Source of the DNA: Candidatus Thermosaccharophagus tengchongensis
Lineage (GTDB): Bacteria; Armatimonadota; Fervidibacteria; Fervidibacterales; Thermosaccharophagaceae
Assembly (NCBI GenBank): GCA_032161105.1
Contig: JAVHTD010000001.1
Reading direction: 5' to 3' (one strand)
Length of the DNA stretch: 64,000 nucleotides
Position 1 is the stretch's first letter. The number at the start of each line of letters is the position of its first letter. The notes under the pieces are model-generated. The model made no database searches. It was not told the origin of the DNA and saw nothing but the letters and a program-made list of their open reading frames with translations. This document shows positions 1-64,000 of the stretch, piece after piece. The translations under genes were made by a program, and so were the position numbers.

Positions 1-813
1 GGTTCCACCAATCCATTGCGCTTGCACCCGCTTGGCATACTTTTGCTCTCACTTTTGAGCGCCATACCCGTCGGAAGACGGGCTATCTTTTCCGAATTGC
101 AATCGCGAGAGCTGGCAACGCTCCTCAGGGCAAGGGAAGCTGCCGCAGATGATGTGGCACATGAAATGAAGACGCCGCTGACGGTGATTAAAGGGTATGC
201 CCTTACGCTGCTTCGCATGCCCTTTGGCGAAGTTGAGGAAGAGTTCTTGCGGGAATCGTTGATGGCAATTGCTGATGAGGCAGATCGCCTTACGAGGATG
301 ATAAACAACATGCTTGACATAGCGAGGCTTGAAGCCGGAAAGCCAGTCACATTGCGCCCGCAGCACATCAACTTAAAGACGATGCTCCTGCAGCTTTCGG
401 AGAGGATGCAGCGCTTGAGCGATAAACATGAGTTGAAGCTCCAATGGCTTGCTCGTGAAGAGGAGTTCACAATTGATGCCGACAAGGTCTACCAAGTGGT
501 GATGAACCTCGTGGACAACGCCATCAAATACTCCCCCAACGGCGGTGATGTGATAATACGGGTTGAGGATGTTGATGAGCGTCTGCGCGTATCGGTGATT
601 GACCAAGGCATTGGGATGAGTCCGGAACAGCAGGCACGCCTCTTCCAGCGGTTTGAGCGCTTCGTTGAGCCTAAGCGAAGGATAACGGGCACAGGCATCG
701 GATTGTATCTGATGAAGCAGCTTGTGGAGGCAATGGGCGGTGAGATGGGAGTCCAAAGTGAGCTTGGTAAGGGAAGCATATTTTGGTTCACGATTCCGAG
801 GGAGATGCGCTGA
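1..813 (+). CDS. Sensor histidine kinase, C-terminal part (HisKA + HATPase_c); 5' truncated by window edge
   Basis: H-box VAHEMKTPL, N-box NLVDNAIKYS, G1 DQGIGM, G2 GTGIGL; frame is open back to base 1. Confidence 0.9.
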   Translation, partial: GSTNPLRLHPLGILLLSLLSAIPVGRRAIFSELQSRELATLLRAREAAADDVAHEMKTPLTVIKGYALTLLRMPFGEVEEEFLRESLMAIADEADRLTRMINNMLDIARLEAGKPVTLRPQHINLKTMLLQLSERMQRLSDKHELKLQWLAREEEFTIDADKVYQVVMNLVDNAIKYSPNGGDVIIRVEDVDERLRVSVIDQGIGMSPEQQARLFQRFERFVEPKRRITGTGIGLYLMKQLVEAMGGEMGVQSELGKGSIFWFTIPREMR

Positions 814-861
814 TGGAAGCCTGCCCCACAGGAAGGTCGCATTGGCTCAAAGGATGGCGAA

Positions 862-1080
862 TCACTTGCGCCGCTGCCGAAGTAACACTGTGAGCATGCC
901 GACAAGCCACCCGAGAGCAAATGCGATGATGAGGGCGACGCACAGCGGGGCTGTTACGGGTTGCGTGAACGGGAGCAATGTCACATCCACAGATTGCCAA
1001 TTAGCCACGATGAAGCTGAGGACTATAATCCCGCATATAACGAGAAGCACTATGAGCGCCCATCGCTTCACGCCCTGCAT
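862..1080 (-). CDS. Small membrane protein, LapA/DUF1049-like
   Basis: Two hydrophobic helices around FIVANWQSVDVTLLP, then LIIAFALGWLVG and a basic tail; start may instead be at 1143. Confidence 0.65.
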   Translation of the reverse strand: MQGVKRWALIVLLVICGIIVLSFIVANWQSVDVTLLPFTQPVTAPLCVALIIAFALGWLVGMLTVLLRQRRK

Positions 1081-1297
1081 CGTGATGCCTTTAGTGGCTG
1101 GCTGTCTGGTCACATCTTCGTGCTGGCTATGCTGCTGGGTCACAACAGCTCACCTCGCTCTGGCTCTGAAGCGCACGAGTGGCTATCAAATGTTCATTAT
1201 GCGGGTTTGATTAAAGCGTTGCAAGCTGAGGGATCGTCTGTGTGATCAGGGCGCTTGTGTGAGCGGGATGGACAGAGATTGACCTGTGCGGTTTCAA

Positions 1298-1314
1298 TTG
1301 GCAATGGCGTTGCA
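1298..1314 (+). promoter_or_regulatory. Putative sigma54 (-24/-12) promoter of the hydrogenase operon
   Basis: TTGGCAATGGCGTTGCA fits TGGC-N7-TTGCW with exact GG-N10-GC spacing, ~60 nt upstream of the first operon gene. Confidence 0.6.
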
Positions 1315-1375
1315 TAAATCTCTGAATTCAGCGGGCAGTTTGGCTGAAGTAATTTGAGTAGCCCTATGGGGGGCA

Positions 1376-3313
1376 GTGGCGATGGTTAGCGCAAGGACAA
1401 CATGTGGCTTTTGTGGGTGCGGTTGTGGCTTATATGTGTTGAGCGACGGCGATGGCGTCATCGGTGTAATACCGAGTGAGGCTGATGTGGTTGGCGAGGG
1501 CAGGTTGTGTATTCGTGGATGGCATATATATCAGCCGCTCAGGGACACGGATAGGATTTTGCGAGCCATCGTCTCGCTCAACGGATCCAAGCGTGAAGCG
1601 GATTACAAAGATGCAGTTTCGCGTGCTGCTGAGGCGCTCAAAAAATTTTCTCCGAACCAGATTGGCATCATTGCTTCGGCAACGGGCACAAATGAGGACG
1701 CATACATAGCTACAAAGTTTGCCAGAGCTGTCATTGGCACAAATAACATTGACTTCCCGGGACGCCCAAGGCTTATGCCAACGCTGATGCAGCTTGGCTC
1801 GGTTGATGAAGGCATATCAATGCCATGCACATTAAACGAGTTGGCGGATGCCGACTTGCTCTTCTGCATTGGCATCGGTGCTTCAACTCGCTACCCGCAG
1901 GTCACGGCGCGCATTTTCAAATCCGTCGTTGAGATGAAACATCTTCTGCTCATAGACACATGGCACTCGGACTTCGCGCCGTATGCATCACTGCACATCT
2001 CGCCAAAGCCGTTTTCGGATGCCGTCCTTTTGAGGGCGCTCGCCGGCATCTTGGACAGCGCTGTTAAAGTTCCATTCTCCGATGACGAGGTTAGCTCCAT
2101 AACTGGCGTAAGCTCGGAGCAACTTAGGGCGATGGGCGATTTGCTTTTGGGCGGCAAGCGTTTGGCTGCAGTTTACGATACGGCATCTCTGATGCACATG
2201 TGCTCGCCACATTGCGTTCGTGAGCTGTTGGTGTTAATCAGAGCCCTCAGGGGGAGGGGCATTGAATGGTGCGGTATTTTGCCCATGGTTGAGCGATGCA
2301 ACTCAAACGGCGCATTGCGCATGGGCATTGCGCCCATGCTCCTTCCCGGGTTGAAGAGCATAACGGATGGCGAAGCGGTGCGACGGGCATGCTCAATTTG
2401 GGGCATTGATGGCTTGCCGCAAGTGATGGGCATGAGCACATCTCAAATGCTATCGGCAGCTGTGAGCGGTGACTTGAAGGCTCTGATCATCATCGGTGAC
2501 GATTTGCTGACCGATGTCCCGGATGAGCAGCGGCTCAGGGACGCGCTCAGCAAAGTTGAGTTGCTAATTGCTATCTCGTCATACCATTCGCCGCTCACGG
2601 AGGCAGCTCGGTTCGTATTCCCGAGGTCAATTTGGGGTGAGACAGTGGGCACGCTTGTGAACACGGAGGGACGAATGCGCCGGCTCATAAGGGTTGCCGA
2701 ACCACATGGTGATGCGATGCAGGAGTGGCAAGTGCTTTGCGACCTCGCAACGGCGCTCGGCTTCAAAATGAGCTATTCAAGCAGCGATGAAGTGCTTGAT
2801 GAGTTGAAGCGTTTTGTGCCCGAATATTCTGACATTGAGCTGGACGAGGTGGGAAAGGGCACATGCCTGCTCCGTGAAAAGCCGGCGTGCGCACCAGAGA
2901 ACATCACACACGAGGAAATCGCCATACCCGAATTGCCATCTCCCTCCGATGAGTTCCCGTTGCTGCTTCTGGTTGAGCGATACTACTTGCCGTGGCATGC
3001 GGATACACTTGCGCTTCACTCGTCAACTCTTCGGCGCGAGTTCAGGCTCCGGTTTACGCCATATGTGTTCGTCAATTCGGCGCAAGGACATTCGTTTGGC
3101 TTGCGAGATGGCATGCCGGCGCTCCTAAAGACACCGCAGGGGAGTGCACGCGTGACATCAGTCTTTAACGACGCCGTCCCAGCTGGCATTGCCATACTAC
3201 CCGAGATGTTCTTTGCTCAACTGCGCCAAGCAGTCGGACAGGAAAGGGTTGACGAGCTCACTGGGGCAACCATTTACCCGGTGACAGTGGCGGCATTGGA
3301 GCGTGCAAGATAG
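1376..3313 (+). CDS. Formate dehydrogenase alpha-like / NuoG-like molybdopterin oxidoreductase family protein, apparently lacking the catalytic Cys/Sec
   Basis: N-terminal CGFCGCGC...C 4Fe-4S motif; TNEDAY..KFARAVIGTNNID and GTLVNTEGR segments typical of FdhF; active-site loop reads NNIDFPGRPRLMP instead of NNxDxCARxC/UH. Confidence 0.75.
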   Translation: MAMVSARTTCGFCGCGCGLYVLSDGDGVIGVIPSEADVVGEGRLCIRGWHIYQPLRDTDRILRAIVSLNGSKREADYKDAVSRAAEALKKFSPNQIGIIASATGTNEDAYIATKFARAVIGTNNIDFPGRPRLMPTLMQLGSVDEGISMPCTLNELADADLLFCIGIGASTRYPQVTARIFKSVVEMKHLLLIDTWHSDFAPYASLHISPKPFSDAVLLRALAGILDSAVKVPFSDDEVSSITGVSSEQLRAMGDLLLGGKRLAAVYDTASLMHMCSPHCVRELLVLIRALRGRGIEWCGILPMVERCNSNGALRMGIAPMLLPGLKSITDGEAVRRACSIWGIDGLPQVMGMSTSQMLSAAVSGDLKALIIIGDDLLTDVPDEQRLRDALSKVELLIAISSYHSPLTEAARFVFPRSIWGETVGTLVNTEGRMRRLIRVAEPHGDAMQEWQVLCDLATALGFKMSYSSSDEVLDELKRFVPEYSDIELDEVGKGTCLLREKPACAPENITHEEIAIPELPSPSDEFPLLLLVERYYLPWHADTLALHSSTLRREFRLRFTPYVFVNSAQGHSFGLRDGMPALLKTPQGSARVTSVFNDAVPAGIAILPEMFFAQLRQAVGQERVDELTGATIYPVTVAALERAR

Positions 3314-3343
3314 CAATTGATGTGCTTGTGAGGGGTGGGGAGC

Positions 3344-4432
3344 ATGTCAGGCGCATCGGCGGAGATAAGAGCAATGGTGCTCCGCAAGGAAAGGCTCAAT
3401 GATTTGCTTTGGTCAATTGAGGGTCAGTTAGCTGCGCCCATTCGCCTTGAGCATGGCGAGGTTCACTTTGCGGTCAATCCGCCAATTGAGCAAATCTTGC
3501 AGGACTCAGATTATGTGAACAGCACAATATCGCCTGTGGCACTCCTTTTCCCGCAGACCGAGATCCTCTTCAATTTCAAGCTCAATGGCAAGCCGCAAAT
3601 TGAGTTCCCAAAGGAGCCACAGCCGCTGACCATATTCGGCATACGCTCGTGTGATGTTGCGGCAATGCGTTACCTTGAGATGTTCTTCTCGCGCAAGTTC
3701 ATTGACACCCCATTCATGGAGCGAGCCAGCAGGACAACGCTGATAAGCATAGCCTGCCAGCGTCCGGGAAGCAGCTGCTTTTGCCCATGTTGTGCTGGCG
3801 GTCCATTCCTTGAGGAGGGGCATGACATTCAACTCACCGACTTTGGAGACATCTTCCTCGTTGAGGTTGGCTCACATAAGGGCGCACAGTTTGCCGATGG
3901 GCGAATGGAGTTCTTTGAGCCGGCGCCATGCGAATTGATTGAGCGGCGAAACAGGGTGGCTGAGGAGACGCTGCAGAAGTTTCAGATTGCATCGCACATG
4001 GGCACTGGTGTCCGCAAATTGACATCAAGGTCGGTTTCAGAGGAGCTTTGGAATATGATGGCAGCGAGATGCATTGAGTGTGGCGGGTGCGCATTCGTGT
4101 GCCCGCTATGCACATGCTTTGATGTAGTTGACCACAAGCTTCCGCCAGATGGTGATGGGGCAGCTCGTGGTTGGCGGGAGAGGTGTTGGGATTGCTGTCA
4201 ATTTGCCGGCTACTCAATTGAGGCAGCTGGTGTTAATCCGCGCCCGAACAAGGTGAGCAGGTTTAAGCGCCGTTTCTATCACAAGCTCAGCTACTTCTAC
4301 ATGGAGATGGATGGGCGTGTTGGGTGCGTTGGCTGTGGGAGGTGCATCCAAGTCTGCTTTGGCGTCGTTGACATGCCGGCAGTGGTGAACACGCTTAGGG
4401 AAGAGAAGCTACTTGGGGTAAGGCTGAGGTAA
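3344..4432 (+). CDS. 4Fe-4S dicluster protein, AsrA / sulfhydrogenase beta (HydB) / FlxB-like
   Basis: FGIRSCD, C..CFC, CIECGGCAFVCPLCTCFD, WDCC and CVGCGRCIQVC motifs. Confidence 0.85.
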   Translation: MSGASAEIRAMVLRKERLNDLLWSIEGQLAAPIRLEHGEVHFAVNPPIEQILQDSDYVNSTISPVALLFPQTEILFNFKLNGKPQIEFPKEPQPLTIFGIRSCDVAAMRYLEMFFSRKFIDTPFMERASRTTLISIACQRPGSSCFCPCCAGGPFLEEGHDIQLTDFGDIFLVEVGSHKGAQFADGRMEFFEPAPCELIERRNRVAEETLQKFQIASHMGTGVRKLTSRSVSEELWNMMAARCIECGGCAFVCPLCTCFDVVDHKLPPDGDGAARGWRERCWDCCQFAGYSIEAAGVNPRPNKVSRFKRRFYHKLSYFYMEMDGRVGCVGCGRCIQVCFGVVDMPAVVNTLREEKLLGVRLR

Positions 4433-4484
4433 TTTTTGCGTGTATGTTCTTCAGCCTCGTTTGCTGTGGTGAGGTGAACTCAAC

Positions 4485-5378
4485 ATGGCAATGGAAGCAC
4501 TTCAAGCGGCATGTAACGGCAAGCATCTCTACGAACCGGTGTTGGCACGCATCGTTGAGATAACCGATGAAACGCCCGATGTGAAGACATTCACGCTTGA
4601 GCTTGAATGCGGCGCAATTGAATATCGTCCCGGGCAGTTTGCCGAGGTATCTGTGTTCGGCGTCGGTGAAGCGCCATTTGGCATCTCGTCAAGTCCGACA
4701 TGGACGAAGCGGACTGGGTATATCCAAGTGACTGTGCGTGCAGTTGGGAGGGTGACTGGTGCGCTCCATCAACTTAATGTTGGCGACTATGTTGGTGTGA
4801 GGGCACCATTGGGTAATGGTTTTCCGGTTGAGCGTGCCGAGGGTAAGCGCGTGATAATCGTCGGTGGCGGAATTGGCTTGCCGCCGCTTCGCTCCCTCCT
4901 CAATTACATGTTGGATAACCGTGAACGCTTCGGGAAGATAACTCTTCTCTACGGTGCACGCACACCTGCCGATAGGGTTTACAAGCGCGAGCTTGATGAA
5001 TGGGAAAGGCGAGATGATTTGGAATACCTGGACACGGTTGATATTGCCGATGAGGAGTGGCAAAGGCTCGGCAAGCGTGTTGGCGTTGTAACGACGCTCT
5101 TTCCGATAATAGACGAGCAAAGTCCCATTGACCCGCCAAACACGATCGCCTTCATCTGTGGACCGCCAATCATGATTCATTTCGTCATCATTGAACTTGA
5201 GAAGCGCAATGTGCCAGATGAGAACATCATCTCAACGCTTGAGCGACACATGAAGTGTGGCGTTGGCAAGTGCGGTCATTGCGCCATCGGGCACAAGTAT
5301 GTTTGCACCGATGGTCCCGTTTTTTCTTGGGCTGAGATGAAAGAGCTTGAATGGATGTGCGCTGAGCCAACTGTGTAG
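4485..5378 (+). CDS. FAD/NAD(P)-binding oxidoreductase, AsrB / sulfhydrogenase gamma (HydG) / FlxA-like
   Basis: PGQF, GEAPFGISS, GGGIGLPPLRS, LYGAR, CGPPIM and the ERHMKCGVGKCGHC...VCTDGPVF 2Fe-2S motif. Confidence 0.9.
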   Translation: MAMEALQAACNGKHLYEPVLARIVEITDETPDVKTFTLELECGAIEYRPGQFAEVSVFGVGEAPFGISSSPTWTKRTGYIQVTVRAVGRVTGALHQLNVGDYVGVRAPLGNGFPVERAEGKRVIIVGGGIGLPPLRSLLNYMLDNRERFGKITLLYGARTPADRVYKRELDEWERRDDLEYLDTVDIADEEWQRLGKRVGVVTTLFPIIDEQSPIDPPNTIAFICGPPIMIHFVIIELEKRNVPDENIISTLERHMKCGVGKCGHCAIGHKYVCTDGPVFSWAEMKELEWMCAEPTV

Positions 5379-5419
5379 TGCCTTAACCTCTCAATGGCGG
5401 TGAAAAGGGTGATACGGTT

Positions 5420-5908
5420 GTGCCTGAGGAAAACCAATTGGAGGTTCTCTGTCGGGTGTTGAGGGGGAGGGTGGCTATCATCGGTATCGGAAATGAGATG
5501 CGCGGTGATGATGCGGTTGGATGTTATGTGGCTCGATGCCTTGAGGGTGTTGAAGATATGCTCGTAGTAGAGGCTGGCGATGTGCCCGAAAACTATGTTG
5601 GTCTGCTGCGCGAGTATAAACCCGAATGTGTTGTATTCATTGACGCCGTTGATGTTGGGGCTGAACCTGGCTCAATTGTCATAGCAAGTGCTGATGAGCT
5701 ACCATCTTCTGCCGTTGTGTCAACGCATGGTATGCCGTTGAAGTTGCTTTCCGATTACCTGCTCCGTGAAGTTGGCGCCAGAGTGATGCTCATTGGGATA
5801 CAAGTGCGCAGGACAGCACTTAATGCGCCGATAAGCAAAGAGGTGTGTGAGGCAGCTGAAGCGATTGTTGAGTTGATTCGCTCAGCACGATTGGCAATGA
5901 GGGCTTAA
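5420..5908 (+). CDS. hycI: Hydrogenase maturation endopeptidase, HycI-like
   Basis: GIGNEMRGDDAVG, PEN, FIDAVD and STHGMPL motifs; located inside a hydrogenase operon. Confidence 0.85.
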   Translation: MPEENQLEVLCRVLRGRVAIIGIGNEMRGDDAVGCYVARCLEGVEDMLVVEAGDVPENYVGLLREYKPECVVFIDAVDVGAEPGSIVIASADELPSSAVVSTHGMPLKLLSDYLLREVGARVMLIGIQVRRTALNAPISKEVCEAAEAIVELIRSARLAMRA

Positions 5909-5992
5909 AGCCATGACATTGAAATTGGCGATAAGCGCTTCAGACGGTGGTGAGGGAGCCTGATTTGCCCCGGTTGCAGAGGCAGGCGGGAA

Positions 5993-6967
5993 TTGGTCAG
6001 CATGATATGGGTGATTTTGCACGCAAGTTTATCGCCTGCTACGGCAACAGTAGTGCAAGTTGCCGAGAGCGGAGAAAAGCAAGTTCGCCTCTTTAAGGTG
6101 GCATCGTTTAAGGTTGACCAATTGCCAGTGCTTGCCACTCGCTTTTCCGGCGAGATGCTGATGGCGCTTACTAAGGGAGGAAAAGCATGTGCTTTGAATG
6201 TGACGGCGCGCAAGCGTGTGCGTGAGTTTAAGTGTGCGGATAAACTCATTAAAGTCGGTGCGTTCTCAGGCGATGGCAAATGGCTTGCTTGTTCCGACGA
6301 GAGCCAAGTCGTTAAAGTTTATGAGTTAGCCAGCGGTAAGGAAGTTGCAACCATAAGGGGACATGGCGGCGAGATAAGGCAAATGGCATTCTCGCCGCAT
6401 GGAGAGTTGCTCGCAATCGCTTGCGAAGGTTGTTGCAACATGGAGGGAGATACACGCCTTTGGTGGGCAAAGTCGGGCAAGCTTTTTCGCAGGTTAAGTG
6501 GTGATGCCTTTAGCGTTGCATTTCTGGGTGGCAGCAAGCTTATTGCAGTTGGCGGAAGGAATGCTGTGGCAGTTTGGGATGTGAGTGAGGGGAAGATGGT
6601 GCGGAGGTTGCAAGTTGGGTTAAAGGTGAACAACATCTGCTTCTCTGACAAGCGTGGGTTGCTGATAGCCAGCGCTGCTGATGGTGTTCGTCCATTTGAG
6701 CTTTCAAGTTGGCGCGTTAAGCCGTTGATTGAGGTAAGGCGTGCAAGTTCGCTTTCATGCTCTCCGGATGGCTCGCTGCTCGCCGTTGGCACTTACGATG
6801 GTGTCACTGTTGTGGACACCATCAGATGGAAAGCCATTCTTCGGCTCACTGAACACGGTGGTTCTTTTACATCGGTGGCATTTTCTCAAGACGGAGCATT
6901 GCTTGCAGCCGCGAATGTTGGTGGGATGGTAGTGGTGTGGAAAGTGGTGAGGCAAAAACAGCGATAA
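5993..6967 (+). CDS. WD40-repeat beta-propeller protein
   Basis: Repeated AFSxDGxxLA / GH...W[DK] units; hydrophobic N-terminus; start uncertain (5993 or 6002). Confidence 0.75.
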   Translation: MVSMIWVILHASLSPATATVVQVAESGEKQVRLFKVASFKVDQLPVLATRFSGEMLMALTKGGKACALNVTARKRVREFKCADKLIKVGAFSGDGKWLACSDESQVVKVYELASGKEVATIRGHGGEIRQMAFSPHGELLAIACEGCCNMEGDTRLWWAKSGKLFRRLSGDAFSVAFLGGSKLIAVGGRNAVAVWDVSEGKMVRRLQVGLKVNNICFSDKRGLLIASAADGVRPFELSSWRVKPLIEVRRASSLSCSPDGSLLAVGTYDGVTVVDTIRWKAILRLTEHGGSFTSVAFSQDGALLAAANVGGMVVVWKVVRQKQR

Positions 6968-6982
6968 GGTGGGTGTTCAAGT

Positions 6983-8491
6983 ATGGATAACATGGTTGTT
7001 TGGTGCATGCTCCTCATTGCCATTCCGGGTATCAGCGGGATTGTATGTGCGCTCTTGCCTGATAGGGCTTCGCGCATTGTTGCCACATTTGCGTCTCTCG
7101 CCACAGCCGGTGTTGGCTTATGGTTGATTGGCAACTATGGGTTTGAGGAAAATGTCGCGGAGTTGGGTGGCTTGGCTTGGATAACCAAGGTTGCAGGGGT
7201 AAGGGTCAACTTGTTTGGCTTCATCATTGATCCGCTAACGAGCATCATGCTATCGCTCGTTGTCGTGATTGGCTTCCTTGTCGTGCTTTATTCAACCGAC
7301 TACATTAGTTCCGGCAACAGGGAGCATCCAGTGACTAAAGGCGCATCGCGCTATTTCAGTTGGATGCTCTTATTCATCGCCTCAATGGCTGGCGTCGTCA
7401 CCTCTTCCACATTCCTTCAGCTTTTTATCTTTTGGGAGCTAACGACGCTGTGCTCATGGGCGCTCATCTCGTTTGACTATGATGATCCGGAAGCCATGCG
7501 TGCGGGCTACAAGGCGTTGTTGATGACGCATGTTGGTGGGCTGTTCTTGATGACCGCTGTCGTATTGCTCTTTGCGCACACGAGGTCGTTTGATTTTAAC
7601 GCCATGACTCGGCTCACTCCGACCATGCAAGCCACATTGATAGTGCTGATGTTCATAGGCGCTTGGGCGAAGGCTGCGCAGTTTCCATTTTACACATGGC
7701 TTCCCGATGCAATGGTTGCACCAACGCCGGTCAGCGCATATTTGCACGCTGCTGCCATGGTCAAAGCCGGAATATACTTGCCAGCAAGGGCAGTGCTTGC
7801 AGTTCGTCCATTCCTGAAAGCCTTCCAATCAACGGCTCTTGACACTGCTGGAATACTTATGGGCGCACTCTCAATCATCACGATTATCGTGGGGTGCTAC
7901 ATGTTCTTCTACCAAGACGACTTGAAACGCTTGCTCGCTTTTTCAACGATAGTTCACCTTGCGCATGTCCTGATGGAGTGGGCATGCGGTTCACTTGGTT
8001 GCTCAATATGCTATCAAAGCGGCTTAGTGCACATTATCGCTCACGGTGTTGGGAAAGGTTTGCTTTTCCTATCTGTTGGTGCGGTGGCATATGCGACCGG
8101 CACAAGGCGCATAAGTCAACTCAGTGGTGTTGGCTTAAAGATGCCGATTGTAACGGTTGGCTTTCTCATCGGTGTGCTGACCATCTCAGGTTTACCACCG
8201 TTTGCGGGCTTTTGGAGCAAGCTTTATTTTGTCGCTGGAGCAATAACGCTTGGCAGATGGGGTATACTTTTTGTCATCGTGGGTCTGGTTGATGCCATCA
8301 TACGATTTGGTTGGTTCATATGGGTAGCTCACAAAGTGTTTGCCGGCGAACCATCAGAGCCAGTCCGCAATGCCAGCGGGATTCCACTTGCTATTGGGAC
8401 AGCGGTTGTCATCATGATGCTGCTTTGTTTTGTTTCAACACCATTTGCTGTGCAAATGGCTGCAACTGCTGTTGGGCTTTGTGTTGGTTGA
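6983..8491 (+). CDS. hyfD: Hydrogenase-4 membrane subunit D-like (NuoL/MrpA antiporter family)
   Basis: Polytopic membrane protein with FWELTTLCSWALI and FYTWLPDAMVAPTPVSAYLHAAAMVK. Confidence 0.75.
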   Translation: MDNMVVWCMLLIAIPGISGIVCALLPDRASRIVATFASLATAGVGLWLIGNYGFEENVAELGGLAWITKVAGVRVNLFGFIIDPLTSIMLSLVVVIGFLVVLYSTDYISSGNREHPVTKGASRYFSWMLLFIASMAGVVTSSTFLQLFIFWELTTLCSWALISFDYDDPEAMRAGYKALLMTHVGGLFLMTAVVLLFAHTRSFDFNAMTRLTPTMQATLIVLMFIGAWAKAAQFPFYTWLPDAMVAPTPVSAYLHAAAMVKAGIYLPARAVLAVRPFLKAFQSTALDTAGILMGALSIITIIVGCYMFFYQDDLKRLLAFSTIVHLAHVLMEWACGSLGCSICYQSGLVHIIAHGVGKGLLFLSVGAVAYATGTRRISQLSGVGLKMPIVTVGFLIGVLTISGLPPFAGFWSKLYFVAGAITLGRWGILFVIVGLVDAIIRFGWFIWVAHKVFAGEPSEPVRNASGIPLAIGTAVVIMMLLCFVSTPFAVQMAATAVGLCVG

Positions 8492-8590
8492 ACATGCTCA
8501 GCAACTCCTTAAGCGATTGCTCATTTGAAGCTTTTCGGCGTCCTTGCGAGGTGGATAGCTTGCACAGGCAAAAGTGAGGTGGCAGAAGTT

Positions 8591-10651
8591 ATGCAGCTCT
8601 CCCAGGAAGGCTTTGCATTCGCTATTATGGGCGTCTTCTTCATCGGCGCGCTTGTGACGGCGGCAACTTCTTCGCTGCGCCGTTTGACGGCATGGGTGGG
8701 GTTCATTTTCACACTCGCTGGTTCGGTGCTGTGTATGATGATTGCTGTCAAAGCCTTCTATGCACCTGCGGTTGAACCTGGGCGTCCTCACCTCACCCTG
8801 CCAATCTTGAATGCATCGCTTCAGGTCCGCATTGATGCGTTGTCATCTCCCTTCTTGTTCATTATCGGTTTGCTCGGCACATGTGCTGCACTATACTCCG
8901 TTGGCTATATCACGCACGAGCGCTACAGGGAGGAGCATCTGATTCGCTATTATCCGTTTCTGATGTTCTTCCTCATGGGCATGGTTGGCACAGTAGCGAG
9001 CTGGGATATGTTTTACTTCCTCGTCTTTTGGGAACTGATGGCGCTTTCATCTTATGTGCTCATCATCTTTGAGAAGCGCGATCCAGTTGTGTTGCGTGCT
9101 GGCTTGAAATATTTTGTGATGACTCACATCGGCACAACTTGTATTGTCACTGGCGTCATCATTGTTTGGCTCTGGTGCAGGTCATTCAGCTTTGATTCAC
9201 TGAAGATCGGCATGGAAGTCCTCTCACAGGAGCGACCGAGGTTACTTCACCTTGTGCTGCTTTTGCTTTTCATTGGTTTTGCCACTAAGGCAGCTCTATT
9301 CCCATTTGGCGATTGGCTGCCAGACGCTCACCCAGCTGCTCCCTCAGCAATTTCGGCATTGCTATCTGGCGTGATGATAAAGATGGGCGTGTATGGCATG
9401 CTCCGCACATTCGTTTGGATGATGCCATACTCACCGCACCTTAGCACATGGGGATTGATTATAGCCTTCTTTGGCGCACTGACATTTGTTGTGTGCTCCA
9501 CAGCTGGCTTGTTCCAAAACGATTCAAAACGCCTATTGGCGTTCAGCAGCATGTCGCAGATAGGCTATGTATGTGTTGGAATTGGTGTTGGCGTTGGCTT
9601 TCTTCGCGTCTCGCCAGCGATAAGCGCACTCGGATTTATCGCTGGGTTGTATCATGTCCTCAATCACGCATGCATGAAAGGACTGCTCTTCCTGAATGCC
9701 GGCTCTGTTCTGATTCGCACTGGAACTCGCGACATGAACTTGCTTGGCGGCTTATGGCGCTTCATGCCAACGACGGCTCTGACAGCGCTCATTGCCTCCC
9801 TCGCTATATCCGGCATGCCGCCGCTCAACGGGTTTGTAAGCAAGTGGATGGTTTATCATGCGTCCATTATGAGCGGCTTGCAAGCTCCTGTGTATCTTGC
9901 TTTCGGCGTAGCTGCCATTTTCATCTCGGTCGTCACGCTCGCCATGTTTGCCAAATTCATGGGCGCAATCTTTATCGGGTTGCCATCAAAGCTCGTGAGC
10001 CAAATTGAGTGGCAGCTCCGTGAGGTTGATTGGACCATGACTGTATCACAAGTTGTGCTTGCGCTTATGTGCATTGCGCTTGGGCTTTTCCCCTCACATG
10101 TTGTGCCAATCCTTTACTGTGCCGTTGAAACCATGCGCCCTGAGTTTGCACCGCCAATTGATGCGCTCATCTCCGGCACACCAATCTCGCTTGGACTATG
10201 CGTTGGTGAGGGTGTCTCTGGCGTTTTTTCGCCGCTCGTTTTTGTGCTGGCACTCATGCTGTGCATGCTCATCCCATATGCCCTTTATAAGCTCTCAGGT
10301 GCTCAAGTTAGAGTTGCATCACCATGGGCATGTGGCGAGTCGCATTCGCACGATGAATTGCGATATCGCTCAAGCAGCTTTTACCTTCCGTTCCAAAGAT
10401 TCATGTCCTTTAGGATTGGTCAAAGGCGCATAACGACACTCTATCCGACATTGCCAAAGCCGAGAACTCCATGGCTGGCAAAGCTTCGCGTCGTCTTTGA
10501 TGTGGACACGCTTTACAATGCTGTCATTCGTGTCGGAGCGAGGGCGTGTGAATGGTTCAGCGCGACACATGCCGGAATCCCACAGCTTTATGTGTTGTGG
10601 ATAGTTGCCGGTGTGGTGCTCGCAATCTTGTTGCTCTTTTTGCTCTCCTAA
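8591..10651 (+). CDS. hyfB: Hydrogenase-4 subunit B / HycC-like antiporter-type membrane subunit
   Basis: FWELMALSSY, WLPDAHPAAPSAISALLSGVMIKMG, PPLNGFVSKW, WACG; GAGGTGG RBS before ATG 8591. Confidence 0.75.
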   Translation: MQLSQEGFAFAIMGVFFIGALVTAATSSLRRLTAWVGFIFTLAGSVLCMMIAVKAFYAPAVEPGRPHLTLPILNASLQVRIDALSSPFLFIIGLLGTCAALYSVGYITHERYREEHLIRYYPFLMFFLMGMVGTVASWDMFYFLVFWELMALSSYVLIIFEKRDPVVLRAGLKYFVMTHIGTTCIVTGVIIVWLWCRSFSFDSLKIGMEVLSQERPRLLHLVLLLLFIGFATKAALFPFGDWLPDAHPAAPSAISALLSGVMIKMGVYGMLRTFVWMMPYSPHLSTWGLIIAFFGALTFVVCSTAGLFQNDSKRLLAFSSMSQIGYVCVGIGVGVGFLRVSPAISALGFIAGLYHVLNHACMKGLLFLNAGSVLIRTGTRDMNLLGGLWRFMPTTALTALIASLAISGMPPLNGFVSKWMVYHASIMSGLQAPVYLAFGVAAIFISVVTLAMFAKFMGAIFIGLPSKLVSQIEWQLREVDWTMTVSQVVLALMCIALGLFPSHVVPILYCAVETMRPEFAPPIDALISGTPISLGLCVGEGVSGVFSPLVFVLALMLCMLIPYALYKLSGAQVRVASPWACGESHSHDELRYRSSSFYLPFQRFMSFRIGQRRITTLYPTLPKPRTPWLAKLRVVFDVDTLYNAVIRVGARACEWFSATHAGIPQLYVLWIVAGVVLAILLLFLLS

Positions 10652-10693
10652 TGAGCTGTGGCAGTGAAAAGCCGAGTATTGGAGGGATGCAGC

Positions 10694-12421
10694 ATGACTT
10701 CGCAGGAGCTGATCCAAAGGCTTCGTGAGGATTTGAATGGCAAGGTGATTGATTGCTGGGAGCCGAGAGATGGAAGGGTGTTTGTAAAAGTTTCACCAAG
10801 CGATATCGTGTCAGTTTGCGATTATGTCTTCAACACGCTTGGTGCACGCTACATGACCACTTGCGCAACCGATGACAGATTCCGCACAGGCAAGTTTACA
10901 GTGACTCACTTCTTCTCGCTTGACCCCGACAAGCTATTCCTGTCCATTAGGGCTGAAGTGGATCCTGAAAATCCGGTGCTCCCATCAATCACACCGCTTA
11001 TTCCGGGTGCTGATTGGGCTGAGCGTGAGCAGCAGGATTTGGTCGGAGTCAGGTTTGAGGGTCATCCAGATCCGAGGAGACTTGTGTTGCCCGATGATTT
11101 CCCGCTTGACTTGCACCCGTTGCGCAAGGATTACCCATACAACTATCGCCCGCAGCCCGATATGCGTGGCAAGGTCGCGATGAAGGAGCCGCCTGATGGA
11201 ACGACAGTGGTCGCAGTTGGACCTTTCTTTCCGGTCCTTGAGGAGCCGGCATACTTCAGGCTTTTCGTTGATGGCGAGACGGTTGTTGGCTGCGATTATC
11301 GTGGCTTTTACAATCACCGCGGCATTGAGAAGCTCGGCGACAGCAAGCTCACATTCAATCAAATTGTTTTCCTTGCCGAGCGCATATGAGGGATATGAGG
11401 CTTCATACACAGCACGGTGTGCTGTGAGGCTACAGAAAACGCTCTCGGAATAAGGGCACCAAGGCGAGCGAGATTCATCAGAAGTATTATGCTTGAGATT
11501 GAGCGAATACATAGCCATCTGCTTTGGCTTGGCATTGCGGGGCATATAATCGGCTTTGATACAGTGCTTATGCAGGCGTGGCGCATACGAGAACCAGTAA
11601 TGTGGCTTGCTGAATACATCACCGGCAATCGCAAAACATACGGCATGAACATCATTGGTGGCGTAAGGCGGGATATAACAAGGGAGAAGCATGAGCGCAT
11701 CCTTGAAGTGATGAGGCGAGTTGAGGAGGAAGTAGTGGCAATCATAAAGGCGGTTGAGGGTGACACGATGCTCCATGCAAGGCTTCGTGGCGTTGGGTAT
11801 CTTTCACCTGAGGATGCAAGGGCAATGTGCGTTGTTGGTCCGACTGCGAGGGGCTCTGGAGTCGCAATTGATGCGCGTGTTGATCATCCATACGCAGCAT
11901 ATGATGAACTTGTGCCGGAAAAGAAAGTGCATGACGAGTGCGACATATGGGCAAGGACGCTCGTGCGCCTTGAGGAAACGATGGAATCAATCAGGCTCGT
12001 TAGAGAGGGCATAAAAGCGCTTCAGGATATGCCAGAGGGCGACATAGTCATTAACATAACCGAGGATGTGCCTGAGGGTCTTGAGGGCATATCAGTTGTT
12101 GAGGCGCCACGAGGCGAGTGCATCCATTATGTCATCACGAGCGCGGAAAATAGACCGCACAGATGGCGAGTCCGTGCACCCTCATACATGAACATCCATG
12201 CGCTGCCTGTCATGTTCAAAAACACAAATGGAGGTATACCGGGCGAGCCATTCATTAACGCGAACCTTGCAGACATACCGATAATTGTTGGGAGCATTGA
12301 CCCATGCTTCTCATGCACCGAACGAGTTGAAGTGATTGATGTTAGGAACAGGCAGATGAGAGTTTTCAGGCACAGTGAATTGATTGAGCTGTGTAGGCAA
12401 GCCACAAGCCGAAATAGATAA
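10694..12421 (+). CDS. hyfG: Group 4 [NiFe]-hydrogenase large subunit (HyfG/HycE, NuoCD-like), 575 aa if two in-frame TGA codons (11387-11389, 11396-11398) are read as Sec
   Basis: ORFs 10658-11389 and 11417-12421 are in the same frame; the bridge reads AERI-TGA-GI-TGA-GFIHSTVCCEATENALG, matching HycE RVCGICGFAHS; C-terminal DPCFSCTER plus extension; GGAGG RBS at 10681. Confidence 0.88.
11399..11431 (+). promoter_or_regulatory. Putative bacterial SECIS element
   Basis: Perfect 8-bp stem CACAGCAC-GGT-GTGCTGTG (11408-11426); alternative lower-stem register GCTTCA/TGAGGC; loop starts with G and lies 17 and 26 nt after the two TGAs. Confidence 0.75.
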
Positions 12422-12459
12422 CGCAACTGGCAGCAATTTTAAAGGGGGGTGAATTAACC

Positions 12460-13026
12460 TTGGAAGGGCAAGAGATGGATGAATTCTTGAGGTTAGTGTT
12501 GGAGGGCGTTGATGTGGAAGCATTAGCAGCTGGCGATAACCGTGAACTTGAAAGGTTCAAGGCGAACATGCTTAGGGTTGGAAGGATGATTTACTCAAAG
12601 CCGCCAGCTGAGAGGGCAAGGTGGTTTTCGGCATTGAGGGCTGGCTCACTTCAGTTAATTGCTCAAATACCCATCATTACACCGATGCTGACTGCAATCC
12701 TTGAGAGCGCCACCGGGGAAGACCTTGGAAGCAAAATAGATGCCCTTGGAAGCAAAATAGACGCCCTTGGAGGAAAAATAGACGCCCTTGGAAGCAAAGT
12801 GGATGCCCTTGGAGGAAAAATAGACGCCCTTGGAAGCAAAGTGGACGCCCTTGGAGGAAAAATAGATGCCCTTGGAAGCAAAGTGGACGCCCTTGGAGGA
12901 AAAATAGACGCCCTTGGAAGGGACTTGGGCGGGAAGATGGATCAAATGTTGAGCTTGCAAAGGGAAACAATCGGCTTCCTTGCGAGGATATTGAATGTGC
13001 TTGAGGAGAGGTTGCCGCGAGCATGA
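12460..13026 (+). CDS. Heptad-repeat coiled-coil protein of unknown function
   Basis: Nine (I/V)DALG(S/G)K-type heptads; GGGGGGTGA RBS before TTG start. Confidence 0.75.
   Translation: MEGQEMDEFLRLVLEGVDVEALAAGDNRELERFKANMLRVGRMIYSKPPAERARWFSALRAGSLQLIAQIPIITPMLTAILESATGEDLGSKIDALGSKIDALGGKIDALGSKVDALGGKIDALGSKVDALGGKIDALGSKVDALGGKIDALGRDLGGKMDQMLSLQRETIGFLARILNVLEERLPRA
12736..12924 (+). repeat. Coding tandem repeat, 9 x 21 bp with 42-bp higher-order alternation
   Basis: Units such as ATAGACGCCCTTGGAAGCAAA / GTGGACGCCCTTGGAGGAAAA directly abutting, no spacers. Confidence 0.95.
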
Positions 13027-13055
13027 ATGCTCTGGCGAAAAGAGGGTGATGGATA

Positions 13056-13967
13056 ATGCTCAGGCTCTGGCTGGCTATACTCAATGTGATTGTGGTCCTA
13101 TTCTTTGCACCGCTATTTGAGGGGTTTGTCCGCAAATACATACGGGCTAATGTCGCGCATTCAAGGAGAGGTCCACTTGTCGGTGTATGGCAGCCGTTTT
13201 ATGACTTGCTAAAGCTGTTTGCGAAGGAGGACATACGGGTTGGCGGTCCACTTCAAACATTCATGCCCATGTTGTGCTTCAGTTCAATCTTGGTGGCTTC
13301 TTTGTTTTTGCCGATTGCAGGTCTTGCGCCACTTGAGGAGTATGGGGATATCATAGCTTTCGTTTACACAATAGGACTGGCTATCACGGCGCTCGCCATT
13401 ACTGCGTTGGATACAGGTTCGCCATATTCATACTCCGGTGCGATTAGGGAATTGATGCTCATGGCATTGGTTGAGCTCGTGTTCATCAGTGCCTTGCTTT
13501 GCGGTGCCGTATGCGCTCGTTCTCTGAGGTTATCCGAGATAATCCTTTGGTATCGTTCCCGGGCGTTTTCTTTCCCGATGATTTTAGCTGCGGGCACACT
13601 CTTCTTAGCCATGCTTGCTCAGTTTGGTCGCCTCCCATTTGACATACCGGAAGCAGAACAAGAGATCATGGGCGGACCGCTCATTGAAATTTCTGGACCA
13701 AGGCTTGCCCTGCTCAGATGGGCAATATGGATGCGTCAGTTTGTAAGCGCGTCGCTGTTTGCATGTGTGTTTATACCTTGGTGGACGACAGGCATACTCA
13801 TCGTTGATTTGCTCATAACGCTCATAAAGGTGTTTGTGGTGTTTGTCTTGGTCACCGTGATTGAGGTGCTCTCGCCCCGTCTTAGAGTTGATCAGGCACT
13901 CAACTTTTACCTTGGCGTTTTTCTCACATCGGCGATAGCGATTGCTATTGCCTATGTCGCGCCATAA
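13056..13967 (+). CDS. hyfC: Hydrogenase membrane subunit HyfC/HycD (NuoH family)
   Basis: SRRGP..WQPFYDLLKL, GSPYS, RLPFDIPEAEQEIMGGPLIEISG, SPRLR. Confidence 0.85.
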   Translation: MLRLWLAILNVIVVLFFAPLFEGFVRKYIRANVAHSRRGPLVGVWQPFYDLLKLFAKEDIRVGGPLQTFMPMLCFSSILVASLFLPIAGLAPLEEYGDIIAFVYTIGLAITALAITALDTGSPYSYSGAIRELMLMALVELVFISALLCGAVCARSLRLSEIILWYRSRAFSFPMILAAGTLFLAMLAQFGRLPFDIPEAEQEIMGGPLIEISGPRLALLRWAIWMRQFVSASLFACVFIPWWTTGILIVDLLITLIKVFVVFVLVTVIEVLSPRLRVDQALNFYLGVFLTSAIAIAIAYVAP

Positions 13968-14000
13968 AGCGAACCAATGGCGTTGGAGGGGGCATATCCA

Positions 14001-14510
14001 ATGATAGGGAGCAAGTTGAGGGAATTGATAATAGCAATTCGTGGTGGTGCTCCAAGACCGCTCGTTGTGACTTTGCCATATCCGCTTGGGCGAGGCGCTG
14101 AGGTCCCCGAGGGCTTTAGAGGGAAGGTTGAAGTTGATGTATCAAAGTGTGTTGGGTGTGGTGGGTGCGCGAATGTGTGCCCGCCAAGGTGCATTATTGT
14201 TGAGGACATCTCTCCGCTTTGGAGGAGAATGACAATACTGAGGGAGAGGTGCACATACTGTGCGCGCTGCCAAGAAGTGTGTCAGGAGAACGCCATAGCC
14301 CTTACGATGGAGTTTGAGCTTGCCACTGATGACCCAAACGACCTAACCGATACTTGGGAAGTCTTCATGGCAACATGTTCACGCTGTGGCAGATGCTTCA
14401 AGCCGAAAACAGCTTTGGATAAGATGATGGAAACGGGCTATAAGCCGCCAATGCAAAAGCGCTATGGTGCTGTCGCAACAGTGCCAGTTGAGTCAAGCTC
14501 GTCATCTTGA
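14001..14510 (+). CDS. hyfH: Hydrogenase 2x[4Fe-4S] subunit HyfH/HycF (NuoI family)
   Basis: TLPYP..FRGK, CVGCGGCANVCP, CTYCARCQEVC and a C-terminal CSRCG. Confidence 0.85.
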   Translation: MIGSKLRELIIAIRGGAPRPLVVTLPYPLGRGAEVPEGFRGKVEVDVSKCVGCGGCANVCPPRCIIVEDISPLWRRMTILRERCTYCARCQEVCQENAIALTMEFELATDDPNDLTDTWEVFMATCSRCGRCFKPKTALDKMMETGYKPPMQKRYGAVATVPVESSSSS

Positions 14511-14525
14511 AAGGGGTGAACTGGT

Positions 14526-15209
14526 ATGCCCTTAGCTATCCAACAGAGTGACATTTTGGCATTGCTCATGATTGCGCATCTTCTTGCATCACTTGTGGCA
14601 GCTGAGTTGCGCAACCTGCGCTCAGCCGTATGGGCTCTCATTATTCAATCCTTCCTCCTGACATGCATCATAGCCTCGTTCGCTTTCGTCTGGAACAACT
14701 ATACGCTTTTGATCTGGGCGGCTATAACCCTCGCAACGAAGGTCGTCCTTATCCCGTCAATCTTGCTCTACCACCTGCGCGTCACATCGCTCGTGACGGA
14801 GCTCCGCCCGTTGATCGGATTGAGAGCCTCAATCATATTTGGAAGCATCCTCGTCATCGTCTTCTACTGGTTGCTTCGCACATACATCTACTTCGTTGCT
14901 CCAACGCAAGCTGCATTGGTTGAGCCAGCACGCTCAAACCTCGCCATCGCATTTTGCGTTTTCTCACTCGGCGTTTATGTGCTTATCACCAGAAGGGATG
15001 TGGTTAAGGTTGTCATAGGGTTGCAGCTGCTTGAAAATGGTGCTCACTTGGCGCTCATTACACTGGCGCCAACATTGCCACCAACAACGAAGCTCGGGAT
15101 ATGGACGAATGTCGTCGTCGCAGCTTACATGCTCATTAAGCTTGCAGAGGGCATCTACAAGACGCTCGGCGTTGTTGATACTCTAACGCTCTCAGAACTT
15201 AAGCGTTAA
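14526..15209 (+). CDS. hyfE: Hydrogenase-4 membrane subunit E-like
   Basis: Hydrophobic; TKVVLIPSIL, LLENGAHL and C-terminal LSELKR typical of HyfE. Confidence 0.75.
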   Translation: MPLAIQQSDILALLMIAHLLASLVAAELRNLRSAVWALIIQSFLLTCIIASFAFVWNNYTLLIWAAITLATKVVLIPSILLYHLRVTSLVTELRPLIGLRASIIFGSILVIVFYWLLRTYIYFVAPTQAALVEPARSNLAIAFCVFSLGVYVLITRRDVVKVVIGLQLLENGAHLALITLAPTLPPTTKLGIWTNVVVAAYMLIKLAEGIYKTLGVVDTLTLSELKR

Positions 15210-15242
15210 ACGGCGCACGGCAACAGGTGAGGTGTTTTAGAC

Positions 15243-16766
15243 ATGATGGTGGAATCGTGGTTGCCCATCCTTGTCTTCGCCATCCCAACAATTTGTGGCG
15301 TCATAAGCCTTTCCTTCAGGCGTGCAAGCGCTCTCTTTCACAGCGTGATCGCCGTCCTCGGGCTTGCTGGGACATTTGCCATCTCTGTGGCAATCACAAG
15401 TGATGTGCTGCGCGGCAATGTGCTTGTCGCGCTCAATAATGCTGTTTATGCCGATGGTCTAAGTGCCTTGATGGAATTGCTCGGAAGCTGCATGGGGATG
15501 CTCGTGGCTATCTATTCAATCCGATACATCCCAATTCATGTTGCCCGCCGCCCCGATGCGCCTCAGAGGCTTAGCACATACTATGGGCTGTTGCTCCTCT
15601 TCCTTGGGATGATGAATTGGACATGCGTGACAAACAGCATTGTTTGGCTTTATGTCACGCTTGAGGCTACAACGCTTGCCACTGTCTTCCTCGTGACATT
15701 TTATTGGGAGAGGCGCTCGCTTGAAGCCGGCTACAAATATTTCATGCTTGTGACGATCGGGATCATATTTTCCCTCTTTGGTCTCGTGCTCATTTATTCA
15801 GGTGCTGTGGAGCTGCCGGAAATGCAAGGGCGTGATGTGCTCCTTATAACCGAGCTCAGCAGGATCGGGCGAAAGATACCGCGCAGCGTTGTGCTGCTTG
15901 CAAACGCGCTTCTCATTGCTGGCTTTGGAGCGAAGGCTGGGCTTGTCCCATTCCATGCATGGCTTCCGGATGCGCACGCAGAGGCACCAGCACCAATTAG
16001 CGCTTTGCTATCGGGTATCGTGATAAAGGTCGGCGCATACGCTATCGCAAGGACTGCAACAATATTTGCACCCCAGTATCCGCCTATCATAGTCTTCATT
16101 GCAATCATGGCTTCACTGAGCATGGTCGTCGGGATACTGATGGCGCTCGTCCAAGACGACATAAAGCGCATGCTTGCATACTCATCCGTAAGCCAGATTG
16201 GTTATGTTGTTGAGGGGCTTGGTCTTGGGACATACCTTGGAATTTATGGCGGTCTGTTCCACCTCGCAAACCACACCATCGTCAAGGCGCTTCTCTTCCT
16301 TTCCGCTGGTGCGATTGCGCATGTTACTGGCACAAGGAAGATGAGCGAGCTTGGTGGGCTCGTGCATCGGATGCCAGTTACAGCTGTTTGCTTCTTCATT
16401 GGCGCGCTCGCCATCGGCGGGTTGCCACCGTTTAATGTGTTCATGAGCAAGTTCACACTTTTTGCCGCTGTGGCTGATGCCGGTCTGATATGGGCTGCGG
16501 TGATAGCAGTGTTTACAGGGCTGTTAACAGTGGCGTGCTTTGTGCGTGCTGCGATGCGCATATTCTGGGGCAAGCCGTCGGAGATTACTCAGGCTGCTTT
16601 AGCGTATGCGAATGGTGGCGAAGGAAGGTTGCCTATGAGTATGGTTATCCCGATGGTCTTGCTCGCCATCTTAACGGTGGTAATCGGTCTTTATCCGGGA
16701 TTGATTCACCCGCTGTTGGATAGCGCAACAGAGTGCATTTTGAAGGTGCTTCGTGGGGCATTCTGA
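15243..16766 (+). CDS. hyfF: Hydrogenase-4 membrane subunit F-like (antiporter family)
   Basis: LEATTLAT, SLEAGYKY, KAGLVPFHAWLPDAHAEAPAPISALLS, KRMLAYSS. Confidence 0.8.
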   Translation: MMVESWLPILVFAIPTICGVISLSFRRASALFHSVIAVLGLAGTFAISVAITSDVLRGNVLVALNNAVYADGLSALMELLGSCMGMLVAIYSIRYIPIHVARRPDAPQRLSTYYGLLLLFLGMMNWTCVTNSIVWLYVTLEATTLATVFLVTFYWERRSLEAGYKYFMLVTIGIIFSLFGLVLIYSGAVELPEMQGRDVLLITELSRIGRKIPRSVVLLANALLIAGFGAKAGLVPFHAWLPDAHAEAPAPISALLSGIVIKVGAYAIARTATIFAPQYPPIIVFIAIMASLSMVVGILMALVQDDIKRMLAYSSVSQIGYVVEGLGLGTYLGIYGGLFHLANHTIVKALLFLSAGAIAHVTGTRKMSELGGLVHRMPVTAVCFFIGALAIGGLPPFNVFMSKFTLFAAVADAGLIWAAVIAVFTGLLTVACFVRAAMRIFWGKPSEITQAALAYANGGEGRLPMSMVIPMVLLAILTVVIGLYPGLIHPLLDSATECILKVLRGAF

Positions 16767-16813
16767 TTTCATCGTTTTTGTGGTGGCGCAGATTCCCCCG
16801 TGAGGTGAGCATA

Positions 16814-17329
16814 ATGGTCGGATGGTTTAGAGGGTTGTGCGAGAAGGCGTTCACGAAGGCACTTTGGGTCTTTCATGCAAACACCGGCGCATGTAACGGG
16901 TGCGACATTGAGGTCATCAATGTGCTCACCCCATATTACGATGCCGAGCGTTTTGGTATAAGGCTCGTTGGCTCACCGAGACATGCGGATGTGATCATCG
17001 TCACAGGTCCAGTTACAAGGCAATCCGCGCCAGCGCTTGAGCGGCTGATTGAAGCTGTTCCATCACCAAAGTTGATCATCGCCGTCGGCTCTTGCCCGAC
17101 TGGTGGAGGGATGTGGTTTGACTCGTATTCCACATGTGGTGGCTTAGCTAACTTCCTCAAGGACAGAGGGATCAACATACCCGTGTATTACATCCCGGGA
17201 TGCCCACCTCGTCCTGAAGCAATCCTATACGGTGTGGCATTGGCACTTGGCTTGGTTGACAAGAAGGTGGCTGGGAAGCATCTCAAGCAGGGGTTGCTCC
17301 CGCCGAAGAAGAGCAGCGATGAGCAATGA
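16814..17329 (+). CDS. hyfI: Group 4 hydrogenase small subunit HyfI/HycG (NuoB family)
   Basis: GACNGCDIE, SPRHAD, GSC, IPGCPPRPEAI; GAGGTGA RBS. Confidence 0.88.
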   Translation: MVGWFRGLCEKAFTKALWVFHANTGACNGCDIEVINVLTPYYDAERFGIRLVGSPRHADVIIVTGPVTRQSAPALERLIEAVPSPKLIIAVGSCPTGGGMWFDSYSTCGGLANFLKDRGINIPVYYIPGCPPRPEAILYGVALALGLVDKKVAGKHLKQGLLPPKKSSDEQ

Positions 17330-17383
17330 AACGGGCATTCGGAAGTTGTATTAAGCCCACTTTTGCTTGGCGGGTGATGCGCA

Positions 17384-18298
17384 ATGAAACGAAAGCGCTG
17401 GATGATTAATTGTTGGCTTTGGGCAATGCTTTTACCGTTGCTCACATCGCTGTGTGGCTGCGGCAAGCACCGCATTTTAGCGCTCCCTTCGGTTAAGGTG
17501 GCGCTTGAGCCTGAATACCCATTGCACATAATGGCGGCTCGCTACAACGAATTGATGACCTATTTGGGAAAAGCGACCGGCAGGCGCGTTGAGTGGATTT
17601 CGGCGATGAGCAGCGAGAGCATGGTAGCCACCATTGAGAGCAGGAAGCCAGACATTGCCCTCGTTGACCCTTTGCATTATGTCATCCTGAGAAAGACATG
17701 CGGAGCAATACCATTGTTGAAGGTGCTTTTGCGACCGCCGAGCACCACAGGTGGCGAAGAAATCAGCACTCACACTCGCGGGTTAATCATAGCTCATGCT
17801 GATGGTGGTGCTCCGTCTTTGTATGAGTTGGGGAGGAGCATCGTCGTTGTTCCATCAAGGCAGTTGCTTTTTGGGTTTGTGGCTCAGATCAAAGTGTGCA
17901 AGGACGCCGGGGTTGACTGGCATTCGGCTCGCTTCTTGGTTGAGAGGCGTGAGGACAGAGTTGTTGCGGCAGTTGCATCGGGCAGGGCAAAATTTGGGTT
18001 CATCAGGGAAGGCACTCTTGAACTTCTGTCCGATTCAATTGACCTGAGCAAAGTGGTTCAAGTGGCGAAGACCAAACCATATCCAAACCCATGCTTCATT
18101 TGCCTCCCAGAGGTGCTACAGAGGCGAAGGAAAATCGTGATGGAACTCAAAGAGGCATTGCTCAAGCTCAATGAGCCATCACCCGAAAATAAGCGTGTGT
18201 TGGACTTGGCTGGATGGGTTGGGATCACGGATCAAGTTAGTGACAACGAATATAACTCGGTCAGGCAACTCATAAGCGAGCTCAATTTGCCGTATTGA
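17384..18298 (+). CDS. PhnD-like (phosphate/phosphonate family) substrate-binding lipoprotein
   Basis: Lipobox LCGC; pattern of YNELMTYLGKATGRRVE, VVAAVASGRA and TKPYPN resembles the PhnD/SsuA fold; no permease or ATPase adjacent. Confidence 0.6.
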   Translation: MKRKRWMINCWLWAMLLPLLTSLCGCGKHRILALPSVKVALEPEYPLHIMAARYNELMTYLGKATGRRVEWISAMSSESMVATIESRKPDIALVDPLHYVILRKTCGAIPLLKVLLRPPSTTGGEEISTHTRGLIIAHADGGAPSLYELGRSIVVVPSRQLLFGFVAQIKVCKDAGVDWHSARFLVERREDRVVAAVASGRAKFGFIREGTLELLSDSIDLSKVVQVAKTKPYPNPCFICLPEVLQRRRKIVMELKEALLKLNEPSPENKRVLDLAGWVGITDQVSDNEYNSVRQLISELNLPY

Positions 18299-18555
18299 TG
18301 ATGCTGTGCAAAGCACGGATGATGTCCCGCAGGAGCGAAGTTATCTCCACGACTTTCGGTGATGTAATAGCGTCTCTAACATGCATAACCTTGGGGGCTT
18401 TAAAGCGGTATCAAAAAGCTCCATCGCTAAGGTGAGGCTGCAGCATACTCGTTCAAGTTTCATCGGCGCATATTTTCGCCGTCAGGACGGCTGCGCAATT
18501 GTGCTCGCTCTGTAAGGCAAACCAAATTTACCTTGCGTCTTCTTCGGGGTGGAAA

Positions 18556-19419
18556 ATGATGAGGTCACTCGGCAGGCTTGTGAGAGGGCAGCCTGCAAGG
18601 GGGTTATTAAAAGTTGTCTCCCCGGAAACATGCGGTCTGAACTGGCTTGAGTTTAATTTGCTCCGTTTGGGCAATGGAGAGAGCTATGCTGATGAGGCGC
18701 TTTTCAAGCCCACTGCTGGCGAAGCCCTACCAGCTGAGCTTGTCATCGTTGTGCTCTCGGGCGCTTGCTCGCTTTATGCGGGCAATGCTTCGTGGGAGGG
18801 GCTTCAGTGCAGGCGTGATGTGTTCAGCGGTAAAGCGACGGCGCTTTATGTCCCACCAAGTATGCATTATCGCATTGTGGCGAGGGGTGAGTTGGAAGCT
18901 GCCATAGTGAAAGCAATTGTTTCAGATGAGGACGGCGTTAACGAACCAGTGCTCATCACACCAGATAAGGTGAAGCGGCGTTTAGTGGGCTTCCTAAACT
19001 GGCGCCGTGAGATTGACGACATCGTTGACGGCTCTTTTCCCGCAAGGCGACTGCTCGTTGGTGAGACGCGCAACCCGCCCGGGAATTGGTCAAGCTATCC
19101 GCCGCATAAACACGACCGACACAATCCGCCATATGAAGTGAAGCTTGAGGAAGTCTACCATTACCGCATATCGCCACCACATGGCTTTGCAGTCCAACTG
19201 CTTTACGATGAGGAGCATTGTGAGTCGTATGTTATCCACAATGGTGATACGCTCGCCATATCCAAAGGTTACCATCCAGTCGTTGTGGCGCCCGGATATC
19301 AGCTCTATTACCTTTGGGCACTCGCCGGTGACGATAGGCAAATGCAGGTCAAGTTTGAAGAGGCTCACGCATGGGTGCTCGCTATGGAAGCCGTTATAGC
19401 ATCTGCGCAGCCTGAATGA
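18556..19419 (+). CDS. iolB: 5-deoxy-glucuronate isomerase (IolB/KduI family)
   Basis: LLVGET..PGNWSSYPPHKHD, LEEVYHY, GYHPVV, YYLWALAG. Confidence 0.9.
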   Translation: MMRSLGRLVRGQPARGLLKVVSPETCGLNWLEFNLLRLGNGESYADEALFKPTAGEALPAELVIVVLSGACSLYAGNASWEGLQCRRDVFSGKATALYVPPSMHYRIVARGELEAAIVKAIVSDEDGVNEPVLITPDKVKRRLVGFLNWRREIDDIVDGSFPARRLLVGETRNPPGNWSSYPPHKHDRHNPPYEVKLEEVYHYRISPPHGFAVQLLYDEEHCESYVIHNGDTLAISKGYHPVVVAPGYQLYYLWALAGDDRQMQVKFEEAHAWVLAMEAVIASAQPE

Positions 19420-19492
19420 CCAGTTTGAGTTGTTGATTGAACCAAGGTGATTTTTCGGTGCAGCTGTGATGCCAGCTATCCAATGGGTCTTC

Positions 19493-19525
19493 AAAAGTGG
19501 GGCATTTTCACCCTTTCTGCCCCAC
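19493..19525 (-). terminator. Putative intrinsic terminator downstream of pfkA
   Basis: 8-bp stem GTGGGGCA/TGCCCCAC with a 13-nt loop, followed by TTTT on the minus strand. Confidence 0.45.
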
Positions 19526-19605
19526 AGGAGTCCTCACCCCGGCAAGCTTCGCTTATGGGGTCGCAACCCAGGTTGATACTTTGCCATCTTCGCAATAGGG
19601 AATCC

Positions 19606-20616
19606 TCATGTGGCGAGGAGTTGTGCGAGTGCGATGAGCGATTTGTCAAGCGGCTTTTTCTTTGAGTAGGTTTCCTCAAGCGGTGTCAGGACGATTTGTC
19701 CGTTCACTTCGCCGACCATTTTGTCAGTCTCACCGGCAAGGAGCGCCTCAACGGCAGCAGCACCGAGCTTGCTTGCCAGAACTCTATCCCTTGCTGTTGG
19801 CTTGCCGCCGCGCTGTATATGCCCGAGGACAGTCACCCTTGAATCAAGTCCCGTCCTGTCTTTGATGAGTTGAGCCAATTGAAATGCGCCGCCAGCTTCA
19901 TCACCTTCAGCCACCACCATGATGCAACTTGTCTTCCCCATGTTGTGCCAATGAAGCAATTGCATTGAGAGCTCTTCTATGTCCGTCCTCACCTCTGGGA
20001 TCAGTATCGCCTCAGCGCCACCGGCAACGCCGACATCCACAGCGATGAATCCGGAAAGCCTCCCCATGACCTCAACCCAGAATATGCGCCCGTGAGCTAT
20101 AGCTGTGTCCCTTATCCGGTCAATGGCATCAAGTGCTGTATTAATTGCGGTGTCAAATCCGATCGTGTAATCGGTGCCATAAAGGTCATTGTCTATCGTT
20201 GCGGGAACTCCTATGGTGGGTATGCCCGATTCAATGTAAAGCTTGTGCGCACCCTTGAATGTGCCCTCACCACCGATTGCAACTAAGCCATCAATGCCAG
20301 CTTCACGCAACTTTTGAATTGCCTTGCGCCTGCCGGACTTGTAATGAAACTCCTTGCACCGAGATGTCTTGAGGATTGTGCCGCCAGTCTGAATGATGTT
20401 TGATACTGACCTTCTATCCATCTGGATAAAGTCCCCTTCAATCATGCCCTCGTAACCGCGCATGATCCCAATCACTTCAACGCCGTGAAACAGTGCGGTG
20501 CGCACAACCGCCCTTATGCAGGCGTTCATTCCGGGTGCATCACCGCCGCTTGTGAAGACGCCAATGCGCCTTATCTCAGCTCTTTTATCACCGCCGATGT
20601 AGAGCCACCCCTTCAT
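19606..20616 (-). CDS. pfkA: ATP-dependent 6-phosphofructokinase
   Basis: TSGGDAPGMNA, GGEGT, PATIDND, EVMGR, LGHIQRGG. Confidence 0.95.
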   Translation of the reverse strand: MKGWLYIGGDKRAEIRRIGVFTSGGDAPGMNACIRAVVRTALFHGVEVIGIMRGYEGMIEGDFIQMDRRSVSNIIQTGGTILKTSRCKEFHYKSGRRKAIQKLREAGIDGLVAIGGEGTFKGAHKLYIESGIPTIGVPATIDNDLYGTDYTIGFDTAINTALDAIDRIRDTAIAHGRIFWVEVMGRLSGFIAVDVGVAGGAEAILIPEVRTDIEELSMQLLHWHNMGKTSCIMVVAEGDEAGGAFQLAQLIKDRTGLDSRVTVLGHIQRGGKPTARDRVLASKLGAAAVEALLAGETDKMVGEVNGQIVLTPLEETYSKKKPLDKSLIALAQLLAT

Positions 20617-20638
20617 GAGCGATCACCTCGGCAAATGC

Positions 20639-22174
20639 TCATTCGCTGTCTCGCTTAAACTCGCAACGATAGATGCTGACGCCGCGCAACTTCAGCACAA
20701 GCTCAATGATTGCGCATTTGTGCAGCCTCGCAATTGCTTCATCACTGCGCCATTCAACCCAAGGTCTCCAGTCAGTCGTCTCAACGAGCCAAAACTTATC
20801 GGTCAGCTCGTTGAGTTCCCCAACGCCGCTCAGGCTTGCACTCGGCTCAATCAGCAGGACGAAGTTGGTTGCCGCCGTTGCACTTTCCTTCGTCAACCCG
20901 AAAACCTTATGCCCAGCCGTTGAACCCATGTAGTAGGCAATGGGAGCGAATGAAAGGACAGAGGTGTGCACAACTGGTTCGTTATAGCGGTGCTCAATCA
21001 GGTAGCCGGCTGCTACTTTCCATTGCGCTTCGGCATATGCATCATCGGTGAAGTAAAACCAAAGCGAAGCTATGTTGAGCATCACGGTGAGGGATAAGAG
21101 GGCGATGGTTATCCTTCGCCTGTGGCTCGCTATCGCCTGCGAGATGAGAAGGCAATATGATGGCGCAAGTGGCAATAGCGCCCTCGGATGCCATATGGGA
21201 AGGAAGGAGGCTATTACTGCCCATGTTGCGATGCCGATGAGAAACACCCACCAAACAAATCCCTCCATTTGCCTCGCGACATTGACCCACGCACCGCGAA
21301 AGAGCAGATACGAAAACAAGAGTGCTCCCGCAACAACGACTGTGCGCGCGTGGATAACGGCATGGTGCACAGACGGCGCAAAGAGGCTGAAGTCGTGGAG
21401 CATATCAAGGATGCCAATCGGGCTCACCTTTGACATGTGGAAGCCATGCGCGATTGACGACGCACGCTGGAGCATGAATTTTGCCCATGGCAACACCATC
21501 AAAACGATGAGCAGGTTTGCAACCAGCCACTGCACGAGCAGGCGCCTCGTATGGCGCAGGTAAAGCGCGCAAGTGATGGCAATGGCAAACAATGGTGGCA
21601 GCGCAATGTAGTGCGTGTAGAGGGCGAGCAACGATGCGATGCAATATGTTGTGATGAGCCAATGCGCCAAACCGAACTTGAGATTGCGTTCACTCGCTCC
21701 AGCATCATTCTGCTCGCTGCCTTTTCCCGCACCGTAATGTTGAATGAGGCGCCATGCAGCAAGCAAAGCCAAGGTCACAAAAGCCGTGCAGGGCATGTAG
21801 CTCCAAACCTTTTGGCTGAATGAGACGAAATAGCAATTTGTGGCTGTGATTAAGCCGGCAATCAATGCGAGCCGAGGACCGCCAACGCCCATCCCAATTT
21901 CAAATGTCATCGCAACAAGTGCCACACCGATGGCGACTGAGAGCAGCCTCGCCCAAACATAGCCATCAGCACAGTTCCATAGCTTCTGGATGATGAACCA
22001 AAGCGGTCCGTAGTTTTCGTGCGGCAGTATTTGGAGCAGCCTTTCCCAACTCATCTTGCTGTAGAGCATGACGACGGCTTCATCGCAGTAAAGGTCCCTT
22101 TGAGAGAGCCCGATTAAGCGCACAATGAGCGCGCCAACCAAAATGAGCAGCATGGAATTGTAGCGGTTGAGCAT
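20639..22174 (-). CDS. GT-C fold membrane glycosyltransferase (GT39/ArnT/PMT-like)
   Basis: LYCDE motif after TM1, PLWF, RLLS, ALYTHY; many TM helices plus a C-terminal periplasmic domain. Confidence 0.75.
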   Translation of the reverse strand: MLNRYNSMLLILVGALIVRLIGLSQRDLYCDEAVVMLYSKMSWERLLQILPHENYGPLWFIIQKLWNCADGYVWARLLSVAIGVALVAMTFEIGMGVGGPRLALIAGLITATNCYFVSFSQKVWSYMPCTAFVTLALLAAWRLIQHYGAGKGSEQNDAGASERNLKFGLAHWLITTYCIASLLALYTHYIALPPLFAIAITCALYLRHTRRLLVQWLVANLLIVLMVLPWAKFMLQRASSIAHGFHMSKVSPIGILDMLHDFSLFAPSVHHAVIHARTVVVAGALLFSYLLFRGAWVNVARQMEGFVWWVFLIGIATWAVIASFLPIWHPRALLPLAPSYCLLISQAIASHRRRITIALLSLTVMLNIASLWFYFTDDAYAEAQWKVAAGYLIEHRYNEPVVHTSVLSFAPIAYYMGSTAGHKVFGLTKESATAATNFVLLIEPSASLSGVGELNELTDKFWLVETTDWRPWVEWRSDEAIARLHKCAIIELVLKLRGVSIYRCEFKRDSE

Positions 22175-22328
22175 TTCCTCTCCACCTTCAGTGCTATGTT
22201 GGCATGCGCTTCAATGCGAAGCCGGCGTTGAAGGGCACATTGCGCATAGCCATCGTCATGCCAATATGTTAAACTGATTTGCGATAAATGTCCGCTCCAC
22301 AAAATGCGCTCGTTGAGGTGAAAAGCCG

Positions 22329-23018
22329 TTGAGTGATATCGTTGCAGCCGTGCAGAGGATAATCCTCGCAGCGCCGGCCTTTATTACGGGGATTGTTTTG
22401 CATGAGTGTGCGCATGCATGGGTTGCATGGAAACTCGGTGATCCAACTGCTGTAGTTGAGGGGCGCTTGACGCTTGACCCGAGGGCGCATTTTGATCCCG
22501 TTGGCACCCTGATGTTTGTGATCAGCATGATTGCTGGAGTCGGGTTTGGCTGGGCAAAGCCAGTTCCAGTGAACTATTGGCGTTTCCGAAACCCATTGAG
22601 GGACATGGCGATAGTTGCAGTTGCCGGTCCAATGACAAATTTTTTGCTTGCACTCGTTTGGTATCTGTTGCTCGCCATCATGATACTGCTATTCGCATTC
22701 CTTAAGCCGCTCACCGGCATTCCGGTAGTTGGAATGGTGTTTGGTATGCTCATGCGAGTCTTGATTGCGATCGCCGTTAATGGCGTCATCATCAACTTCG
22801 CTCTGACGGCTTTCAACCTGATTCCGATACCGCCGCTTGATGGCGGCAGGATCGCAGTTGCGCTCCTGCCATCGGAGCTCGGCTACCAGCTTGCTCGCTT
22901 TGAGCCATTTGGCTTTGTAGTCCTAATTTTGCTTCTCTGGCTCGGAGCATTCAAAATCATGTTCACACCATTCATGGCGCTCATTAACTTGATGTTCCAA
23001 CCTTTGCCCATTTATTGA
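22329..23018 (+). CDS. Site-2 protease (M50) family protein
   Basis: HECAH, GWAKPVPV, AGPMTN, FNLIPIPPLDGG. Confidence 0.92.
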   Translation: MSDIVAAVQRIILAAPAFITGIVLHECAHAWVAWKLGDPTAVVEGRLTLDPRAHFDPVGTLMFVISMIAGVGFGWAKPVPVNYWRFRNPLRDMAIVAVAGPMTNFLLALVWYLLLAIMILLFAFLKPLTGIPVVGMVFGMLMRVLIAIAVNGVIINFALTAFNLIPIPPLDGGRIAVALLPSELGYQLARFEPFGFVVLILLLWLGAFKIMFTPFMALINLMFQPLPIY

Positions 23019-23068
23019 GCTATCACGCAACAGCAATATTGCAATCTCCGGCTAAGGGAGTGTGAGCC

Positions 23069-24067
23069 ATGTCGCAGGGCAAAGTCAAACGCGGTCGCAT
23101 ACTGAGCGGGATGCGCCCGACGGGGAAGCTTCATCTTGGCAACCTTGAAGGCGCCCTAAAGCAGTGGGTTGAGCTTCAGGATGAATATGAGTGCTTCTTT
23201 GAGATTGCCGATTGGCATGCATTGACGACAGCATGGCAGGATACAAGCGAGCTGCGCCAGTTCATAAGAGACCTTGCGATTGATTGGTTGAGTGCCGGCA
23301 TTGATCCGAAGCGCAGCGTCATTTTTGTTCAATCGCTTGTCCCAGAGCATGCCGAGTTGCATTTGCTCTTTTCAATGTTTGTGCCCGTGCCTTGGCTTGA
23401 GCGCAACCCGACTTACAAGGATTGGATTGACGAACTCGGACCGTCGGCAGCCACATACGGATTGCTTGGCTATCCGGTGCTCCAAGCTGCCGACATACTC
23501 ATTTACAAGGCTGACACTGTGCCGGTTGGGAAGGACCAACTACCCCACCTTGAGCTCACAAGGGAAATTGCGAGGCGCTTCAATCACCTCTATGGCGAGA
23601 TATTCCCGGAGCCACAGGCAAAGCTGACGGAGTTTGCGCTTGTCCCCGGGATTGACGGGCGCAAGATGAGCAAGACTTACAACAACCACATACTCATGTC
23701 GGAGCCGCCGGAGGAAGTTGAGCGCAAGATAAGGCGCATGTTCACCGACCCGGAAAAGATACGCATGGGAGATGCCGGTCACCCTGATAGGTGCCCGGTG
23801 TTTGCGCTTCACAGGATTTACAACGCTCAAGAGACGGAATGGATTGATTCGGAGTGCCGTTCGGGGAAGCTTGGGTGCGTCCCATGCAAAGAGAAGTTGG
23901 CAAAGAGGGTGAACGAGGAACTTGAGGTGTATCGTGAAAGGCGCTCATATTGGGAGGGGCACATTTCCGAACTTGATGAGTTGCTCTATGAAGGAAGCAT
24001 GCGCTCAAGGGAAGTTGCTAAGCGCACATTGGAAGAAGTTCGGCAAGCGATGAAGCTCTGGCAATGA
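23069..24067 (+). CDS. trpS: Tryptophanyl-tRNA synthetase
   Basis: SGMRPTGKLHLGN, YPVLQAADIL, VPVGKDQLPHLE, KMSKT. Confidence 0.97.
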   Translation: MSQGKVKRGRILSGMRPTGKLHLGNLEGALKQWVELQDEYECFFEIADWHALTTAWQDTSELRQFIRDLAIDWLSAGIDPKRSVIFVQSLVPEHAELHLLFSMFVPVPWLERNPTYKDWIDELGPSAATYGLLGYPVLQAADILIYKADTVPVGKDQLPHLELTREIARRFNHLYGEIFPEPQAKLTEFALVPGIDGRKMSKTYNNHILMSEPPEEVERKIRRMFTDPEKIRMGDAGHPDRCPVFALHRIYNAQETEWIDSECRSGKLGCVPCKEKLAKRVNEELEVYRERRSYWEGHISELDELLYEGSMRSREVAKRTLEEVRQAMKLWQ

Positions 24068-24128
24068 GGCAGATGGTGCAAGTGCACGAGATGCAGCAAC
24101 AAACTCAATCACCAACGCAGCGGAAGAG

Positions 24129-24986
24129 GTGGCAAAGGTGAGAGAAGGTGATGGAGGAATTGTTAGCCATGCGGAAGCCGTAGCGGAGAAACCCGAACGG
24201 AGGCTAATATTTACAGCACCATATGAGCCATACAGCTTCAACGGATACCATGTGCGCATAAGCATATTTGAGGGACCGCTTGAGCTTTTACTTTACCTCG
24301 TCAGGCGAAACGAAGCAGATGTGCGCGAGATACCGCTCGCCGAAATTACGAGTCAGTTCCTTGAGCACCTGCAACTCATGCGTGAAGTCAACATAGCCAT
24401 CACATCGGAGTTCATCCTCACGGCAGCCACATTGCTTTACCTAAAGTCAGCATTGCTCCTTCCGCAGCCGGAAATCGGTGAGGAGATTGAGGGCGACGAT
24501 GGTCCACAAAAGCTTTCCGAAGAGGAAATTAAAGCAATGCTCACGAGAAGGCTGGCTGAGTATTCTGGCTATCGTGAGGCAGCTGAGTATTTGCAGGAGC
24601 GATTTGAAAGGCGTGCGCTCATGTTCACACGCTTCAACGATGAGGGCGGTCAAGTTGGTCAACCGGAAGTTGTTGAGCTTGGGAGCGTATCCGTGTTTGA
24701 CCTAATTTGGGCATTGCGCGAGGCGCTGAATCGCCTTCCCGATGGCTCAAGGTTGCGCATTAAGCGTCGCAAGGTCACGGTCGCAATGCGCATAAAGGCG
24801 ATACTTTCAAAGCTGCGCTCAAAGCCATCCGGATGCGCCTTCTGGGAATTATGCGATGACTGCCAAACGAAGCTTGAGGTCATTGTGACATTCATAGCAT
24901 TGCTTGAACTCATCAGGCAAAGGCTCGTCACGGCTGAGCAGGAGAAACCGTTTGCGCCGATCGTTGTCCACCTCGCCCCAACATGA
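24129..24986 (+). CDS. scpA: Segregation and condensation protein A
   Basis: FEGPLELLLYLV and VTFIALLELI; adjacent to scpB. Confidence 0.92.
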   Translation: MAKVREGDGGIVSHAEAVAEKPERRLIFTAPYEPYSFNGYHVRISIFEGPLELLLYLVRRNEADVREIPLAEITSQFLEHLQLMREVNIAITSEFILTAATLLYLKSALLLPQPEIGEEIEGDDGPQKLSEEEIKAMLTRRLAEYSGYREAAEYLQERFERRALMFTRFNDEGGQVGQPEVVELGSVSVFDLIWALREALNRLPDGSRLRIKRRKVTVAMRIKAILSKLRSKPSGCAFWELCDDCQTKLEVIVTFIALLELIRQRLVTAEQEKPFAPIVVHLAPT

Positions 24987-25076
24987 GTTGCTTGAGTAGA
25001 TGCTGCTTAGTTTCACGGGTTGAGCTCTGCCAAGCATTGTGTTTGCGAGGTGGCTAATGTGCTCAATGAGGGTGAA

Positions 25077-25685
25077 ATGGAACAAGCAAACGATGCCGTA
25101 TGCTCGCAAGAAGCCAAAGCAGCCGAGCCTGATGAGCGACAATTGAAGCGCGCTATTGAATGTCTCCTCTTCGTCTCCGATAAGCCTTTAAGCTTGAACG
25201 AACTCAAGGGAGTGCTTGAGGTCAACAGTGAGCTCATCCAACGCTTAATTGGCGAACTCATGAGAGAGTATGATGAGCGAAGTGGCTTAGCCATAGTTGA
25301 GGTTGCCGGTGGCTATCAAATGGTCACCCGCCCCGAGTGCGCATTCTATGTCTCAAGGCTTCGTCAGCCACGCCGCATAAAGCTCTCAAGGGCATCACTT
25401 GAGACGCTCGCCATAATCGCATACAGACAGCCGATCACGCACCCGGAGATTGAGCAGATAAGAGGCGTTGACTCCTCCGGGTGCATAGCGAGGTTGCTTG
25501 AGTTGGGTCTGATCAAAGTGGTCGGTAGGAGGGAATCACCCGGACGACCATACCTTTATGCGACGACCGAGCGCTTCCTTGATGTCTTTGGACTTAAGGA
25601 CCTTTCGGAGTTGCCCCCAATTGAGCAGTGGCAAAGCAAGGTTGCAGAGGCGGAAATTGAAGTGAGCGAGACGAAGGGTTCGTGA
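25077..25685 (+). CDS. scpB: Segregation and condensation protein B
   Basis: IECLLF, LSRASLETLAIIAYRQPIT, IRGV, GRPYLYATT..FL..FGL. Confidence 0.95.
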   Translation: MEQANDAVCSQEAKAAEPDERQLKRAIECLLFVSDKPLSLNELKGVLEVNSELIQRLIGELMREYDERSGLAIVEVAGGYQMVTRPECAFYVSRLRQPRRIKLSRASLETLAIIAYRQPITHPEIEQIRGVDSSGCIARLLELGLIKVVGRRESPGRPYLYATTERFLDVFGLKDLSELPPIEQWQSKVAEAEIEVSETKGS

Positions 25686-25795
25686 TGGCAGTATGGTAAG
25701 GCGTGGTTTGGAATCTCTGGAGGGAGCCCTTTGCCTTTGGATTCGGAGTAAGCCACAACAACCCGTGTTAAAAGCCGGCAAAGCAAATTGCCGTA

Positions 25796-27796
25796 ATGGG
25801 GGCGGGCGATGAGCGCATGCACCAAGATGACATTCAAAAGCGCCGTATGAGTTTGCTCGCCTTCACTTGCTCGTGGTTTGTCCCGCTCATTGTTTATCTG
25901 TGGACGCTTTCACCGACGGTCTCATTTGGTGGCGATTGCGGCGACTTTATAACCGGCAGTGCCCTCATGGCGCTCGTTCATCCAAGCGGTTATCCGCTTC
26001 ATCTCCTTCTCGCAAAGCTGCTCACAATCGTGCTCCCAATCGGGGACATCTCATTCAGGGTGAATTTGCTCTCAGCGTTATTCGGCGCAGCTGCGTGCGC
26101 AGTAGCATATGGGATTGTTGTCTCTTTGACGAGGTCCACTCTTGTGGCACTCATCACGGCGCTGTCGCTCGGCTTTTCGTATGTGTTTTGGTCACAGGCA
26201 GTCATCGCGGAAGTTTACACCGGCTCCGTTTTCTTTACACTGCTGCCTTTGCTGTTGCTCATCAAGCTGCACAGGACCAAAGATAGGCGCTACCTCTACG
26301 GCTTGGGGTTGGCTTTGGGTTGTGGCGCATGCCATCACCTTTCAACGCTCATGCTTGCTCCGGCATTGGCGGCGTCAGTTTTAATGCTCGCCATTAAGTT
26401 GAGGATGCGCATCGCCGATCTATTGGTGGCTCTCATTTTTCTCATCCTGCCATTGAGCCTTTACGCCTACATACCATTGCGTGCGAATAGGGCAACGATA
26501 CATCGCTACTGGCAAAACGAGCACGGCTTCCCGCATCCGGGAAAATCGCTCAGCGGATTCAAATTTTATGTCACGGGTCAGATGTATCGCACAAAGATGA
26601 TGGCAATACCATTTCGCCGCCTTCCAGAGAGGCTATCTCTCTGGGCGAATGTCGGCTTTGCGCAGATGTGGCTTATATTTGCCCTCGCCATATCAGGATG
26701 GGTGGCTTTGCCATTTCTCTCGTTCCCATCTTTCGTCTCGTTTGCCATTGGGTTGCTCATCCAACTCCTCTTTTATCTGCGTTACGATGTTCCCGACATC
26801 GTTTACTTCTACCTGCCCTCATGGGCGATCTGGGGATGCGTTGGCGGGATAGGCGCCGGATGCATTTGGGATGCCGTAGCTGGAATGCGCCACCGCTACG
26901 GGCGCGTTTTGCTCTCCATCTATGCAGCGCTTCTCATTGGCACTGGGCTCTCACAAGCTGTGATTGCCTACCCGATGGCATCAATGCGCGGCAACAGGAT
27001 CGCAAGGGAGATGGCTGAGGACATACTCAAAAATCTCCCAACAAATGCCAAGCTGCTTGTCATGAGCGACGACCTGCTCTTCGCCATCTGGGTGGTGCAG
27101 AGGGTTGAGGGGATGCGCACGGATGTTGAGGTGCTCGGTTACCCGAACGATGAACGCTGGGCTGATTTGATGGCTTGGGATAAGGTGAGGAGGTTCATCA
27201 ACGATGGGCTTGTGCATATCACTTTCGTCTCACCGAGCTCAAGGAGATGGTCATTGCATCCGTCCGGATGGGTGGCAAAGCTGTCACATGAACCGCCGGC
27301 TAATGTGATTGGTTGGATGCCGAGCGAAGCCGGCTTTGGCAGTTTGCTCAGCACCAACTATGTTCGGTTGGTTGAGGCGAGAGTCCATCGCAGGCAAACC
27401 CATCCGGAGATGATGATAGCGCTCACATGCAAGTGGCATGTGCTTGATGCAGCATTGCTAAACTATGCCAAAGTCGTTTGGCTCGTGAGGATGAAAGGCG
27501 CTGATATATCTCATCCAAAGGTGAAAGATGTTGGTGGCAATGAGCGTCCATTTTGGTATGCGGAGGCTCATCCGATAGTGCCGAGGGGCTTCAAAGTGAG
27601 CAATGGATGCGTGATTGCCGTTGACTATTGCCTGCCGGTTGACTTTGACTTCCTTCCCGGCAGTTACGAAGTGCTTGCAGCTGCTGTTCTAAACAGTGAG
27701 CTTGCCGGGCTGCACTTAAGTAACGGTTCCGAACTGAAGCGCCGCCTCTGGAACAAATTCAGAGTTGTGGGTGAGTGTGAGATTGTGTTCAGGTGA
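25796..27796 (+). CDS. DUF2723/TMEM260-like membrane protein (putative glycosyltransferase)
   Basis: TLSPTVSFGGDCGDF, HPSGYPL, FRVNLLSA, WSQAVIAEVY, HHL, YIPLRA. Confidence 0.8.
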   Translation: MGAGDERMHQDDIQKRRMSLLAFTCSWFVPLIVYLWTLSPTVSFGGDCGDFITGSALMALVHPSGYPLHLLLAKLLTIVLPIGDISFRVNLLSALFGAAACAVAYGIVVSLTRSTLVALITALSLGFSYVFWSQAVIAEVYTGSVFFTLLPLLLLIKLHRTKDRRYLYGLGLALGCGACHHLSTLMLAPALAASVLMLAIKLRMRIADLLVALIFLILPLSLYAYIPLRANRATIHRYWQNEHGFPHPGKSLSGFKFYVTGQMYRTKMMAIPFRRLPERLSLWANVGFAQMWLIFALAISGWVALPFLSFPSFVSFAIGLLIQLLFYLRYDVPDIVYFYLPSWAIWGCVGGIGAGCIWDAVAGMRHRYGRVLLSIYAALLIGTGLSQAVIAYPMASMRGNRIAREMAEDILKNLPTNAKLLVMSDDLLFAIWVVQRVEGMRTDVEVLGYPNDERWADLMAWDKVRRFINDGLVHITFVSPSSRRWSLHPSGWVAKLSHEPPANVIGWMPSEAGFGSLLSTNYVRLVEARVHRRQTHPEMMIALTCKWHVLDAALLNYAKVVWLVRMKGADISHPKVKDVGGNERPFWYAEAHPIVPRGFKVSNGCVIAVDYCLPVDFDFLPGSYEVLAAAVLNSELAGLHLSNGSELKRRLWNKFRVVGECEIVFR

Positions 27797-27802
27797 AGAA
27801 TC

Positions 27803-28828
27803 TCAAGGCAGTATAAGCATTGCATCGCCGAAGGAGTAAAATCGGTATCGCTCGTTGATGGCGATTTGGTATGCACGCCGTGTAAGCTCAAGCCCGGCAA
27901 AGGACACAACTAAGACGAGGTTCGTTGAACGGGGCGTGTGGAAGTTCGTTATGATGGCGTCCACAACTTTGAACCTATATCCCGGAGTGATGTATAGCCT
28001 TGTCCAACCGACCAAAGGCTTTATGCGACCGCTATCATCACTGGCTGTTTCAAGCGTCCTAACTGTGGTTGTTCCGACAGCGATGATCCTGCAACCCCTT
28101 TCCTTTGCTTCGTTTATCACTCTTGCAGCATCTTCGCTGACTTCGCAATACTCCTCTCCCATCTCGTGTTGTTCAACCTCTTGCGAGGTGATCGGTTTGA
28201 AGGTTGCCCAACTCACATGGAGTGTCACTGCCGTCATCCTTACCCCGGCATCATGCAGGGCTTTAATCAGGCGTTCAGTGAAATGCAATCCGGCTGTGGG
28301 AGCTGCAACTGCGCCCGGCTTGCGGGCATAAATTGTCTGGTAGTCCTCTTCGTTGACCTCGCTCTTGATGTATGGCGGTGTGGGAACTTTTCCGCGCTCA
28401 TTGAGTGCATTCCAGAACTCCACGCCGGTTAAGTTGAATTGGAGCACCCTTGCGCCAGTCGGCTTGATATCAATAACCCTCGCCACAAACCCATCACCAA
28501 ACTCCAACTCAGTTTGCAACCTCACTTTCCTCGCTGGGCGCACGAAAGCTTCCCAAATGCCATCGTTGATTTCACGAAGGAGCAGCACTTCAACCCTTCC
28601 ACCAGTTGGCAGCCTCCGTCCATATAGGCGCGCCTTTATCACCTTTGTGTCATTGACTACGACGACATCGCCCTCATTGAGCAGCTCAACGAGTTCATAA
28701 AATCTTCGGTGCTCAATTTTGCCGCTGCCCTTATGGATCACCATCAACCTTGCGCAATCTCTCGGTTCAACAGGCGCTTGCGCTATGAGCTCTTCAGGGA
28801 GGTCAAACTCAAGAAGTTCTGTTCTCAT
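27803..28828 (-). CDS. queA: S-adenosylmethionine:tRNA ribosyltransferase-isomerase
   Basis: LPEELIAQ, NDTKVIKARL, AAPTAGLHFT, AVGTTTVRTLE, TNFH, YRFYSFGDAM. Confidence 0.97.
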   Translation of the reverse strand: MRTELLEFDLPEELIAQAPVEPRDCARLMVIHKGSGKIEHRRFYELVELLNEGDVVVVNDTKVIKARLYGRRLPTGGRVEVLLLREINDGIWEAFVRPARKVRLQTELEFGDGFVARVIDIKPTGARVLQFNLTGVEFWNALNERGKVPTPPYIKSEVNEEDYQTIYARKPGAVAAPTAGLHFTERLIKALHDAGVRMTAVTLHVSWATFKPITSQEVEQHEMGEEYCEVSEDAARVINEAKERGCRIIAVGTTTVRTLETASDDSGRIKPLVGWTRLYITPGYRFKVVDAIITNFHTPRSTNLVLVVSFAGLELTRRAYQIAINERYRFYSFGDAMLILP

Positions 28829-29046
28829 GGCACTGTGCCCTTGTCATTGATTGCTTGATGCGAAAGTGCCGCACGCCGATGCGCAGCCGCATCTTCGCCC
28901 ATTCATAGTGGCAAGTGGAGCGCACCGCTACTTACCCAGTTGACTTATAAACTCGCCTTCATTTCGCCACCTTATAAAGTATGGTGCGACATGCCAAAGA
29001 TGTGAGTTGATGACCCTGCAGCAATGCTGGCTGCTTATCAGCGTCG

Positions 29047-29075
29047 TTTCAAACCCCCGATGGCTTCAGTATAAT
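29047..29075 (+). promoter_or_regulatory. Putative sigma70 promoter of the atp operon
   Basis: TTTCAA-N17-TATAAT about 120 nt upstream of the first atp-operon gene. Confidence 0.5.
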
Positions 29076-29194
29076 GTTTTGGGGTTGCAGCCGCGAGCTT
29101 GTTGCCTCAGCTGCTGTTTGGTAGCCATCAACATGCAATCCCGATCGCATGGTTTTTGGTGTCATGTGGGGTTCGCAAAGTGGTGGCAGTCACT

Positions 29195-29437
29195 ATGAAT
29201 TTTCCGGATGACGACAAGCAACGGAGCGAGAGGGAAAAGAGACAGCGCGATGCAATCATAGTTGGCGGTGCTGGGAGCATGTTTGTTGGTGCCGTCGTTT
29301 TTGGCTGGTTGGTCGGCAACTGGATTGATAGCAAGTTCAACCTCAATGGCATAGGTGTTGCAATTGGCATACTTGTGGGGTTTGCTGCTGGTGCGTATGA
29401 AGTGTTGCGGACTCTATCAAAGCTTGGGCGTGATTGA
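29195..29437 (+). CDS. AtpZ/AtpI-family small membrane protein
   Basis: GWLVGNWIDSKF...GILVGFAAG; first gene of the atp operon. Confidence 0.8.
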   Translation: MNFPDDDKQRSEREKRQRDAIIVGGAGSMFVGAVVFGWLVGNWIDSKFNLNGIGVAIGILVGFAAGAYEVLRTLSKLGRD

Positions 29438-29925
29438 GCCGGCATCCATCAAATGCAAATCAGGGTGAAGCCACCGTGATGAATTTGCAAAGCCGTCTCA
29501 TGAGGAGTGTATGCTACACAGCCATCATCTTTGGTGCCTTGCTCTTTCTCCCGCTGTGCGAATTTCAGAACTGGTGGTTGCTGTTGAATTATTGCATCGG
29601 ACTGCTTATTGGCATGCTCTTTACCTATGTTACAGGAATGCAGGTCACCGAGTCAATCTTCAAATGCGGCTCAAAGTGGAGCGTGTGGTTCATCGCATTC
29701 CTCACAGTCGCAAAGTATGCCCTGCTCATCTTCGCACTTTACATGCTCGCAAGATACGATGTCATGAACCCGATCGGGTTGCTTATAGGACTTTCCGTAG
29801 CCCCGACGGTGCTTGTGCTCAAACTCATCGGGCAGAGCTATGTTGAGGGTGGGCGAAAGGCGGTTGCTTGCGATCATGCGGATCACAATGCAGCAGTGAA
29901 AATGGGTGGTGCAGATGAGGCATGA
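29434..29925 (+). CDS. atpI: ATP synthase protein I-like
   Basis: Four hydrophobic segments; lies directly before atpB; start may be 29479. Confidence 0.65.
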   Translation: MSRHPSNANQGEATVMNLQSRLMRSVCYTAIIFGALLFLPLCEFQNWWLLLNYCIGLLIGMLFTYVTGMQVTESIFKCGSKWSVWFIAFLTVAKYALLIFALYMLARYDVMNPIGLLIGLSVAPTVLVLKLIGQSYVEGGRKAVACDHADHNAAVKMGGADEA

Positions 29926-30737
29926 GTGGGGTTGAACTTGCGCACGGTGCAAATCAAACTTCAATTGCGCCGCCTGAGGAAACTTGGTTTCACTTTGTCT
30001 GGTTGCTTACAAAAGACACCCGCTTTCCGATACCAGATTGGCTCTTTCTATGTTGGCTCGTCATTGGCGGGCTCGTTGTCTGGGCGTGGTGGACAAAGCG
30101 CAATTTGAAGCCGATCAGCACATCAGCCAACCAGACTGTAGCGGAGTGGTTCGTTGAAGCCATTGATGGATTGGCAGTCTCTGCCATCGGAGAGAGGGGG
30201 AGAGCGTATACGCCGCTCATTGGGACGCTCTTCATCTACATCCTTACGCTCAATTTGATTGGGTTGCTTCCCGGCTTCATGTCACCGACATCTCACCCTT
30301 ATGTGACTATTGGGCTGGCAATTGCTGCCATTGCCAGCGTCCATTTCATCGCGGTCAAGGAACTGGGCATCAAGGGTTACCTGATGCATTACATTGACAA
30401 GCCATTGCTCGGCAACCCGCTTACAGCGTGGATGGTTCCGGTGACGATTTGCATTCACATCGTCAGCGAGTTCGCAAAGGTGATATCGCTGTCAATGCGT
30501 TTGTTCGGAAACATATTTGGTGAAGATGTTGTGCTGTATCAGTTTGCACTCCTCGGCTTAGCTGCCTATGGATTCTTCAGGGGGCTAATTGGATTGCCAC
30601 CGCCGTTCCAAATGTTGTTCCCGTTCCAATTGCCCGTAGCCTTGCTTCACCTGCTCATCGGTGTAGTGCAGGCATTCGTGTTCTCGCTTTTGACAGCAGT
30701 CTATATTGGGATGTTCTTGCAGCATGAGGAGGATTAG
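29922..30737 (+). CDS. atpB: ATP synthase Fo subunit a
   Basis: NLIGLLPG, SLSMRLFGNIFG, VQAFVFSLLTAVYI. Confidence 0.95.
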   Translation: MSGVELAHGANQTSIAPPEETWFHFVWLLTKDTRFPIPDWLFLCWLVIGGLVVWAWWTKRNLKPISTSANQTVAEWFVEAIDGLAVSAIGERGRAYTPLIGTLFIYILTLNLIGLLPGFMSPTSHPYVTIGLAIAAIASVHFIAVKELGIKGYLMHYIDKPLLGNPLTAWMVPVTICIHIVSEFAKVISLSMRLFGNIFGEDVVLYQFALLGLAAYGFFRGLIGLPPPFQMLFPFQLPVALLHLLIGVVQAFVFSLLTAVYIGMFLQHEED

Positions 30738-30763
30738 AAGATGCTTGGCGGAGGTGAGGATTG

Positions 30764-31018
30764 ATGGAGGGCAATGCGGCGTTGTATATGAGCATATTCG
30801 GGGCTGCTGTGGCTATAGGCTTGCCATTGGCTGTGGTGTTTGCGGCGCATGCGCAGGCTCGAGCATCCATTGCAGCATCGGAGGCTGTCGCGAGGCAACC
30901 GGAAGCTGCAGGGCATGTCTGGCGTTTCCTAATACTCACGCTTGTGCTGATTGAGTCTCTCGTCATTTACGCGCTTGTTGCCTTCTTCATCCTTCAAGCG
31001 AAGATCAGGTTGCCGTAA
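30764..31018 (+). CDS. atpE: ATP synthase Fo subunit c
   Basis: ARQPE loop; IESLVIY with the ion-binding Glu. Confidence 0.95.
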   Translation: MEGNAALYMSIFGAAVAIGLPLAVVFAAHAQARASIAASEAVARQPEAAGHVWRFLILTLVLIESLVIYALVAFFILQAKIRLP

Positions 31019-31125
31019 GCCTTTGGTGCAGGGTCGCACGGGACGGCTTGCGGCAGCATCAACTGCAATTACGGGTTAGCCGTTGGCGATGCGGCTCATC
31101 AATCTCAAACTCGTCTGTGAGGTGT

Positions 31126-31686
31126 ATGGGTGTGGAGCAGTTTAATCCGCTCAATGTGCTCAGCGAGATGCATCTCAATTGGGGCTACATACTGACTCAG
31201 GTTGGCAGCTTCCTGATATTGCTCTTCCTGATGACGAAGTTCCTGTTCAAGCCGATACAGAGCTTGCTTGACGAGCGCCGTGAGCGAATAAGGAGGGAAA
31301 TAGAGGGAGCTGAGAGGGAGCGCCGAGAGGTTGAGCGGTTGCGGAGCGAGTATGAGCAGCACTTGGCTCACATTGAGGATGAGGCGAGAAGGCGCGTCCA
31401 AGAGGCAATGCAAGAGGCGTATGCGGCAAGGGATGAGTTGCTTGCGCAAGCGCGAACCGATGCCCAAAAGATGCTTGAACGGGTGCGCCGCGAGCTTGAA
31501 TATGAGCGAGAGAAGATGCTGATTGAGTTGCGTGATTTCATCGCCGACATATCCGTTGCTGTAGCCAGCAAGGTGCTTAAAGGCATCTTGGACATTGATG
31601 CACATCGCCAACTTATAGCTCAAATCCTTGAGGAAGAGTTGCCGAAGGGGGATACATCAGGTAATGGCAATAGGGGGCATAGCTAA
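31126..31686 (+). CDS. atpF: ATP synthase Fo subunit b
   Basis: N-terminal TM, FLFKPI..LDERRERI, charged coiled coil. Confidence 0.93.
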   Translation: MGVEQFNPLNVLSEMHLNWGYILTQVGSFLILLFLMTKFLFKPIQSLLDERRERIRREIEGAERERREVERLRSEYEQHLAHIEDEARRRVQEAMQEAYAARDELLAQARTDAQKMLERVRRELEYEREKMLIELRDFIADISVAVASKVLKGILDIDAHRQLIAQILEEELPKGDTSGNGNRGHS

Positions 31687-32245
31687 GCGGTATGCGAAGG
31701 CATTGTTTGAGGTGGCAAAGGAGCATGGCATAGTGGAGGAAGTAGAGCATGACCTCTATTCCGTCTGGGCATTGCTTCAGAGCGAAAAGGATTTGCTCAA
31801 ACTGCTCTCACACCCAATGATACCGATGAGCGTGAAGGTTAAGCTGCTGCATCGTTATCTTGAGGGGGGCATTGGCGAACTCGTCATGAACTTCACTGAG
31901 CTTTTGCTGCGCAGGGGAAGGATTGGTCAGATTGGACAGATTGTCCCCATATTCAGGGAGCTCGCCGATGAGTGGAGGGGCGTGCTCCATGTTGAGGTGA
32001 AAAGCGCTATTGAGCTGACAGATGAAGAGCTTGATCGGATAAGGGAATGGGCAAGCCGCTTGTGGAAGAAGCGCATCATCATTCATGCGCGTGTGGATGA
32101 AGACATCATTGGTGGAGTCACGATAAAGGTGGGCGACAAGCTGCTTGACTTGAGCATCAAAGGAGCCCTTGATGGCATCACATCGTATTTGAAGCAGCTC
32201 CCTGTGATTGTGGATCAACGCCGATGGCGTGAGGCGAGCTCATAG
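31664..32245 (+). CDS. atpH: ATP synthase F1 subunit delta
   Basis: AKRYAKALF, IIGGV.IKVGD.LLDLSI. Confidence 0.93.
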   Translation: MAIGGIAKRYAKALFEVAKEHGIVEEVEHDLYSVWALLQSEKDLLKLLSHPMIPMSVKVKLLHRYLEGGIGELVMNFTELLLRRGRIGQIGQIVPIFRELADEWRGVLHVEVKSAIELTDEELDRIREWASRLWKKRIIIHARVDEDIIGGVTIKVGDKLLDLSIKGALDGITSYLKQLPVIVDQRRWREASS

Positions 32246-32269
32246 CCATGTGAAGGGAGTGATGCAGCA

Positions 32270-33847
32270 GTGGTAATGCGTTCCGAGGAATTGACGAGCG
32301 TTCTCATGCATGAGCTTCAGCGATATGAGAGGAAGATAGAGCTTGTAGATGTTGGCTATGTGATTGAGGTTGGCGATGGCATAGCCAGAGCATATGGTCT
32401 TGAGGGGGCTATGGCTGGTGAGCTCTTGCTCTTCCCTGAGGCGACGAAGAAGCTTGGGCGCGAGTTCTTCGGATTGGCATTTAGCTTGGAGGTGGACAGC
32501 GTTGGAATTGTCTTGCTTGGTCCTGACAGGTTGGTGAGTGAGGGCGATGAGGTGCGTTGCACTGGGCGAATACTTGAAGTGCCAGTTGGGATGGAGTTGC
32601 TTGGGCGAGTCGTGAATGCGCTCGGACAGCCAATTGATGACCTCGGTCCGATACCCTATAAGCAGACAAGGAGGGTTGAGTTAAAAGCCCCCGGCGTGGT
32701 CAAGCGCAAGCCAGTTTGTGAACCGCTAATGACGGGCATCAAAGCCATTGACTCAATGATTCCAATCGGGAGGGGACAGCGAGAGCTCATCATCGGCGAT
32801 AGGCAGACTGGCAAGACTGCCATCGCAATTGACACCATCATCAACCAGAAGAACGCTGAGCCTCCAGTGTATTGCATTTATGTCGCCATCGGGCAAAAGC
32901 AGAGCACAGTCAAGCAAGTCGTTGAGACGCTCAAAAAATACGGTGCGATGGAATACACGATAGTCGTGAGCGCGCCTGCAAGTGAGCCCGCTCCAATGCA
33001 ATACATCGCAGCCTATTCTGGGTGCGCTATGGGTGAATACTTCAGGGACAATGGGATGCACGCTTTGATCGTCTATGATGACCTCACAAAGCACGCCCAT
33101 GCGTATAGGCAAGTTTCACTTCTCCTTCGCCGCCCGGCGGGGCGTGAGGCATATCCCGGCGACATATTCAACTTGCATTCACGCCTTCTTGAGCGTGCTG
33201 CAAAGCTGAATGACGAGCTTGGTGGCGGTTCACTCACGGCGCTTCCAATTGTTGAGACTCAGCTCGGTGACTATTCCGCATACATCCCGACGAATGTCAT
33301 TTCAATCACCGATGGTCAAATTTACCTTGAGCCGGATTTGTTTTACGCTGGCATTCGTCCGGCGATAAATGTTGGCTTGTCGGTTTCAAGGGTTGGCGGT
33401 GCTGCGCGCACATCAGCGATGAACAAGGTGGCAAAGCAGCTCAAGCTTGACATGGCACGCTACTTTGAGCTGCAGGCGTTTGCTCAGTTTGCAACCGAAC
33501 TTGACGAGGCTACGAGGAGGGAGCTAATAAGGGGCGAAAGGCTTGTTGAGTTGCTCAAGCAGGAGCAATACAATCCGATGTCACTCAGCCACCAAGTGCT
33601 TGCTATATTCATCGGGATAAACGGATACCTTGATGACCTGCCAGTTGAGGCGGTCAGGGAATTTGAGAGGGGCTTCCTTGAATTCGTTAACCATCGCTAT
33701 CCGGAGATTGTGCATGAGATTGAGAAGACAAAGGACTTCAGTGAAGCCACCGAAAAGAAGATGCACAAGGCAGCGCAGGAGTTTAAAGCTGCATTCGTTG
33801 CAAGGCTTGAAGGAAGGGCAGAAGGAGAGATGAGCGTTGCTGCATAA
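32270..33847 (+). CDS. atpA: ATP synthase F1 subunit alpha
   Basis: [35 protein letters not shown]. Confidence 0.98.
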
Positions 33848-33866
33848 GCGGTGATGGCGGTGAAAT

Positions 33867-34745
33867 TTGAACATGCAGAGCTTGAGGTTACTCAGGCAGA
33901 AGATAAAGGCAGTCAGGAACATAAGGCAAATAACGCAAGCCATGAAGATGGTTGCTGCGGCGAGACTGAAACGGCTGCAGGATAGGGCATTAGCGGGAAT
34001 GTCGTATGCAGCTGGCTTACAAAGGATCGCTGAGGCAATTGCGCCTTACATACCTCAAGCGAAACACCCCATGTTGAGGGCTAATGGGAATGGCGCCGTT
34101 GGGCTTGTGGTCGTCACCGGAGATAGGGGGCTGTGCGGGGCTTACAACTCCAATGTCATAAGAGAGGCAACAGAGTTTTGGAGCGAACTCAACTCCGTCG
34201 GGAAAGCTGTTAGCCTGTATTGCGTTGGGCGTAAGGGGGCTACATACTTTGTGAAGCACAATTTTGATGTGAGGGCTTCCGTGCCACAGATATCCATCAG
34301 GCAACCTTATGAGGATGCCAAGCAGATTAGCGGCGACTTAATGGGTTGGTATTTGAGCGGCGAGATATGTGAGCTGCATTTCATTTACACCGGCTTGGTG
34401 GGCACAACCTCATTCAAAGTGAAGCGCAGGAAGGTTCTACCGATTGAAGCCGAAGCGACGGCTCGCGGTGAAGCTGTTGAGTATATCTTTGAGCCATCTG
34501 TTGAGAAGCTGCTCGATGCGCTCCTTCCGAAGCATTTTGAAGTCCAAGTTTACCAAATGCTGCTTGAGGCGCTCACATGTGAACAGCTTGCAAGGGTGCA
34601 GGCGATGACTGCAGCCTCTGACAACGCGACCGAGATGCTTGAGAGGTTGACGATTGAACTCAACAAAGCGCGCCAGTGGAGCATAACCAAGGAGCTGTTA
34701 GAAATAACGGCAGCGGCGGAGGCGTTGAGGCGCTACCAAAGGTGA
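33867..34745 (+). CDS. atpG: ATP synthase F1 subunit gamma
   Basis: QITQAMKMVAAA, DRGLCGAYN, AMTAASDNA, NKARQ.SIT.EL. Confidence 0.97.
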   Translation: MNMQSLRLLRQKIKAVRNIRQITQAMKMVAAARLKRLQDRALAGMSYAAGLQRIAEAIAPYIPQAKHPMLRANGNGAVGLVVVTGDRGLCGAYNSNVIREATEFWSELNSVGKAVSLYCVGRKGATYFVKHNFDVRASVPQISIRQPYEDAKQISGDLMGWYLSGEICELHFIYTGLVGTTSFKVKRRKVLPIEAEATARGEAVEYIFEPSVEKLLDALLPKHFEVQVYQMLLEALTCEQLARVQAMTAASDNATEMLERLTIELNKARQWSITKELLEITAAAEALRRYQR

Positions 34746-34764
34746 AGCGAATAAAAGGTGGTGA

Positions 34765-36186
<1,422 letters not shown>

Positions 36187-36189
36187 GCG

Positions 36190-36618
36190 ATGCAAGAGAG
36201 GAGCTTTCATGTTGAGGTCATCTCGCCACAGCGCTTAGTCTATCAATCGGATGATGTGGTCTCGCTCATTGCGCCCGGAGTTGAGGGCTATCTCGGCATC
36301 ATGGCATATCATGCACCGATCATAGTGCAGCTTGGCATCGGCGTCCTTACGCTGCGCCTTTCAAATGGTGATATTGTCCGCATAGCTGTGAGTGGTGGTT
36401 TCCTTGAAGCGAGTAATAATCGCGTTACAGTCATTTGCGACACGGCGGAGAGGGGTGACGAGATTGACATTGAGCGCGCAAGGAGGGCATATGAAAGGGC
36501 AGTGGAAAGGTTGCGCAAATATGATCGCTCAATAGACCGAGATAGAGCTCGCAGGGCTAAGGAGAGAGCTATTGCACGGCTGCGCGCAGCCGGTGTGTAT
36601 AGCGAGCTGCAGACTTAA
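36190..36618 (+). CDS. atpC: ATP synthase F1 subunit epsilon
   Basis: PGVEGYLGIMAYHAP, VSGGFLE, IDIERA. Confidence 0.95.
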   Translation: MQERSFHVEVISPQRLVYQSDDVVSLIAPGVEGYLGIMAYHAPIIVQLGIGVLTLRLSNGDIVRIAVSGGFLEASNNRVTVICDTAERGDEIDIERARRAYERAVERLRKYDRSIDRDRARRAKERAIARLRAAGVYSELQT

Positions 36619-36800
36619 GAAGTTTGAGCTTGGCATGAGCGAATGCTCCGTCCCATTGCCTCAGCAATGCGATTTCAAATTTCAACTTCCCCATGCGCAA
36701 GTTAGCGCAAGATTTGTGCGAGTGATATGCTTGATTGACGGCTTTGCAAACGCAGCAGCGTCAATGCAACCATTCCAACACCTTACGAGGTGCAATTGCA

Positions 36801-38129
36801 ATGAAGCACTTGGTCGTGGAAGGCGGGTATAAGCTGAGCGGTGAGGTGAGGTTGAGCGGCAGCAAGAATGCGGCGTTAGCTATTCTGCCAGCTGCTCTCC
36901 TGTGTGATGGCGAATGTGTGATTCACAATGTCCCCGATATAACTGACATACGGGTGATGATTGAGCTGATGAAGAGCGTCGGTGCAAGGTGCCAGTTTGA
37001 GAATGGGACAGTCATAGTAGATGCTTCCAACTTGTCCGTGGCGAGCCTGCCGGAGGATTTGGTCCGCAGCATAAGGGCATCCATCTACATGCTCGGTGCT
37101 CTCCTGCCGAGGGTGAAGGGGTTTCGGATGGCTCGCCCGGGTGGATGTAACCTCAACAGGCGCGTCAACTTCCACATTGATGCGCTGTCACGCATGGGGG
37201 TGACTATGGAGGTAGACCGCTCAGAGGAGTGGGTTTATGCGTATTGCGAGGATGGGAAGCTGCATGGCACGGAAATAGAGCTTGACCCAAGATGGCGCAG
37301 TGTCGGAACAACAGTCAACATCATGCTCGCTGCATCGCTGGCTGACGGAGTGACGGTCATTCACAATGCTGCGAGGGAGCCAGAAGTCGTTAATTGTGCT
37401 CTCTTCCTGAAGGCGATGGGGGCAAAGATTGAGGGCGAGGGGACGCCGACAATCGTAATTGAGGGAGTGCGTCACCTCCATGGGTGCGAATTCAGCGCCA
37501 TAAATGACCGAATTGAGGCGGGCACTTTTTTGGTTGCCGGGGCTATAACCAGGGGGAAGATAACAGTTGGACCGATACAAAGCGAATGGTTGACGCCGGT
37601 GTTGGAGAAGCTTGGGCAAGCCGGCGTGGAAGTTAAGGTGAAGGGGGAATGGCTACAGGTTGAATGCGATAAGCGTCCATGCGGCGTTTCATTGACGACC
37701 GAACCCTATCCCGGCTTCCCAACGGATTTGCAGCCGCCATTCGTTTCGCTCCTCTCGGTTGCCGATGGGAAAAGCATCGTCACAGAAACGATACACGAGG
37801 GCAGGTTGAGATACTGCAGCGAGCTAAATCGCATGGGTGCACAAATTGAGGTAAAGGAACCGGAGATAACGCGTGATGGTGAGTTGCGTCTTCCGGCAGT
37901 TGCGATAATAGAGGGGGTTGAAGCGCTGCATGGCGCCGAAGTTTATGCGTGTGACTTGCGTGCTGGTGCGGCATTGGTGCTTGCTGGGTTAGCTGCTGAG
38001 GGTGAGACTGTCATACAGAATGCCGAGGTTGTGGAGAGAGGCTATGAGCGCTTTGCGGAAAAGCTCGGTTCGCTCGGCGCGAAAGTGAAGATGCTCTGCG
38101 AAGCTGAGGCACCGTTGCGCGCGAGGTAA
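36801..38129 (+). CDS. murA: UDP-N-acetylglucosamine 1-carboxyvinyltransferase
   Basis: SGSKNAAL, PGGC (catalytic Cys), AAREPE, DRIEAGT, PGFPTDLQ, DLRAGAAL. Confidence 0.96.
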   Translation: MKHLVVEGGYKLSGEVRLSGSKNAALAILPAALLCDGECVIHNVPDITDIRVMIELMKSVGARCQFENGTVIVDASNLSVASLPEDLVRSIRASIYMLGALLPRVKGFRMARPGGCNLNRRVNFHIDALSRMGVTMEVDRSEEWVYAYCEDGKLHGTEIELDPRWRSVGTTVNIMLAASLADGVTVIHNAAREPEVVNCALFLKAMGAKIEGEGTPTIVIEGVRHLHGCEFSAINDRIEAGTFLVAGAITRGKITVGPIQSEWLTPVLEKLGQAGVEVKVKGEWLQVECDKRPCGVSLTTEPYPGFPTDLQPPFVSLLSVADGKSIVTETIHEGRLRYCSELNRMGAQIEVKEPEITRDGELRLPAVAIIEGVEALHGAEVYACDLRAGAALVLAGLAAEGETVIQNAEVVERGYERFAEKLGSLGAKVKMLCEAEAPLRAR

Positions 38130-38137
38130 CGGAACGC

Positions 38138-39133
38138 ATGTTTGGTGTTAGAGGCATCGGAATTGATTTGGGCACAGCCAATGTGCTTGTTTATGTGAAA
38201 GGTCGTGGAATCGTAATACGGGAGCCATCCGTCGTTGCCACGGAGCGGAAGACCGGAAAGCTCCTTGCCGTTGGTGAAGAGGCAAGGAGGATGATAGGGC
38301 GCACTCCGGGAAACATAATCGCCCGCCAACCGCTCAGGGATGGAGTAATAGCCGAATACAATGTCACTCTCGCAATGCTCAGATACTTCATTCGGAAGGC
38401 TTGCGGCAAATGGCAGCTTACAAAGCCCGATGTGGTAATCTCGGTGCCATCAAATGTTAACAGCGTTGAGAGGAGGGCTGTTTTAGAGGCAGCAAAGGAA
38501 GCAGGTGCGAGGAGGGCGTTCACAATTGAAGAGCCAATGGCTGCAGCCATTGGCGCCGGATTGCCGATAAACGAACCCGGGGGGTGCATGGTGGTTGACA
38601 TCGGTGGAGGGACAACTGACATAGCCGTTATATCGCTCGGCGGAATTGTGGTGAGCGATTGCATTCGTGTGGGCGGCATGAAAATGGACGAGGCTATAAT
38701 GCGCTACATACGGCGCGAGTATAACCTCATGATAGGTGAGCAGACTGCCGAACAGATAAAGATCAAGATTGGCTCGGCATACAAGCTTCCCACCGAAATG
38801 GCTCTGGAGGTAAAAGGGCGAGACATGGTTGCCGGTTTGCCGAAGGTCGTGAGGGTGACATCGGAGGAGATACGGGAGGCACTTGCTGAGCCGGTTAATC
38901 AAATTGTGGAGAGAGTCAAGGGCGTGCTTGAAAAGACACCGCCTGAGTTGGCTGCCGACATAATCGTGCGCGGGATAACGCTGAGCGGTGGCGGGGCGCT
39001 GCTGCGCGGCATTGACAAGCTCATCCAAAATGAGACGGGCGTCCCAGTGCGTGTTGCAGATGACCCTTTGAGCTGCGTCGGTATAGGAACAGGATTGGCG
39101 CTTGATATGCTCAGCGTGCTCAAGTCGGAGTAA
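38138..39133 (+). CDS. mreB: Rod shape-determining protein MreB/Mbl
   Basis: IDLGTAN, EPSVVA, EEPMAAAIGAGL, DIGGGTT, GGGALL. Confidence 0.95.
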   Translation: MFGVRGIGIDLGTANVLVYVKGRGIVIREPSVVATERKTGKLLAVGEEARRMIGRTPGNIIARQPLRDGVIAEYNVTLAMLRYFIRKACGKWQLTKPDVVISVPSNVNSVERRAVLEAAKEAGARRAFTIEEPMAAAIGAGLPINEPGGCMVVDIGGGTTDIAVISLGGIVVSDCIRVGGMKMDEAIMRYIRREYNLMIGEQTAEQIKIKIGSAYKLPTEMALEVKGRDMVAGLPKVVRVTSEEIREALAEPVNQIVERVKGVLEKTPPELAADIIVRGITLSGGGALLRGIDKLIQNETGVPVRVADDPLSCVGIGTGLALDMLSVLKSE

Positions 39134-39264
39134 GGCAGTTAGCCTTTCGGCACAGCGAACTTAATGCCTCTATCTCCATCGTTGCCCTGACCCGCCATAC
39201 AAACGGCGTTTGTATCGCTTTGTATGGGCTCACTTTACATCCGTGGCGATGTGTGGCAAATTGA

Positions 39265-39289
39265 ATATGCTATCAATACGATAGACTTT
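39265..39289. promoter_or_regulatory. Putative Rrf2-family (IscR/CymR-like) operator upstream of iscS
   Basis: 25-bp imperfect palindrome ATATGCTATC-AATAC-GATAGACTTT overlapping a TTGAAT -35-like hexamer; the downstream cluster encodes an Rrf2 regulator. Confidence 0.45.
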
Positions 39290-39393
39290 TAGGATGATGA
39301 GGGGATGCGGCTTGTGGTTTGAGCATAACATAAGTTATTGGGATTGAGGGCGCTTGCACAATTCAGCTGCTTGAGATGGGGAGTGATTTTGTA

Positions 39394-40614
39394 ATGAGGT
39401 TTGTCTACCTTGACTACAACGCTACAACGCCACTTGATAAGCGAGTGCTTGAGGCTATGATGCCTTATTTAACCGAGCAGTATGGCAACCCATCAAGCAT
39501 TTATCGTTTTGCGCAGAGTGCAAGGAAGGCAATTGAGGATGCGAGGGAGAAGGTGGCAGCGCTGCTCAATGCGAGTGAAAGAGAAATCGTCTTCACGGGC
39601 GGTGGGACTGAGGCGAACAACTACGCTATCAAAGGGGTTGCATTTGCCAACCGGCACAGGGGCAATCACATCATCACCTCGCAAATTGAGCACCATGCTG
39701 TGCTGAATGTGTGCAAGTATCTTGAGGAGCGGCACGGTTTTGAAGTGACCTATGTTCCGGTTGACTCATATGGCATTGTTGATGTTGATGCAGTTAGGGA
39801 GGCTATAAGGGACGATACGATACTCATCAGCATCATGTATGCGAACAACGAGACCGGGGTCATACAACCCGTTGAGGAGATCGCCAAGTTGGCAAGGGAG
39901 AGGGGCATTTACTTCCACACAGATGCAATTCAAGTTGCCGGGAAGATGAAAATTGATGTGCACGCCCTCGGCGTTGACCTGCTCTCAATATCGGCACACA
40001 AGTTTTACGGACCAAAGGGTGTTGGGGCGCTCTTCATTCGCAAGGGAGTTCGCATTGACACTTTGATTCACGGCGGGCATCAGGAGATGGGGAGGAGGGC
40101 AGGCACTGAGAATGTTGCTGGGATTGTAGGTTTAGCTGAGGCGTTCGCAATTGCCCATGAGAATATGGAGGAGGAATGGGAGCGAGAAAAGCGCCTTCGT
40201 GACAAGCTTGAGCGGGGCATACTTGAGCGCATACCGGATGTAATCGTAAACGGTCATCCGGAAAGGAGGTTGGCGAACACGCTGAACATTGTGGTCAAGT
40301 ATGTTGAGGGCGAGGCAATGTTGCTGAGCATGGATGTAGAGGGCATATGTGCGTCAAGCGGTTCTGCATGCACATCCGGTTCGCTTGAGCCATCGCATGT
40401 GTTGACTGCCATGGGTATACCTCATGAGTTGGCGCATGGCTCACTGCGTTTCAGCCTTGGGAGATTCACAACCGATGAGGACATTGATTATGTGCTTGAT
40501 GTGCTCCCAAGAGTTGTTGAGCGTTTGCGCGAGATATCGCCATACGGTGTCGGTAAGGATGAGCTAAAGGGGATCAGTGGGCACCTTTCGCATAAGCGCT
40601 CATTGCGCAAGTGA
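39394..40614 (+). CDS. iscS: Cysteine desulfurase (IscS/NifS)
   Basis: [38 protein letters not shown]. Confidence 0.95.
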
Positions 40615-40638
40615 CATTACCTATCAAACGGGGGTGAG

Positions 40639-41604
40639 GTGGCAACACCTATCGCAGGTGCGTGGGTGTTGCTTAAAAGTATGGCAACACATGAGGAGCT
40701 TGATGAGCTTAAGCGAAAGGTGATTGAGCTGAAGCGAAAGAAGGGCGCCATCATATTGGCACATAATTACCAGCGTGAGGAAGTTCAGGAGGTCGCCGAT
40801 TTCATCGGTGATTCGCTTGAGTTGAGCAGGATAGCTGCGCAATCGGAATCAAACTTCATCGTCTTCTGCGGCGTGCGCTTCATGGCTGAAACTGCAAAGA
40901 TACTCTCCCCGCAAAAGCTTGTCGTCCATCCAGTCCCTGAGGCTCGCTGCCCGATGGCGGACATGATAACAGCCGATGACATAACGGAGCTGCGCAAGGA
41001 GTATCCGAGGGCGAAGTTTGTATGCTATGTCAACACGAACGCCGATGTTAAGGCGGAGTGCGATGTGTGTTGCACTTCAGCAAATGCCGTTCAAGTGCTG
41101 CAGCGCATTGATGCGGACGAGATCGTCTTTGTGCCGGATAGGAACTTGGCTTTGTATGCCCAAAGGTTTGTGAAGGATAAGCGCATCATACCTTGGGATG
41201 GTTGGTGCTATGTCCACAGGCGCATAGGATTTGAAGAAGTGAAGCGCTCAAAGGAAATGCATCGGGATGCATTGCTGGTTGTGCACCCTGAGTGCGATCC
41301 GGAGGTAATAGACATCGCCGATGAGGTTAAAAGCACGGGTGGAATGGTCAAGCTTGCGAGGGAGAGCAACCATCACAAATTCCTCATCGGCACTGAGGAG
41401 GGATTAGTGCGCAGGTTGAGGCGTGAGAATCCGGGAAAGATATTCATGTCGGCTGGCACACCGAGGGTGTGTTACAACATGAAGCTGATCACGCTTGACA
41501 GCGTTTATGATGCGCTCGTAAACGAGTCCCCGGAAGTTGAGTTACCGGACGACATCTTGATGAGGGCGCGGGGCTGCGTTGAGCGCATGATACAACTTAT
41601 TTGA
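40639..41604 (+). CDS. nadA: Quinolinate synthase
   Basis: ILAHNYQ, FCGVRFMAE, CPMA, YVNT, CYVH, HPEC, C.NMK. Confidence 0.96.
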   Translation: MATPIAGAWVLLKSMATHEELDELKRKVIELKRKKGAIILAHNYQREEVQEVADFIGDSLELSRIAAQSESNFIVFCGVRFMAETAKILSPQKLVVHPVPEARCPMADMITADDITELRKEYPRAKFVCYVNTNADVKAECDVCCTSANAVQVLQRIDADEIVFVPDRNLALYAQRFVKDKRIIPWDGWCYVHRRIGFEEVKRSKEMHRDALLVVHPECDPEVIDIADEVKSTGGMVKLARESNHHKFLIGTEEGLVRRLRRENPGKIFMSAGTPRVCYNMKLITLDSVYDALVNESPEVELPDDILMRARGCVERMIQLI

Positions 41605-41624
41605 GCGTGTTGAGGTGTGGGGCT

Positions 41625-42074
41625 ATGTATACCGAGAAGCTCTTGGAGCACTTTCGCAATCCGAGGAATTACGGGCGCATAGAGGACGCCGATGGCGTTG
41701 GCAAAGTTGGAAACCCGGTTTGCGGGGATGTGATGTATCTCTACATCAAGGTTGATGATGGGCGCATCTCGGACATCAAATTTGAGACATTCGGATGCGC
41801 GGCAGCAATAGCGACCTCTTCAATGGTTACAGAAATGGTGAAGGGGAAGACGATTGAGGAGGCGCTACAGGTGACAAACAAAGCGGTTGCCGAGGCGCTC
41901 GGCGGATTGCCGCCAATAAAGATGCACTGCTCTTTGCTCGCTGAGGAGGGGCTTAAGGCGGCGATACTGGACTACTACAGCAGGCGGGGGATCAATCCTC
42001 CACCTGAACTTGTTGAGCGGCTAAAGCAGTTGCGCCATGAAGAGCCGCATGGCACTTCCGAGGTTGGAAGTTAA
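41625..42074 (+). CDS. iscU: Fe-S cluster scaffold IscU/NifU
   Basis: HFRNPRN, GNPVCGD, FGCAAAIA, LPPIKMHCS. Confidence 0.95.
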   Translation: MYTEKLLEHFRNPRNYGRIEDADGVGKVGNPVCGDVMYLYIKVDDGRISDIKFETFGCAAAIATSSMVTEMVKGKTIEEALQVTNKAVAEALGGLPPIKMHCSLLAEEGLKAAILDYYSRRGINPPPELVERLKQLRHEEPHGTSEVGS

Positions 42075-42116
42075 CTGGCGTCATAGCATGGAAGTGAGAT
42101 CGTAAAATGGTGGGCG

Positions 42117-42950
42117 ATGCGCATGTTGGATATGTTGGATGAGCGTTTGAGGCGCTTGCGCGAGGTTATAAAACCGCTTGGGAGCGTCGTGGTTGCCTTC
42201 TCTGGTGGCGTTGATTCAACGCTTCTTTTGAAAGCATGCTTAGATGTGCTCGGCTGTGAAAATGTGCTTGCGGTGACTGCCAATTCGGAGCTGTATCCAG
42301 ATGAGGAGGTTGCAGCAGCAATCGCACTGGCGAGTGAACTCAACGCAAGGCATTTGATCATTGAGACCGAGGAGGTGAAGGATGAGCGATTCATCAAGAA
42401 TACGCCGTTGCGATGCTACTACTGCAAATTGGAGCTGTTTACAAAGCTGTGGGAGGTGGCGAGGGAGCACGGAATGAAAGCAGTTGTAGATGGCTCAAAT
42501 GCCGATGACGCCTCCGATTATCGTCCCGGCATGCGAGCTGCTCATGAACTCGGGGTTTATAGCCCGCTTAAGGAAGCCGGTCTGACAAAATCCGACATAA
42601 GAGAGCTCTCGCAGAAGCTCGGTTTGCCGACTTGGAATAAACCCTCAATGGCGTGTCTTGCCAGCCGCTTCCCGTATTACCACGAGATAACGCGAAAGGA
42701 GTTGCGCATGGTTGCCGAGGCAGAGCGGTATTTGAAATCCCTCGGTGTAACGCAGGTGAGAGTTAGACATCACGGGTTGCTCGCAAGGATTGAGATTGGC
42801 ACGGATGAGTTCGGCTTGCTCCTTAAGGACGATGTTAGGGGCAGCGTTGTCTCAAAATTGCGCTCCCTCGGTTACATATGGGTGACGCTTGACATGCGCG
42901 GTTATCACAGCGGCAGCTTCAATGAGATGCTCTCTCGTGGTGAGGTATGA
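42117..42950 (+). CDS. larE: ATP-dependent sulfur insertase LarE family (PP-loop)
   Basis: AFSGGVDS, RCYYCK, DGSNADD..DYRPG, ACLASRFPY, RVRHHG. Confidence 0.9.
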   Translation: MRMLDMLDERLRRLREVIKPLGSVVVAFSGGVDSTLLLKACLDVLGCENVLAVTANSELYPDEEVAAAIALASELNARHLIIETEEVKDERFIKNTPLRCYYCKLELFTKLWEVAREHGMKAVVDGSNADDASDYRPGMRAAHELGVYSPLKEAGLTKSDIRELSQKLGLPTWNKPSMACLASRFPYYHEITRKELRMVAEAERYLKSLGVTQVRVRHHGLLARIEIGTDEFGLLLKDDVRGSVVSKLRSLGYIWVTLDMRGYHSGSFNEMLSRGEV

Positions 42951-42998
42951 GCGCTTTGGCATGTGCAGGCTCATACCCGTTTGGGGGTGGTAGCATAA

Positions 42999-43427
42999 GT
43001 GCGCTTCTCAACGAAGGCACGCTATGGTTTGCGTTTCCTAATTGACTTAGCTTTGAACTACAAGGATGCCCCTGTGCGTCTTCGTGATGTTGCGCGCCGT
43101 GAGGGAATTTCAAAGAAGTATCTTGAGCACATAGTTTCAGCGCTTGCAGCACACGGCTTTGTCAGGGCTATGCGAGGTTCAAAAGGTGGCTTTGTTCTCG
43201 CCAAGCCTATGGAGCGAATCTTCGTCCTTGATGTCATTGAGGCGCTTGAGGGGAAACTCAGCGTTGTTGAGTGCATACTAATGCCAGAAATATGCGATCG
43301 CTCTCCGGATTGCGTTGCAAGGATGCTTTGGGCGAGAGTGAATGAGGCGATAAGGCAAACGCTGAAGGGTATAACATTGAAAGACCTACACGACGAAGCA
43401 ATGCGTTGTAGGCGCACAGGTAAATAG
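42999..43427 (+). CDS. Rrf2-family transcriptional regulator with three Cys (IscR/CymR-like)
   Basis: STKARYGLR, YLEHI, RGSKGGF.LA, EC....IC.....C. Confidence 0.92.
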   Translation: MRFSTKARYGLRFLIDLALNYKDAPVRLRDVARREGISKKYLEHIVSALAAHGFVRAMRGSKGGFVLAKPMERIFVLDVIEALEGKLSVVECILMPEICDRSPDCVARMLWARVNEAIRQTLKGITLKDLHDEAMRCRRTGK

Positions 43428-43444
43428 CAAGGGAGGTGCATAAG

Positions 43445-43726
43445 ATGGCAGTGCAAGTTCGCATACCGACACCGCTAAGGCGATTGACTGACAATCAAGA
43501 TGTTGTCACTGTGGAAGCGAGCACTGTCGCCGAAATGATTGAGAGGCTTGAGGAGCAGTTCCCCGGGATAAAGCAAAGGCTGTGTGATGAGGATGGACAA
43601 CTAAGGCAGTTCGTCAACATCTTCGTTGATGGCGAGGACATACGCTTCCTGAACGGGCTTGAGACACCCCTCAAGGAATCAAGTGAGGTATCCATCATAC
43701 CGGCTGTAGCTGGCGGTATCCTCTGA
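43445..43726 (+). CDS. Ubiquitin-like sulfur carrier (MoaD/CysO/SAMP-like)
   Basis: VRIPTPLR, FVNIFVDGEDIRFL.GL.T, IIPAVAGG followed by IL; GGAGGTG RBS. Confidence 0.9.
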   Translation: MAVQVRIPTPLRRLTDNQDVVTVEASTVAEMIERLEEQFPGIKQRLCDEDGQLRQFVNIFVDGEDIRFLNGLETPLKESSEVSIIPAVAGGIL

Positions 43727-43964
43727 TGTCTGATGGACACGGTTCAAATTCCGTTTGCGCCAATCGCCTTGCAGTGTTGTCACAGCCCCTGCTGTAGCGC
43801 CAGATTGCGCTTCATGTCACACTTCTAATTGAGACCTGTGTTTCCCCATTGCGACGGCATGAGGTTGAGGTGCGCAGTTTTGGCTATGCCACATCTGTTG
43901 CAACAAATCCCGCAAAGCTGTGGCAGGCAGAAGAGCGTCAACACCTTTGACGGAGGTGTTGAAG

Positions 43965-45431
43965 ATGAGCAACGGTGGCTTCACCGGACCGGTTGAAAAG
44001 ATTGACGATTGGCGCTGGCGTGTTCCGAGGCGATATAAGCGTGAGATGCGCACTGACGGAATCCTTTATGCCTCCGAAAGGATGCTCCAAGAAGTGAGGC
44101 GTGACCAATCGCTTGAGCAGCTTGCAAATGTTGCTTGCCTCCCGGGGATAGTCGGTTATTCGCTTGCCATGCCGGACATACACTGGGGTTATGGTTTCCC
44201 GATTGGCGGTGTCGCTGCATTTGACATAGAGGACGGTGTAATCTCGCCCGGCGGGATTGGATATGATATCAACTGTGGCGTAAGGCTTCTTCGGACCAAT
44301 TTGACGAGAAAGGATGTGGAGCCAAGGCTTGAGGAATTGCTCCGCATGATATTTCAGATGGTTCCATGCGGTGTTGGCTCGGAGAGCAAACTGAGGCTCA
44401 GCAGGAGTGAGTTTGAGGAGGTGCTCGTTGAGGGGGCAAGGTGGGCGGTTAAAAAGCGCGGCATGGGATGGGAGGAGGATTTGGAGCGCACGGAAGAGAA
44501 TGGCGCAATTGATGGTGCGGAGCCGAGGTATGTCAGCGCAAGAGCCATTGAGCGTGGCTTGCCGCAAATCGGCACACTCGGTGCCGGTAACCACTTCCTT
44601 GAGGTTCAGGTCGTTGAGGAGATATATCAGCCTGAGATTGCGAGCAAGATGGGCATTGAGCAAGTCGGGCAAGTGACAGTGATGATACATTGTGGCTCAA
44701 GGGGCTTTGGGCATCAGGTGTGCGATGATTACCTTGATGTGATGAGGAACGCCTCGCGCAAATACAACATCTACCTTCCCGACATACAGCTTGCCTGTGC
44801 TCCATTCAAGTCCGATGAGGCACAGCGATACTTTGGGGCGATGAAGTGCGCCGTCAATTACGCATTTGCGAACAGGCAGGCAATTGCGCATTGGGTGAGG
44901 AAGGCATTTGAGAAGGTCTTTGGAAAGAGCGCTGAGGAGCTCGGCATGCACATGATTTACGATGTGGCACACAACATCGCCAAAGTTGAGGAGCACGAAG
45001 TTGACGGACAAAGGAAGCGCCTCGTCGTTCACCGCAAGGGTGCAACGAGGGCATTTCCAGCTGGTCATCCGGATGTGCCGAGCATTTATCGCGACATTGG
45101 ACAACCTGTGCTTGTTCCCGGCGATATGGGCACACGCTCATATTTGCTTGTTGGCACCGAGAGGGCAATGAAGGAGACTTGGGGTTCAACCGCTCACGGT
45201 GCTGGTAGGGTGTTAAGCCGAACAAAAGCCGCAAAGAGCAGGCGTGCGGAGGATATACAACGGGAGCTTGAGAGGCAGGGCATCATCGTTGTTGCGGCAA
45301 GCCGAAAGACGCTCGTTGAGGAGGCGCCGGAGGCTTACAAGGATGTTGACGAAGTGGCGAGGGTTGTTCACGGTGCCGGAATTTCGTTGCGCGTAGCTCG
45401 GATGCGCCCCATCGGTGTAGTTAAAGGCTAA
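43965..45431 (+). CDS. rtcB: RNA ligase RtcB
   Basis: MPDIHWGYGFPIGG, GYDINCG, GNHFLE, HCGSRG, HRKGAT, HGAGR, EEAPEAYKDV. Confidence 0.96.
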   Translation: MSNGGFTGPVEKIDDWRWRVPRRYKREMRTDGILYASERMLQEVRRDQSLEQLANVACLPGIVGYSLAMPDIHWGYGFPIGGVAAFDIEDGVISPGGIGYDINCGVRLLRTNLTRKDVEPRLEELLRMIFQMVPCGVGSESKLRLSRSEFEEVLVEGARWAVKKRGMGWEEDLERTEENGAIDGAEPRYVSARAIERGLPQIGTLGAGNHFLEVQVVEEIYQPEIASKMGIEQVGQVTVMIHCGSRGFGHQVCDDYLDVMRNASRKYNIYLPDIQLACAPFKSDEAQRYFGAMKCAVNYAFANRQAIAHWVRKAFEKVFGKSAEELGMHMIYDVAHNIAKVEEHEVDGQRKRLVVHRKGATRAFPAGHPDVPSIYRDIGQPVLVPGDMGTRSYLLVGTERAMKETWGSTAHGAGRVLSRTKAAKSRRAEDIQRELERQGIIVVAASRKTLVEEAPEAYKDVDEVARVVHGAGISLRVARMRPIGVVKG

Positions 45432-45660
45432 CCTGAAGGGTTTAAATCGCCTCTCCGATGAAAGGGCGAGTTTTAAATTAACGGGAGCGGAGTTGGGCGG
45501 GGCAATTCAACTATGGTATGTTCGCCTTGCCTGTGAAAGCCTCTCTTGCCGGAAGCCACCGATGCAATGGAAGGCAGCGTTTGTAACTGGCTGACAAGAT
45601 GGGTGCCTCAAATGGTGGTTCGTAGAGTAATGTGGGCGTTTCCATGCTTGCGGAGTGGCG

Positions 45661-47640
45661 ATGAGTGTGGATAAGGCACATCGCTCAAGCGCGAGGGAAA
45701 GAGACGATGTCGTTAGAGGTGGCGTCACTGCAAGGGCAATTTTGATCGGAGCGGTATTGTCCATCGCCCTGAACTTCATCGCCGTCCGAAATTACATCGT
45801 ATACAATGCCTATTCCGGCTTTGCCGATCACTTCAATACCATCGGCGTTGTGTGGTTGCTTTTTGCTCTGTCACTGCTCAATGTTGTGCTATGTCCACCC
45901 GTTAAGAAGCTTCGCATGCGCCCTGAGGAACTTGTCACAGTGTATGCCATGCTCATGGTCGCCACTGCATATCCGACTATGGGTTTCGGTGGCTACCTCA
46001 TACCACTAATCGGGGGCGTGTTGTATTATGCGAAGCCGGAGAATCGTTGGGATGAACTACTGATACCGAACTTGCCAAAGCATCTCATCCCTCAGGACAA
46101 GTTTGCCGTGAGGTGGCTGTTTGAGGGCGGCGTTTCATCCCCTCCAATCTCAGTTTGGATTACGCCGCTTGCGTGGTGGTCGGCGTTTGCCATTGCATGG
46201 TTCATTTTGAGCGCAAACATTGTCGCCATATTCCGCAGGCAATGGGTTGAGAGGGAAAAGCTCGTTTATCCGCTCGCTCAAGTGCCAGCTCATCTAACCT
46301 TTCTCACCGAGGAGGGACGAAGTGGCTCATTTTATCGGAACAAGTTGATGTGGATCGGGTTTGCCATTTCACTCTGGCTGAGCACGCATAACTATTTGGC
46401 TCAGCGTGTTCCAGTGGTGCCCCCTTTAAAGCTGGCAAACATCGTTCAAGTGCAGCGGCTCGGCATAAGTTTCAATTTCGGCATAGACACGCTCGTCATC
46501 GGTTTGACCTACTTGGTTAACCTTGATGTCGCATTCAGCGTTTGGATGCTCCATCTGCTCACAAGCTTTGAACTCGGTCTGCTCAACTTTATCGGATGGG
46601 GTGTCTCTGGTCCGGCGCAGCCTCATGCAGCTGGTGGTCCTCTGCTTTCAGCGCAACAGTTTGGAGCGATGCTCGCATTGATACTTTGGTCTTTAAAAGT
46701 CGCATTGAGGGAGGCAAACCTCAGGCGGCGCAATTTGACTCATGTTGGAGAATCGGATTTGAACGGACACTCAACTCAAGCGATACCGATGGGCGTTTTC
46801 AAACCGGCTCCATCTTGCCGAGCGGGTAATATCGCTGTTGGCGTGTCAACACTCCTTTCCTTTCTGCTCATCATCCTCTTTTTAGCCCTCAGCGGCATCC
46901 CGATGTGGGCTATCTTCCCCTTCCTCACAGTTGCGATGGCATTATTTTACGGCACAACGAGGCTACTCGTGCAAACCGGGATTGGCAGGCTCAGGGCGCC
47001 ATGTGCCGCAGCTCCGTTGCTCATTGACTTGTTTGGCACATCGCCATTTGGTGTGGTTGGTTTAGTTGCCCTTGGTCTGACCTTCGTTTGGTCTGGTGAC
47101 ATACAGCTGTTTGTCATGGGAACTGCAGCACATGCGCTAAAGCTTGCCGATGACGCTGGATTCAGTTTCGGCGTAACTTTCGCGGTCATGCTGTTATCGT
47201 GTGTCCTGAGCATTCTTACAACGCTTTGGTCGTATCTCTCGCTCGGCTATAGGCATGGTCTCATCAATGGCTATGTGTGGTATTTTGTCAGCTCACCAAA
47301 CTATCACTGGGGTTGGATTGCCGATTGCATCCAAAATCCGCGCCCGCCACAATGGCGAAGGGTTGGCTTCATGGTTGGAGGGGCTGTTTTCGGGAGCGCT
47401 TTGATGGCGTTGCATTCGCGCATCGTTAACTTCCCGTTGCATCCGGTTGGGTTGTGCATATCGCAAATCAACACCGTCTTTTGGGATTGGTTCAGCATGG
47501 CGCTTGCATGGGCTACAAAGCTCATCACTTTGCGCTACGGCGGGTTAAGCGCATACAGGGCTTCCCTGCCGTTCTTCTGGGGCATGATACTTGGAAGCTG
47601 CGTTGGCAGGTCAATTGTCGCGCTATCAGCTCGCCGCTAA
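45661..47640 (+). CDS. Polytopic membrane protein, DUF6785/DUF6784-like (putative transporter)
   Basis: Many TM helices; EELVTVYAM, RRQWVEREKLVYPL, FPLHPVG, LRYGG..YR..LPFFWG. Confidence 0.6.
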   Translation: MSVDKAHRSSARERDDVVRGGVTARAILIGAVLSIALNFIAVRNYIVYNAYSGFADHFNTIGVVWLLFALSLLNVVLCPPVKKLRMRPEELVTVYAMLMVATAYPTMGFGGYLIPLIGGVLYYAKPENRWDELLIPNLPKHLIPQDKFAVRWLFEGGVSSPPISVWITPLAWWSAFAIAWFILSANIVAIFRRQWVEREKLVYPLAQVPAHLTFLTEEGRSGSFYRNKLMWIGFAISLWLSTHNYLAQRVPVVPPLKLANIVQVQRLGISFNFGIDTLVIGLTYLVNLDVAFSVWMLHLLTSFELGLLNFIGWGVSGPAQPHAAGGPLLSAQQFGAMLALILWSLKVALREANLRRRNLTHVGESDLNGHSTQAIPMGVFKPAPSCRAGNIAVGVSTLLSFLLIILFLALSGIPMWAIFPFLTVAMALFYGTTRLLVQTGIGRLRAPCAAAPLLIDLFGTSPFGVVGLVALGLTFVWSGDIQLFVMGTAAHALKLADDAGFSFGVTFAVMLLSCVLSILTTLWSYLSLGYRHGLINGYVWYFVSSPNYHWGWIADCIQNPRPPQWRRVGFMVGGAVFGSALMALHSRIVNFPLHPVGLCISQINTVFWDWFSMALAWATKLITLRYGGLSAYRASLPFFWGMILGSCVGRSIVALSARR

Positions 47641-47673
47641 GATGGAATGGGAGTGCTCCCCGAAGGTAAGGCA

Positions 47674-50211
47674 TTAAAGCGCGTCCTTAGGGACAAGCAA
47701 CTCGCACGGATGAGCTGCAAGGTATGGTGGGACATCGTAAAACTCAAAAATGCCGCGCAATGTGCTTATGGCAATGCTCCAAACCTGTCCGTCAGAGCCG
47801 TTTGGGACGAGCACCGAGAGTTCATCGGTCGGCATAAGTTCCCTATCGGCGATGACTTTGTTATCCCCGTCCCTTAGGATGATGCGTGTCTTCGGCCACC
47901 CACCGCCAACGACACCTATGACAAACGACTTTGTTCCCTTCGGCACATAGAAATAAAGTGGCGTGTTAATGCTCGGTGTCCAAAGTTGCATTTGCTTTTT
48001 CCTGTCAGCCCTCACAGAGACACATCGCCCGCCGAAGTTTAGCTCGGCAACATGCCAGTATCCGGTCGGTGGCTCAATGCAATACAAGCCGCTCTTCGGC
48101 AACTTGAGTTTGATGGAGGCAGGTTCATTCGGCTTCTCGCATTTGATGTCGCCCTCACTGATAACCTTTCCGCTCAGCGCCTCAATCAGCTTCCAATGCC
48201 CTAAGATGGTATGTCCCGGCTGAGGCTTTAAACTGACCTCAATCTCCTCGCCGGCTTTCCCGAGGAAGTAATGCGCACCCATTTCAACGAACAGCGGAGA
48301 GCGCTTAACATTTGCGTAAGCTTCCTTTAGCTGCGGCATGCGTTCAACTAAGGGCACAAGTTCATCCGAGTAGCTCTTCCAGCTCAGCTCAACAACCACC
48401 TCGTCCTTAAATTCTTCAAGGTCCAAGCGAACTGACTCTTTCGCCTCATCCAAGGTTGGGATATCGGTCCGCTCATTCCTCCATGTATCAAGCATCTCCT
48501 TTGTCACGCCCTCAATTCGCAACAATGATGACAGGCGCGCATTAAACCACTCGGTGAACAGCATCGGGTAAGTGTGCACGATGCCGAGTTCGTAAATCCG
48601 CCTTGAGAACACAACCCAATCGTGGGCGGCATCAATCACAGCCTTTGGGTCAACGATGAGCTTTCCAAACTCAGTCCTTTGAGATAGGCGATGATAGCGG
48701 TGCCATAGCTTGAGCCAGTGCAAGTATAGTCCGAAGAATGCAATCCGCTCTTGGCATTGCGGCTCATCTTCAAGCGAGAATGCCTCATTGACATCGCGCA
48801 GCGCGAGCGCGAGAGTCCTCTGAGAAAAGCGCTCCCCAACAGCCCATCGTTCAATGAGCCTTCTCATTGGCTTTTCAGCCCTGCCAAATGAGCGCCTGCA
48901 GAAATCGGCGATGAGTTCTTTGGGATCAAGCTCTGGGTTCCACATGAGCTTTGACGCGATGTAGTAACCGACCCCGCATGGCGCCCAGTTGCACTCCGAC
49001 TCGGCATCAAGCGTTGTCAAGCCGAGTTCGTAATACCGCTTGATTGACTGGGCAAGCTCGTAGATTCGGCTTGCCTTTGCCGCCCCGGGCATGTCCCAAC
49101 TCCACGGGTATACGGAGAAGTAATCGTAAACGCCCACTTTAGCTCCGAGCCTCCTAAAGGCTTCAACTTGCTCTTCAAAGCTCAGCTTCGTGTATCGGAA
49201 GCCGGTCGTCACCTGAACATAAACATTTGGCTCAAGCTTAAACTTGGGTGGGTCGCTGTGATAGGCATACGCGTATAGCCCGACAAACTTGTTTGGGAAC
49301 TCCTTCCTCAGCGCCCTCGCAATCGCATTTGCGTAGTGGAAGGTCATCTCGCTCGGATTACCAATTGACCTGCAGTTTTGGCACTCACAATATCCGCCGC
49401 CATCATTTGGCTCGACCGAGACCATGTTGAGCTCGGGGCGCTTTCGGAACGCATTTAATGCATAGTCAATGCCGAGTTGGACGACCTCGGGATTGGTGAT
49501 GCAAATTTGCGCCGGCTTCCTCACGCCGCCAACGAGAGCGAAATACTCCGGATGGTCATTGAACAACCTATGCGGGACGAAGCGCTCATATGCATGTCCG
49601 CAATCAACTTGGAAGTTTCCGTATTGCCTGTTTCGCTCCATCCAAGCCTCGTAGTTTTCCCGCAGCCTCTTTGTAGTTGCACCCCACTCATACCAAATCC
49701 GCCTATAGGCAAACGCCGGCTTCTGGCGTTCGCTCATCTTCAAGGTCACGCTTTTGAGCTTTGGGACAATGGTCCATATCGGATCTGGAAAGAACCAGCG
49801 AAAGCCGATATGCTCAAGCAAGGCATAGACCCCGTGCCTAATGCCGAGTGGTGTGTTGGCGAGCACATATGTCCTTTTCCCGAGGGTGACAACAGCGAAG
49901 CCCTCATCTCCGAGTTCGGCAGTCTTATGCGCTTTGGCAAGGTTCGGGGCATCCGAAGATAGGGAAAGCCAAACCGCATCACCATCATGGGGTGGCTCTT
50001 TAATTGGCACCTCGCATCCCGTGGCTTCCTTCAGCCACATTTGAAGTTTGCTTGCTGCATCCTTAATCACTTCATGTGCCGAACTGGAGATGACGATTGC
50101 CCCGTTGGCTTTGCCATCCGTTATGAGCACAGTCTCGCAACGCCCATATGTGACCAACACATCCAAAAGGCACTTTGCCAACACGAATGCCCTCACAATG
50201 CCACATCGCAT
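47674..50211 (-). CDS. Secreted DUF4838-like protein (glycoside hydrolase-like fold)
   Basis: Signal-like N-terminus; LGDEGF, GVYALLEHIGFRWFFP, HPEYFAL, ICITNP, PNDG..CEC..C, YAYAYH. Confidence 0.7.
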   Translation of the reverse strand: MRCGIVRAFVLAKCLLDVLVTYGRCETVLITDGKANGAIVISSSAHEVIKDAASKLQMWLKEATGCEVPIKEPPHDGDAVWLSLSSDAPNLAKAHKTAELGDEGFAVVTLGKRTYVLANTPLGIRHGVYALLEHIGFRWFFPDPIWTIVPKLKSVTLKMSERQKPAFAYRRIWYEWGATTKRLRENYEAWMERNRQYGNFQVDCGHAYERFVPHRLFNDHPEYFALVGGVRKPAQICITNPEVVQLGIDYALNAFRKRPELNMVSVEPNDGGGYCECQNCRSIGNPSEMTFHYANAIARALRKEFPNKFVGLYAYAYHSDPPKFKLEPNVYVQVTTGFRYTKLSFEEQVEAFRRLGAKVGVYDYFSVYPWSWDMPGAAKASRIYELAQSIKRYYELGLTTLDAESECNWAPCGVGYYIASKLMWNPELDPKELIADFCRRSFGRAEKPMRRLIERWAVGERFSQRTLALALRDVNEAFSLEDEPQCQERIAFFGLYLHWLKLWHRYHRLSQRTEFGKLIVDPKAVIDAAHDWVVFSRRIYELGIVHTYPMLFTEWFNARLSSLLRIEGVTKEMLDTWRNERTDIPTLDEAKESVRLDLEEFKDEVVVELSWKSYSDELVPLVERMPQLKEAYANVKRSPLFVEMGAHYFLGKAGEEIEVSLKPQPGHTILGHWKLIEALSGKVISEGDIKCEKPNEPASIKLKLPKSGLYCIEPPTGYWHVAELNFGGRCVSVRADRKKQMQLWTPSINTPLYFYVPKGTKSFVIGVVGGGWPKTRIILRDGDNKVIADRELMPTDELSVLVPNGSDGQVWSIAISTLRGIFEFYDVPPYLAAHPCELLVPKDAL

Positions 50212-50344
50212 GCCGTTCACCTCCAATTCAGAGGGTTGTGTCAAAATTTAACACCGCAGCGCTGCTGTGGGAAGTGATGTTCGCACAGTATGCTGCAGGC
50301 AATGTCCCCAACCATTGGTGTGGTGCTGTGGTGGTAATGCAGCC

Positions 50345-51040
50345 ATGCCTAACGGCATAAGGCGGATGTTCTCCGAAGTCGCACCCAGATACGAGCTCGT
50401 TAACAAGGTGATCACGGTTTGCCTTGACAGCTACTGGCGCCGCCTCGCCGCAAGATTGGCATGCGTTGGCAGTGTAAGCAGGTTGCTTGACCTCTGCAGC
50501 GGGACTGGCAATATGGCGCTTGCTTTAGCCGAAGCAGCCAAGTGCAATCCCACAATTGTCGCCGTTGACTTTTGTCCGCAGATGGCAATTATGGCGGCGT
50601 ATAAGCTGCGCAGTGTTGGCGTGGTTGCCGTTGTCGCCGATGCGAAGGCATTGCCGTTTGCTGATGGGTCATTTGATTCGGTCACCATCTCCTTTGGCGT
50701 TCGCAACATCTTCACAACCAGAGCGGCTTTCATCCAATGCCTCAATGAGGTTAAGCGGACCTTAAAAACTGGCGGCAGGATTGTCCTGCTTGAGACGAGT
50801 CAACCGAAGCTGCGCATCGTAAGGAGGCTGTTCCATTGGTATGTCAGGTTTGTGGTTAGGCGTGTTGGCGGATGGCTTTCTGGCTCAGCGAGAGCTTATC
50901 AATACTTGAGTGAGACAATTCAGCGCTTCACTGATGCTGATGAGTTAAGGGGCATCTTGAGCGATGTCGGCTTTAAGCATCCCATCGTGATCCCGCTCCT
51001 CTTCGGCATCATTGCAATACATGTCGCAGTTAAGGGATAG
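50345..51040 (+). CDS. menG: Demethylmenaquinone methyltransferase (UbiE/MenG family)
   Basis: MFSEVAPRYELVN, LDLCSGTG, LPFADGSFD.VTISFGVRN, AYQYLSETI. Confidence 0.85.
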   Translation: MPNGIRRMFSEVAPRYELVNKVITVCLDSYWRRLAARLACVGSVSRLLDLCSGTGNMALALAEAAKCNPTIVAVDFCPQMAIMAAYKLRSVGVVAVVADAKALPFADGSFDSVTISFGVRNIFTTRAAFIQCLNEVKRTLKTGGRIVLLETSQPKLRIVRRLFHWYVRFVVRRVGGWLSGSARAYQYLSETIQRFTDADELRGILSDVGFKHPIVIPLLFGIIAIHVAVKG

Positions 51041-51082
51041 CGCACCCATGCAGCATTGCTCATTGTGCTGGGATTTAGCGCT

Positions 51083-51931
51083 TCAATCTTGCTCTGGTGG
51101 CGTTAGCGATTCAACCATCTTTGTGCCCTTGGGTGGCGTGAAGGTGAATTCGCCCTCACCAAACTTTGGATTTGGGACAATGGATACGCACTTGCTGGTG
51201 ATGGTTATCTCAATTGGCGGCAATGGCGATGGCATCGGCAGACGCCTTTTCACCGAGGTCTGCCAAACGAAGCCGTCACGGACGCCGACATGCATGAGCT
51301 GTTCAAGCCCGTCAGTGTATACTATGCGCAGCACATGGCATTTGTGCGGACCGATGTTCTCGGTTTTGAGCAACCCGGTTTCTCTGATTGTGCCCTTCGG
51401 TTCAAACCCGCAAAACAGTGCAGCTGCCATATTCTCCCTGTGGTCTCCTTTTGCGCCAACCGGCTTAAACGCACCCCAAGTTGCAGCCATGTCTTTTGGG
51501 GCGGGTTCAACTTGACATTGCTTCCATTGTTCAACAAATGTCCACATGCGCTTTCCGTCGCTCACTATAAGCATTGATGGTGCGCTTATCCCTTTGATGG
51601 CTATCGTCCCTCTGAGTTTGTTCGGGCGCTCCAAGTCGGCGGTGATTTCTATTGGGACTTTGATGAGCGGCTCAACGCTCACTTGCGCTTTCATGTGCAT
51701 GGCGTTCATTGCCGAGTGCGCATTTAGTGCCATGTTAAGAACTCCTTCTGGGGTTGGGCGGGTCAGCATCAGAAACAGGATCACGGCTATGCCGATTAGG
51801 GACGCTACAGCGGCGAAGAGGACGAAGATGCGAACGCCCTTCCTCCATCCGGCTGTGTGTGAACCTTTGCTACCGCCTTCGCCACCTGCGCTGTGCTCAG
51901 CTGATTCAGCGATGTCATTTGACCTTGACAC
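51083..51931 (-). CDS. Membrane-anchored LolA-like / DUF2092-like protein
   Basis: Single N-terminal TM; ERPNKLR, VSDGKRMW, FTFTPPKG. Confidence 0.6.
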   Translation of the reverse strand: MSRSNDIAESAEHSAGGEGGSKGSHTAGWRKGVRIFVLFAAVASLIGIAVILFLMLTRPTPEGVLNMALNAHSAMNAMHMKAQVSVEPLIKVPIEITADLERPNKLRGTIAIKGISAPSMLIVSDGKRMWTFVEQWKQCQVEPAPKDMAATWGAFKPVGAKGDHRENMAAALFCGFEPKGTIRETGLLKTENIGPHKCHVLRIVYTDGLEQLMHVGVRDGFVWQTSVKRRLPMPSPLPPIEITITSKCVSIVPNPKFGEGEFTFTPPKGTKMVESLTPPEQD

Positions 51932-52129
51932 AATTTATCACCCCCATAAAGGTTTGCTTCTGCCCATAGGCGTGGTGCGTGCTGACCAAACCCGAGCGAC
52001 TGTGTGACGCTACAATTTTATCATGGTGGAAAGCCGTTGCCAAGCAGGCCGGCTTAAGGGAGCAATTTGTGTTGATGCGCCACAACGCGTTAAAATGCAA
52101 GTGACAATGAGGGTGGCTGGTGGACTGTT

Positions 52130-52594
52130 ATGCTGAAGGAAAAGTTAATGGAGGATTACAAGGAAGCGCTGAGGCAGCGCGATACTGTGAAAGTGAGCAC
52201 GCTGCGCATGCTGAGGGCGGCAATACACAATGCCGAGATTGATAAGGGTGATGAGCTTCGCGACGAAGAAGTCGTCAAGGTGATTCAATCCGAGGTGCGC
52301 AAGGAGCGTGAAGCGCTTGAAGCTTTTGAGAGGGGTGGCAGGGAGGACTTGGCAGCTGACGCGAGGAGGCGAATTGAAATTCTTGAGAGCTACCTTCCAA
52401 GGATGTTAAGCGAGGACGAAATTAGGGAGGCTGCATTGAAAGTCATTGAGGAGGTTGGCGCGCTTTCACCGAAGGACATGGGAAAAGTGATGAGCAAGCT
52501 AATGCCGCAGCTCAAAGGGCGAGCCGATGGAAGTTTGGTCAGCAGGGTGGTTCGTGAGCTGCTTGAGGCAAAACTTTCAAGCGATGTCAAATGA
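52130..52594 (+). CDS. yqeY: GatB/YqeY domain protein
   Basis: LRMLRAAI, YLP..LS, DMGKVM, GRADG. Confidence 0.92.
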   Translation: MLKEKLMEDYKEALRQRDTVKVSTLRMLRAAIHNAEIDKGDELRDEEVVKVIQSEVRKEREALEAFERGGREDLAADARRRIEILESYLPRMLSEDEIREAALKVIEEVGALSPKDMGKVMSKLMPQLKGRADGSLVSRVVRELLEAKLSSDVK

Positions 52595-52624
52595 ATGGGT
52601 GGTTGAGCGCCACCTGATGTATGG

Positions 52625-53746
52625 ATGGATAACCCAGAAACGAGCACCAAGGTAAACAGGCAAGCCGGGCAATGGGTTGCCGTAGGAAGTGAGGCTGTAT
52701 TGGCGCTTGTGCTTGGTGTGAAGGATGAGCATAGGCGCCTGCTTGAAAGTGCTTTTGATGTGAGCATAATAGCGAGGGACAATGTGATTCACATTCACGG
52801 AAAGCAGCCGGATGTTGAGGTAGTGGCGGAATTGCTCAGGCACATGGTGGCTGTAGTTGAATCCGGAGGCAGCATATCTCAGTCCGACATACGCTACCTC
52901 ATCCGCTCGGTGCTCTCCGGGGAAAGAGTTGAAGAGGCTGCGCATGGTCTTACCGACTGCATTGTCATCACCGAGAGGGGTCAAAGGGTAGTCCCAAAGA
53001 CGAAGGGGCAAAGGGAGTATGTTGAAGCTGTCCAGAAGAATGACCTTGTATTTGCGATAGGACCGGCTGGGACTGGGAAGACATACCTTGCGATGGCTAT
53101 GGCAGTTGCAGCATTGCAGCGCCGTCAAGTTAGCAGGCTCGTTTTGGCGAGACCGGCAGTTGAAGCCGGTGAGAGGCTTGGTTACCTCCCGGGCAACATT
53201 GAGGAGAAGGTTGACCCATATCTCCGCCCACTCTACGATGCCCTTTACGACATCCTTGGGATGCAAAAGTGCCAACGCTACCTTGAGAGGCGCATAATTG
53301 AGGTGATACCCCTCGCATACATGCGTGGGCGGACATTCAATGACTCGTTCATAGTGCTTGACGAGGCGCAGAATACAACCGTCCTTCAGATGAAGATGTT
53401 TCTCACGAGGATGGGCTATGGCTCAAAAGCAGTGGTCACTGGTGACATAACGCAGGTTGACTTGCCGCAGGGTGTGCGTTCCGGTTTGGTGACAATACAA
53501 GAGATACTCAGGGGCATTCCCGGTGTGGCTTTCGTTTACCTCACCGAGAGGGATGTAATCCGCCATCCGCTCGTGCAGCGCGTTGTCCTCGCATTTGAAG
53601 CGTGGGAACAGGCGGAGAGGTTGCAAAGGAGGGGCAGCGATAGGGAAACTATAAGCAAGCGCAGCGAAGAGCAGGCGCGCCGACAAGGCAGTGGGGATGA
53701 GGAGGTCCTGCAAGGGCGCAGTGAGGTGAAAGATGGCGGTGGGTAA
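52625..53746 (+). CDS. phoH: PhoH-family ATPase
   Basis: GPAGTGKTYLA, RPAVEAGE.LGYLPG, PLAYMRGRT, DEAQN, GDITQVDLP. Confidence 0.95.
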   Translation: MDNPETSTKVNRQAGQWVAVGSEAVLALVLGVKDEHRRLLESAFDVSIIARDNVIHIHGKQPDVEVVAELLRHMVAVVESGGSISQSDIRYLIRSVLSGERVEEAAHGLTDCIVITERGQRVVPKTKGQREYVEAVQKNDLVFAIGPAGTGKTYLAMAMAVAALQRRQVSRLVLARPAVEAGERLGYLPGNIEEKVDPYLRPLYDALYDILGMQKCQRYLERRIIEVIPLAYMRGRTFNDSFIVLDEAQNTTVLQMKMFLTRMGYGSKAVVTGDITQVDLPQGVRSGLVTIQEILRGIPGVAFVYLTERDVIRHPLVQRVVLAFEAWEQAERLQRRGSDRETISKRSEEQARRQGSGDEEVLQGRSEVKDGGG

Positions 53747-56060
53747 ATCCCCGTTAGTGAGACGGCTACAGCGCTGCAACCAAAGTGGATGGTTGAGGTT
53801 GGGGCGCAGGGTTGTTTCGCCACTCAATGTCTTTTCAAGGAGGGTAGCGCGCCAAAGGCAGAAGCGGTTCAAGTTTGCTGTGGACAGTCAGCGGCTACTG
53901 TTGGGCATCATCGTGAGCGCCTCATTGTTCATCATGTTCATCCCAAGGGACACCTTTTTGATGAGCATGTATGTCGTTGGGGATGTGTTTGACAGGGACA
54001 TTTACGCTTGGCGCACCGTTGAATACACATCGTTAGTTGAGACACAGAAACAGAGGGAGAGGGTAGTTGAGGCGGTTGAGCCGATTTACCACATGGCTCA
54101 CGATGTCAATGAAAGGGTGCTGAGAGCGGTTGAGGTCACTTACAAGCAGCTGCGCTCAATTGCATCGTTGGATGCCACAATCGGTGAGAAGGTGCGCATT
54201 GCGAGGGATAGAGTTGTGGTGGCGCTCAACGATGATGTCCTTCTAACCCTCTTGAGCTCCACACCAGAGGTTCTCAAGCTGATGGAAAGTCACACGGTCT
54301 CGCTCATCCAAAGGGAGCTTGACAAGGGGATCAAGCCAACCAAGAGGGATGTTGAGAGGGCAAAGGATTCTGTTGCAAAGGCTGCGGCATCACTTAACTT
54401 GAGTGCGCCATATAGGGATGCGATAGCTGCTGTAGCAGCAGCCGTGATTGAGCCCAACTTGGTATTTGATGCAAAAGCTACACAGCAGCTGCGCGAGAAA
54501 ATTATGCAAACCATTGAACCAGTTAGGAAGCAGGTGAGGGTTGGCGAGCTAATAGCGCACGCAGGTGATGTGGTGACCGAAGAGCACTTGGAGAAGCTGA
54601 GGGCGCTCGGAATCAACTACGCCAACATCGCGGCAGCCGCGCTAATTTCCATCATGCTCACATGCCTCATCGGGTTAAGCCTGCAGCGGTCCCTCAAAGG
54701 GTTTTTGCGCTTGCGAGATGGAGAAACTCAGGAGGTAACGAAGTGCCTGAAATTGCTTGCCACCATTTGGCTGCCTTTGCTCATGGCTCAGTATTTCCTC
54801 TCGCTGGCCGGCATACATGATGGCGCACCGGCACTCATCAGCACTGCAGCAATGGTCACATGTATGTTGTTTGAGATGCCGTTGCTATCGGCTCTCCTAT
54901 CCGGCTTTGCAAGCATCATCATCGGCACAATTGCGCTGTGCGATTTAAACATGCTCATCATGCGCTCACCATTAAGGGAGCTTATGCACTATGGCAATCC
55001 GCTCGGGGCGATGCTATACGCTTTTGAGCTATCCGCTGTCTCCTTCGCTTGCGCCATCGTTGGCATTTACTTAACGGCATCGGTGCATCAGCGGGCACAG
55101 CTCATATATGCCGGCGTGTTGATCGGGTTGACCACATTCCTCAGCAGGCTCCTCTTTTGCACGCTGCTTGGACCAATGAGCTTCTACCTGCCGCTTAAGA
55201 CCGTCCTGCCGCTCATCCGCAGAGAGCTGCTGCTCTCAATTGTGACCGGTATGGCAGCTCCCGCACTCTCACTTGCCATCATCGCCATCATTGAGAGGGC
55301 TTTCAATCTGGTCACCGCATTCACGCTGCTTGAGCTCGCAAACAGCAGCGCCGGTCTTCTGAGGGAGCTCGCCGAGAGGGCACCGGGGACATATCAAAGC
55401 TCGTTAATGGTGGCATCGCTTGCGAGGGCTGCTGCTGAAGCCATCGGGGCAAACCCGATGCTCGCCTATGTTGGCGGTCTATACCACGACATAGGGAAGT
55501 TGAAGCGCCCGCATTACTTCTCCGAGAACCAGCGTGATGGTAACCCGCATGACGAGCTTTCGCCATCGCTTAGTGCCAGCATCCTCAGGGAGCATGTTGA
55601 AGAGGGCGTAAACATGGCGAAGGAATATCGCCTCCCTGAACCCATCATTGACTTCATAAGGGAGCATCACGGCACTTCACTGATGCAATTCTTCTACAGC
55701 AAGGCGCTTCAAAGCAACGGGCGAAAGGATGAGATTCAGGAAGATAGCTATCGCTATCTCGGTCCGAAGCCGAGGTCAAAGGAAACGGCGCTTGTGATGC
55801 TCGCCGACGCGGTTGAGGCTGCAGTCAGCTCCATACCGGATGAGAACTTTAGGACACCCGATGGATGGGAAAAGGTGGAGAAGCTGATTGACAAAGTCAT
55901 TGACAGCAAGATTGAGGATGGGCAGCTGGATGAATCGCCGTTGAGTTATGCCGAGGTCGCGAAGATAAGGGAAGTCTTCAAGGAGCGCATCCGTGTGAGC
56001 AGGCTGCAGCGCATACAGTATCCCGAAGTGCCGCAGCAAGTTCGCAGTGCTGTAAAGTAA
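53733..56060 (+). CDS. 7TM-HD phosphohydrolase (PgpH-like, probable cyclic-di-AMP phosphodiesterase)
   Basis: Extracellular domain, TM bundle, then APGTY, YHDIGK, ENQ, EHHGT, Y.GPKP, LADAVEAA; conserved phoH-HD-ybeY synteny. Confidence 0.85.
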   Translation: MAVGKSPLVRRLQRCNQSGWLRLGRRVVSPLNVFSRRVARQRQKRFKFAVDSQRLLLGIIVSASLFIMFIPRDTFLMSMYVVGDVFDRDIYAWRTVEYTSLVETQKQRERVVEAVEPIYHMAHDVNERVLRAVEVTYKQLRSIASLDATIGEKVRIARDRVVVALNDDVLLTLLSSTPEVLKLMESHTVSLIQRELDKGIKPTKRDVERAKDSVAKAAASLNLSAPYRDAIAAVAAAVIEPNLVFDAKATQQLREKIMQTIEPVRKQVRVGELIAHAGDVVTEEHLEKLRALGINYANIAAAALISIMLTCLIGLSLQRSLKGFLRLRDGETQEVTKCLKLLATIWLPLLMAQYFLSLAGIHDGAPALISTAAMVTCMLFEMPLLSALLSGFASIIIGTIALCDLNMLIMRSPLRELMHYGNPLGAMLYAFELSAVSFACAIVGIYLTASVHQRAQLIYAGVLIGLTTFLSRLLFCTLLGPMSFYLPLKTVLPLIRRELLLSIVTGMAAPALSLAIIAIIERAFNLVTAFTLLELANSSAGLLRELAERAPGTYQSSLMVASLARAAAEAIGANPMLAYVGGLYHDIGKLKRPHYFSENQRDGNPHDELSPSLSASILREHVEEGVNMAKEYRLPEPIIDFIREHHGTSLMQFFYSKALQSNGRKDEIQEDSYRYLGPKPRSKETALVMLADAVEAAVSSIPDENFRTPDGWEKVEKLIDKVIDSKIEDGQLDESPLSYAEVAKIREVFKERIRVSRLQRIQYPEVPQQVRSAVK

Positions 56061-56088
56061 GCCGGCAACTCAACACTGTGCATGCGCT

Positions 56089-56682
56089 ATGCCGAGGGTC
56101 AGAGCAATCGTATCGGTCCAAGATGGGGTTGAACTACCCGAGTGTGAGCAATCAAGCGGCATAGATGGCATGGATAGGCAACGCCTTGAGGGAAAGGACA
56201 TCAAACGGCGCCTCAAGGTGATTGAGAATGCCATAGCCAGTTTGGTGAGGCACATTCTCGCATGTGAATTGCCGAGTTGCCGATGCCGTGTTGAAGTGAG
56301 CCTCTTAATTTGCAATGACAAGCGCATCACCGAGCTGAACGCAGCATACTTTGGGCGCAATCGCCCGACAGATGTGCTCTCCTTCCCTCAACTCTCAAGG
56401 GATGAACTTGAGCAATTGAAGCACCCTCACAAGTGCGATTCTGAGGCTGTCAAGCTGCTTGGTGACATCGTTATCTCAATTGGCGCCGTGCGAAGGCAGG
56501 CGAGGCGCTACAAGCATTCGCAAGTTGATGAATTGATGCGCTTGGTCGCTCATGGCTTTTTGCACCTTCTCGGATATGAGGACGCCGAAGATGCGGAGCG
56601 CAAAGCTATGGCTAAAAGGGAGCGGGCATTGATTCGCAGTTGGAAATTGAGGGTGTGGAAAAGTCAATCTGACTCACCGTAA
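56089..56682 (+). CDS. ybeY: rRNA maturation endoribonuclease YbeY
   Basis: PTDVLSFP, LGDIVIS, HGFLHLLGY. Confidence 0.92.
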   Translation: MPRVRAIVSVQDGVELPECEQSSGIDGMDRQRLEGKDIKRRLKVIENAIASLVRHILACELPSCRCRVEVSLLICNDKRITELNAAYFGRNRPTDVLSFPQLSRDELEQLKHPHKCDSEAVKLLGDIVISIGAVRRQARRYKHSQVDELMRLVAHGFLHLLGYEDAEDAERKAMAKRERALIRSWKLRVWKSQSDSP

Positions 56683-56746
56683 GCCGTGCCGCATAGCTGG
56701 TGCACAGCGGGTTGATTAACCCTCCGCTTAATCCTTCGCCATGGAG

Positions 56747-57484
56747 TTAATCCTCCTTTAGAGCCTTCCAAAGCCTGTGAAGCATGACGATGACTTCAGC
56801 CCTTGAAGCCGGTCTATACCCTTCCACCTTGCCCGAAGGTGTCCCTGTGACTATTCCCATCTCCAAAGCCCACTTGACAGCTTCTTCAGCCCACGCCGGC
56901 ACATCTGGGTGAGCTATAGCATCGTCAGCATCCCCTTCGCTTGGTATCGTGGTCGGCGCTTCCAGTTCACTCACCCATGAGCGCACAATGGCTTTGTCAA
57001 GCTTCGTTCCGGGGCAGCTTTTGTATGGCGCATAGTCGCGGTGGAAGTTGATGTCCTGAGGCGTAAGCTTAAACCGCTCCAGCAGTGTGTTCAGTGTGGC
57101 AATGAGCGATGCGCGTTGGCGAACTGTCAACTCCTCTTCATCAAAGTTACCTATCAGGCAAACCCCGATGCTGTGCGCATTTCGCCCACGCGTGTGAGCG
57201 CCTGCATTCTCGATCGGTCTTCCCACCCATATTGCGCCGTCGGGCGCTATCAGGAAGTGATATCCGATGTCGCTCCATCCTTGATTTCTGACATGGAAGT
57301 TGTAGATGGCTTTTATCGTCTGCTCGCCCTTGTATTCCCGCGCTGTCGGGCGCCATGTGTGATGCAATATGACTTCATCAATCCTCCTCATGCACGGTTG
57401 TCCCCTAATCCAACTTTGCAACTCCTTAGCCGTGAGCTTGGTGCCGACCATTTTCCCTTCCCCTCCGGTAGTGATGGATTCCAT
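56747..57484 (-). CDS. N-acetylmuramoyl-L-alanine amidase (Amidase_2) with C-terminal SLH-like domain
   Basis: ILHHT, GWSDIGYHF, GAH, SIGVCLIGNF, H...KSCPG; C-terminal WA.EAV.WA...GIV.G...RAE; start may be 57451. Confidence 0.85.
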   Translation of the reverse strand: MESITTGGEGKMVGTKLTAKELQSWIRGQPCMRRIDEVILHHTWRPTAREYKGEQTIKAIYNFHVRNQGWSDIGYHFLIAPDGAIWVGRPIENAGAHTRGRNAHSIGVCLIGNFDEEELTVRQRASLIATLNTLLERFKLTPQDINFHRDYAPYKSCPGTKLDKAIVRSWVSELEAPTTIPSEGDADDAIAHPDVPAWAEEAVKWALEMGIVTGTPSGKVEGYRPASRAEVIVMLHRLWKALKED

Positions 57485-57637
57485 CTGACATTGCGCAGTT
57501 AAGCTAATGACGGCAAAATTGCATTGCCAATTCCAACTGTAACATCTTCAACTCAGGAGCGTGGTTGGCAGTGCCTTGTGGCGCTTTGGGCGGAGCACAT
57601 TTTAAGTCGGACATACAACACAGGAGGTGAGCGTGAC

Positions 57638-57919
57638 ATGGAGCAAGCTGAACCACAAGAGGTGTTCATAGGGAGGGTCGTTCACTTTTTCCCGCGCCCG
57701 AGTGCAGCCGCAATTGAGCTCACAAATGGCGATTTGAAAATCGGTGATAGGATACACATACGCGGTCACACAACTGATTTCACTCAGGTTGTCACATCAA
57801 TGCAGATTGAAAACCAGCCAATTGAAGCAGCCTCAATCGGGCAGACTATAGGCGTGAAGGTGGTTGAGCGCGTGAGGGAAGGGGATTTAGTTTACAAGGT
57901 TGTTGAGGGTGAGCAGTAA
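57638..57919 (+). CDS. Small translation-factor domain II-like beta-barrel protein (U32 C-terminal-like)
   Basis: IGRVVHFF, LKIGDRIHIRGHTTDF.Q.V.SMQIE, GVKV..RVREGDLVYKV; AGGAGGTGA RBS. Confidence 0.75.
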   Translation: MEQAEPQEVFIGRVVHFFPRPSAAAIELTNGDLKIGDRIHIRGHTTDFTQVVTSMQIENQPIEAASIGQTIGVKVVERVREGDLVYKVVEGEQ

Positions 57920-58019
57920 TGTCAGCGCCAATTTGAATGGCATGCTTTAAGCGTTTGCGGCTATCATAACAATGAGCCTTTGATGAGCGTGTTATACTGC
58001 AATTGCGAGGGGGACATTT

Positions 58020-58093
58020 CGGGGCGTAGCGCAGTTTGGTAGCGCGTGGGCATCGGGAGCCCAAGGTCGCCGGTTCGAGTCCGGCCGCCCCGA
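58020..58093 (+). tRNA. tRNA-Pro (anticodon CGG); CCA not encoded
   Basis: Acceptor CGGGGCG/CGCCCCG, D arm GCGC/GCGC, anticodon arm TGGGC-ATCGGGA-GCCCA, T arm GCCGG-TTCGAGT-CCGGC, discriminator A. Confidence 0.96.
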
Positions 58094-58101
58094 TATGGCA
58101 A

Positions 58102-60936
58102 TTAGCCGCTTGGCTGAGTTGATGCCAGTATGTAAAGCCACTTTAACAGCTTGTCGCGCCTGATCGGCTCATTCGGGTTAAAGTTTAAGAGCTCCCCGAA
58201 GTGCTTCAGCAGTTCCTCTTCGGTGCGCTTAAAGCACTTTGAGAGCCATCTTATGACATCACCCGTTGTTGGGTTGGCGCCCGCTGTGGCAAATGGTTCG
58301 TAGTATGGCGGCGGGAAGAGATTTGAGAAGCGTTGCAGGATGGTCGTCACGGTTAAACTGTCAAGCGCATCCCTCAGGCGCGCCTCATATGTTTCAAAGA
58401 ACCCGCGCACGGCGAAGAACTGTGCCGCTGCAAATTCAATTCCCCACTTTGATGGCATGTCAAAGAAGAAGGCAATAACCTGCCCCTGCTCAAGCAGCGA
58501 GCGTTGCAGCTTATCAATTGGCACCTTGCGAGTTGAGCCATAAACGAGCGCCATGCCGGCTGCAGTGCCAGCTGCTTGACCGAGTGCCATCCACACCGGC
58601 TCAAGGCGCAGCGTCCCAAATCCTATGTGTGTTGCTGATACGGCAACGCAAACGAGCAGTCCCTCAAGCTCGCCCTTTGGCAAACCATCTTCACCCCTCG
58701 CATTTGGAAGCATCACACGATAGGGGATGTGTGATGGGACAGTTATGTTCGGCAGGTAGAAGAAGCCCTCGTGGATGTATGGCGCAAGCGTATCCCTTGG
58801 GGTGCATGCATGGCTGTCAATCGGGTATTCAGCAACGGCTATGCTATCCTCATGTGTTGGCGCCCTTTTCCCCGGTGCCTGCGGGCGCGCATCCCTCTCG
58901 GTGAAGATGTAGTCACCGATTATGCGCCTTGCCTCCCTCACATAAAGCTGTGGTGGGAAGTTGTCGTTGTCTTCAAATTCATCCAACGCCAACCCCCAAT
59001 GTGACGCAGCTGTGCGAAACCAATCCGGAAGGCGCTCATCCGTCTGCAGGAAATAGAAAAGCCCGAGGATATAGTTTCGGTGTGCCGTTGCAATCTCCTC
59101 CCGCTTATCCCAGTCGGCTTCCGGGTAATCGTAGTTCATGCCGATGAAATCGGTTGACGGAAACGGACCCGGCGTGTTGTTTGCATCAAATTTGAGCTGC
59201 GGCAATTTGACGAGGCTGACAACCTCCATCGGATGCCACAGGACTCCGTCTTTCACCCTCGTTGCAATTTCGGCGTATCGTTGTGGGTCGTAATCTGGCG
59301 GAGCTGTCGCAGGACGCCTGTTATCGGGACGCCTCGTCAATGTCAACCTGTAATTGTATGCTTGGACTTTCTTATCGCCCTCGTGTCTTCCGAAGGTCAC
59401 CTGCCTCGTGAGTGAGTCCCAGAAAACCTCACCCGCGAATTCTTCATTGAATTCAAACCTGCCCTCGCGCCCAACCCTGTATGCAGCACCAGCCAACGCA
59501 GCCAAGTCACCCTCATAAGTGGCATCAATGAAAACTTGTGCGTGCATTCGCCAACGCAACCCTCTAACTCTATCATCAAGCAAAATCCCGACGACCCTGT
59601 TGCCATCCTTTAAGACGCCACCGAGTTCCTGCATGAGGTATATGTCGGGCTGTATGGGCGGCGTTGAGAGCATCATCCAGAATACCTGCTCAGCCACTTT
59701 CGGCTCAAATATATAGCCACCCTGACACTGGCGGTGTTGTGACGAACCTTCACCATACGCTTCCTTGTAGAAGCGCTCAACATGCGAAACGAACTCGGCA
59801 AACAGCCCCCCGGAAGCCTGCCTGTAGCGCCTATCGGTCGCTGATAGTCCTGATGTCATCATTCCGCCGATGTGTTTTGTCCTTTCAACAAGCGCAACAT
59901 TCCAACCCCTCCTTGCGAGCGTTATTGCCGCAGCTATTCCAGCTGGCGTTGCACCCACGACAACGCACTCATAATCTGCAACCAACTTCACCGGTGTCCC
60001 CTTGAGCGATGGGCGCGGCTGTGGAAGCGTCATGGAGGCATCTGACCATGATGGTAAGCTCTCTGCGGCGTCGGAGAGTGCTGTCACAAAGTAGCTGTAT
60101 CCCTCATTTGGGTTAACCGTCTTGTCCTCCCATTGGAGGGTGGCGGCGGACACCTCGGCTATCTGCTCTCCGCGCCTATAAATGCGATACAGCTGGACAT
60201 CGGTTGCTTCCGGCGGCTGCCACTTTAAAATGAGCTTTCCATCTCCCGGTTTGACGCTCAATGACCTTGGTGCATTCGGTAGAGCTCCAACCCTTATCGT
60301 CGGCTCGCTGACATAAATTTGACTCCCATCACTCTCGCCGTTGAAAAGGAAGAAGCAGCTGAGCTCATCAACCGTGCTGAGGAATGGGAGCAACTCGCTC
60401 CGCTCTATTTCCCCTGTGCCAACCCTTGAGAGCCGAATCCTGTATGCGCCTATAGTTGGGTCTGCGACTATGCGCACAGTTATCCATTCGTCGCTCGGGA
60501 ATTTAATTGTGGTCACCCAAGAGAACGAACTTCGCCATGTGAACCAGTTTCCGATGTCTCGCTGCGCTATGTAACCCGACGAGCCGAAGATTAGCCTAAC
60601 CGCCTCATTCACCCAATGAGTTGGCGCGCCTTTACTCAACCCAAACACTAACCCGCGCATCCCGCTGCTTGGCGTCCTGACGACAAATTCAATTTCAACA
60701 ACCTTCCTTGTGGGCTCAAATGACATGAGCAAGTAGTGTGCGTCCTTTGTGCGTGTCTGCGTTTGCCAGCCACTTAGCTCACCAATTGGTGTGGCAAGCC
60801 TTGTCGGCACCCATTGCCCGAGTGCCGGGTTGCCAGCCTCGTCAGTCTCGGTCCATTGAGCGTATGCCGTTGGCAACCATGCCAGCGTTGATAGCAGTGT
60901 TGTGATAGCCATGTGCTTTAATTTCACTCCGCTCAC
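58102..60936 (-). CDS. Secreted FAD-dependent oxidoreductase with N-terminal beta-sandwich and Fn3 domains
   Basis: Signal peptide ending AYA; Fn3-like P.AP..LKW..YRIYR..Y.Y.VTA; VVGATPAGIAAA, IDATYEGDL, YVREARR, SATHIGFGTLRLEPVWM. Confidence 0.8.
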   Translation of the reverse strand: MSGVKLKHMAITTLLSTLAWLPTAYAQWTETDEAGNPALGQWVPTRLATPIGELSGWQTQTRTKDAHYLLMSFEPTRKVVEIEFVVRTPSSGMRGLVFGLSKGAPTHWVNEAVRLIFGSSGYIAQRDIGNWFTWRSSFSWVTTIKFPSDEWITVRIVADPTIGAYRIRLSRVGTGEIERSELLPFLSTVDELSCFFLFNGESDGSQIYVSEPTIRVGALPNAPRSLSVKPGDGKLILKWQPPEATDVQLYRIYRRGEQIAEVSAATLQWEDKTVNPNEGYSYFVTALSDAAESLPSWSDASMTLPQPRPSLKGTPVKLVADYECVVVGATPAGIAAAITLARRGWNVALVERTKHIGGMMTSGLSATDRRYRQASGGLFAEFVSHVERFYKEAYGEGSSQHRQCQGGYIFEPKVAEQVFWMMLSTPPIQPDIYLMQELGGVLKDGNRVVGILLDDRVRGLRWRMHAQVFIDATYEGDLAALAGAAYRVGREGRFEFNEEFAGEVFWDSLTRQVTFGRHEGDKKVQAYNYRLTLTRRPDNRRPATAPPDYDPQRYAEIATRVKDGVLWHPMEVVSLVKLPQLKFDANNTPGPFPSTDFIGMNYDYPEADWDKREEIATAHRNYILGLFYFLQTDERLPDWFRTAASHWGLALDEFEDNDNFPPQLYVREARRIIGDYIFTERDARPQAPGKRAPTHEDSIAVAEYPIDSHACTPRDTLAPYIHEGFFYLPNITVPSHIPYRVMLPNARGEDGLPKGELEGLLVCVAVSATHIGFGTLRLEPVWMALGQAAGTAAGMALVYGSTRKVPIDKLQRSLLEQGQVIAFFFDMPSKWGIEFAAAQFFAVRGFFETYEARLRDALDSLTVTTILQRFSNLFPPPYYEPFATAGANPTTGDVIRWLSKCFKRTEEELLKHFGELLNFNPNEPIRRDKLLKWLYILASTQPSG

Positions 60937-61115
60937 CCCGCTTCAACTATGCTGCATTTATGGCATGACCAACGGCTCACGCCTGCAACCTTACTGCCAT
61001 TAGTATGCCTGCAGGCGCAATCCCGTGTGAGAAGCGAGTTCACATCCCATGTGCCGCAGTGTATCCCTTGAGGTGTGCTCTCAGGGGCATTTAAACGCAG
61101 TCTGCGCCTTTAACC

Positions 61116-64000
61116 TCACTTGCGCCACTCATATTCCCACTTAACTACCCTCTCATTTCCGGCGCCATCCCTAACCCTCAATTCAATGGCGTGTTTTCCT
61201 GCCGGCAGCCTTGAGATGTCAATGAGCACATCCTCGTTCTTTGAGTCAAACACCCCATCGCCGCATGCTGCCGCTATCCACTCGCCACCATCAATTCGGT
61301 ATTCGGCGCTCGCAATGAATGTGGTTGCATCATAGCAGCGCACTTTCTTTGGTGGCTCAGTTAGCCTTTCTCCGGGAACTGGATGCCACACCTCTGGAGG
61401 TGTGTTGTCAACTATGACCGGGTGAACAACGCGCTCTGTTTGTTTTGCGTCAACTGGATTGGATATGCTGTCGCTTGCGACAACACGGATGTAGTAGATT
61501 CCGTCCCTGACCTTTGTCGTATCCCAACTTATCTCGCTCTTCGTTGTGGCTGCATCTTGAGGCTTCTCAGTTTGCGCCTTTTGTTCTGCCTCCTTATCCT
61601 TTTCCTTTGTTGGCTTTGGTTCCTCAATGCTCACCCAACTTGTGCCGTCTAAGGAGTATTGGACTTCAAAGGAGAGTCTGTCCTTGTCGGGGTCTTTCCC
61701 ATCCCATTGCACCTTGTAAGTTCCCGAAATGATGGCTCCGGGCGTCGGTTGCTTGATGGTGAGTTCGGGCGGGCGATTCTGGGGCATGTAGGTCAATTCA
61801 ACCCGCTTGAGGTTTGGCGACTTTCCGTCATCGCTCATGTATAGCTTGGCGCGGAACTGAATGTATCTTGCTGGCGGGCTGCTCACGATTGCCCCGCTCA
61901 TTGGGTATGGCTCACTCCAGTTGCTCCAAGAGCCATCCGGCACTGCTGTATTTCCGCTCCTCGTTTCAATGACGACGGAGCTGCCGTCGGGCACATCCGC
62001 ATACCACCGTATTGCACCCCATCGTGCAACTGTGCCAGCGTCCTTCACAGGCGATTCGTATACTACCCACTCACGCTTGCTCGGATAAAAGCTAAGGACT
62101 CCTCCACCACCTGCGATGGTCGCAAAGAGCTTGCCACCAGGGATTGCAGCAATGCTGGTTACGAATGCCTCATTACCCTTGTATAGCTGTTCAACGGAGC
62201 CATCGGCGTCAACTTGATAAAGCTTGACCTTCGGACAGACAGCTGCAATCACATGCCTGCCATATCTCGCCATCGCAAAGACATGCTTTCCATCAAGCTT
62301 GCTCACTTCATTGATAGAGCCATCCTTTCGGAGGATGTATATCCTTGCCTGCCCGGCAGTTCCGACATACAGGTTCCCGCCATCATCTAATGCCATGCAT
62401 TGGACCGTCGCCGATGGCGCTTCAAAAACGGAATGCACCCTCCCCAACGAATCAATCCTATAAACCCTCCCCTTTGGGTTTGTCCCGACATAAACGCCAT
62501 CGCCATCCACCGCCATCGCAATTGCGTGTCTATCCGGCAACTCAGCAAAGAGGGAAAGCTCTCCCTTCATCACGCGATAGATTCGCCCGTTTGGTCCTGT
62601 GGCTATCAGGACACCATCATCTTTGTGCATAGCCAGCGCCCATGGGTGTTCACCCTTCAAATCGGCAATAAGTTTCCGTTCGCCATCACTGATGCGGTAG
62701 ACTTTGCCAGACGGAACCAATCCGCAATACAGGCTTCCATCACCGCTCACCATCAAGCTCAACACGCCAACTTCATCCGACCACTCCGCGAGGATTGCGC
62801 GCTTACCATTGGGGTCAATCTTTAAAACCCTTGCTGGCATCCATGTGCCAGCGTATATGTTGCCCGAGGCATCCGCAGCACATACCCAAGTGCACAGCTC
62901 CTCTGGATTGTAAATAGCCTCGCTGGCTAAACCGAGTTTGAGCTTCCCATCGGTAGTTATTGAGACGCCCTTGAACTCGCCCTTCACAAATTCCTCAAAC
63001 TTGTCTACAACCCAAACTTGCGGAGCCCTTGCAAGCGCCTGAGTTCGCCCCGGTGGCGTTGGTGGTGCTTCCACTGCTGGCTTTGTAAGCTTGCCCACTT
63101 CAAGGGCTTCAACCTCCTCCCATGATGGCATTGGCGGTGGCGTTTCCTTATCCAGCTGCTTTTTGCCCTGCCCTTGGGATTGCAATTGTTCAGCATCTTG
63201 CGGGGCTTCGTCATCCGCATCATTCGTTGATTGTTTTTTATCCCAGTCGCCCATAGCCCTGCTTTCGTCGCCTGCTGATACTGCTGCCAAGTCCAAGACG
63301 ATTTCATTGTCGCTCGGGAAGAAGCTCATAGCAGCCGCGCGTGCCCTTGCGGCGACCATCTCAACCCAGTCAATGAAGCTCCCTACACCGCTGTGGACAA
63401 ATTCATCAAACAGCCCATTGTGCACATCCCGAATGTGGCGTGGCATTGCGAAGGCTGCGCCTTCAGGTCCGCCCTCCGAAGATGCGCCTTCGCTTGGTGG
63501 CGGTGTTTCAGTTGGCACAGGCGGTCTGAATGGCTCCTCTTTCTCCCTCTCTTTTGACTCAACCCTAATCGTGAGCAGCGCCATCCCCGATATGAGCCAT
63601 TCAACCTTCTCCCTCGTCTCGGTGAAATCGCGTGTCGGTATAACTTTTGATGTGCCCAGACTAACCAGTGCTTCCATCATTGGCGCTGGCAAAGAGCGCA
63701 CCTCTCTACCGTCAAGTTCAACGCCGACCCTTCCAGTGCTCATGCACACAACAAGCTGATCGTTTTGGTAATCGGAGTTGAGCAGCTCAATGAGTTGGTC
63801 AATGTTGTATGCTCTCTGCGGGCGAGCGCCAACTCTCGCCCTTGCCTGCCTTCCTAACATTCCACCACTTATCGCAATCTGTATGACGCCCGGCTTGGCA
63901 GTTGACGGTATCCTCAAATTGAGCTTAAGAGAGTGGAACTTTCCTCCCCTCTCTCTCAACCTCAATGTCACTGGAATGATCTCGCCGGGCTCAGCTTGAG
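61116..64000 (-). CDS. Large multidomain protein (probable SpoIVB/S55-associated region, linker, beta-propeller, Ig-like domains); 5' end beyond window
   Basis: Frame is open to the window edge; repeated G..Y.GT..GRVYRI blades; RSGNT..PD.SWS.WS, RYIQFR, WDTTKV.DG.Y. Confidence 0.65.
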   Translation of the reverse strand, partial: QAEPGEIIPVTLRLRERGGKFHSLKLNLRIPSTAKPGVIQIAISGGMLGRQARARVGARPQRAYNIDQLIELLNSDYQNDQLVVCMSTGRVGVELDGREVRSLPAPMMEALVSLGTSKVIPTRDFTETREKVEWLISGMALLTIRVESKEREKEEPFRPPVPTETPPPSEGASSEGGPEGAAFAMPRHIRDVHNGLFDEFVHSGVGSFIDWVEMVAARARAAAMSFFPSDNEIVLDLAAVSAGDESRAMGDWDKKQSTNDADDEAPQDAEQLQSQGQGKKQLDKETPPPMPSWEEVEALEVGKLTKPAVEAPPTPPGRTQALARAPQVWVVDKFEEFVKGEFKGVSITTDGKLKLGLASEAIYNPEELCTWVCAADASGNIYAGTWMPARVLKIDPNGKRAILAEWSDEVGVLSLMVSGDGSLYCGLVPSGKVYRISDGERKLIADLKGEHPWALAMHKDDGVLIATGPNGRIYRVMKGELSLFAELPDRHAIAMAVDGDGVYVGTNPKGRVYRIDSLGRVHSVFEAPSATVQCMALDDGGNLYVGTAGQARIYILRKDGSINEVSKLDGKHVFAMARYGRHVIAAVCPKVKLYQVDADGSVEQLYKGNEAFVTSIAAIPGGKLFATIAGGGGVLSFYPSKREWVVYESPVKDAGTVARWGAIRWYADVPDGSSVVIETRSGNTAVPDGSWSNWSEPYPMSGAIVSSPPARYIQFRAKLYMSDDGKSPNLKRVELTYMPQNRPPELTIKQPTPGAIISGTYKVQWDGKDPDKDRLSFEVQYSLDGTSWVSIEEPKPTKEKDKEAEQKAQTEKPQDAATTKSEISWDTTKVRDGIYYIRVVASDSISNPVDAKQTERVVHPVIVDNTPPEVWHPVPGERLTEPPKKVRCYDATTFIASAEYRIDGGEWIAAACGDGVFDSKNEDVLIDISRLPAGKHAIELRVRDGAGNERVVKWEYEWRK

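Follow-up and report, generated by a model that had tools for sequence, protein, structure and literature searches.

How is a hydrogenase gene to be understood whose two N-terminal metal-ligand codons are both TGA: as one broken by two nonsense mutations, or as one in which both UGAs are decoded, and then as selenocysteine (Sec) or as cysteine? The gene lies in a 64,000-nt stretch of DNA, analysed as a whole and called the window below, from contig JAVHTD010000001.1 of assembly GCA_032161105.1 (completeness 97.4%), which represents Candidatus Thermosaccharophagus tengchongensis (GTDB lineage Bacteria; Armatimonadota; Fervidibacteria; Fervidibacterales; Thermosaccharophagaceae). We refer to this genome as G000 and to three other species of the same genus as G001-G003. 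As the original prediction held, a single frame of 575 codons runs from ATG 10694, with GGAGG 8 nt upstream, to TAA 12419-12421, free of frameshifts and interrupted only by TGA at 11387 and 11396:

10694..12421, plus strand: gene for the large (catalytic) subunit of a group 4 [NiFe] hydrogenase, HycE-like, with a fused NuoC-like N-terminal domain; 575 codons via two UGA read-throughs (Pfam, alignment)
11387..11389, plus strand: UGA1, codon 232, at the position of the first (terminal Ni) ligand Cys of RxCGxC; TGA in four of four congeners (alignment)
11396..11398, plus strand: UGA2, codon 235, at the position of the second (Ni-Fe bridging) ligand Cys; TGA in four of four congeners (alignment)
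12299..12316, plus strand: C-terminal Ni-binding motif DPCFSC, both Cys encoded by TGC, followed by TER and a 31-residue extension

The large subunit carries the Pfam domains Complex1_30kDa, NiFeSe_Hases and Complex1_49kDa, and its closest solved structure is that of E. coli HycE (7z0s_E, 421 bits). The read-through peptide around the UGAs is AERI-U-GI-U-GFIHSTVCCE, and in the alignment to HycE ('aeriCgiCgfihst' versus 'sdrvCgiCgfahst') both UGAs stand opposite the Cys residues of RxCGxC, which we take to be C241 and C244 of the E. coli protein. In HycE and HyfG the first Cys of this motif is a terminal Ni ligand and the second bridges Ni and Fe. At the other end, DPCFSCTER aligns with DPCYSCTDR of HycE, with ordinary Cys codons as had been proposed, and the C-terminal extension is of the kind cleaved off by a HycI-type protease.

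The surrounding genes, two of them assigned with the help of a recent genome survey (Takano, Inoue, Aono, Ochi and Mihara, Front Microbiol 2026;17:1925269; PMC13582414, cited throughout from the accessible part of its text), are the following:

1376..3313, plus strand: Fdh-like molybdopterin subunit without the catalytic Cys/Sec-His pair, with R-L opposite C-H of FdhF (Pfam)
3335..4432, plus strand: iron-sulfur subunit (Fer4_22), sulfhydrogenase-beta-like (Pfam; PMC13582414)
4485..5378, plus strand: FAD/NAD(P)-binding subunit with a DHODB-type Fe-S domain, sulfhydrogenase-gamma-like (Pfam; PMC13582414)
5420..5908, plus strand: HycI-type hydrogenase maturation endopeptidase (Pfam)
5993..6967, plus strand: WD40 beta-propeller protein within the cluster (Pfam)
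6983..8491, plus strand: antiporter-like membrane subunit (Proton_antipo_M; Pfam)
8525..10651, plus strand: antiporter-like membrane subunit (Proton_antipo_M; Pfam)
12460..13026, plus strand: 188-aa ORF between the large subunit and the NuoH-like gene, with weak coiled-coil-type Pfam matches below cut-off only
13056..13967, plus strand: NuoH/HyfC-like membrane subunit (Pfam)
13977..14510, plus strand: 2x[4Fe-4S] ferredoxin-like subunit, HycF/NuoI-like (Pfam)
14526..15209, plus strand: NuoK/HyfE-like membrane subunit (Pfam)
15243..16766, plus strand: antiporter-like membrane subunit (Proton_antipo_M; Pfam)
16733..17329, plus strand: small subunit, NuoB/HycG-like (Oxidored_q6; Pfam)

A Pfam search of 16 cluster ORFs finds all complex-I-like partners (small, NuoH-like, NuoI-like and antiporter-like subunits) as well as the HycI-type protease, and the operon around the large-subunit gene is intact, in line with the original prediction.

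The SECIS-like hairpin that had been postulated beside the UGAs is found directly after the second of them, inside the coding sequence:

11399..11431, plus strand: SECIS-type hairpin, coding for G-F-I-H-S-T-V-C-C-E-A (fold, conservation, cross-phylum alignment)
11416..11418, plus strand: apical loop GGU, in which G11416 is the third base of the Thr241 codon ACG

Its lower stem pairs 11399-11405 with 11425-11431 and has a 5' bulge, UACA, and its upper stem pairs 11410-11415 with 11419-11424 and is extendable to 11408-11426. The predicted minimum free energy is -21.9 kcal/mol (z -3.37), with one of 200 shuffles folding as well. The loop has the guanine expected of a SECIS at its first or second position, and G11416 matches the loop guanine described as conserved in group 4b (accessible text of PMC13582414). 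Across the four congeners 154 of 560 aligned codons are identical, and codons 231-244, from the TGAs through the hairpin, contain a single change; this most invariant stretch of the gene is the sole 14-codon window of 547 with at most one variable codon. Two changes within the lower stem in G003 keep pairing (C-G to U-G and U-G to U-A). The hairpin is specific to the Sec type: of its 8 pairs the 15 Cys-type orthologues retain no more than 2-3, and their Ser codon in the stem is TCN, not AGY.

A cross-phylum pattern scan with one genome per species returned 87 stretches, of which 80 were fetched; 50 of these are hydrogenase loci (12 UXXU, 38 CXXU) from several phyla. The same upper stem occurs at the same place in 45 of 47 aligned rows, in keeping with the hairpin core that the accessible text of PMC13582414 gives as common to UXXU and CXXU types. 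The Armatimonadota clade shows a compensatory change from U-A to C-G in the stem (3 of 47 rows), the 3' half of which costs a Tyr-to-Cys replacement (HSTVCC in place of HSTxYC). Covariation is thin overall, with two of eight pairs changed on both sides (5 cells) and one of these two (A-U to U-G, 2 rows) stemming from rows with the hairpin in another register, and a covariation count on this eight-pair stem is weak because the element is nearly invariant. The rows in question, L095 and L100, both labelled Acidobacteriota, have a different hairpin in a shifted register, which a count over fixed columns scores as unpaired. At its base the upper stem has one more C-G pair in 11 of 13 UXXU rows and in none of the 32 CXXU rows that share the hairpin, two further CXXU rows with another hairpin standing outside the 32. 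Judged by fold, conservation and alignment, the hairpin is real and of SECIS type.

The genome's own equipment bears out part of what Sec insertion at this locus would demand. A tRNA-Sec (75.9 bits; called SeC(tca) by ARAGORN), SelB (413.5 bits) and SelD (366.3 bits, with a UGA of its own at SG-U-ASK) are present; selA was not found in the G000 assembly by TIGR00474, PF03841 or tblastn with the SelA of G002, nor was it found in the congener G001, and a search for SepSecS in the G000 assembly was likewise negative. In G002 and G003 selA is present, on contigs of only 10,063 and 3,355 bases, so its absence from G000 is likely a binning gap; 24 of 27 further relatives carry it. Synteny around the G002 gene offered no usable anchor in G000, where one neighbour matches at 63% and another at only 30%. 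A genome-wide selenoprotein screen, which asked for coding potential to either side of a TGA, yielded 23 candidates under a strict threshold and 1153 under a loose one, and left 100 once a hairpin filter was applied. Ten of the 100 were checked against Pfam, five with at least 200 codons on each side of the TGA and five shorter ones with a loop starting GG. In one of the shorter ones, a rhodanese-like gene, a Pfam domain spans the UGA, and its hairpin folds no better than shuffles (z -0.17); the other four short candidates had no Pfam match. The five long candidates were set aside as pairs of neighbouring genes, with no Pfam domain crossing the TGA. The screen is blind to UGAs within 20 codons of a stop and for that reason misses both selD and the hydrogenase. 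Judged from its genes, this organism reads UGA as Sec, or as a residue like it, at other places in its genome.

Relative to the U of UGA2, the loop GGU lies at +21 to +23, and the loops of selD and of the rhodanese-like gene at +22 to +24 and +24 to +26, respectively. UGA1 is 9 nt farther upstream, which puts the loop at +30 to +32, beyond the interval of +21 to +26 covered by the genome's three other UGAs (UGA2, selD and the rhodanese-like gene). From UGA2 to the upper stem the distance is 11 nt. The minimal E. coli SECIS of Liu et al. 1998, the reference also for E. coli loop numbering, reportedly has 11 nt between the UGA and the minimal stem-loop. The observed distance also agrees with the approximately 11 nt occluded by the ribosome (PMC4513850, accessible text). 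By this measure UGA2 is at a canonical distance from the hairpin, and Sec is very likely at its residue, 235.

Are the UGAs read through at all? Translation with table 11 does give two ORFs (10658-11389 and 11417-12421), and public protein sets list each piece as a short protein of its own; annotation routinely splits the gene, as the original prediction had anticipated, and both facts would suit a dead gene in which two nonsense mutations leave pieces of 231 and 334 residues. But both TGAs are kept in all four species of the genus (protein identity 89%), all 16 orthologues at the level of order or phylum (52-60% identity, with CXXC enzymes of the same order at 57-60%) are without in-frame stops, and the 15 Cys-type orthologues read have TGC or TGT at both ligand positions, so that TGA and Cys codons alternate between relatives as proposed. 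A comparison of G000 with G002 finds 95 synonymous against 29 non-synonymous codon differences over the 231 codons that precede the UGAs, and 130 against 36 over the 340 that follow; all six pairs of congeners give a similar picture, synonymous changes being about 3 to 4 times as numerous as non-synonymous ones downstream. Purifying selection, as estimated from these counts, acts on both sides of the UGAs. The 50 hydrogenase loci of the cross-phylum scan have their TGAs at precisely these codons, and among the best 120 short-protein clusters in a set of 5.8 billion proteins, 114 stop precisely at one or the other ligand codon. Together with the intact operon and the absence of further stops or frameshifts in the frame, this speaks strongly for the earlier argument that two chance nonsense mutations are unlikely, and we regard a dead gene as highly improbable. 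The in-frame TGAs are likewise all that would recommend a sequencing or assembly error, or a genome-wide sense TGA (code 4- or 25-like), and this reading deserves the least credence of any: the two TGAs recur in contigs of all four hot-spring metagenome runs examined, from four independent studies and at depths of 22-830, with four listed differences from the window and none inside 11387-11398, so that independent assemblies bear out the letters; the assemblies of the three other species agree; TGA is the commonest true stop in the genome, where it closes 471 of the 818 ORFs that reach 400 codons or more; and within this gene it sits only at the two ligand codons. These comparisons show conserved UGAs in a gene under selection, past which translation must evidently continue, and both are very probably recoded as sense codons. 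Matches with in-frame stops in six other genomes (G005, G018, G008, G021, G039 and G011) were dropped as NuoD-like genes or gene boundaries because none has a Ni-binding motif.

Which amino acid is inserted is a finer question, raised by a second unusual tRNA of this genome:

G000 C10:44437-44528: long tRNA-Cys(GCA), 92 nt, which with 46.7 bits falls just short of the tRNA-Sec model's cut-off of 47

Its features include U73, a variable arm of 8 bp and a D stem of 5 bp closed by a loop of 4 nt. All four congeners carry it (93% identity), and it is a working gene, since 9 of the 32 pairs differ in both partners when two genera are compared. With selC*/tRNA-ReC (Mukai et al. 2017, via the accessible part of the review PMC7609411) it shares U73, an anticodon of the GCA/UCA set, here GCA, the long variable arm and a Sec-like body and D arm, but its acceptor and T stems are 7/5 in ARAGORN and in the RNAalifold consensus, with A at position 8 opposite G, rather than 8/4, and it lies in an ordinary tRNA cluster with neither a second selB nor a second cysS beside it. 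According to the accessible text of PMC13582414, tRNAs of the selC*/tRNA-ReC kind can insert Cys at a SECIS-adjacent UGA (citing Vargas-Rodriguez 2018), and tRNA-ReC-like tRNAs occur in five of five Armatimonadota UXXU genomes and in about 56% of UXXU genomes, versus about 2.3% of other Sec-type genomes; the same text voices the caveat that Cys at UGA is possible. Given a tRNA-Sec-like tRNA-Cys(GCA) in all four congeners, Cys at one or both UGAs is possible on sequence here too: CysRS would charge the long tRNA-Cys, which would be carried to the SECIS-marked UGA, giving CXXU, even CXXC, or a mixture depending on selenium supply, with UGA1, 9 nt outside the spacing range of the other UGAs and out of register with the hairpin, as the likelier Cys site. 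The absence of selA from two of the four congener assemblies would fit as well. Against this, the GCA anticodon mismatches the A of UGA, the 7/5 fold departs from the 8-bp acceptor stem named as the main determinant for SelB in the accessible part of PMC7609411, a UGC or UGU codon would give Cys at no cost, and canonical tRNA-Sec, SelB and SelD are all kept. Nor is the long tRNA-Cys tied to UXXU, because four of 20 same-order genomes with a Cys-type enzyme or no orthologue carry a similar one. We consider recoding of one or both UGAs as Cys possible, if on balance improbable. A related proposal, which we hold doubtful, is that the UGAs are non-equivalent, UGA2 being constitutively Sec and UGA1 contested by Sec-tRNA(Sec) and Cys-tRNA(GCA), such that selenium supply would decide whether the terminal Ni ligand is Se or S; the active site would then be tunable, not fixed as double-Se. 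The additional C-G pair that most UXXU rows have at the foot of the upper stem is in keeping with a hairpin that has adapted to act over two distances.

Sec at both 232 and 235 is the reading toward which we incline by a modest degree, Sec at 232 taken singly being probable. In this double-Sec reading the gene would encode the catalytic subunit of a UXXU-type group 4b energy-converting [NiFeSe] hydrogenase, the subgroup being taken from gene content and from the placement of Armatimonadota UXXU sequences in the accessible part of PMC13582414. SelB would bind the single hairpin that starts right after UGA2 and deliver Sec-tRNA(Sec) to UGA1 and then, three codons on, to UGA2; we infer that this one hairpin serves both. 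Read-through would yield a full-length 575-residue precursor, to be trimmed by HycI after DPCFSCTER, and a Ni-Fe site in which both N-terminal ligands, the terminal one (232) and the bridging one (235), are Se. Should Sec occupy both positions, this would be a naturally occurring [NiFe] site that has selenium at two ligands, of which one bridges Ni and Fe; we know of no hydrogenase with two selenium ligands that has been purified. Such a site would allow a test of ideas about the influence of selenium on H2 production and O2 sensitivity, and of whether a single bacterial SECIS is able to act on two UGAs spaced nine nucleotides apart. Hot-spring metagenomes contain the organism in abundance (15 runs include at least half of the words sampled from the gene, and contig depth reaches about 830), which makes native proteomics realistic; none of the runs listed for the gene is an RNA run.

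How does the locus compare with known systems? The original prediction supposed an enzyme unlike any described, and this part does not stand: UXXU-type group 4b [NiFeSe] hydrogenases, Armatimonadota included, were predicted in silico by Takano et al. in September 2026 from sequence data only, so far as the accessible text of PMC13582414 goes. The class is already known, and its discovery is theirs. With the UXXU set in that text the present gene shares AERI-U-GI-U-G, Cys in the C-terminal motif, a single hairpin after the second UGA with the loop G as third base of a Thr ACG codon, a formate-hydrogenlyase-like cluster with antiporter-like subunits, a tRNA-ReC-like tRNA, the phylum Armatimonadota and a hot-spring habitat. 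It also shares the Fdh-like subunit without Cys/Sec beside sulfhydrogenase beta/gamma-like (SHI-beta/gamma-like) genes, a combination that is one of the two cluster types given there. We see no difference of substance from what is accessible of that set, and the gene is a member or close relative of its Armatimonadota members. Beyond the accessible text, we add synonymous-site constraint and dN/dS across four congeners, the clade-specific compensatory C-G pair, within-genome UGA-hairpin spacings and the 7/5 fold of the long tRNA-Cys; the frequency with which short-protein clusters end at a ligand codon further implies that such variants are far commoner than the 47 sequences of the survey.

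E. coli HycE (PDB 7Z0S/7Z0T) has the same fused NuoC-like and NuoD-like large subunit, RxCGxC and DPCxSCT(D/E)R motifs, C-terminal extension and HycI protease, and the same NuoB-, NuoH- and NuoI-like partners, but all four of its ligands are encoded as Cys. FdhH, the partner of HycE, is a Sec enzyme with catalytic function, whereas R-L replaces the Cys/Sec-His pair in the Fdh-like protein of the present cluster, which further includes three antiporter-like subunits, a flavoprotein module of the NAD(P) type and a WD40 protein. With the classical [NiFeSe] enzymes of groups 1 and 3 (Desulfovibrio/Desulfomicrobium Hys, Methanococcus Vhu/Fru; PMC13582414, accessible text) the gene shares the replacement of a Ni-ligand Cys by UGA-encoded Sec, as predicted here. 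Those enzymes have one Sec, a terminal ligand at the first Cys of the C-terminal motif, whereas in the present gene both N-terminal ligands are UGA and that motif, DPCFSC, has TGC twice. In E. coli Hyd-1 engineered from Cys to Sec (Evans et al., PNAS 2021; PMC8020662, accessible text), Sec could be placed at each of the four ligand positions; those were artificial single substitutions in a group 1 enzyme, whereas the substitution predicted here is natural, double and in group 4.

The hydrogenase large subunit is encoded by a single reading frame of 575 codons, whose start ATG lies 8 nt 3' of a GGAGG and whose only internal stops are two TGA triplets, designated UGA1 and UGA2:

10694-12421, plus strand: hydrogenase large-subunit gene
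11387-11389: UGA1, codon 232
11396-11398: UGA2, codon 235

Standard translation yields two ORFs of 243 and 334 residues, while read-through gives the peptide AERI-U-GI-U-GFIHSTVCCE (U, UGA-encoded residue) across both UGAs. By Pfam, the protein combines a NuoC-like 30 kDa domain and a NuoD-like 49 kDa domain with the N-terminal portion of the NiFeSe hydrogenase family. In the alignment with the best solved relative, E. coli HycE (7z0s_E; 421 bits, residues 4-564), the two UGA positions lie opposite both cysteines of R-V-C-G-I-C-G, and the C-terminal DPCFSCTER, with its cysteines encoded by ordinary TGC codons, faces DPCYSCTDR. Reading frame and alignment together confirm the original prediction of one frame broken only by TGAs at the N-terminal ligand codons. 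The nearest full-length homologues bear names that point to hot-spring Armatimonadota, and the large subunits of two congeneric species (G001 and G002) have a C-terminal tail 22 residues longer.

The TGA/Cys alternation anticipated for relatives was also seen: TGA occupies both ligand codons in three congeners (G001-G003; 89% protein identity), whereas orthologues from the same order and phylum at 52-60% identity are stop-free (16/16), and the 15 of these that were read carry TGC or TGT at both positions (15/15). In a codon alignment of the four species, synonymous differences exceed non-synonymous ones on both sides of the UGAs in all six pairs, with counts for the source genome (G000) against G002 of 95 and 29 over the 231 codons upstream and 130 and 36 over the 340 codons downstream. 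As the excess holds downstream as well as upstream, translation therefore proceeds beyond both UGAs. Four metagenome runs, each from a different hot-spring study, yielded contigs (depth 22-830) that span the gene; none of their four listed differences from the window falls within 11387-11398, so that both TGAs recur in independent data. Of the words sampled from the gene, half or more occur in each of 15 runs. A genome-wide reassigned code is excluded, since TGA is the commonest real stop: of 818 ORFs with 400 or more codons it terminates 471. The large-subunit gene is functional and recoded, and we are highly confident that this applies to both UGAs.

Folding places a hairpin directly after UGA2:

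11399-11405 with 11425-11431, plus strand: lower stem
between lower and upper stems, plus strand: 5' bulge
11410-11415 with 11419-11424, plus strand: upper stem, extendable to 11408-11426
11416-11418, plus strand: loop GGU

Its minimum free energy is -21.9 kcal/mol (z -3.37), and 1 of 200 shuffles was equally stable. Across the four congeners, 154 of the 560 codons in the alignment agree in every letter; codons 231-244, which take in the UGAs and the upper stem, contain one change in four species and constitute the single 14-codon window out of 547 with at most one variable codon. Two changes in G003 preserve lower-stem pairing, and the change in G001 and G002 opens the terminal pair alone. 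The 15 Cys-type orthologues can form 2-3 of the 8 hairpin pairs and encode the stem serine by TCN as opposed to AGY. Stability, invariance and the few pairs left in Cys-type genes all bear out the SECIS-like hairpin first proposed beside the TGAs. Scanning one genome per species for the pattern returned 87 stretches, and the 80 retrieved comprise 50 hydrogenase loci, 12 with UGA at both ligand codons (UXXU) and 38 with UGA at the second only (CXXU), as well as 30 chance matches. When 46 distinct sequences were aligned with the window, the same upper stem appeared in the same place in 45 of the 47 rows, the remaining two forming another hairpin in a shifted register. Armatimonadota rows feature a compensatory U-A to C-G pair whose 3' half comes at the price of a Tyr-to-Cys replacement (HSTVCC versus HSTxYC); beyond this the nearly invariant element shows little covariation, so that covariation counts as supporting evidence, not proof.

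Two other genes of the genome contain an in-frame UGA. In selD (C5:91187-92119, minus strand; L014) it lies at the known Sec/Cys site, MVRASG-U-ASKW, and precedes a hairpin whose GGU loop occupies +22 to +24. The other, a rhodanese-like ORF (C3:43490-44059, L159; UGA at L159:430-432), is likely a further selenoprotein gene, judging from a Pfam rhodanese domain (residues 89-174) that spans the UGA at CAGGS-U (residue 144, IVVYCAGGS-U-PHS); it has an 8-bp hairpin with a GGA loop at +24, in a region folding no better than shuffles (z -0.17). Counted from the U of each UGA, the loops start as follows:

hydrogenase UGA2: +21
selD UGA: +22
rhodanese-like gene UGA: +24
hydrogenase UGA1: +30

The gap between UGA2 and the upper stem is 11 nt, which is likewise the UGA-to-stem distance of the E. 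coli rule. The gap also equals the ~11 nt occluded by the ribosome according to PMC4513850, and the geometry of UGA2 is thus canonical. At UGA1, 9 nt more distant from the hairpin, decoding would take place while the entire hairpin is outside the ribosome; since CXXU and UXXU genes have the hairpin in the same position, UGA1 seems to have been added to a signal of the CXXU type. At its base the upper stem has one additional C-G pair in 11 of 13 UXXU rows versus 0 of 32 CXXU rows sharing this hairpin, a difference that is only suggestive because the rows represent few clades.

The likeliest reading, held with moderate confidence, is that both positions are Sec. The Sec machinery looked for in the genome (97.4% complete, 44 contigs) is present as regards tRNA-Sec (75.9 bits; SeC with anticodon tca by ARAGORN), a single SelB (413.5 bits) and SelD (366.3 bits, UGA at SG-U-ASK), with the exception of selA, which two models and tblastn with a congener protein did not find in the assembly; SepSecS was not found in it, nor selA in the G001 assembly. 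G002, G003 and 24 of 27 further relatives do have selA, and the short contigs that carry it in the first two (10,063 bases in G002, C62, L054; 3,355 bases in G003, C21, L055) suggest that it is readily lost in binning in this genus, and hint that its region assembles or bins poorly there. A serious if less probable rival is insertion of Cys at one or both UGAs by a Sec-like tRNA-Cys. The genome has a second, 92-nt tRNA-Cys(GCA) (C10:44437-44528; L003/L056) with U73, a long variable arm of 8 bp and a Sec-like D arm (5-bp stem, 4-nt loop), which scores 46.7 bits on the tRNA-Sec model (cut-off 47), recurs in all four congeners at 93% identity and has similar counterparts in 4 of 20 same-order genomes. 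Between two genera 9 of its 32 pairs have changed on both sides, which marks it as a functional gene. However, its acceptor/T arrangement is predicted as 7/5, without the 8-bp acceptor stem that a review names as the main SelB determinant (PMC7609411). The gene sits in an ordinary tRNA cluster (Lys, Arg, Cys-long, His, Arg, Gly, Pro), ~800 nt from tRNA-His in G000 and G003 and adjacent to it in G001 and G002.

By Pfam the surrounding hydrogenase cluster, 1376-17329, is intact, and comprises besides the large subunit:

1376-3313: Fdh-like molybdopterin protein
5993-6967: WD40 protein
Fer4_22 iron-sulfur protein
FAD/NAD(P) flavoprotein
HycI protease
three antiporter-like subunits
NuoH-, NuoI- and NuoK-like subunits
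NuoB-like small subunit

The Fdh-like protein has R-L in place of the catalytic Cys-His of FdhF, or Sec-His of the F420-dependent enzyme, and is thus probably no formate dehydrogenase. It is grouped with the iron-sulfur protein and the flavoprotein, an arrangement for which electron bifurcation is suggested in PMC13582414. The WD40 beta-propeller protein (324 aa), an unusual operon neighbour, is encoded after the HycI protease and before the first antiporter-like subunit, and a 188-aa ORF (12460-13026) with weak coiled-coil-type matches only separates the large subunit from the NuoH-like gene. About 12 kb downstream of the hydrogenase cluster lies an operon for an F-type ATP synthase (a, b, delta, alpha, gamma, beta; 29922-36186), and the remainder of the window holds housekeeping genes.

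Public protein sets contain very many 'Ni,Fe-hydrogenase III component G'-type proteins of 231-237 residues (P0122-P0241). Searched with the 231-residue N-terminal piece, they yielded 2059 matching short proteins; among the best 120 clusters 78 stop exactly before the first ligand codon, 36 exactly before the second and 6 otherwise. In reality these short proteins represent large-subunit genes truncated at a UGA ligand codon, where 114 of the best 120 clusters end.

The original prediction of an enzyme kind unknown among described ones did not hold, as the UXXU class is already in print, from sequence only. Takano et al. (Front Microbiol 2026, PMC13582414) place UXXU types within group 4b, Armatimonadota included, propose one SECIS for both UGAs, report tRNA-ReC-like tRNAs in 5/5 Armatimonadota UXXU genomes, describe Fdh-like partners without Cys/Sec as adjoining sulfhydrogenase beta/gamma homologues, and caution explicitly that UGA may be decoded as Cys. 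Our additions are incremental: selection and synonymous-constraint evidence from four congeners, a clade-specific compensatory pair, the within-genome spacing comparison, the long tRNA-Cys fold, the selA gap and the breadth of the phenomenon. Takano et al. further identify the UXXU loop guanine as the last base of a Thr codon, ACG, and the window gene has it at the same place.

Follow-up and report, generated by a model that had tools for sequence, protein, structure and literature searches.

A hydrogenase gene of Candidatus Thermosaccharophagus tengchongensis carries two in-frame TGA codons (here UGA1 and UGA2), and a hairpin resembling a bacterial SECIS element follows the second. The best explanation is that the gene encodes a functional [NiFeSe] hydrogenase large subunit of Group 4b, UXXU type, and that SelB, acting on this single in-frame SECIS (11408 to 11426), recodes both UGAs. 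We give this joint reading a probability of about 0.75. Within it, we infer SelB binding, the two successive deliveries, and the identity of the inserted residues. All positions are those of the window, the whole stretch of 64,000 nucleotides that was analyzed (contig JAVHTD010000001.1 of assembly GCA_032161105.1).

The gene, the hairpin, and the single-SECIS hypothesis are already known as an in silico prediction, because Takano et al. (Front Microbiol, 3 Sep 2026; PMC13582414) list the protein and hairpin and raise the hypothesis. Their in silico set comprises 47 Sec-type Group 4 hydrogenases, including 16 UXXU types, five of which are from the Armatimonadota genus DRYI01. In their Supplementary Table 1, row 194 has a protein that matches the window's at every one of the 400 residues displayed. 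The 60-nt putative SECIS of that row, for which bSECISearch gave a hit, and its tRNAReC(GCA) sequence are likewise those found here. Their Discussion proposes that one downstream SECIS may govern the decoding of both UGAs, and that tRNAReC may deliver Cys.

The hydrogenase gene and its cluster

The gene, its two TGAs, and its neighbors are as follows.

10694 to 12421, plus strand: fused NuoC-like protein and Group 4b [NiFe]-hydrogenase large subunit (HycE/HyfG-like), with both UGAs read through; from translation, Pfam, and alignment to HycE
11387 to 11389, plus strand: UGA1, in place of the first Cys (the terminal Ni ligand) of the R-x-C-G-x-C motif
11396 to 11398, plus strand: UGA2, in place of the second Cys (bridging Ni and Fe) of the same motif
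12349 to 12366, plus strand: C-terminal Ni-binding motif DPCFSC, with Cys at both positions, as in the congeners; coordinates computed from the translation
1376 to 5378, plus strand: formate dehydrogenase (FDH)-like molybdopterin protein, 4Fe-4S dicluster protein, and NAD-binding/Fe-S protein, upstream in the cluster (Pfam)
5420 to 5908, plus strand: HycI-type hydrogenase maturation protease (PF01750)
6983 to 10651, plus strand: two antiporter-like membrane subunits, 6983 to 8491 and 8525 to 10651 (Pfam Proton_antipo_M and Proton_antipo_N)
13056 to 16766, plus strand: NuoH-like, 2x[4Fe-4S] ferredoxin, NuoK-like, and antiporter-like subunits (Pfam)
16733 to 17329, plus strand: NuoB-like hydrogenase small subunit (PF01058)

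The ATG at 10694 is the published start, and a GTG upstream of it, at 10658, shares the frame. With TGA read as U, translation gives a single 588-codon frame that contains ERIUGIUGFIHSTVCC. Pfam finds Complex1_30kDa (NuoC-like), Complex1_49kDa (NuoD-like), and NiFeSe_Hases domains in the read-through protein. The protein aligns to E. coli HycE (PDB 7Z0S chain E) over residues 16 to 576 (E 4e-125). The N-terminal Ni motif is ERIUGIUGFIHS here and DRVCGICGFAHS in E. coli, so that the TGAs fall exactly at both Cys positions. The same alignment gives HSTAYT as the E. coli peptide that the first-pass annotation had given as HSVAYT. Both Group 4 large-subunit motifs, R-x-C-G-x-C-xxx-H and D-P-C-x-x-C, are present when UGA is read as Sec or Cys. 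The assignment to Group 4b comes from the table of Takano et al. (PMC13582414) and not from a classifier run.

The source is a hot-spring bacterium, and the hydrogenase is a hydrogen-producing nickel-iron enzyme. Judging by their predicted products, the neighboring genes are a formate-hydrogenlyase-like cluster with a complete hydrogenase operon. The small subunit, the NuoH-, NuoK-, and antiporter-like subunits, and the endopeptidase of a Group 4 hydrogenase are all there. The FDH-like molybdopterin protein has no in-frame TGA, and its match contains 0 stops.

Both TGAs and the hairpin are kept in all four genomes of the genus (the window's own and three congeners, G001 to G003), at 88 to 100% protein identity; the three congeners are 88 to 89% identical to the window's protein. 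The next 13 homologues, at 52 to 57% identity, have 0 in-frame stops. The dN/dS ratio is 0.02 to 0.06 both upstream of UGA1 and downstream of UGA2, with dS about 1 to 2.8 in seven of eight comparisons and undefined through saturation in the other. Contigs from four runs of four independent metagenome studies cover 11250 to 11550 with 0 differences. Because the TGAs are kept in four of four genomes, dN/dS is low on both sides, and the contigs of the four studies are identical, the two-TGA gene is neither a sequencing error nor a pseudogene. An apparent third TGA in G001 is the ordinary stop codon of the gene.

The hairpin and its conservation

The candidate SECIS has three parts.

11408 to 11426, plus strand: putative SECIS core, an 8-bp upper stem and GGU apical loop over the codons for H-S-T-V-C-C
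11399 to 11405, plus strand: 5' arm of a lower stem, beginning directly after UGA2; a feature of the genus, from folding, in which the substitutions of G003 keep pairing
11425 to 11431, plus strand: 3' arm of the lower stem, from folding; in one register it shares 2 nt with the end of the upper stem

The stem arms are CACAGCAC (11408 to 11415) and GTGCTGTG (11419 to 11426), with the loop GGT at 11416 to 11418. The first-pass annotation had described this perfect stem and loop after the second TGA, as well as an alternative lower register, GCTTCA with TGAGGC. Both are in the sequence, the latter pairing 11400 to 11405 with 11425 to 11430. The first G of the loop is 26 nt downstream of UGA1 and 17 nt downstream of UGA2, the distances already given in the first-pass annotation. 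The consensus for bacterial SECIS elements (bSECIS) quoted in PMC13188914 has a loop of 3 to 9 nt on an upper stem of 4 to 16 bp, a G at loop position 1 or 2 (with G or U as the usual next base), a spacing of 16 to 37 nt from the UGA, and a minimum free energy (MFE) of at most -7.5 kcal/mol. Here the loop is GGU, the stem has 8 bp, the loop begins G-G-U, both spacings lie in the range, and the energies are -10.8 kcal/mol for the 19-nt core by itself and -16.4 kcal/mol for the extended hairpin. The proposal of one SECIS-like hairpin positioned for two UGAs stands on all of these features, and on the retention of the hairpin in homologues with either UGA alone (see below).

The fold of 11380 to 11450 has -21.9 kcal/mol, but z is only -1.93 and 9 of 200 shuffled sequences are equally stable. 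Two near-isoenergetic registers, less than 1 kcal/mol apart, are predicted: a 13-bp stem with the loop GCACGG (-16.4 kcal/mol), and the 8-bp stem with the GGU loop and the lower stem (-16.0 to -15.7 kcal/mol). Folding energy alone is modest evidence for the hairpin. It is comparison that argues for more than chance: the hairpin is kept in TGA-type homologues, is mostly lost in Cys-type ones, and is the most synonymously conserved stretch of the gene within the genus. An Rfam scan of 11340 to 11500 at E values up to 10 gave no match to a SECIS family, and Rfam may hold no model suited to such bacterial SECIS elements. The sole match was a snoRNA at E 8.9, by chance.

Within the genus, the codon is identical in all four genomes at 132 of 444 conserved degenerate codons gene-wide (30%), compared with 11 of 15 in the motif and hairpin. 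The best-scoring 13-codon windows for synonymous conservation in the whole gene are exactly the motif and hairpin. The lower stem is kept across the genus, and two substitutions in G003 preserve its pairing.

We extended the comparison to homologues from two public-genome scans, which gave 111 motif rows. After a spurious row (L056, position 5314) was dropped and duplicates were collapsed, 81 unique sequences were retained: 15 UGxU, 3 CGxU, 1 UGxC, and 62 CGxC. A pattern search matched 31 stretches, 15 of which were the in-frame hydrogenase motif. Pairing was scored at the seven stem positions homologous to 11408 to 11414 and 11420 to 11426. All 19 TGA-type homologues, which come from several phyla, had 6 or 7 of the 7 positions paired. 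Among the 62 Cys-type homologues, 54 had at most 3 pairs, 8 had more than 3, and 3 had 6 or 7. The predicted loss of the hairpin in Cys homologues therefore holds for most of them, but the hairpin is not exclusive to TGA forms. The codons chosen within the stem divide the two classes in the same direction.

Ser AGY codon in the stem: 19 of 19 TGA-type, 6 of 59 Cys-type
Thr ACG codon in the stem, whose third base is the loop G: 19 of 19 TGA-type, 7 of 43 Cys-type
Cys TGT codon in the stem: 19 of 19 TGA-type, 13 of 59 Cys-type

Fisher tests of these differences gave p values of 1e-10 to 1e-13, which overstate independence because the sequences are related to one another. Covariation among the TGA homologues, which the first-pass annotation had suggested as a check, came out only in part. 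There is one compensatory change, U-A to C-G, specific to the window's genus. However, 5 of the 8 stem pairs are invariant, and in 220 of 500 shuffles at least as many pairs change on both sides as were observed. Mean MFE over 70 nt was lower for the Cys-types (-22.4 kcal/mol) than for the TGA-types (-14.2 kcal/mol), probably due to base composition. Therefore, overall folding energy fails to separate the classes, and only position-specific pairing does so.

A quick maximum-likelihood tree was made from 83 large-subunit sequences, leaving out rows that were shorter than 450 residues in the span that begins 200 residues before the motif and runs to the C terminus, or that were identical over it. 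It has three UGxU clades and two separate CGxU lineages. The Cys-types with hairpin remnants mostly adjoin TGA-type clades, and L053, the only UGxC sequence, nests within a UGxU clade. The hairpin is at the same place in the form with UGA1 only (L053) and in the forms with UGA2 only (the CU forms). The lower stem is different: it is weak or absent in a UU clade of Acidobacteriota and Chloroflexota, and the CU form L050, with UGA2 only, has a comparable one. The idea that two stem registers support successive decoding is therefore without support.

Proposed decoding of the two UGAs

The genome encodes a tRNA-Sec (75.9 bits; called SeC with anticodon TCA by ARAGORN) and SelB (413 bits). SelD is also present and is itself a selenoprotein, its best match carrying an in-frame UGA. 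A GGU-loop hairpin lies 18 nt downstream of that UGA, which provides the similarity to another SECIS of the same genome that the first-pass annotation had asked about. SelA was not found in the window's assembly (97% complete) or in G001, but it is present in G002 and G003. An assembly gap is the probable reason. Three further family searches found an in-frame TGA in 0 of 2 molybdopterin, 0 of 1 FlpD, and 0 of 2 AhpC-TSA matches, so that among the families tested only the SelD and hydrogenase genes carry an in-frame UGA. This count rests on four family searches (molybdopterin, FlpD, AhpC-TSA, and SelD) and not on a full scan, because the length filters of a heuristic genome-wide scan (612 candidates) excluded both known positives, the hydrogenase and selD.

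The genome also has a tRNA-Sec-like tRNA-Cys (contig C10, 44437 to 44528, minus strand) of 92 nt, with a GCA anticodon, discriminator U, and an 8-bp variable arm. It scores 46.7 bits on the Rfam tRNA-Sec model, for which the cutoff is 47. All four genomes of the genus have this tRNA, and 4 of 20 genomes of the sister family have weaker matches (71 to 74% identity). The Methods of Takano et al. (PMC13582414) define tRNAReC by a length of at least 80 nt, a GCA or UCA anticodon, and discriminator U, all of which this tRNA has. According to the same authors, who cite Vargas-Rodriguez 2018, tRNAReC is charged by CysRS, is bound by SelB, and decodes UGA. Thus, one UGA or both could receive Cys.

In the mechanism that we propose, SelB bound to the 8-bp stem and GGU loop would recode UGA1 and UGA2 during translation. 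UGA1 would be decoded first, and the ribosome would then advance three codons. A second SelB-GTP-aminoacyl-tRNA complex would use the same upper stem, still folded, at UGA2. As the residue, tRNA-Sec would supply Sec, or the tRNA-Sec-like tRNA-Cys(GCA) might supply Cys. The simplest arrangement is a single hairpin shared by both codons, because the UGA1-only and UGA2-only homologues have it at the same place. No better argument is available that the hairpin can serve either codon. The loop is 17 nt from UGA2 here and 18 nt from the UGA in selD, and so the hairpin is in the usual register for UGA2, leaving UGA1 9 nt out. Work in E. coli found the spacing between UGA and SECIS to be critical. UGA1, 9 nt upstream of UGA2, is still inside the bacterial range, but its distance to the loop exceeds that of the selD UGA by 8 nt, which counts against the single-SECIS reading.

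In one rival reading, the hairpin serves UGA2 only, and UGA1 is read in some other way, such as through a separate element, by near-cognate suppression independent of the hairpin, or with a small 5' stem in which UGA1 pairs with CUUCA. We consider this improbable. The UGA2 spacing does match that of the selD SECIS, 27 of the 47 published cases are CXXU, more than any other type (PMC13582414), and the bSECISearch drawing in the table of Takano et al. has a small extra stem that includes UGA1. However, L053 has UGA1 alone with the same hairpin and sits inside a UU clade, 26 nt is an allowed spacing, and no other conserved structure was seen between the UGAs, where there are only 6 nt. A reading that deserves more weight, although we hold it only tentatively, keeps the hairpin and SelB at both codons and has Cys from tRNA-Cys(GCA) inserted at one or both, most plausibly at UGA1. 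The finished enzyme would then have CXXU or CXXC at its Ni site, or a mixture that depends on selenium. The long variable arm of this tRNA and its occurrence throughout the genus favor such mixed decoding, as does the distribution of tRNAReC reported by Takano et al. (PMC13582414): it is in five of five Armatimonadota UXXU genomes, and in 56% of UXXU genomes versus 2.3% of other Sec-type genomes. Against it, the anticodon GCA is mismatched to the A of UGA, and with Cys as the sole product a plain UGC or UGU would cost less. The genus also keeps tRNA-Sec, SelB, and a Sec-type SelD.

Two further explanations do without recoding by SelB. The gene might be split or decayed, with translation stopping at UGA1 and a separate C-terminal product starting from the GTG at 11417. 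In the standard-code ORF list, 10658 to 11389 and 11417 to 12421 do appear as separate frames. This is highly improbable, because dN/dS is low both upstream of UGA1 and downstream of UGA2, and the TGAs are kept not only in the four species of the genus but in three clades across phyla. A split would also cost the protein its N-terminal Ni ligands, yet DPCFSC, HycI, and the small subunit are all kept. TGA might instead be a sense codon genome-wide. The two in-frame TGAs, and nothing further, speak for this, and we regard it as barely credible. Long ORFs often end in TGA (for example, 11 of the 21 listed around selB), and therefore the genetic code is standard. Moreover, the in-frame TGAs here are at Cys positions only, and a dedicated tRNA-Sec, SelB, and SelD are present.

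A more ambitious version of the single-SECIS reading can be put together, which we think unlikely as a whole. In it, selenium supply would switch the Ni site between Cys/Sec and Sec/Sec, the SECIS would be tuned to UGA2, and the Sec machinery would be kept essentially for one enzyme. UGA1 may then be served mainly by SelB carrying Cys-tRNAReC(GCA). The changes particular to this genus, from a 7-bp stem and 5-nt loop to a GGU loop on a GC-richer stem of 8 bp, would have adapted the SECIS to heat and would have been paid for with two amino acid changes (HSTCYC to HSTVCC). If this version were true, the enzyme would have a natural, tunable bridging-selenolate [NiFe] center.

Comparison with known systems

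Set against the UXXU hydrogenases of Takano et al. (PMC13582414), nothing in our case is substantively different, and both studies are in silico. Literature searches found no experimental test of the prediction. What we add is independent confirmation, with position-specific pairing counts and tests of synonymous constraint, and a comparison with the SelD SECIS that shows the hairpin to be registered on UGA2. We also add a UXXC form in Group 4b (L053), which that paper does not report for the subgroup, and a negative outcome for the two-register idea.

The hairpin resembles canonical bacterial SECIS elements of the E. coli fdhF type. It lies in the coding sequence directly 3' of a UGA, its small loop starts with G-G/U, its spacing is within 16 to 37 nt, and it is stable enough. 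It differs in that two UGAs, one three codons after the other, presumably depend on it, and in that no bulged U is evident in the 8-bp stem. Two UGAs with two sense codons between them have been predicted in other bacterial selenoproteins. A 2026 review (PMC13188914) gives UxxU in a thiol:disulfide oxidoreductase of the Prx-like kind, a putative metal-binding protein, and an FmdB-family protein, all from protein families other than the hydrogenases. Eukaryotic selenoprotein P likewise has several UGAs and few SECIS elements. However, its SECIS elements are in the 3' untranslated region and act at a distance via SBP2 and eEFSec, whereas here the hairpin is in frame and SelB is the presumed factor. 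A gene in which one in-frame hairpin follows two UGAs, spaced by three codons, is a test of the reach of SelB, and of whether one SECIS can act twice in quick succession.

As in the [NiFeSe] hydrogenases of Groups 1 and 3 (Desulfovibrionaceae and Methanococcus), a Ni-ligating Cys of the large subunit is replaced, although here this is a prediction. In those groups, Sec is the first residue of the C-terminal motif (PMC13582414), whereas here the C-terminal Cys is kept and both N-terminal ligands are encoded by UGA. If the N-terminal Ni ligands are Sec, the one bridging Ni and Fe among them, the chemistry would be one unseen in the characterized [NiFeSe] hydrogenases.

The motif peptide and the hairpin in Cys-type homologues

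The stretch that follows the two UGA codons of the hydrogenase large subunit gene (window 11405-11424) encodes HSTVCC. The first-pass annotation gave the E. coli HycE counterpart as HSVAYT, but alignment to HycE (PDB 7Z0S_E) corrects this to HSTAYT. HSTVCC is the peptide of this genus and differs at two residues from HSTCYC, the peptide of the other clades with UGA at both N-terminal Ni-motif positions (UXXU). The nucleotide changes behind this difference make the stem longer and stronger.

We also examined all-Cys homologues. In three of them (L040, L037, and L092), 6 to 7 of the 7 stem positions are still paired, and all three adjoin TGA-type clades in the large-subunit tree. Either Sec-to-Cys reversion left these hairpins behind as relics, or the structure was already there before.

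Selenocysteine machinery and tRNAs

No SelA match was found in the window's own genome, searched as a whole, or in congener G001 (TIGR00474, PF03841). The same models detected SelA in congeners G002 and G003 (>580 bits), on short contigs or contig ends. The absence from the first two genomes likely reflects an assembly gap. SelD, a tRNA-Sec-like tRNA-Cys and three further ARAGORN tRNA calls lie at these places in the window's genome:

C5:91187-92119 (-), SelD (L011)
C10:44437-44528 (-), tRNA-Sec-like tRNA-Cys (L003/L146)
C9:77613-77710, tRNA Arg(ACG), 98 nt, ARAGORN
C21:22132-22218, tRNA His, 87 nt, ARAGORN
C21:29437-29519, tRNA Ser(ACT), 83 nt, ARAGORN

SelD is itself a selenoprotein (...SGUASK...), with a SECIS-like hairpin 18 nt after the UGA and the same GGU triloop as the hydrogenase hairpin. 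The tRNA-Sec-like tRNA-Cys (92 nt, discriminator U, GCA anticodon) lies inside a tRNA cluster and is conserved in all three congeners, with 93% identity. The other three calls are odd or of uncommon length and may be non-canonical tRNAs or false positives.

The hydrogenase cluster and related systems

Neighbours of the large subunit gene were as follows:

1376-5378 (+), FDH-like molybdopterin protein, 4Fe-4S dicluster protein, and NAD-binding/Fe-S protein, in that order
5993-6967 (+), WD40 beta-propeller protein
12460-13026 (+), 188-aa ORF whose Pfam matches are all weak and of coiled-coil type

The WD40 gene lies within the hydrogenase cluster, flanked by hycI and the antiporter-like subunit genes; operons of this kind do not usually include one. 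The 188-aa ORF separates the large subunit gene from a NuoH-like gene. The FDH-like gene has no in-frame TGA. Takano et al. (PMC13582414) suggest possible electron bifurcation for one cluster type, and the 1376-5378 gene set fits that putatively bifurcating type.

One homologue carries UGA at the first motif position only (UGxC):

L053:3685-3750, Group 4b-like large subunit, in a record named as a MAG of Deltaproteobacteria bacterium RBG_13_43_22

It is placed within a UGxU clade in the large-subunit tree and has the same hairpin as the UGxU forms. UXXC is reported by Takano et al. in Group 4e only, whereas this UGxC form is Group 4b-like.
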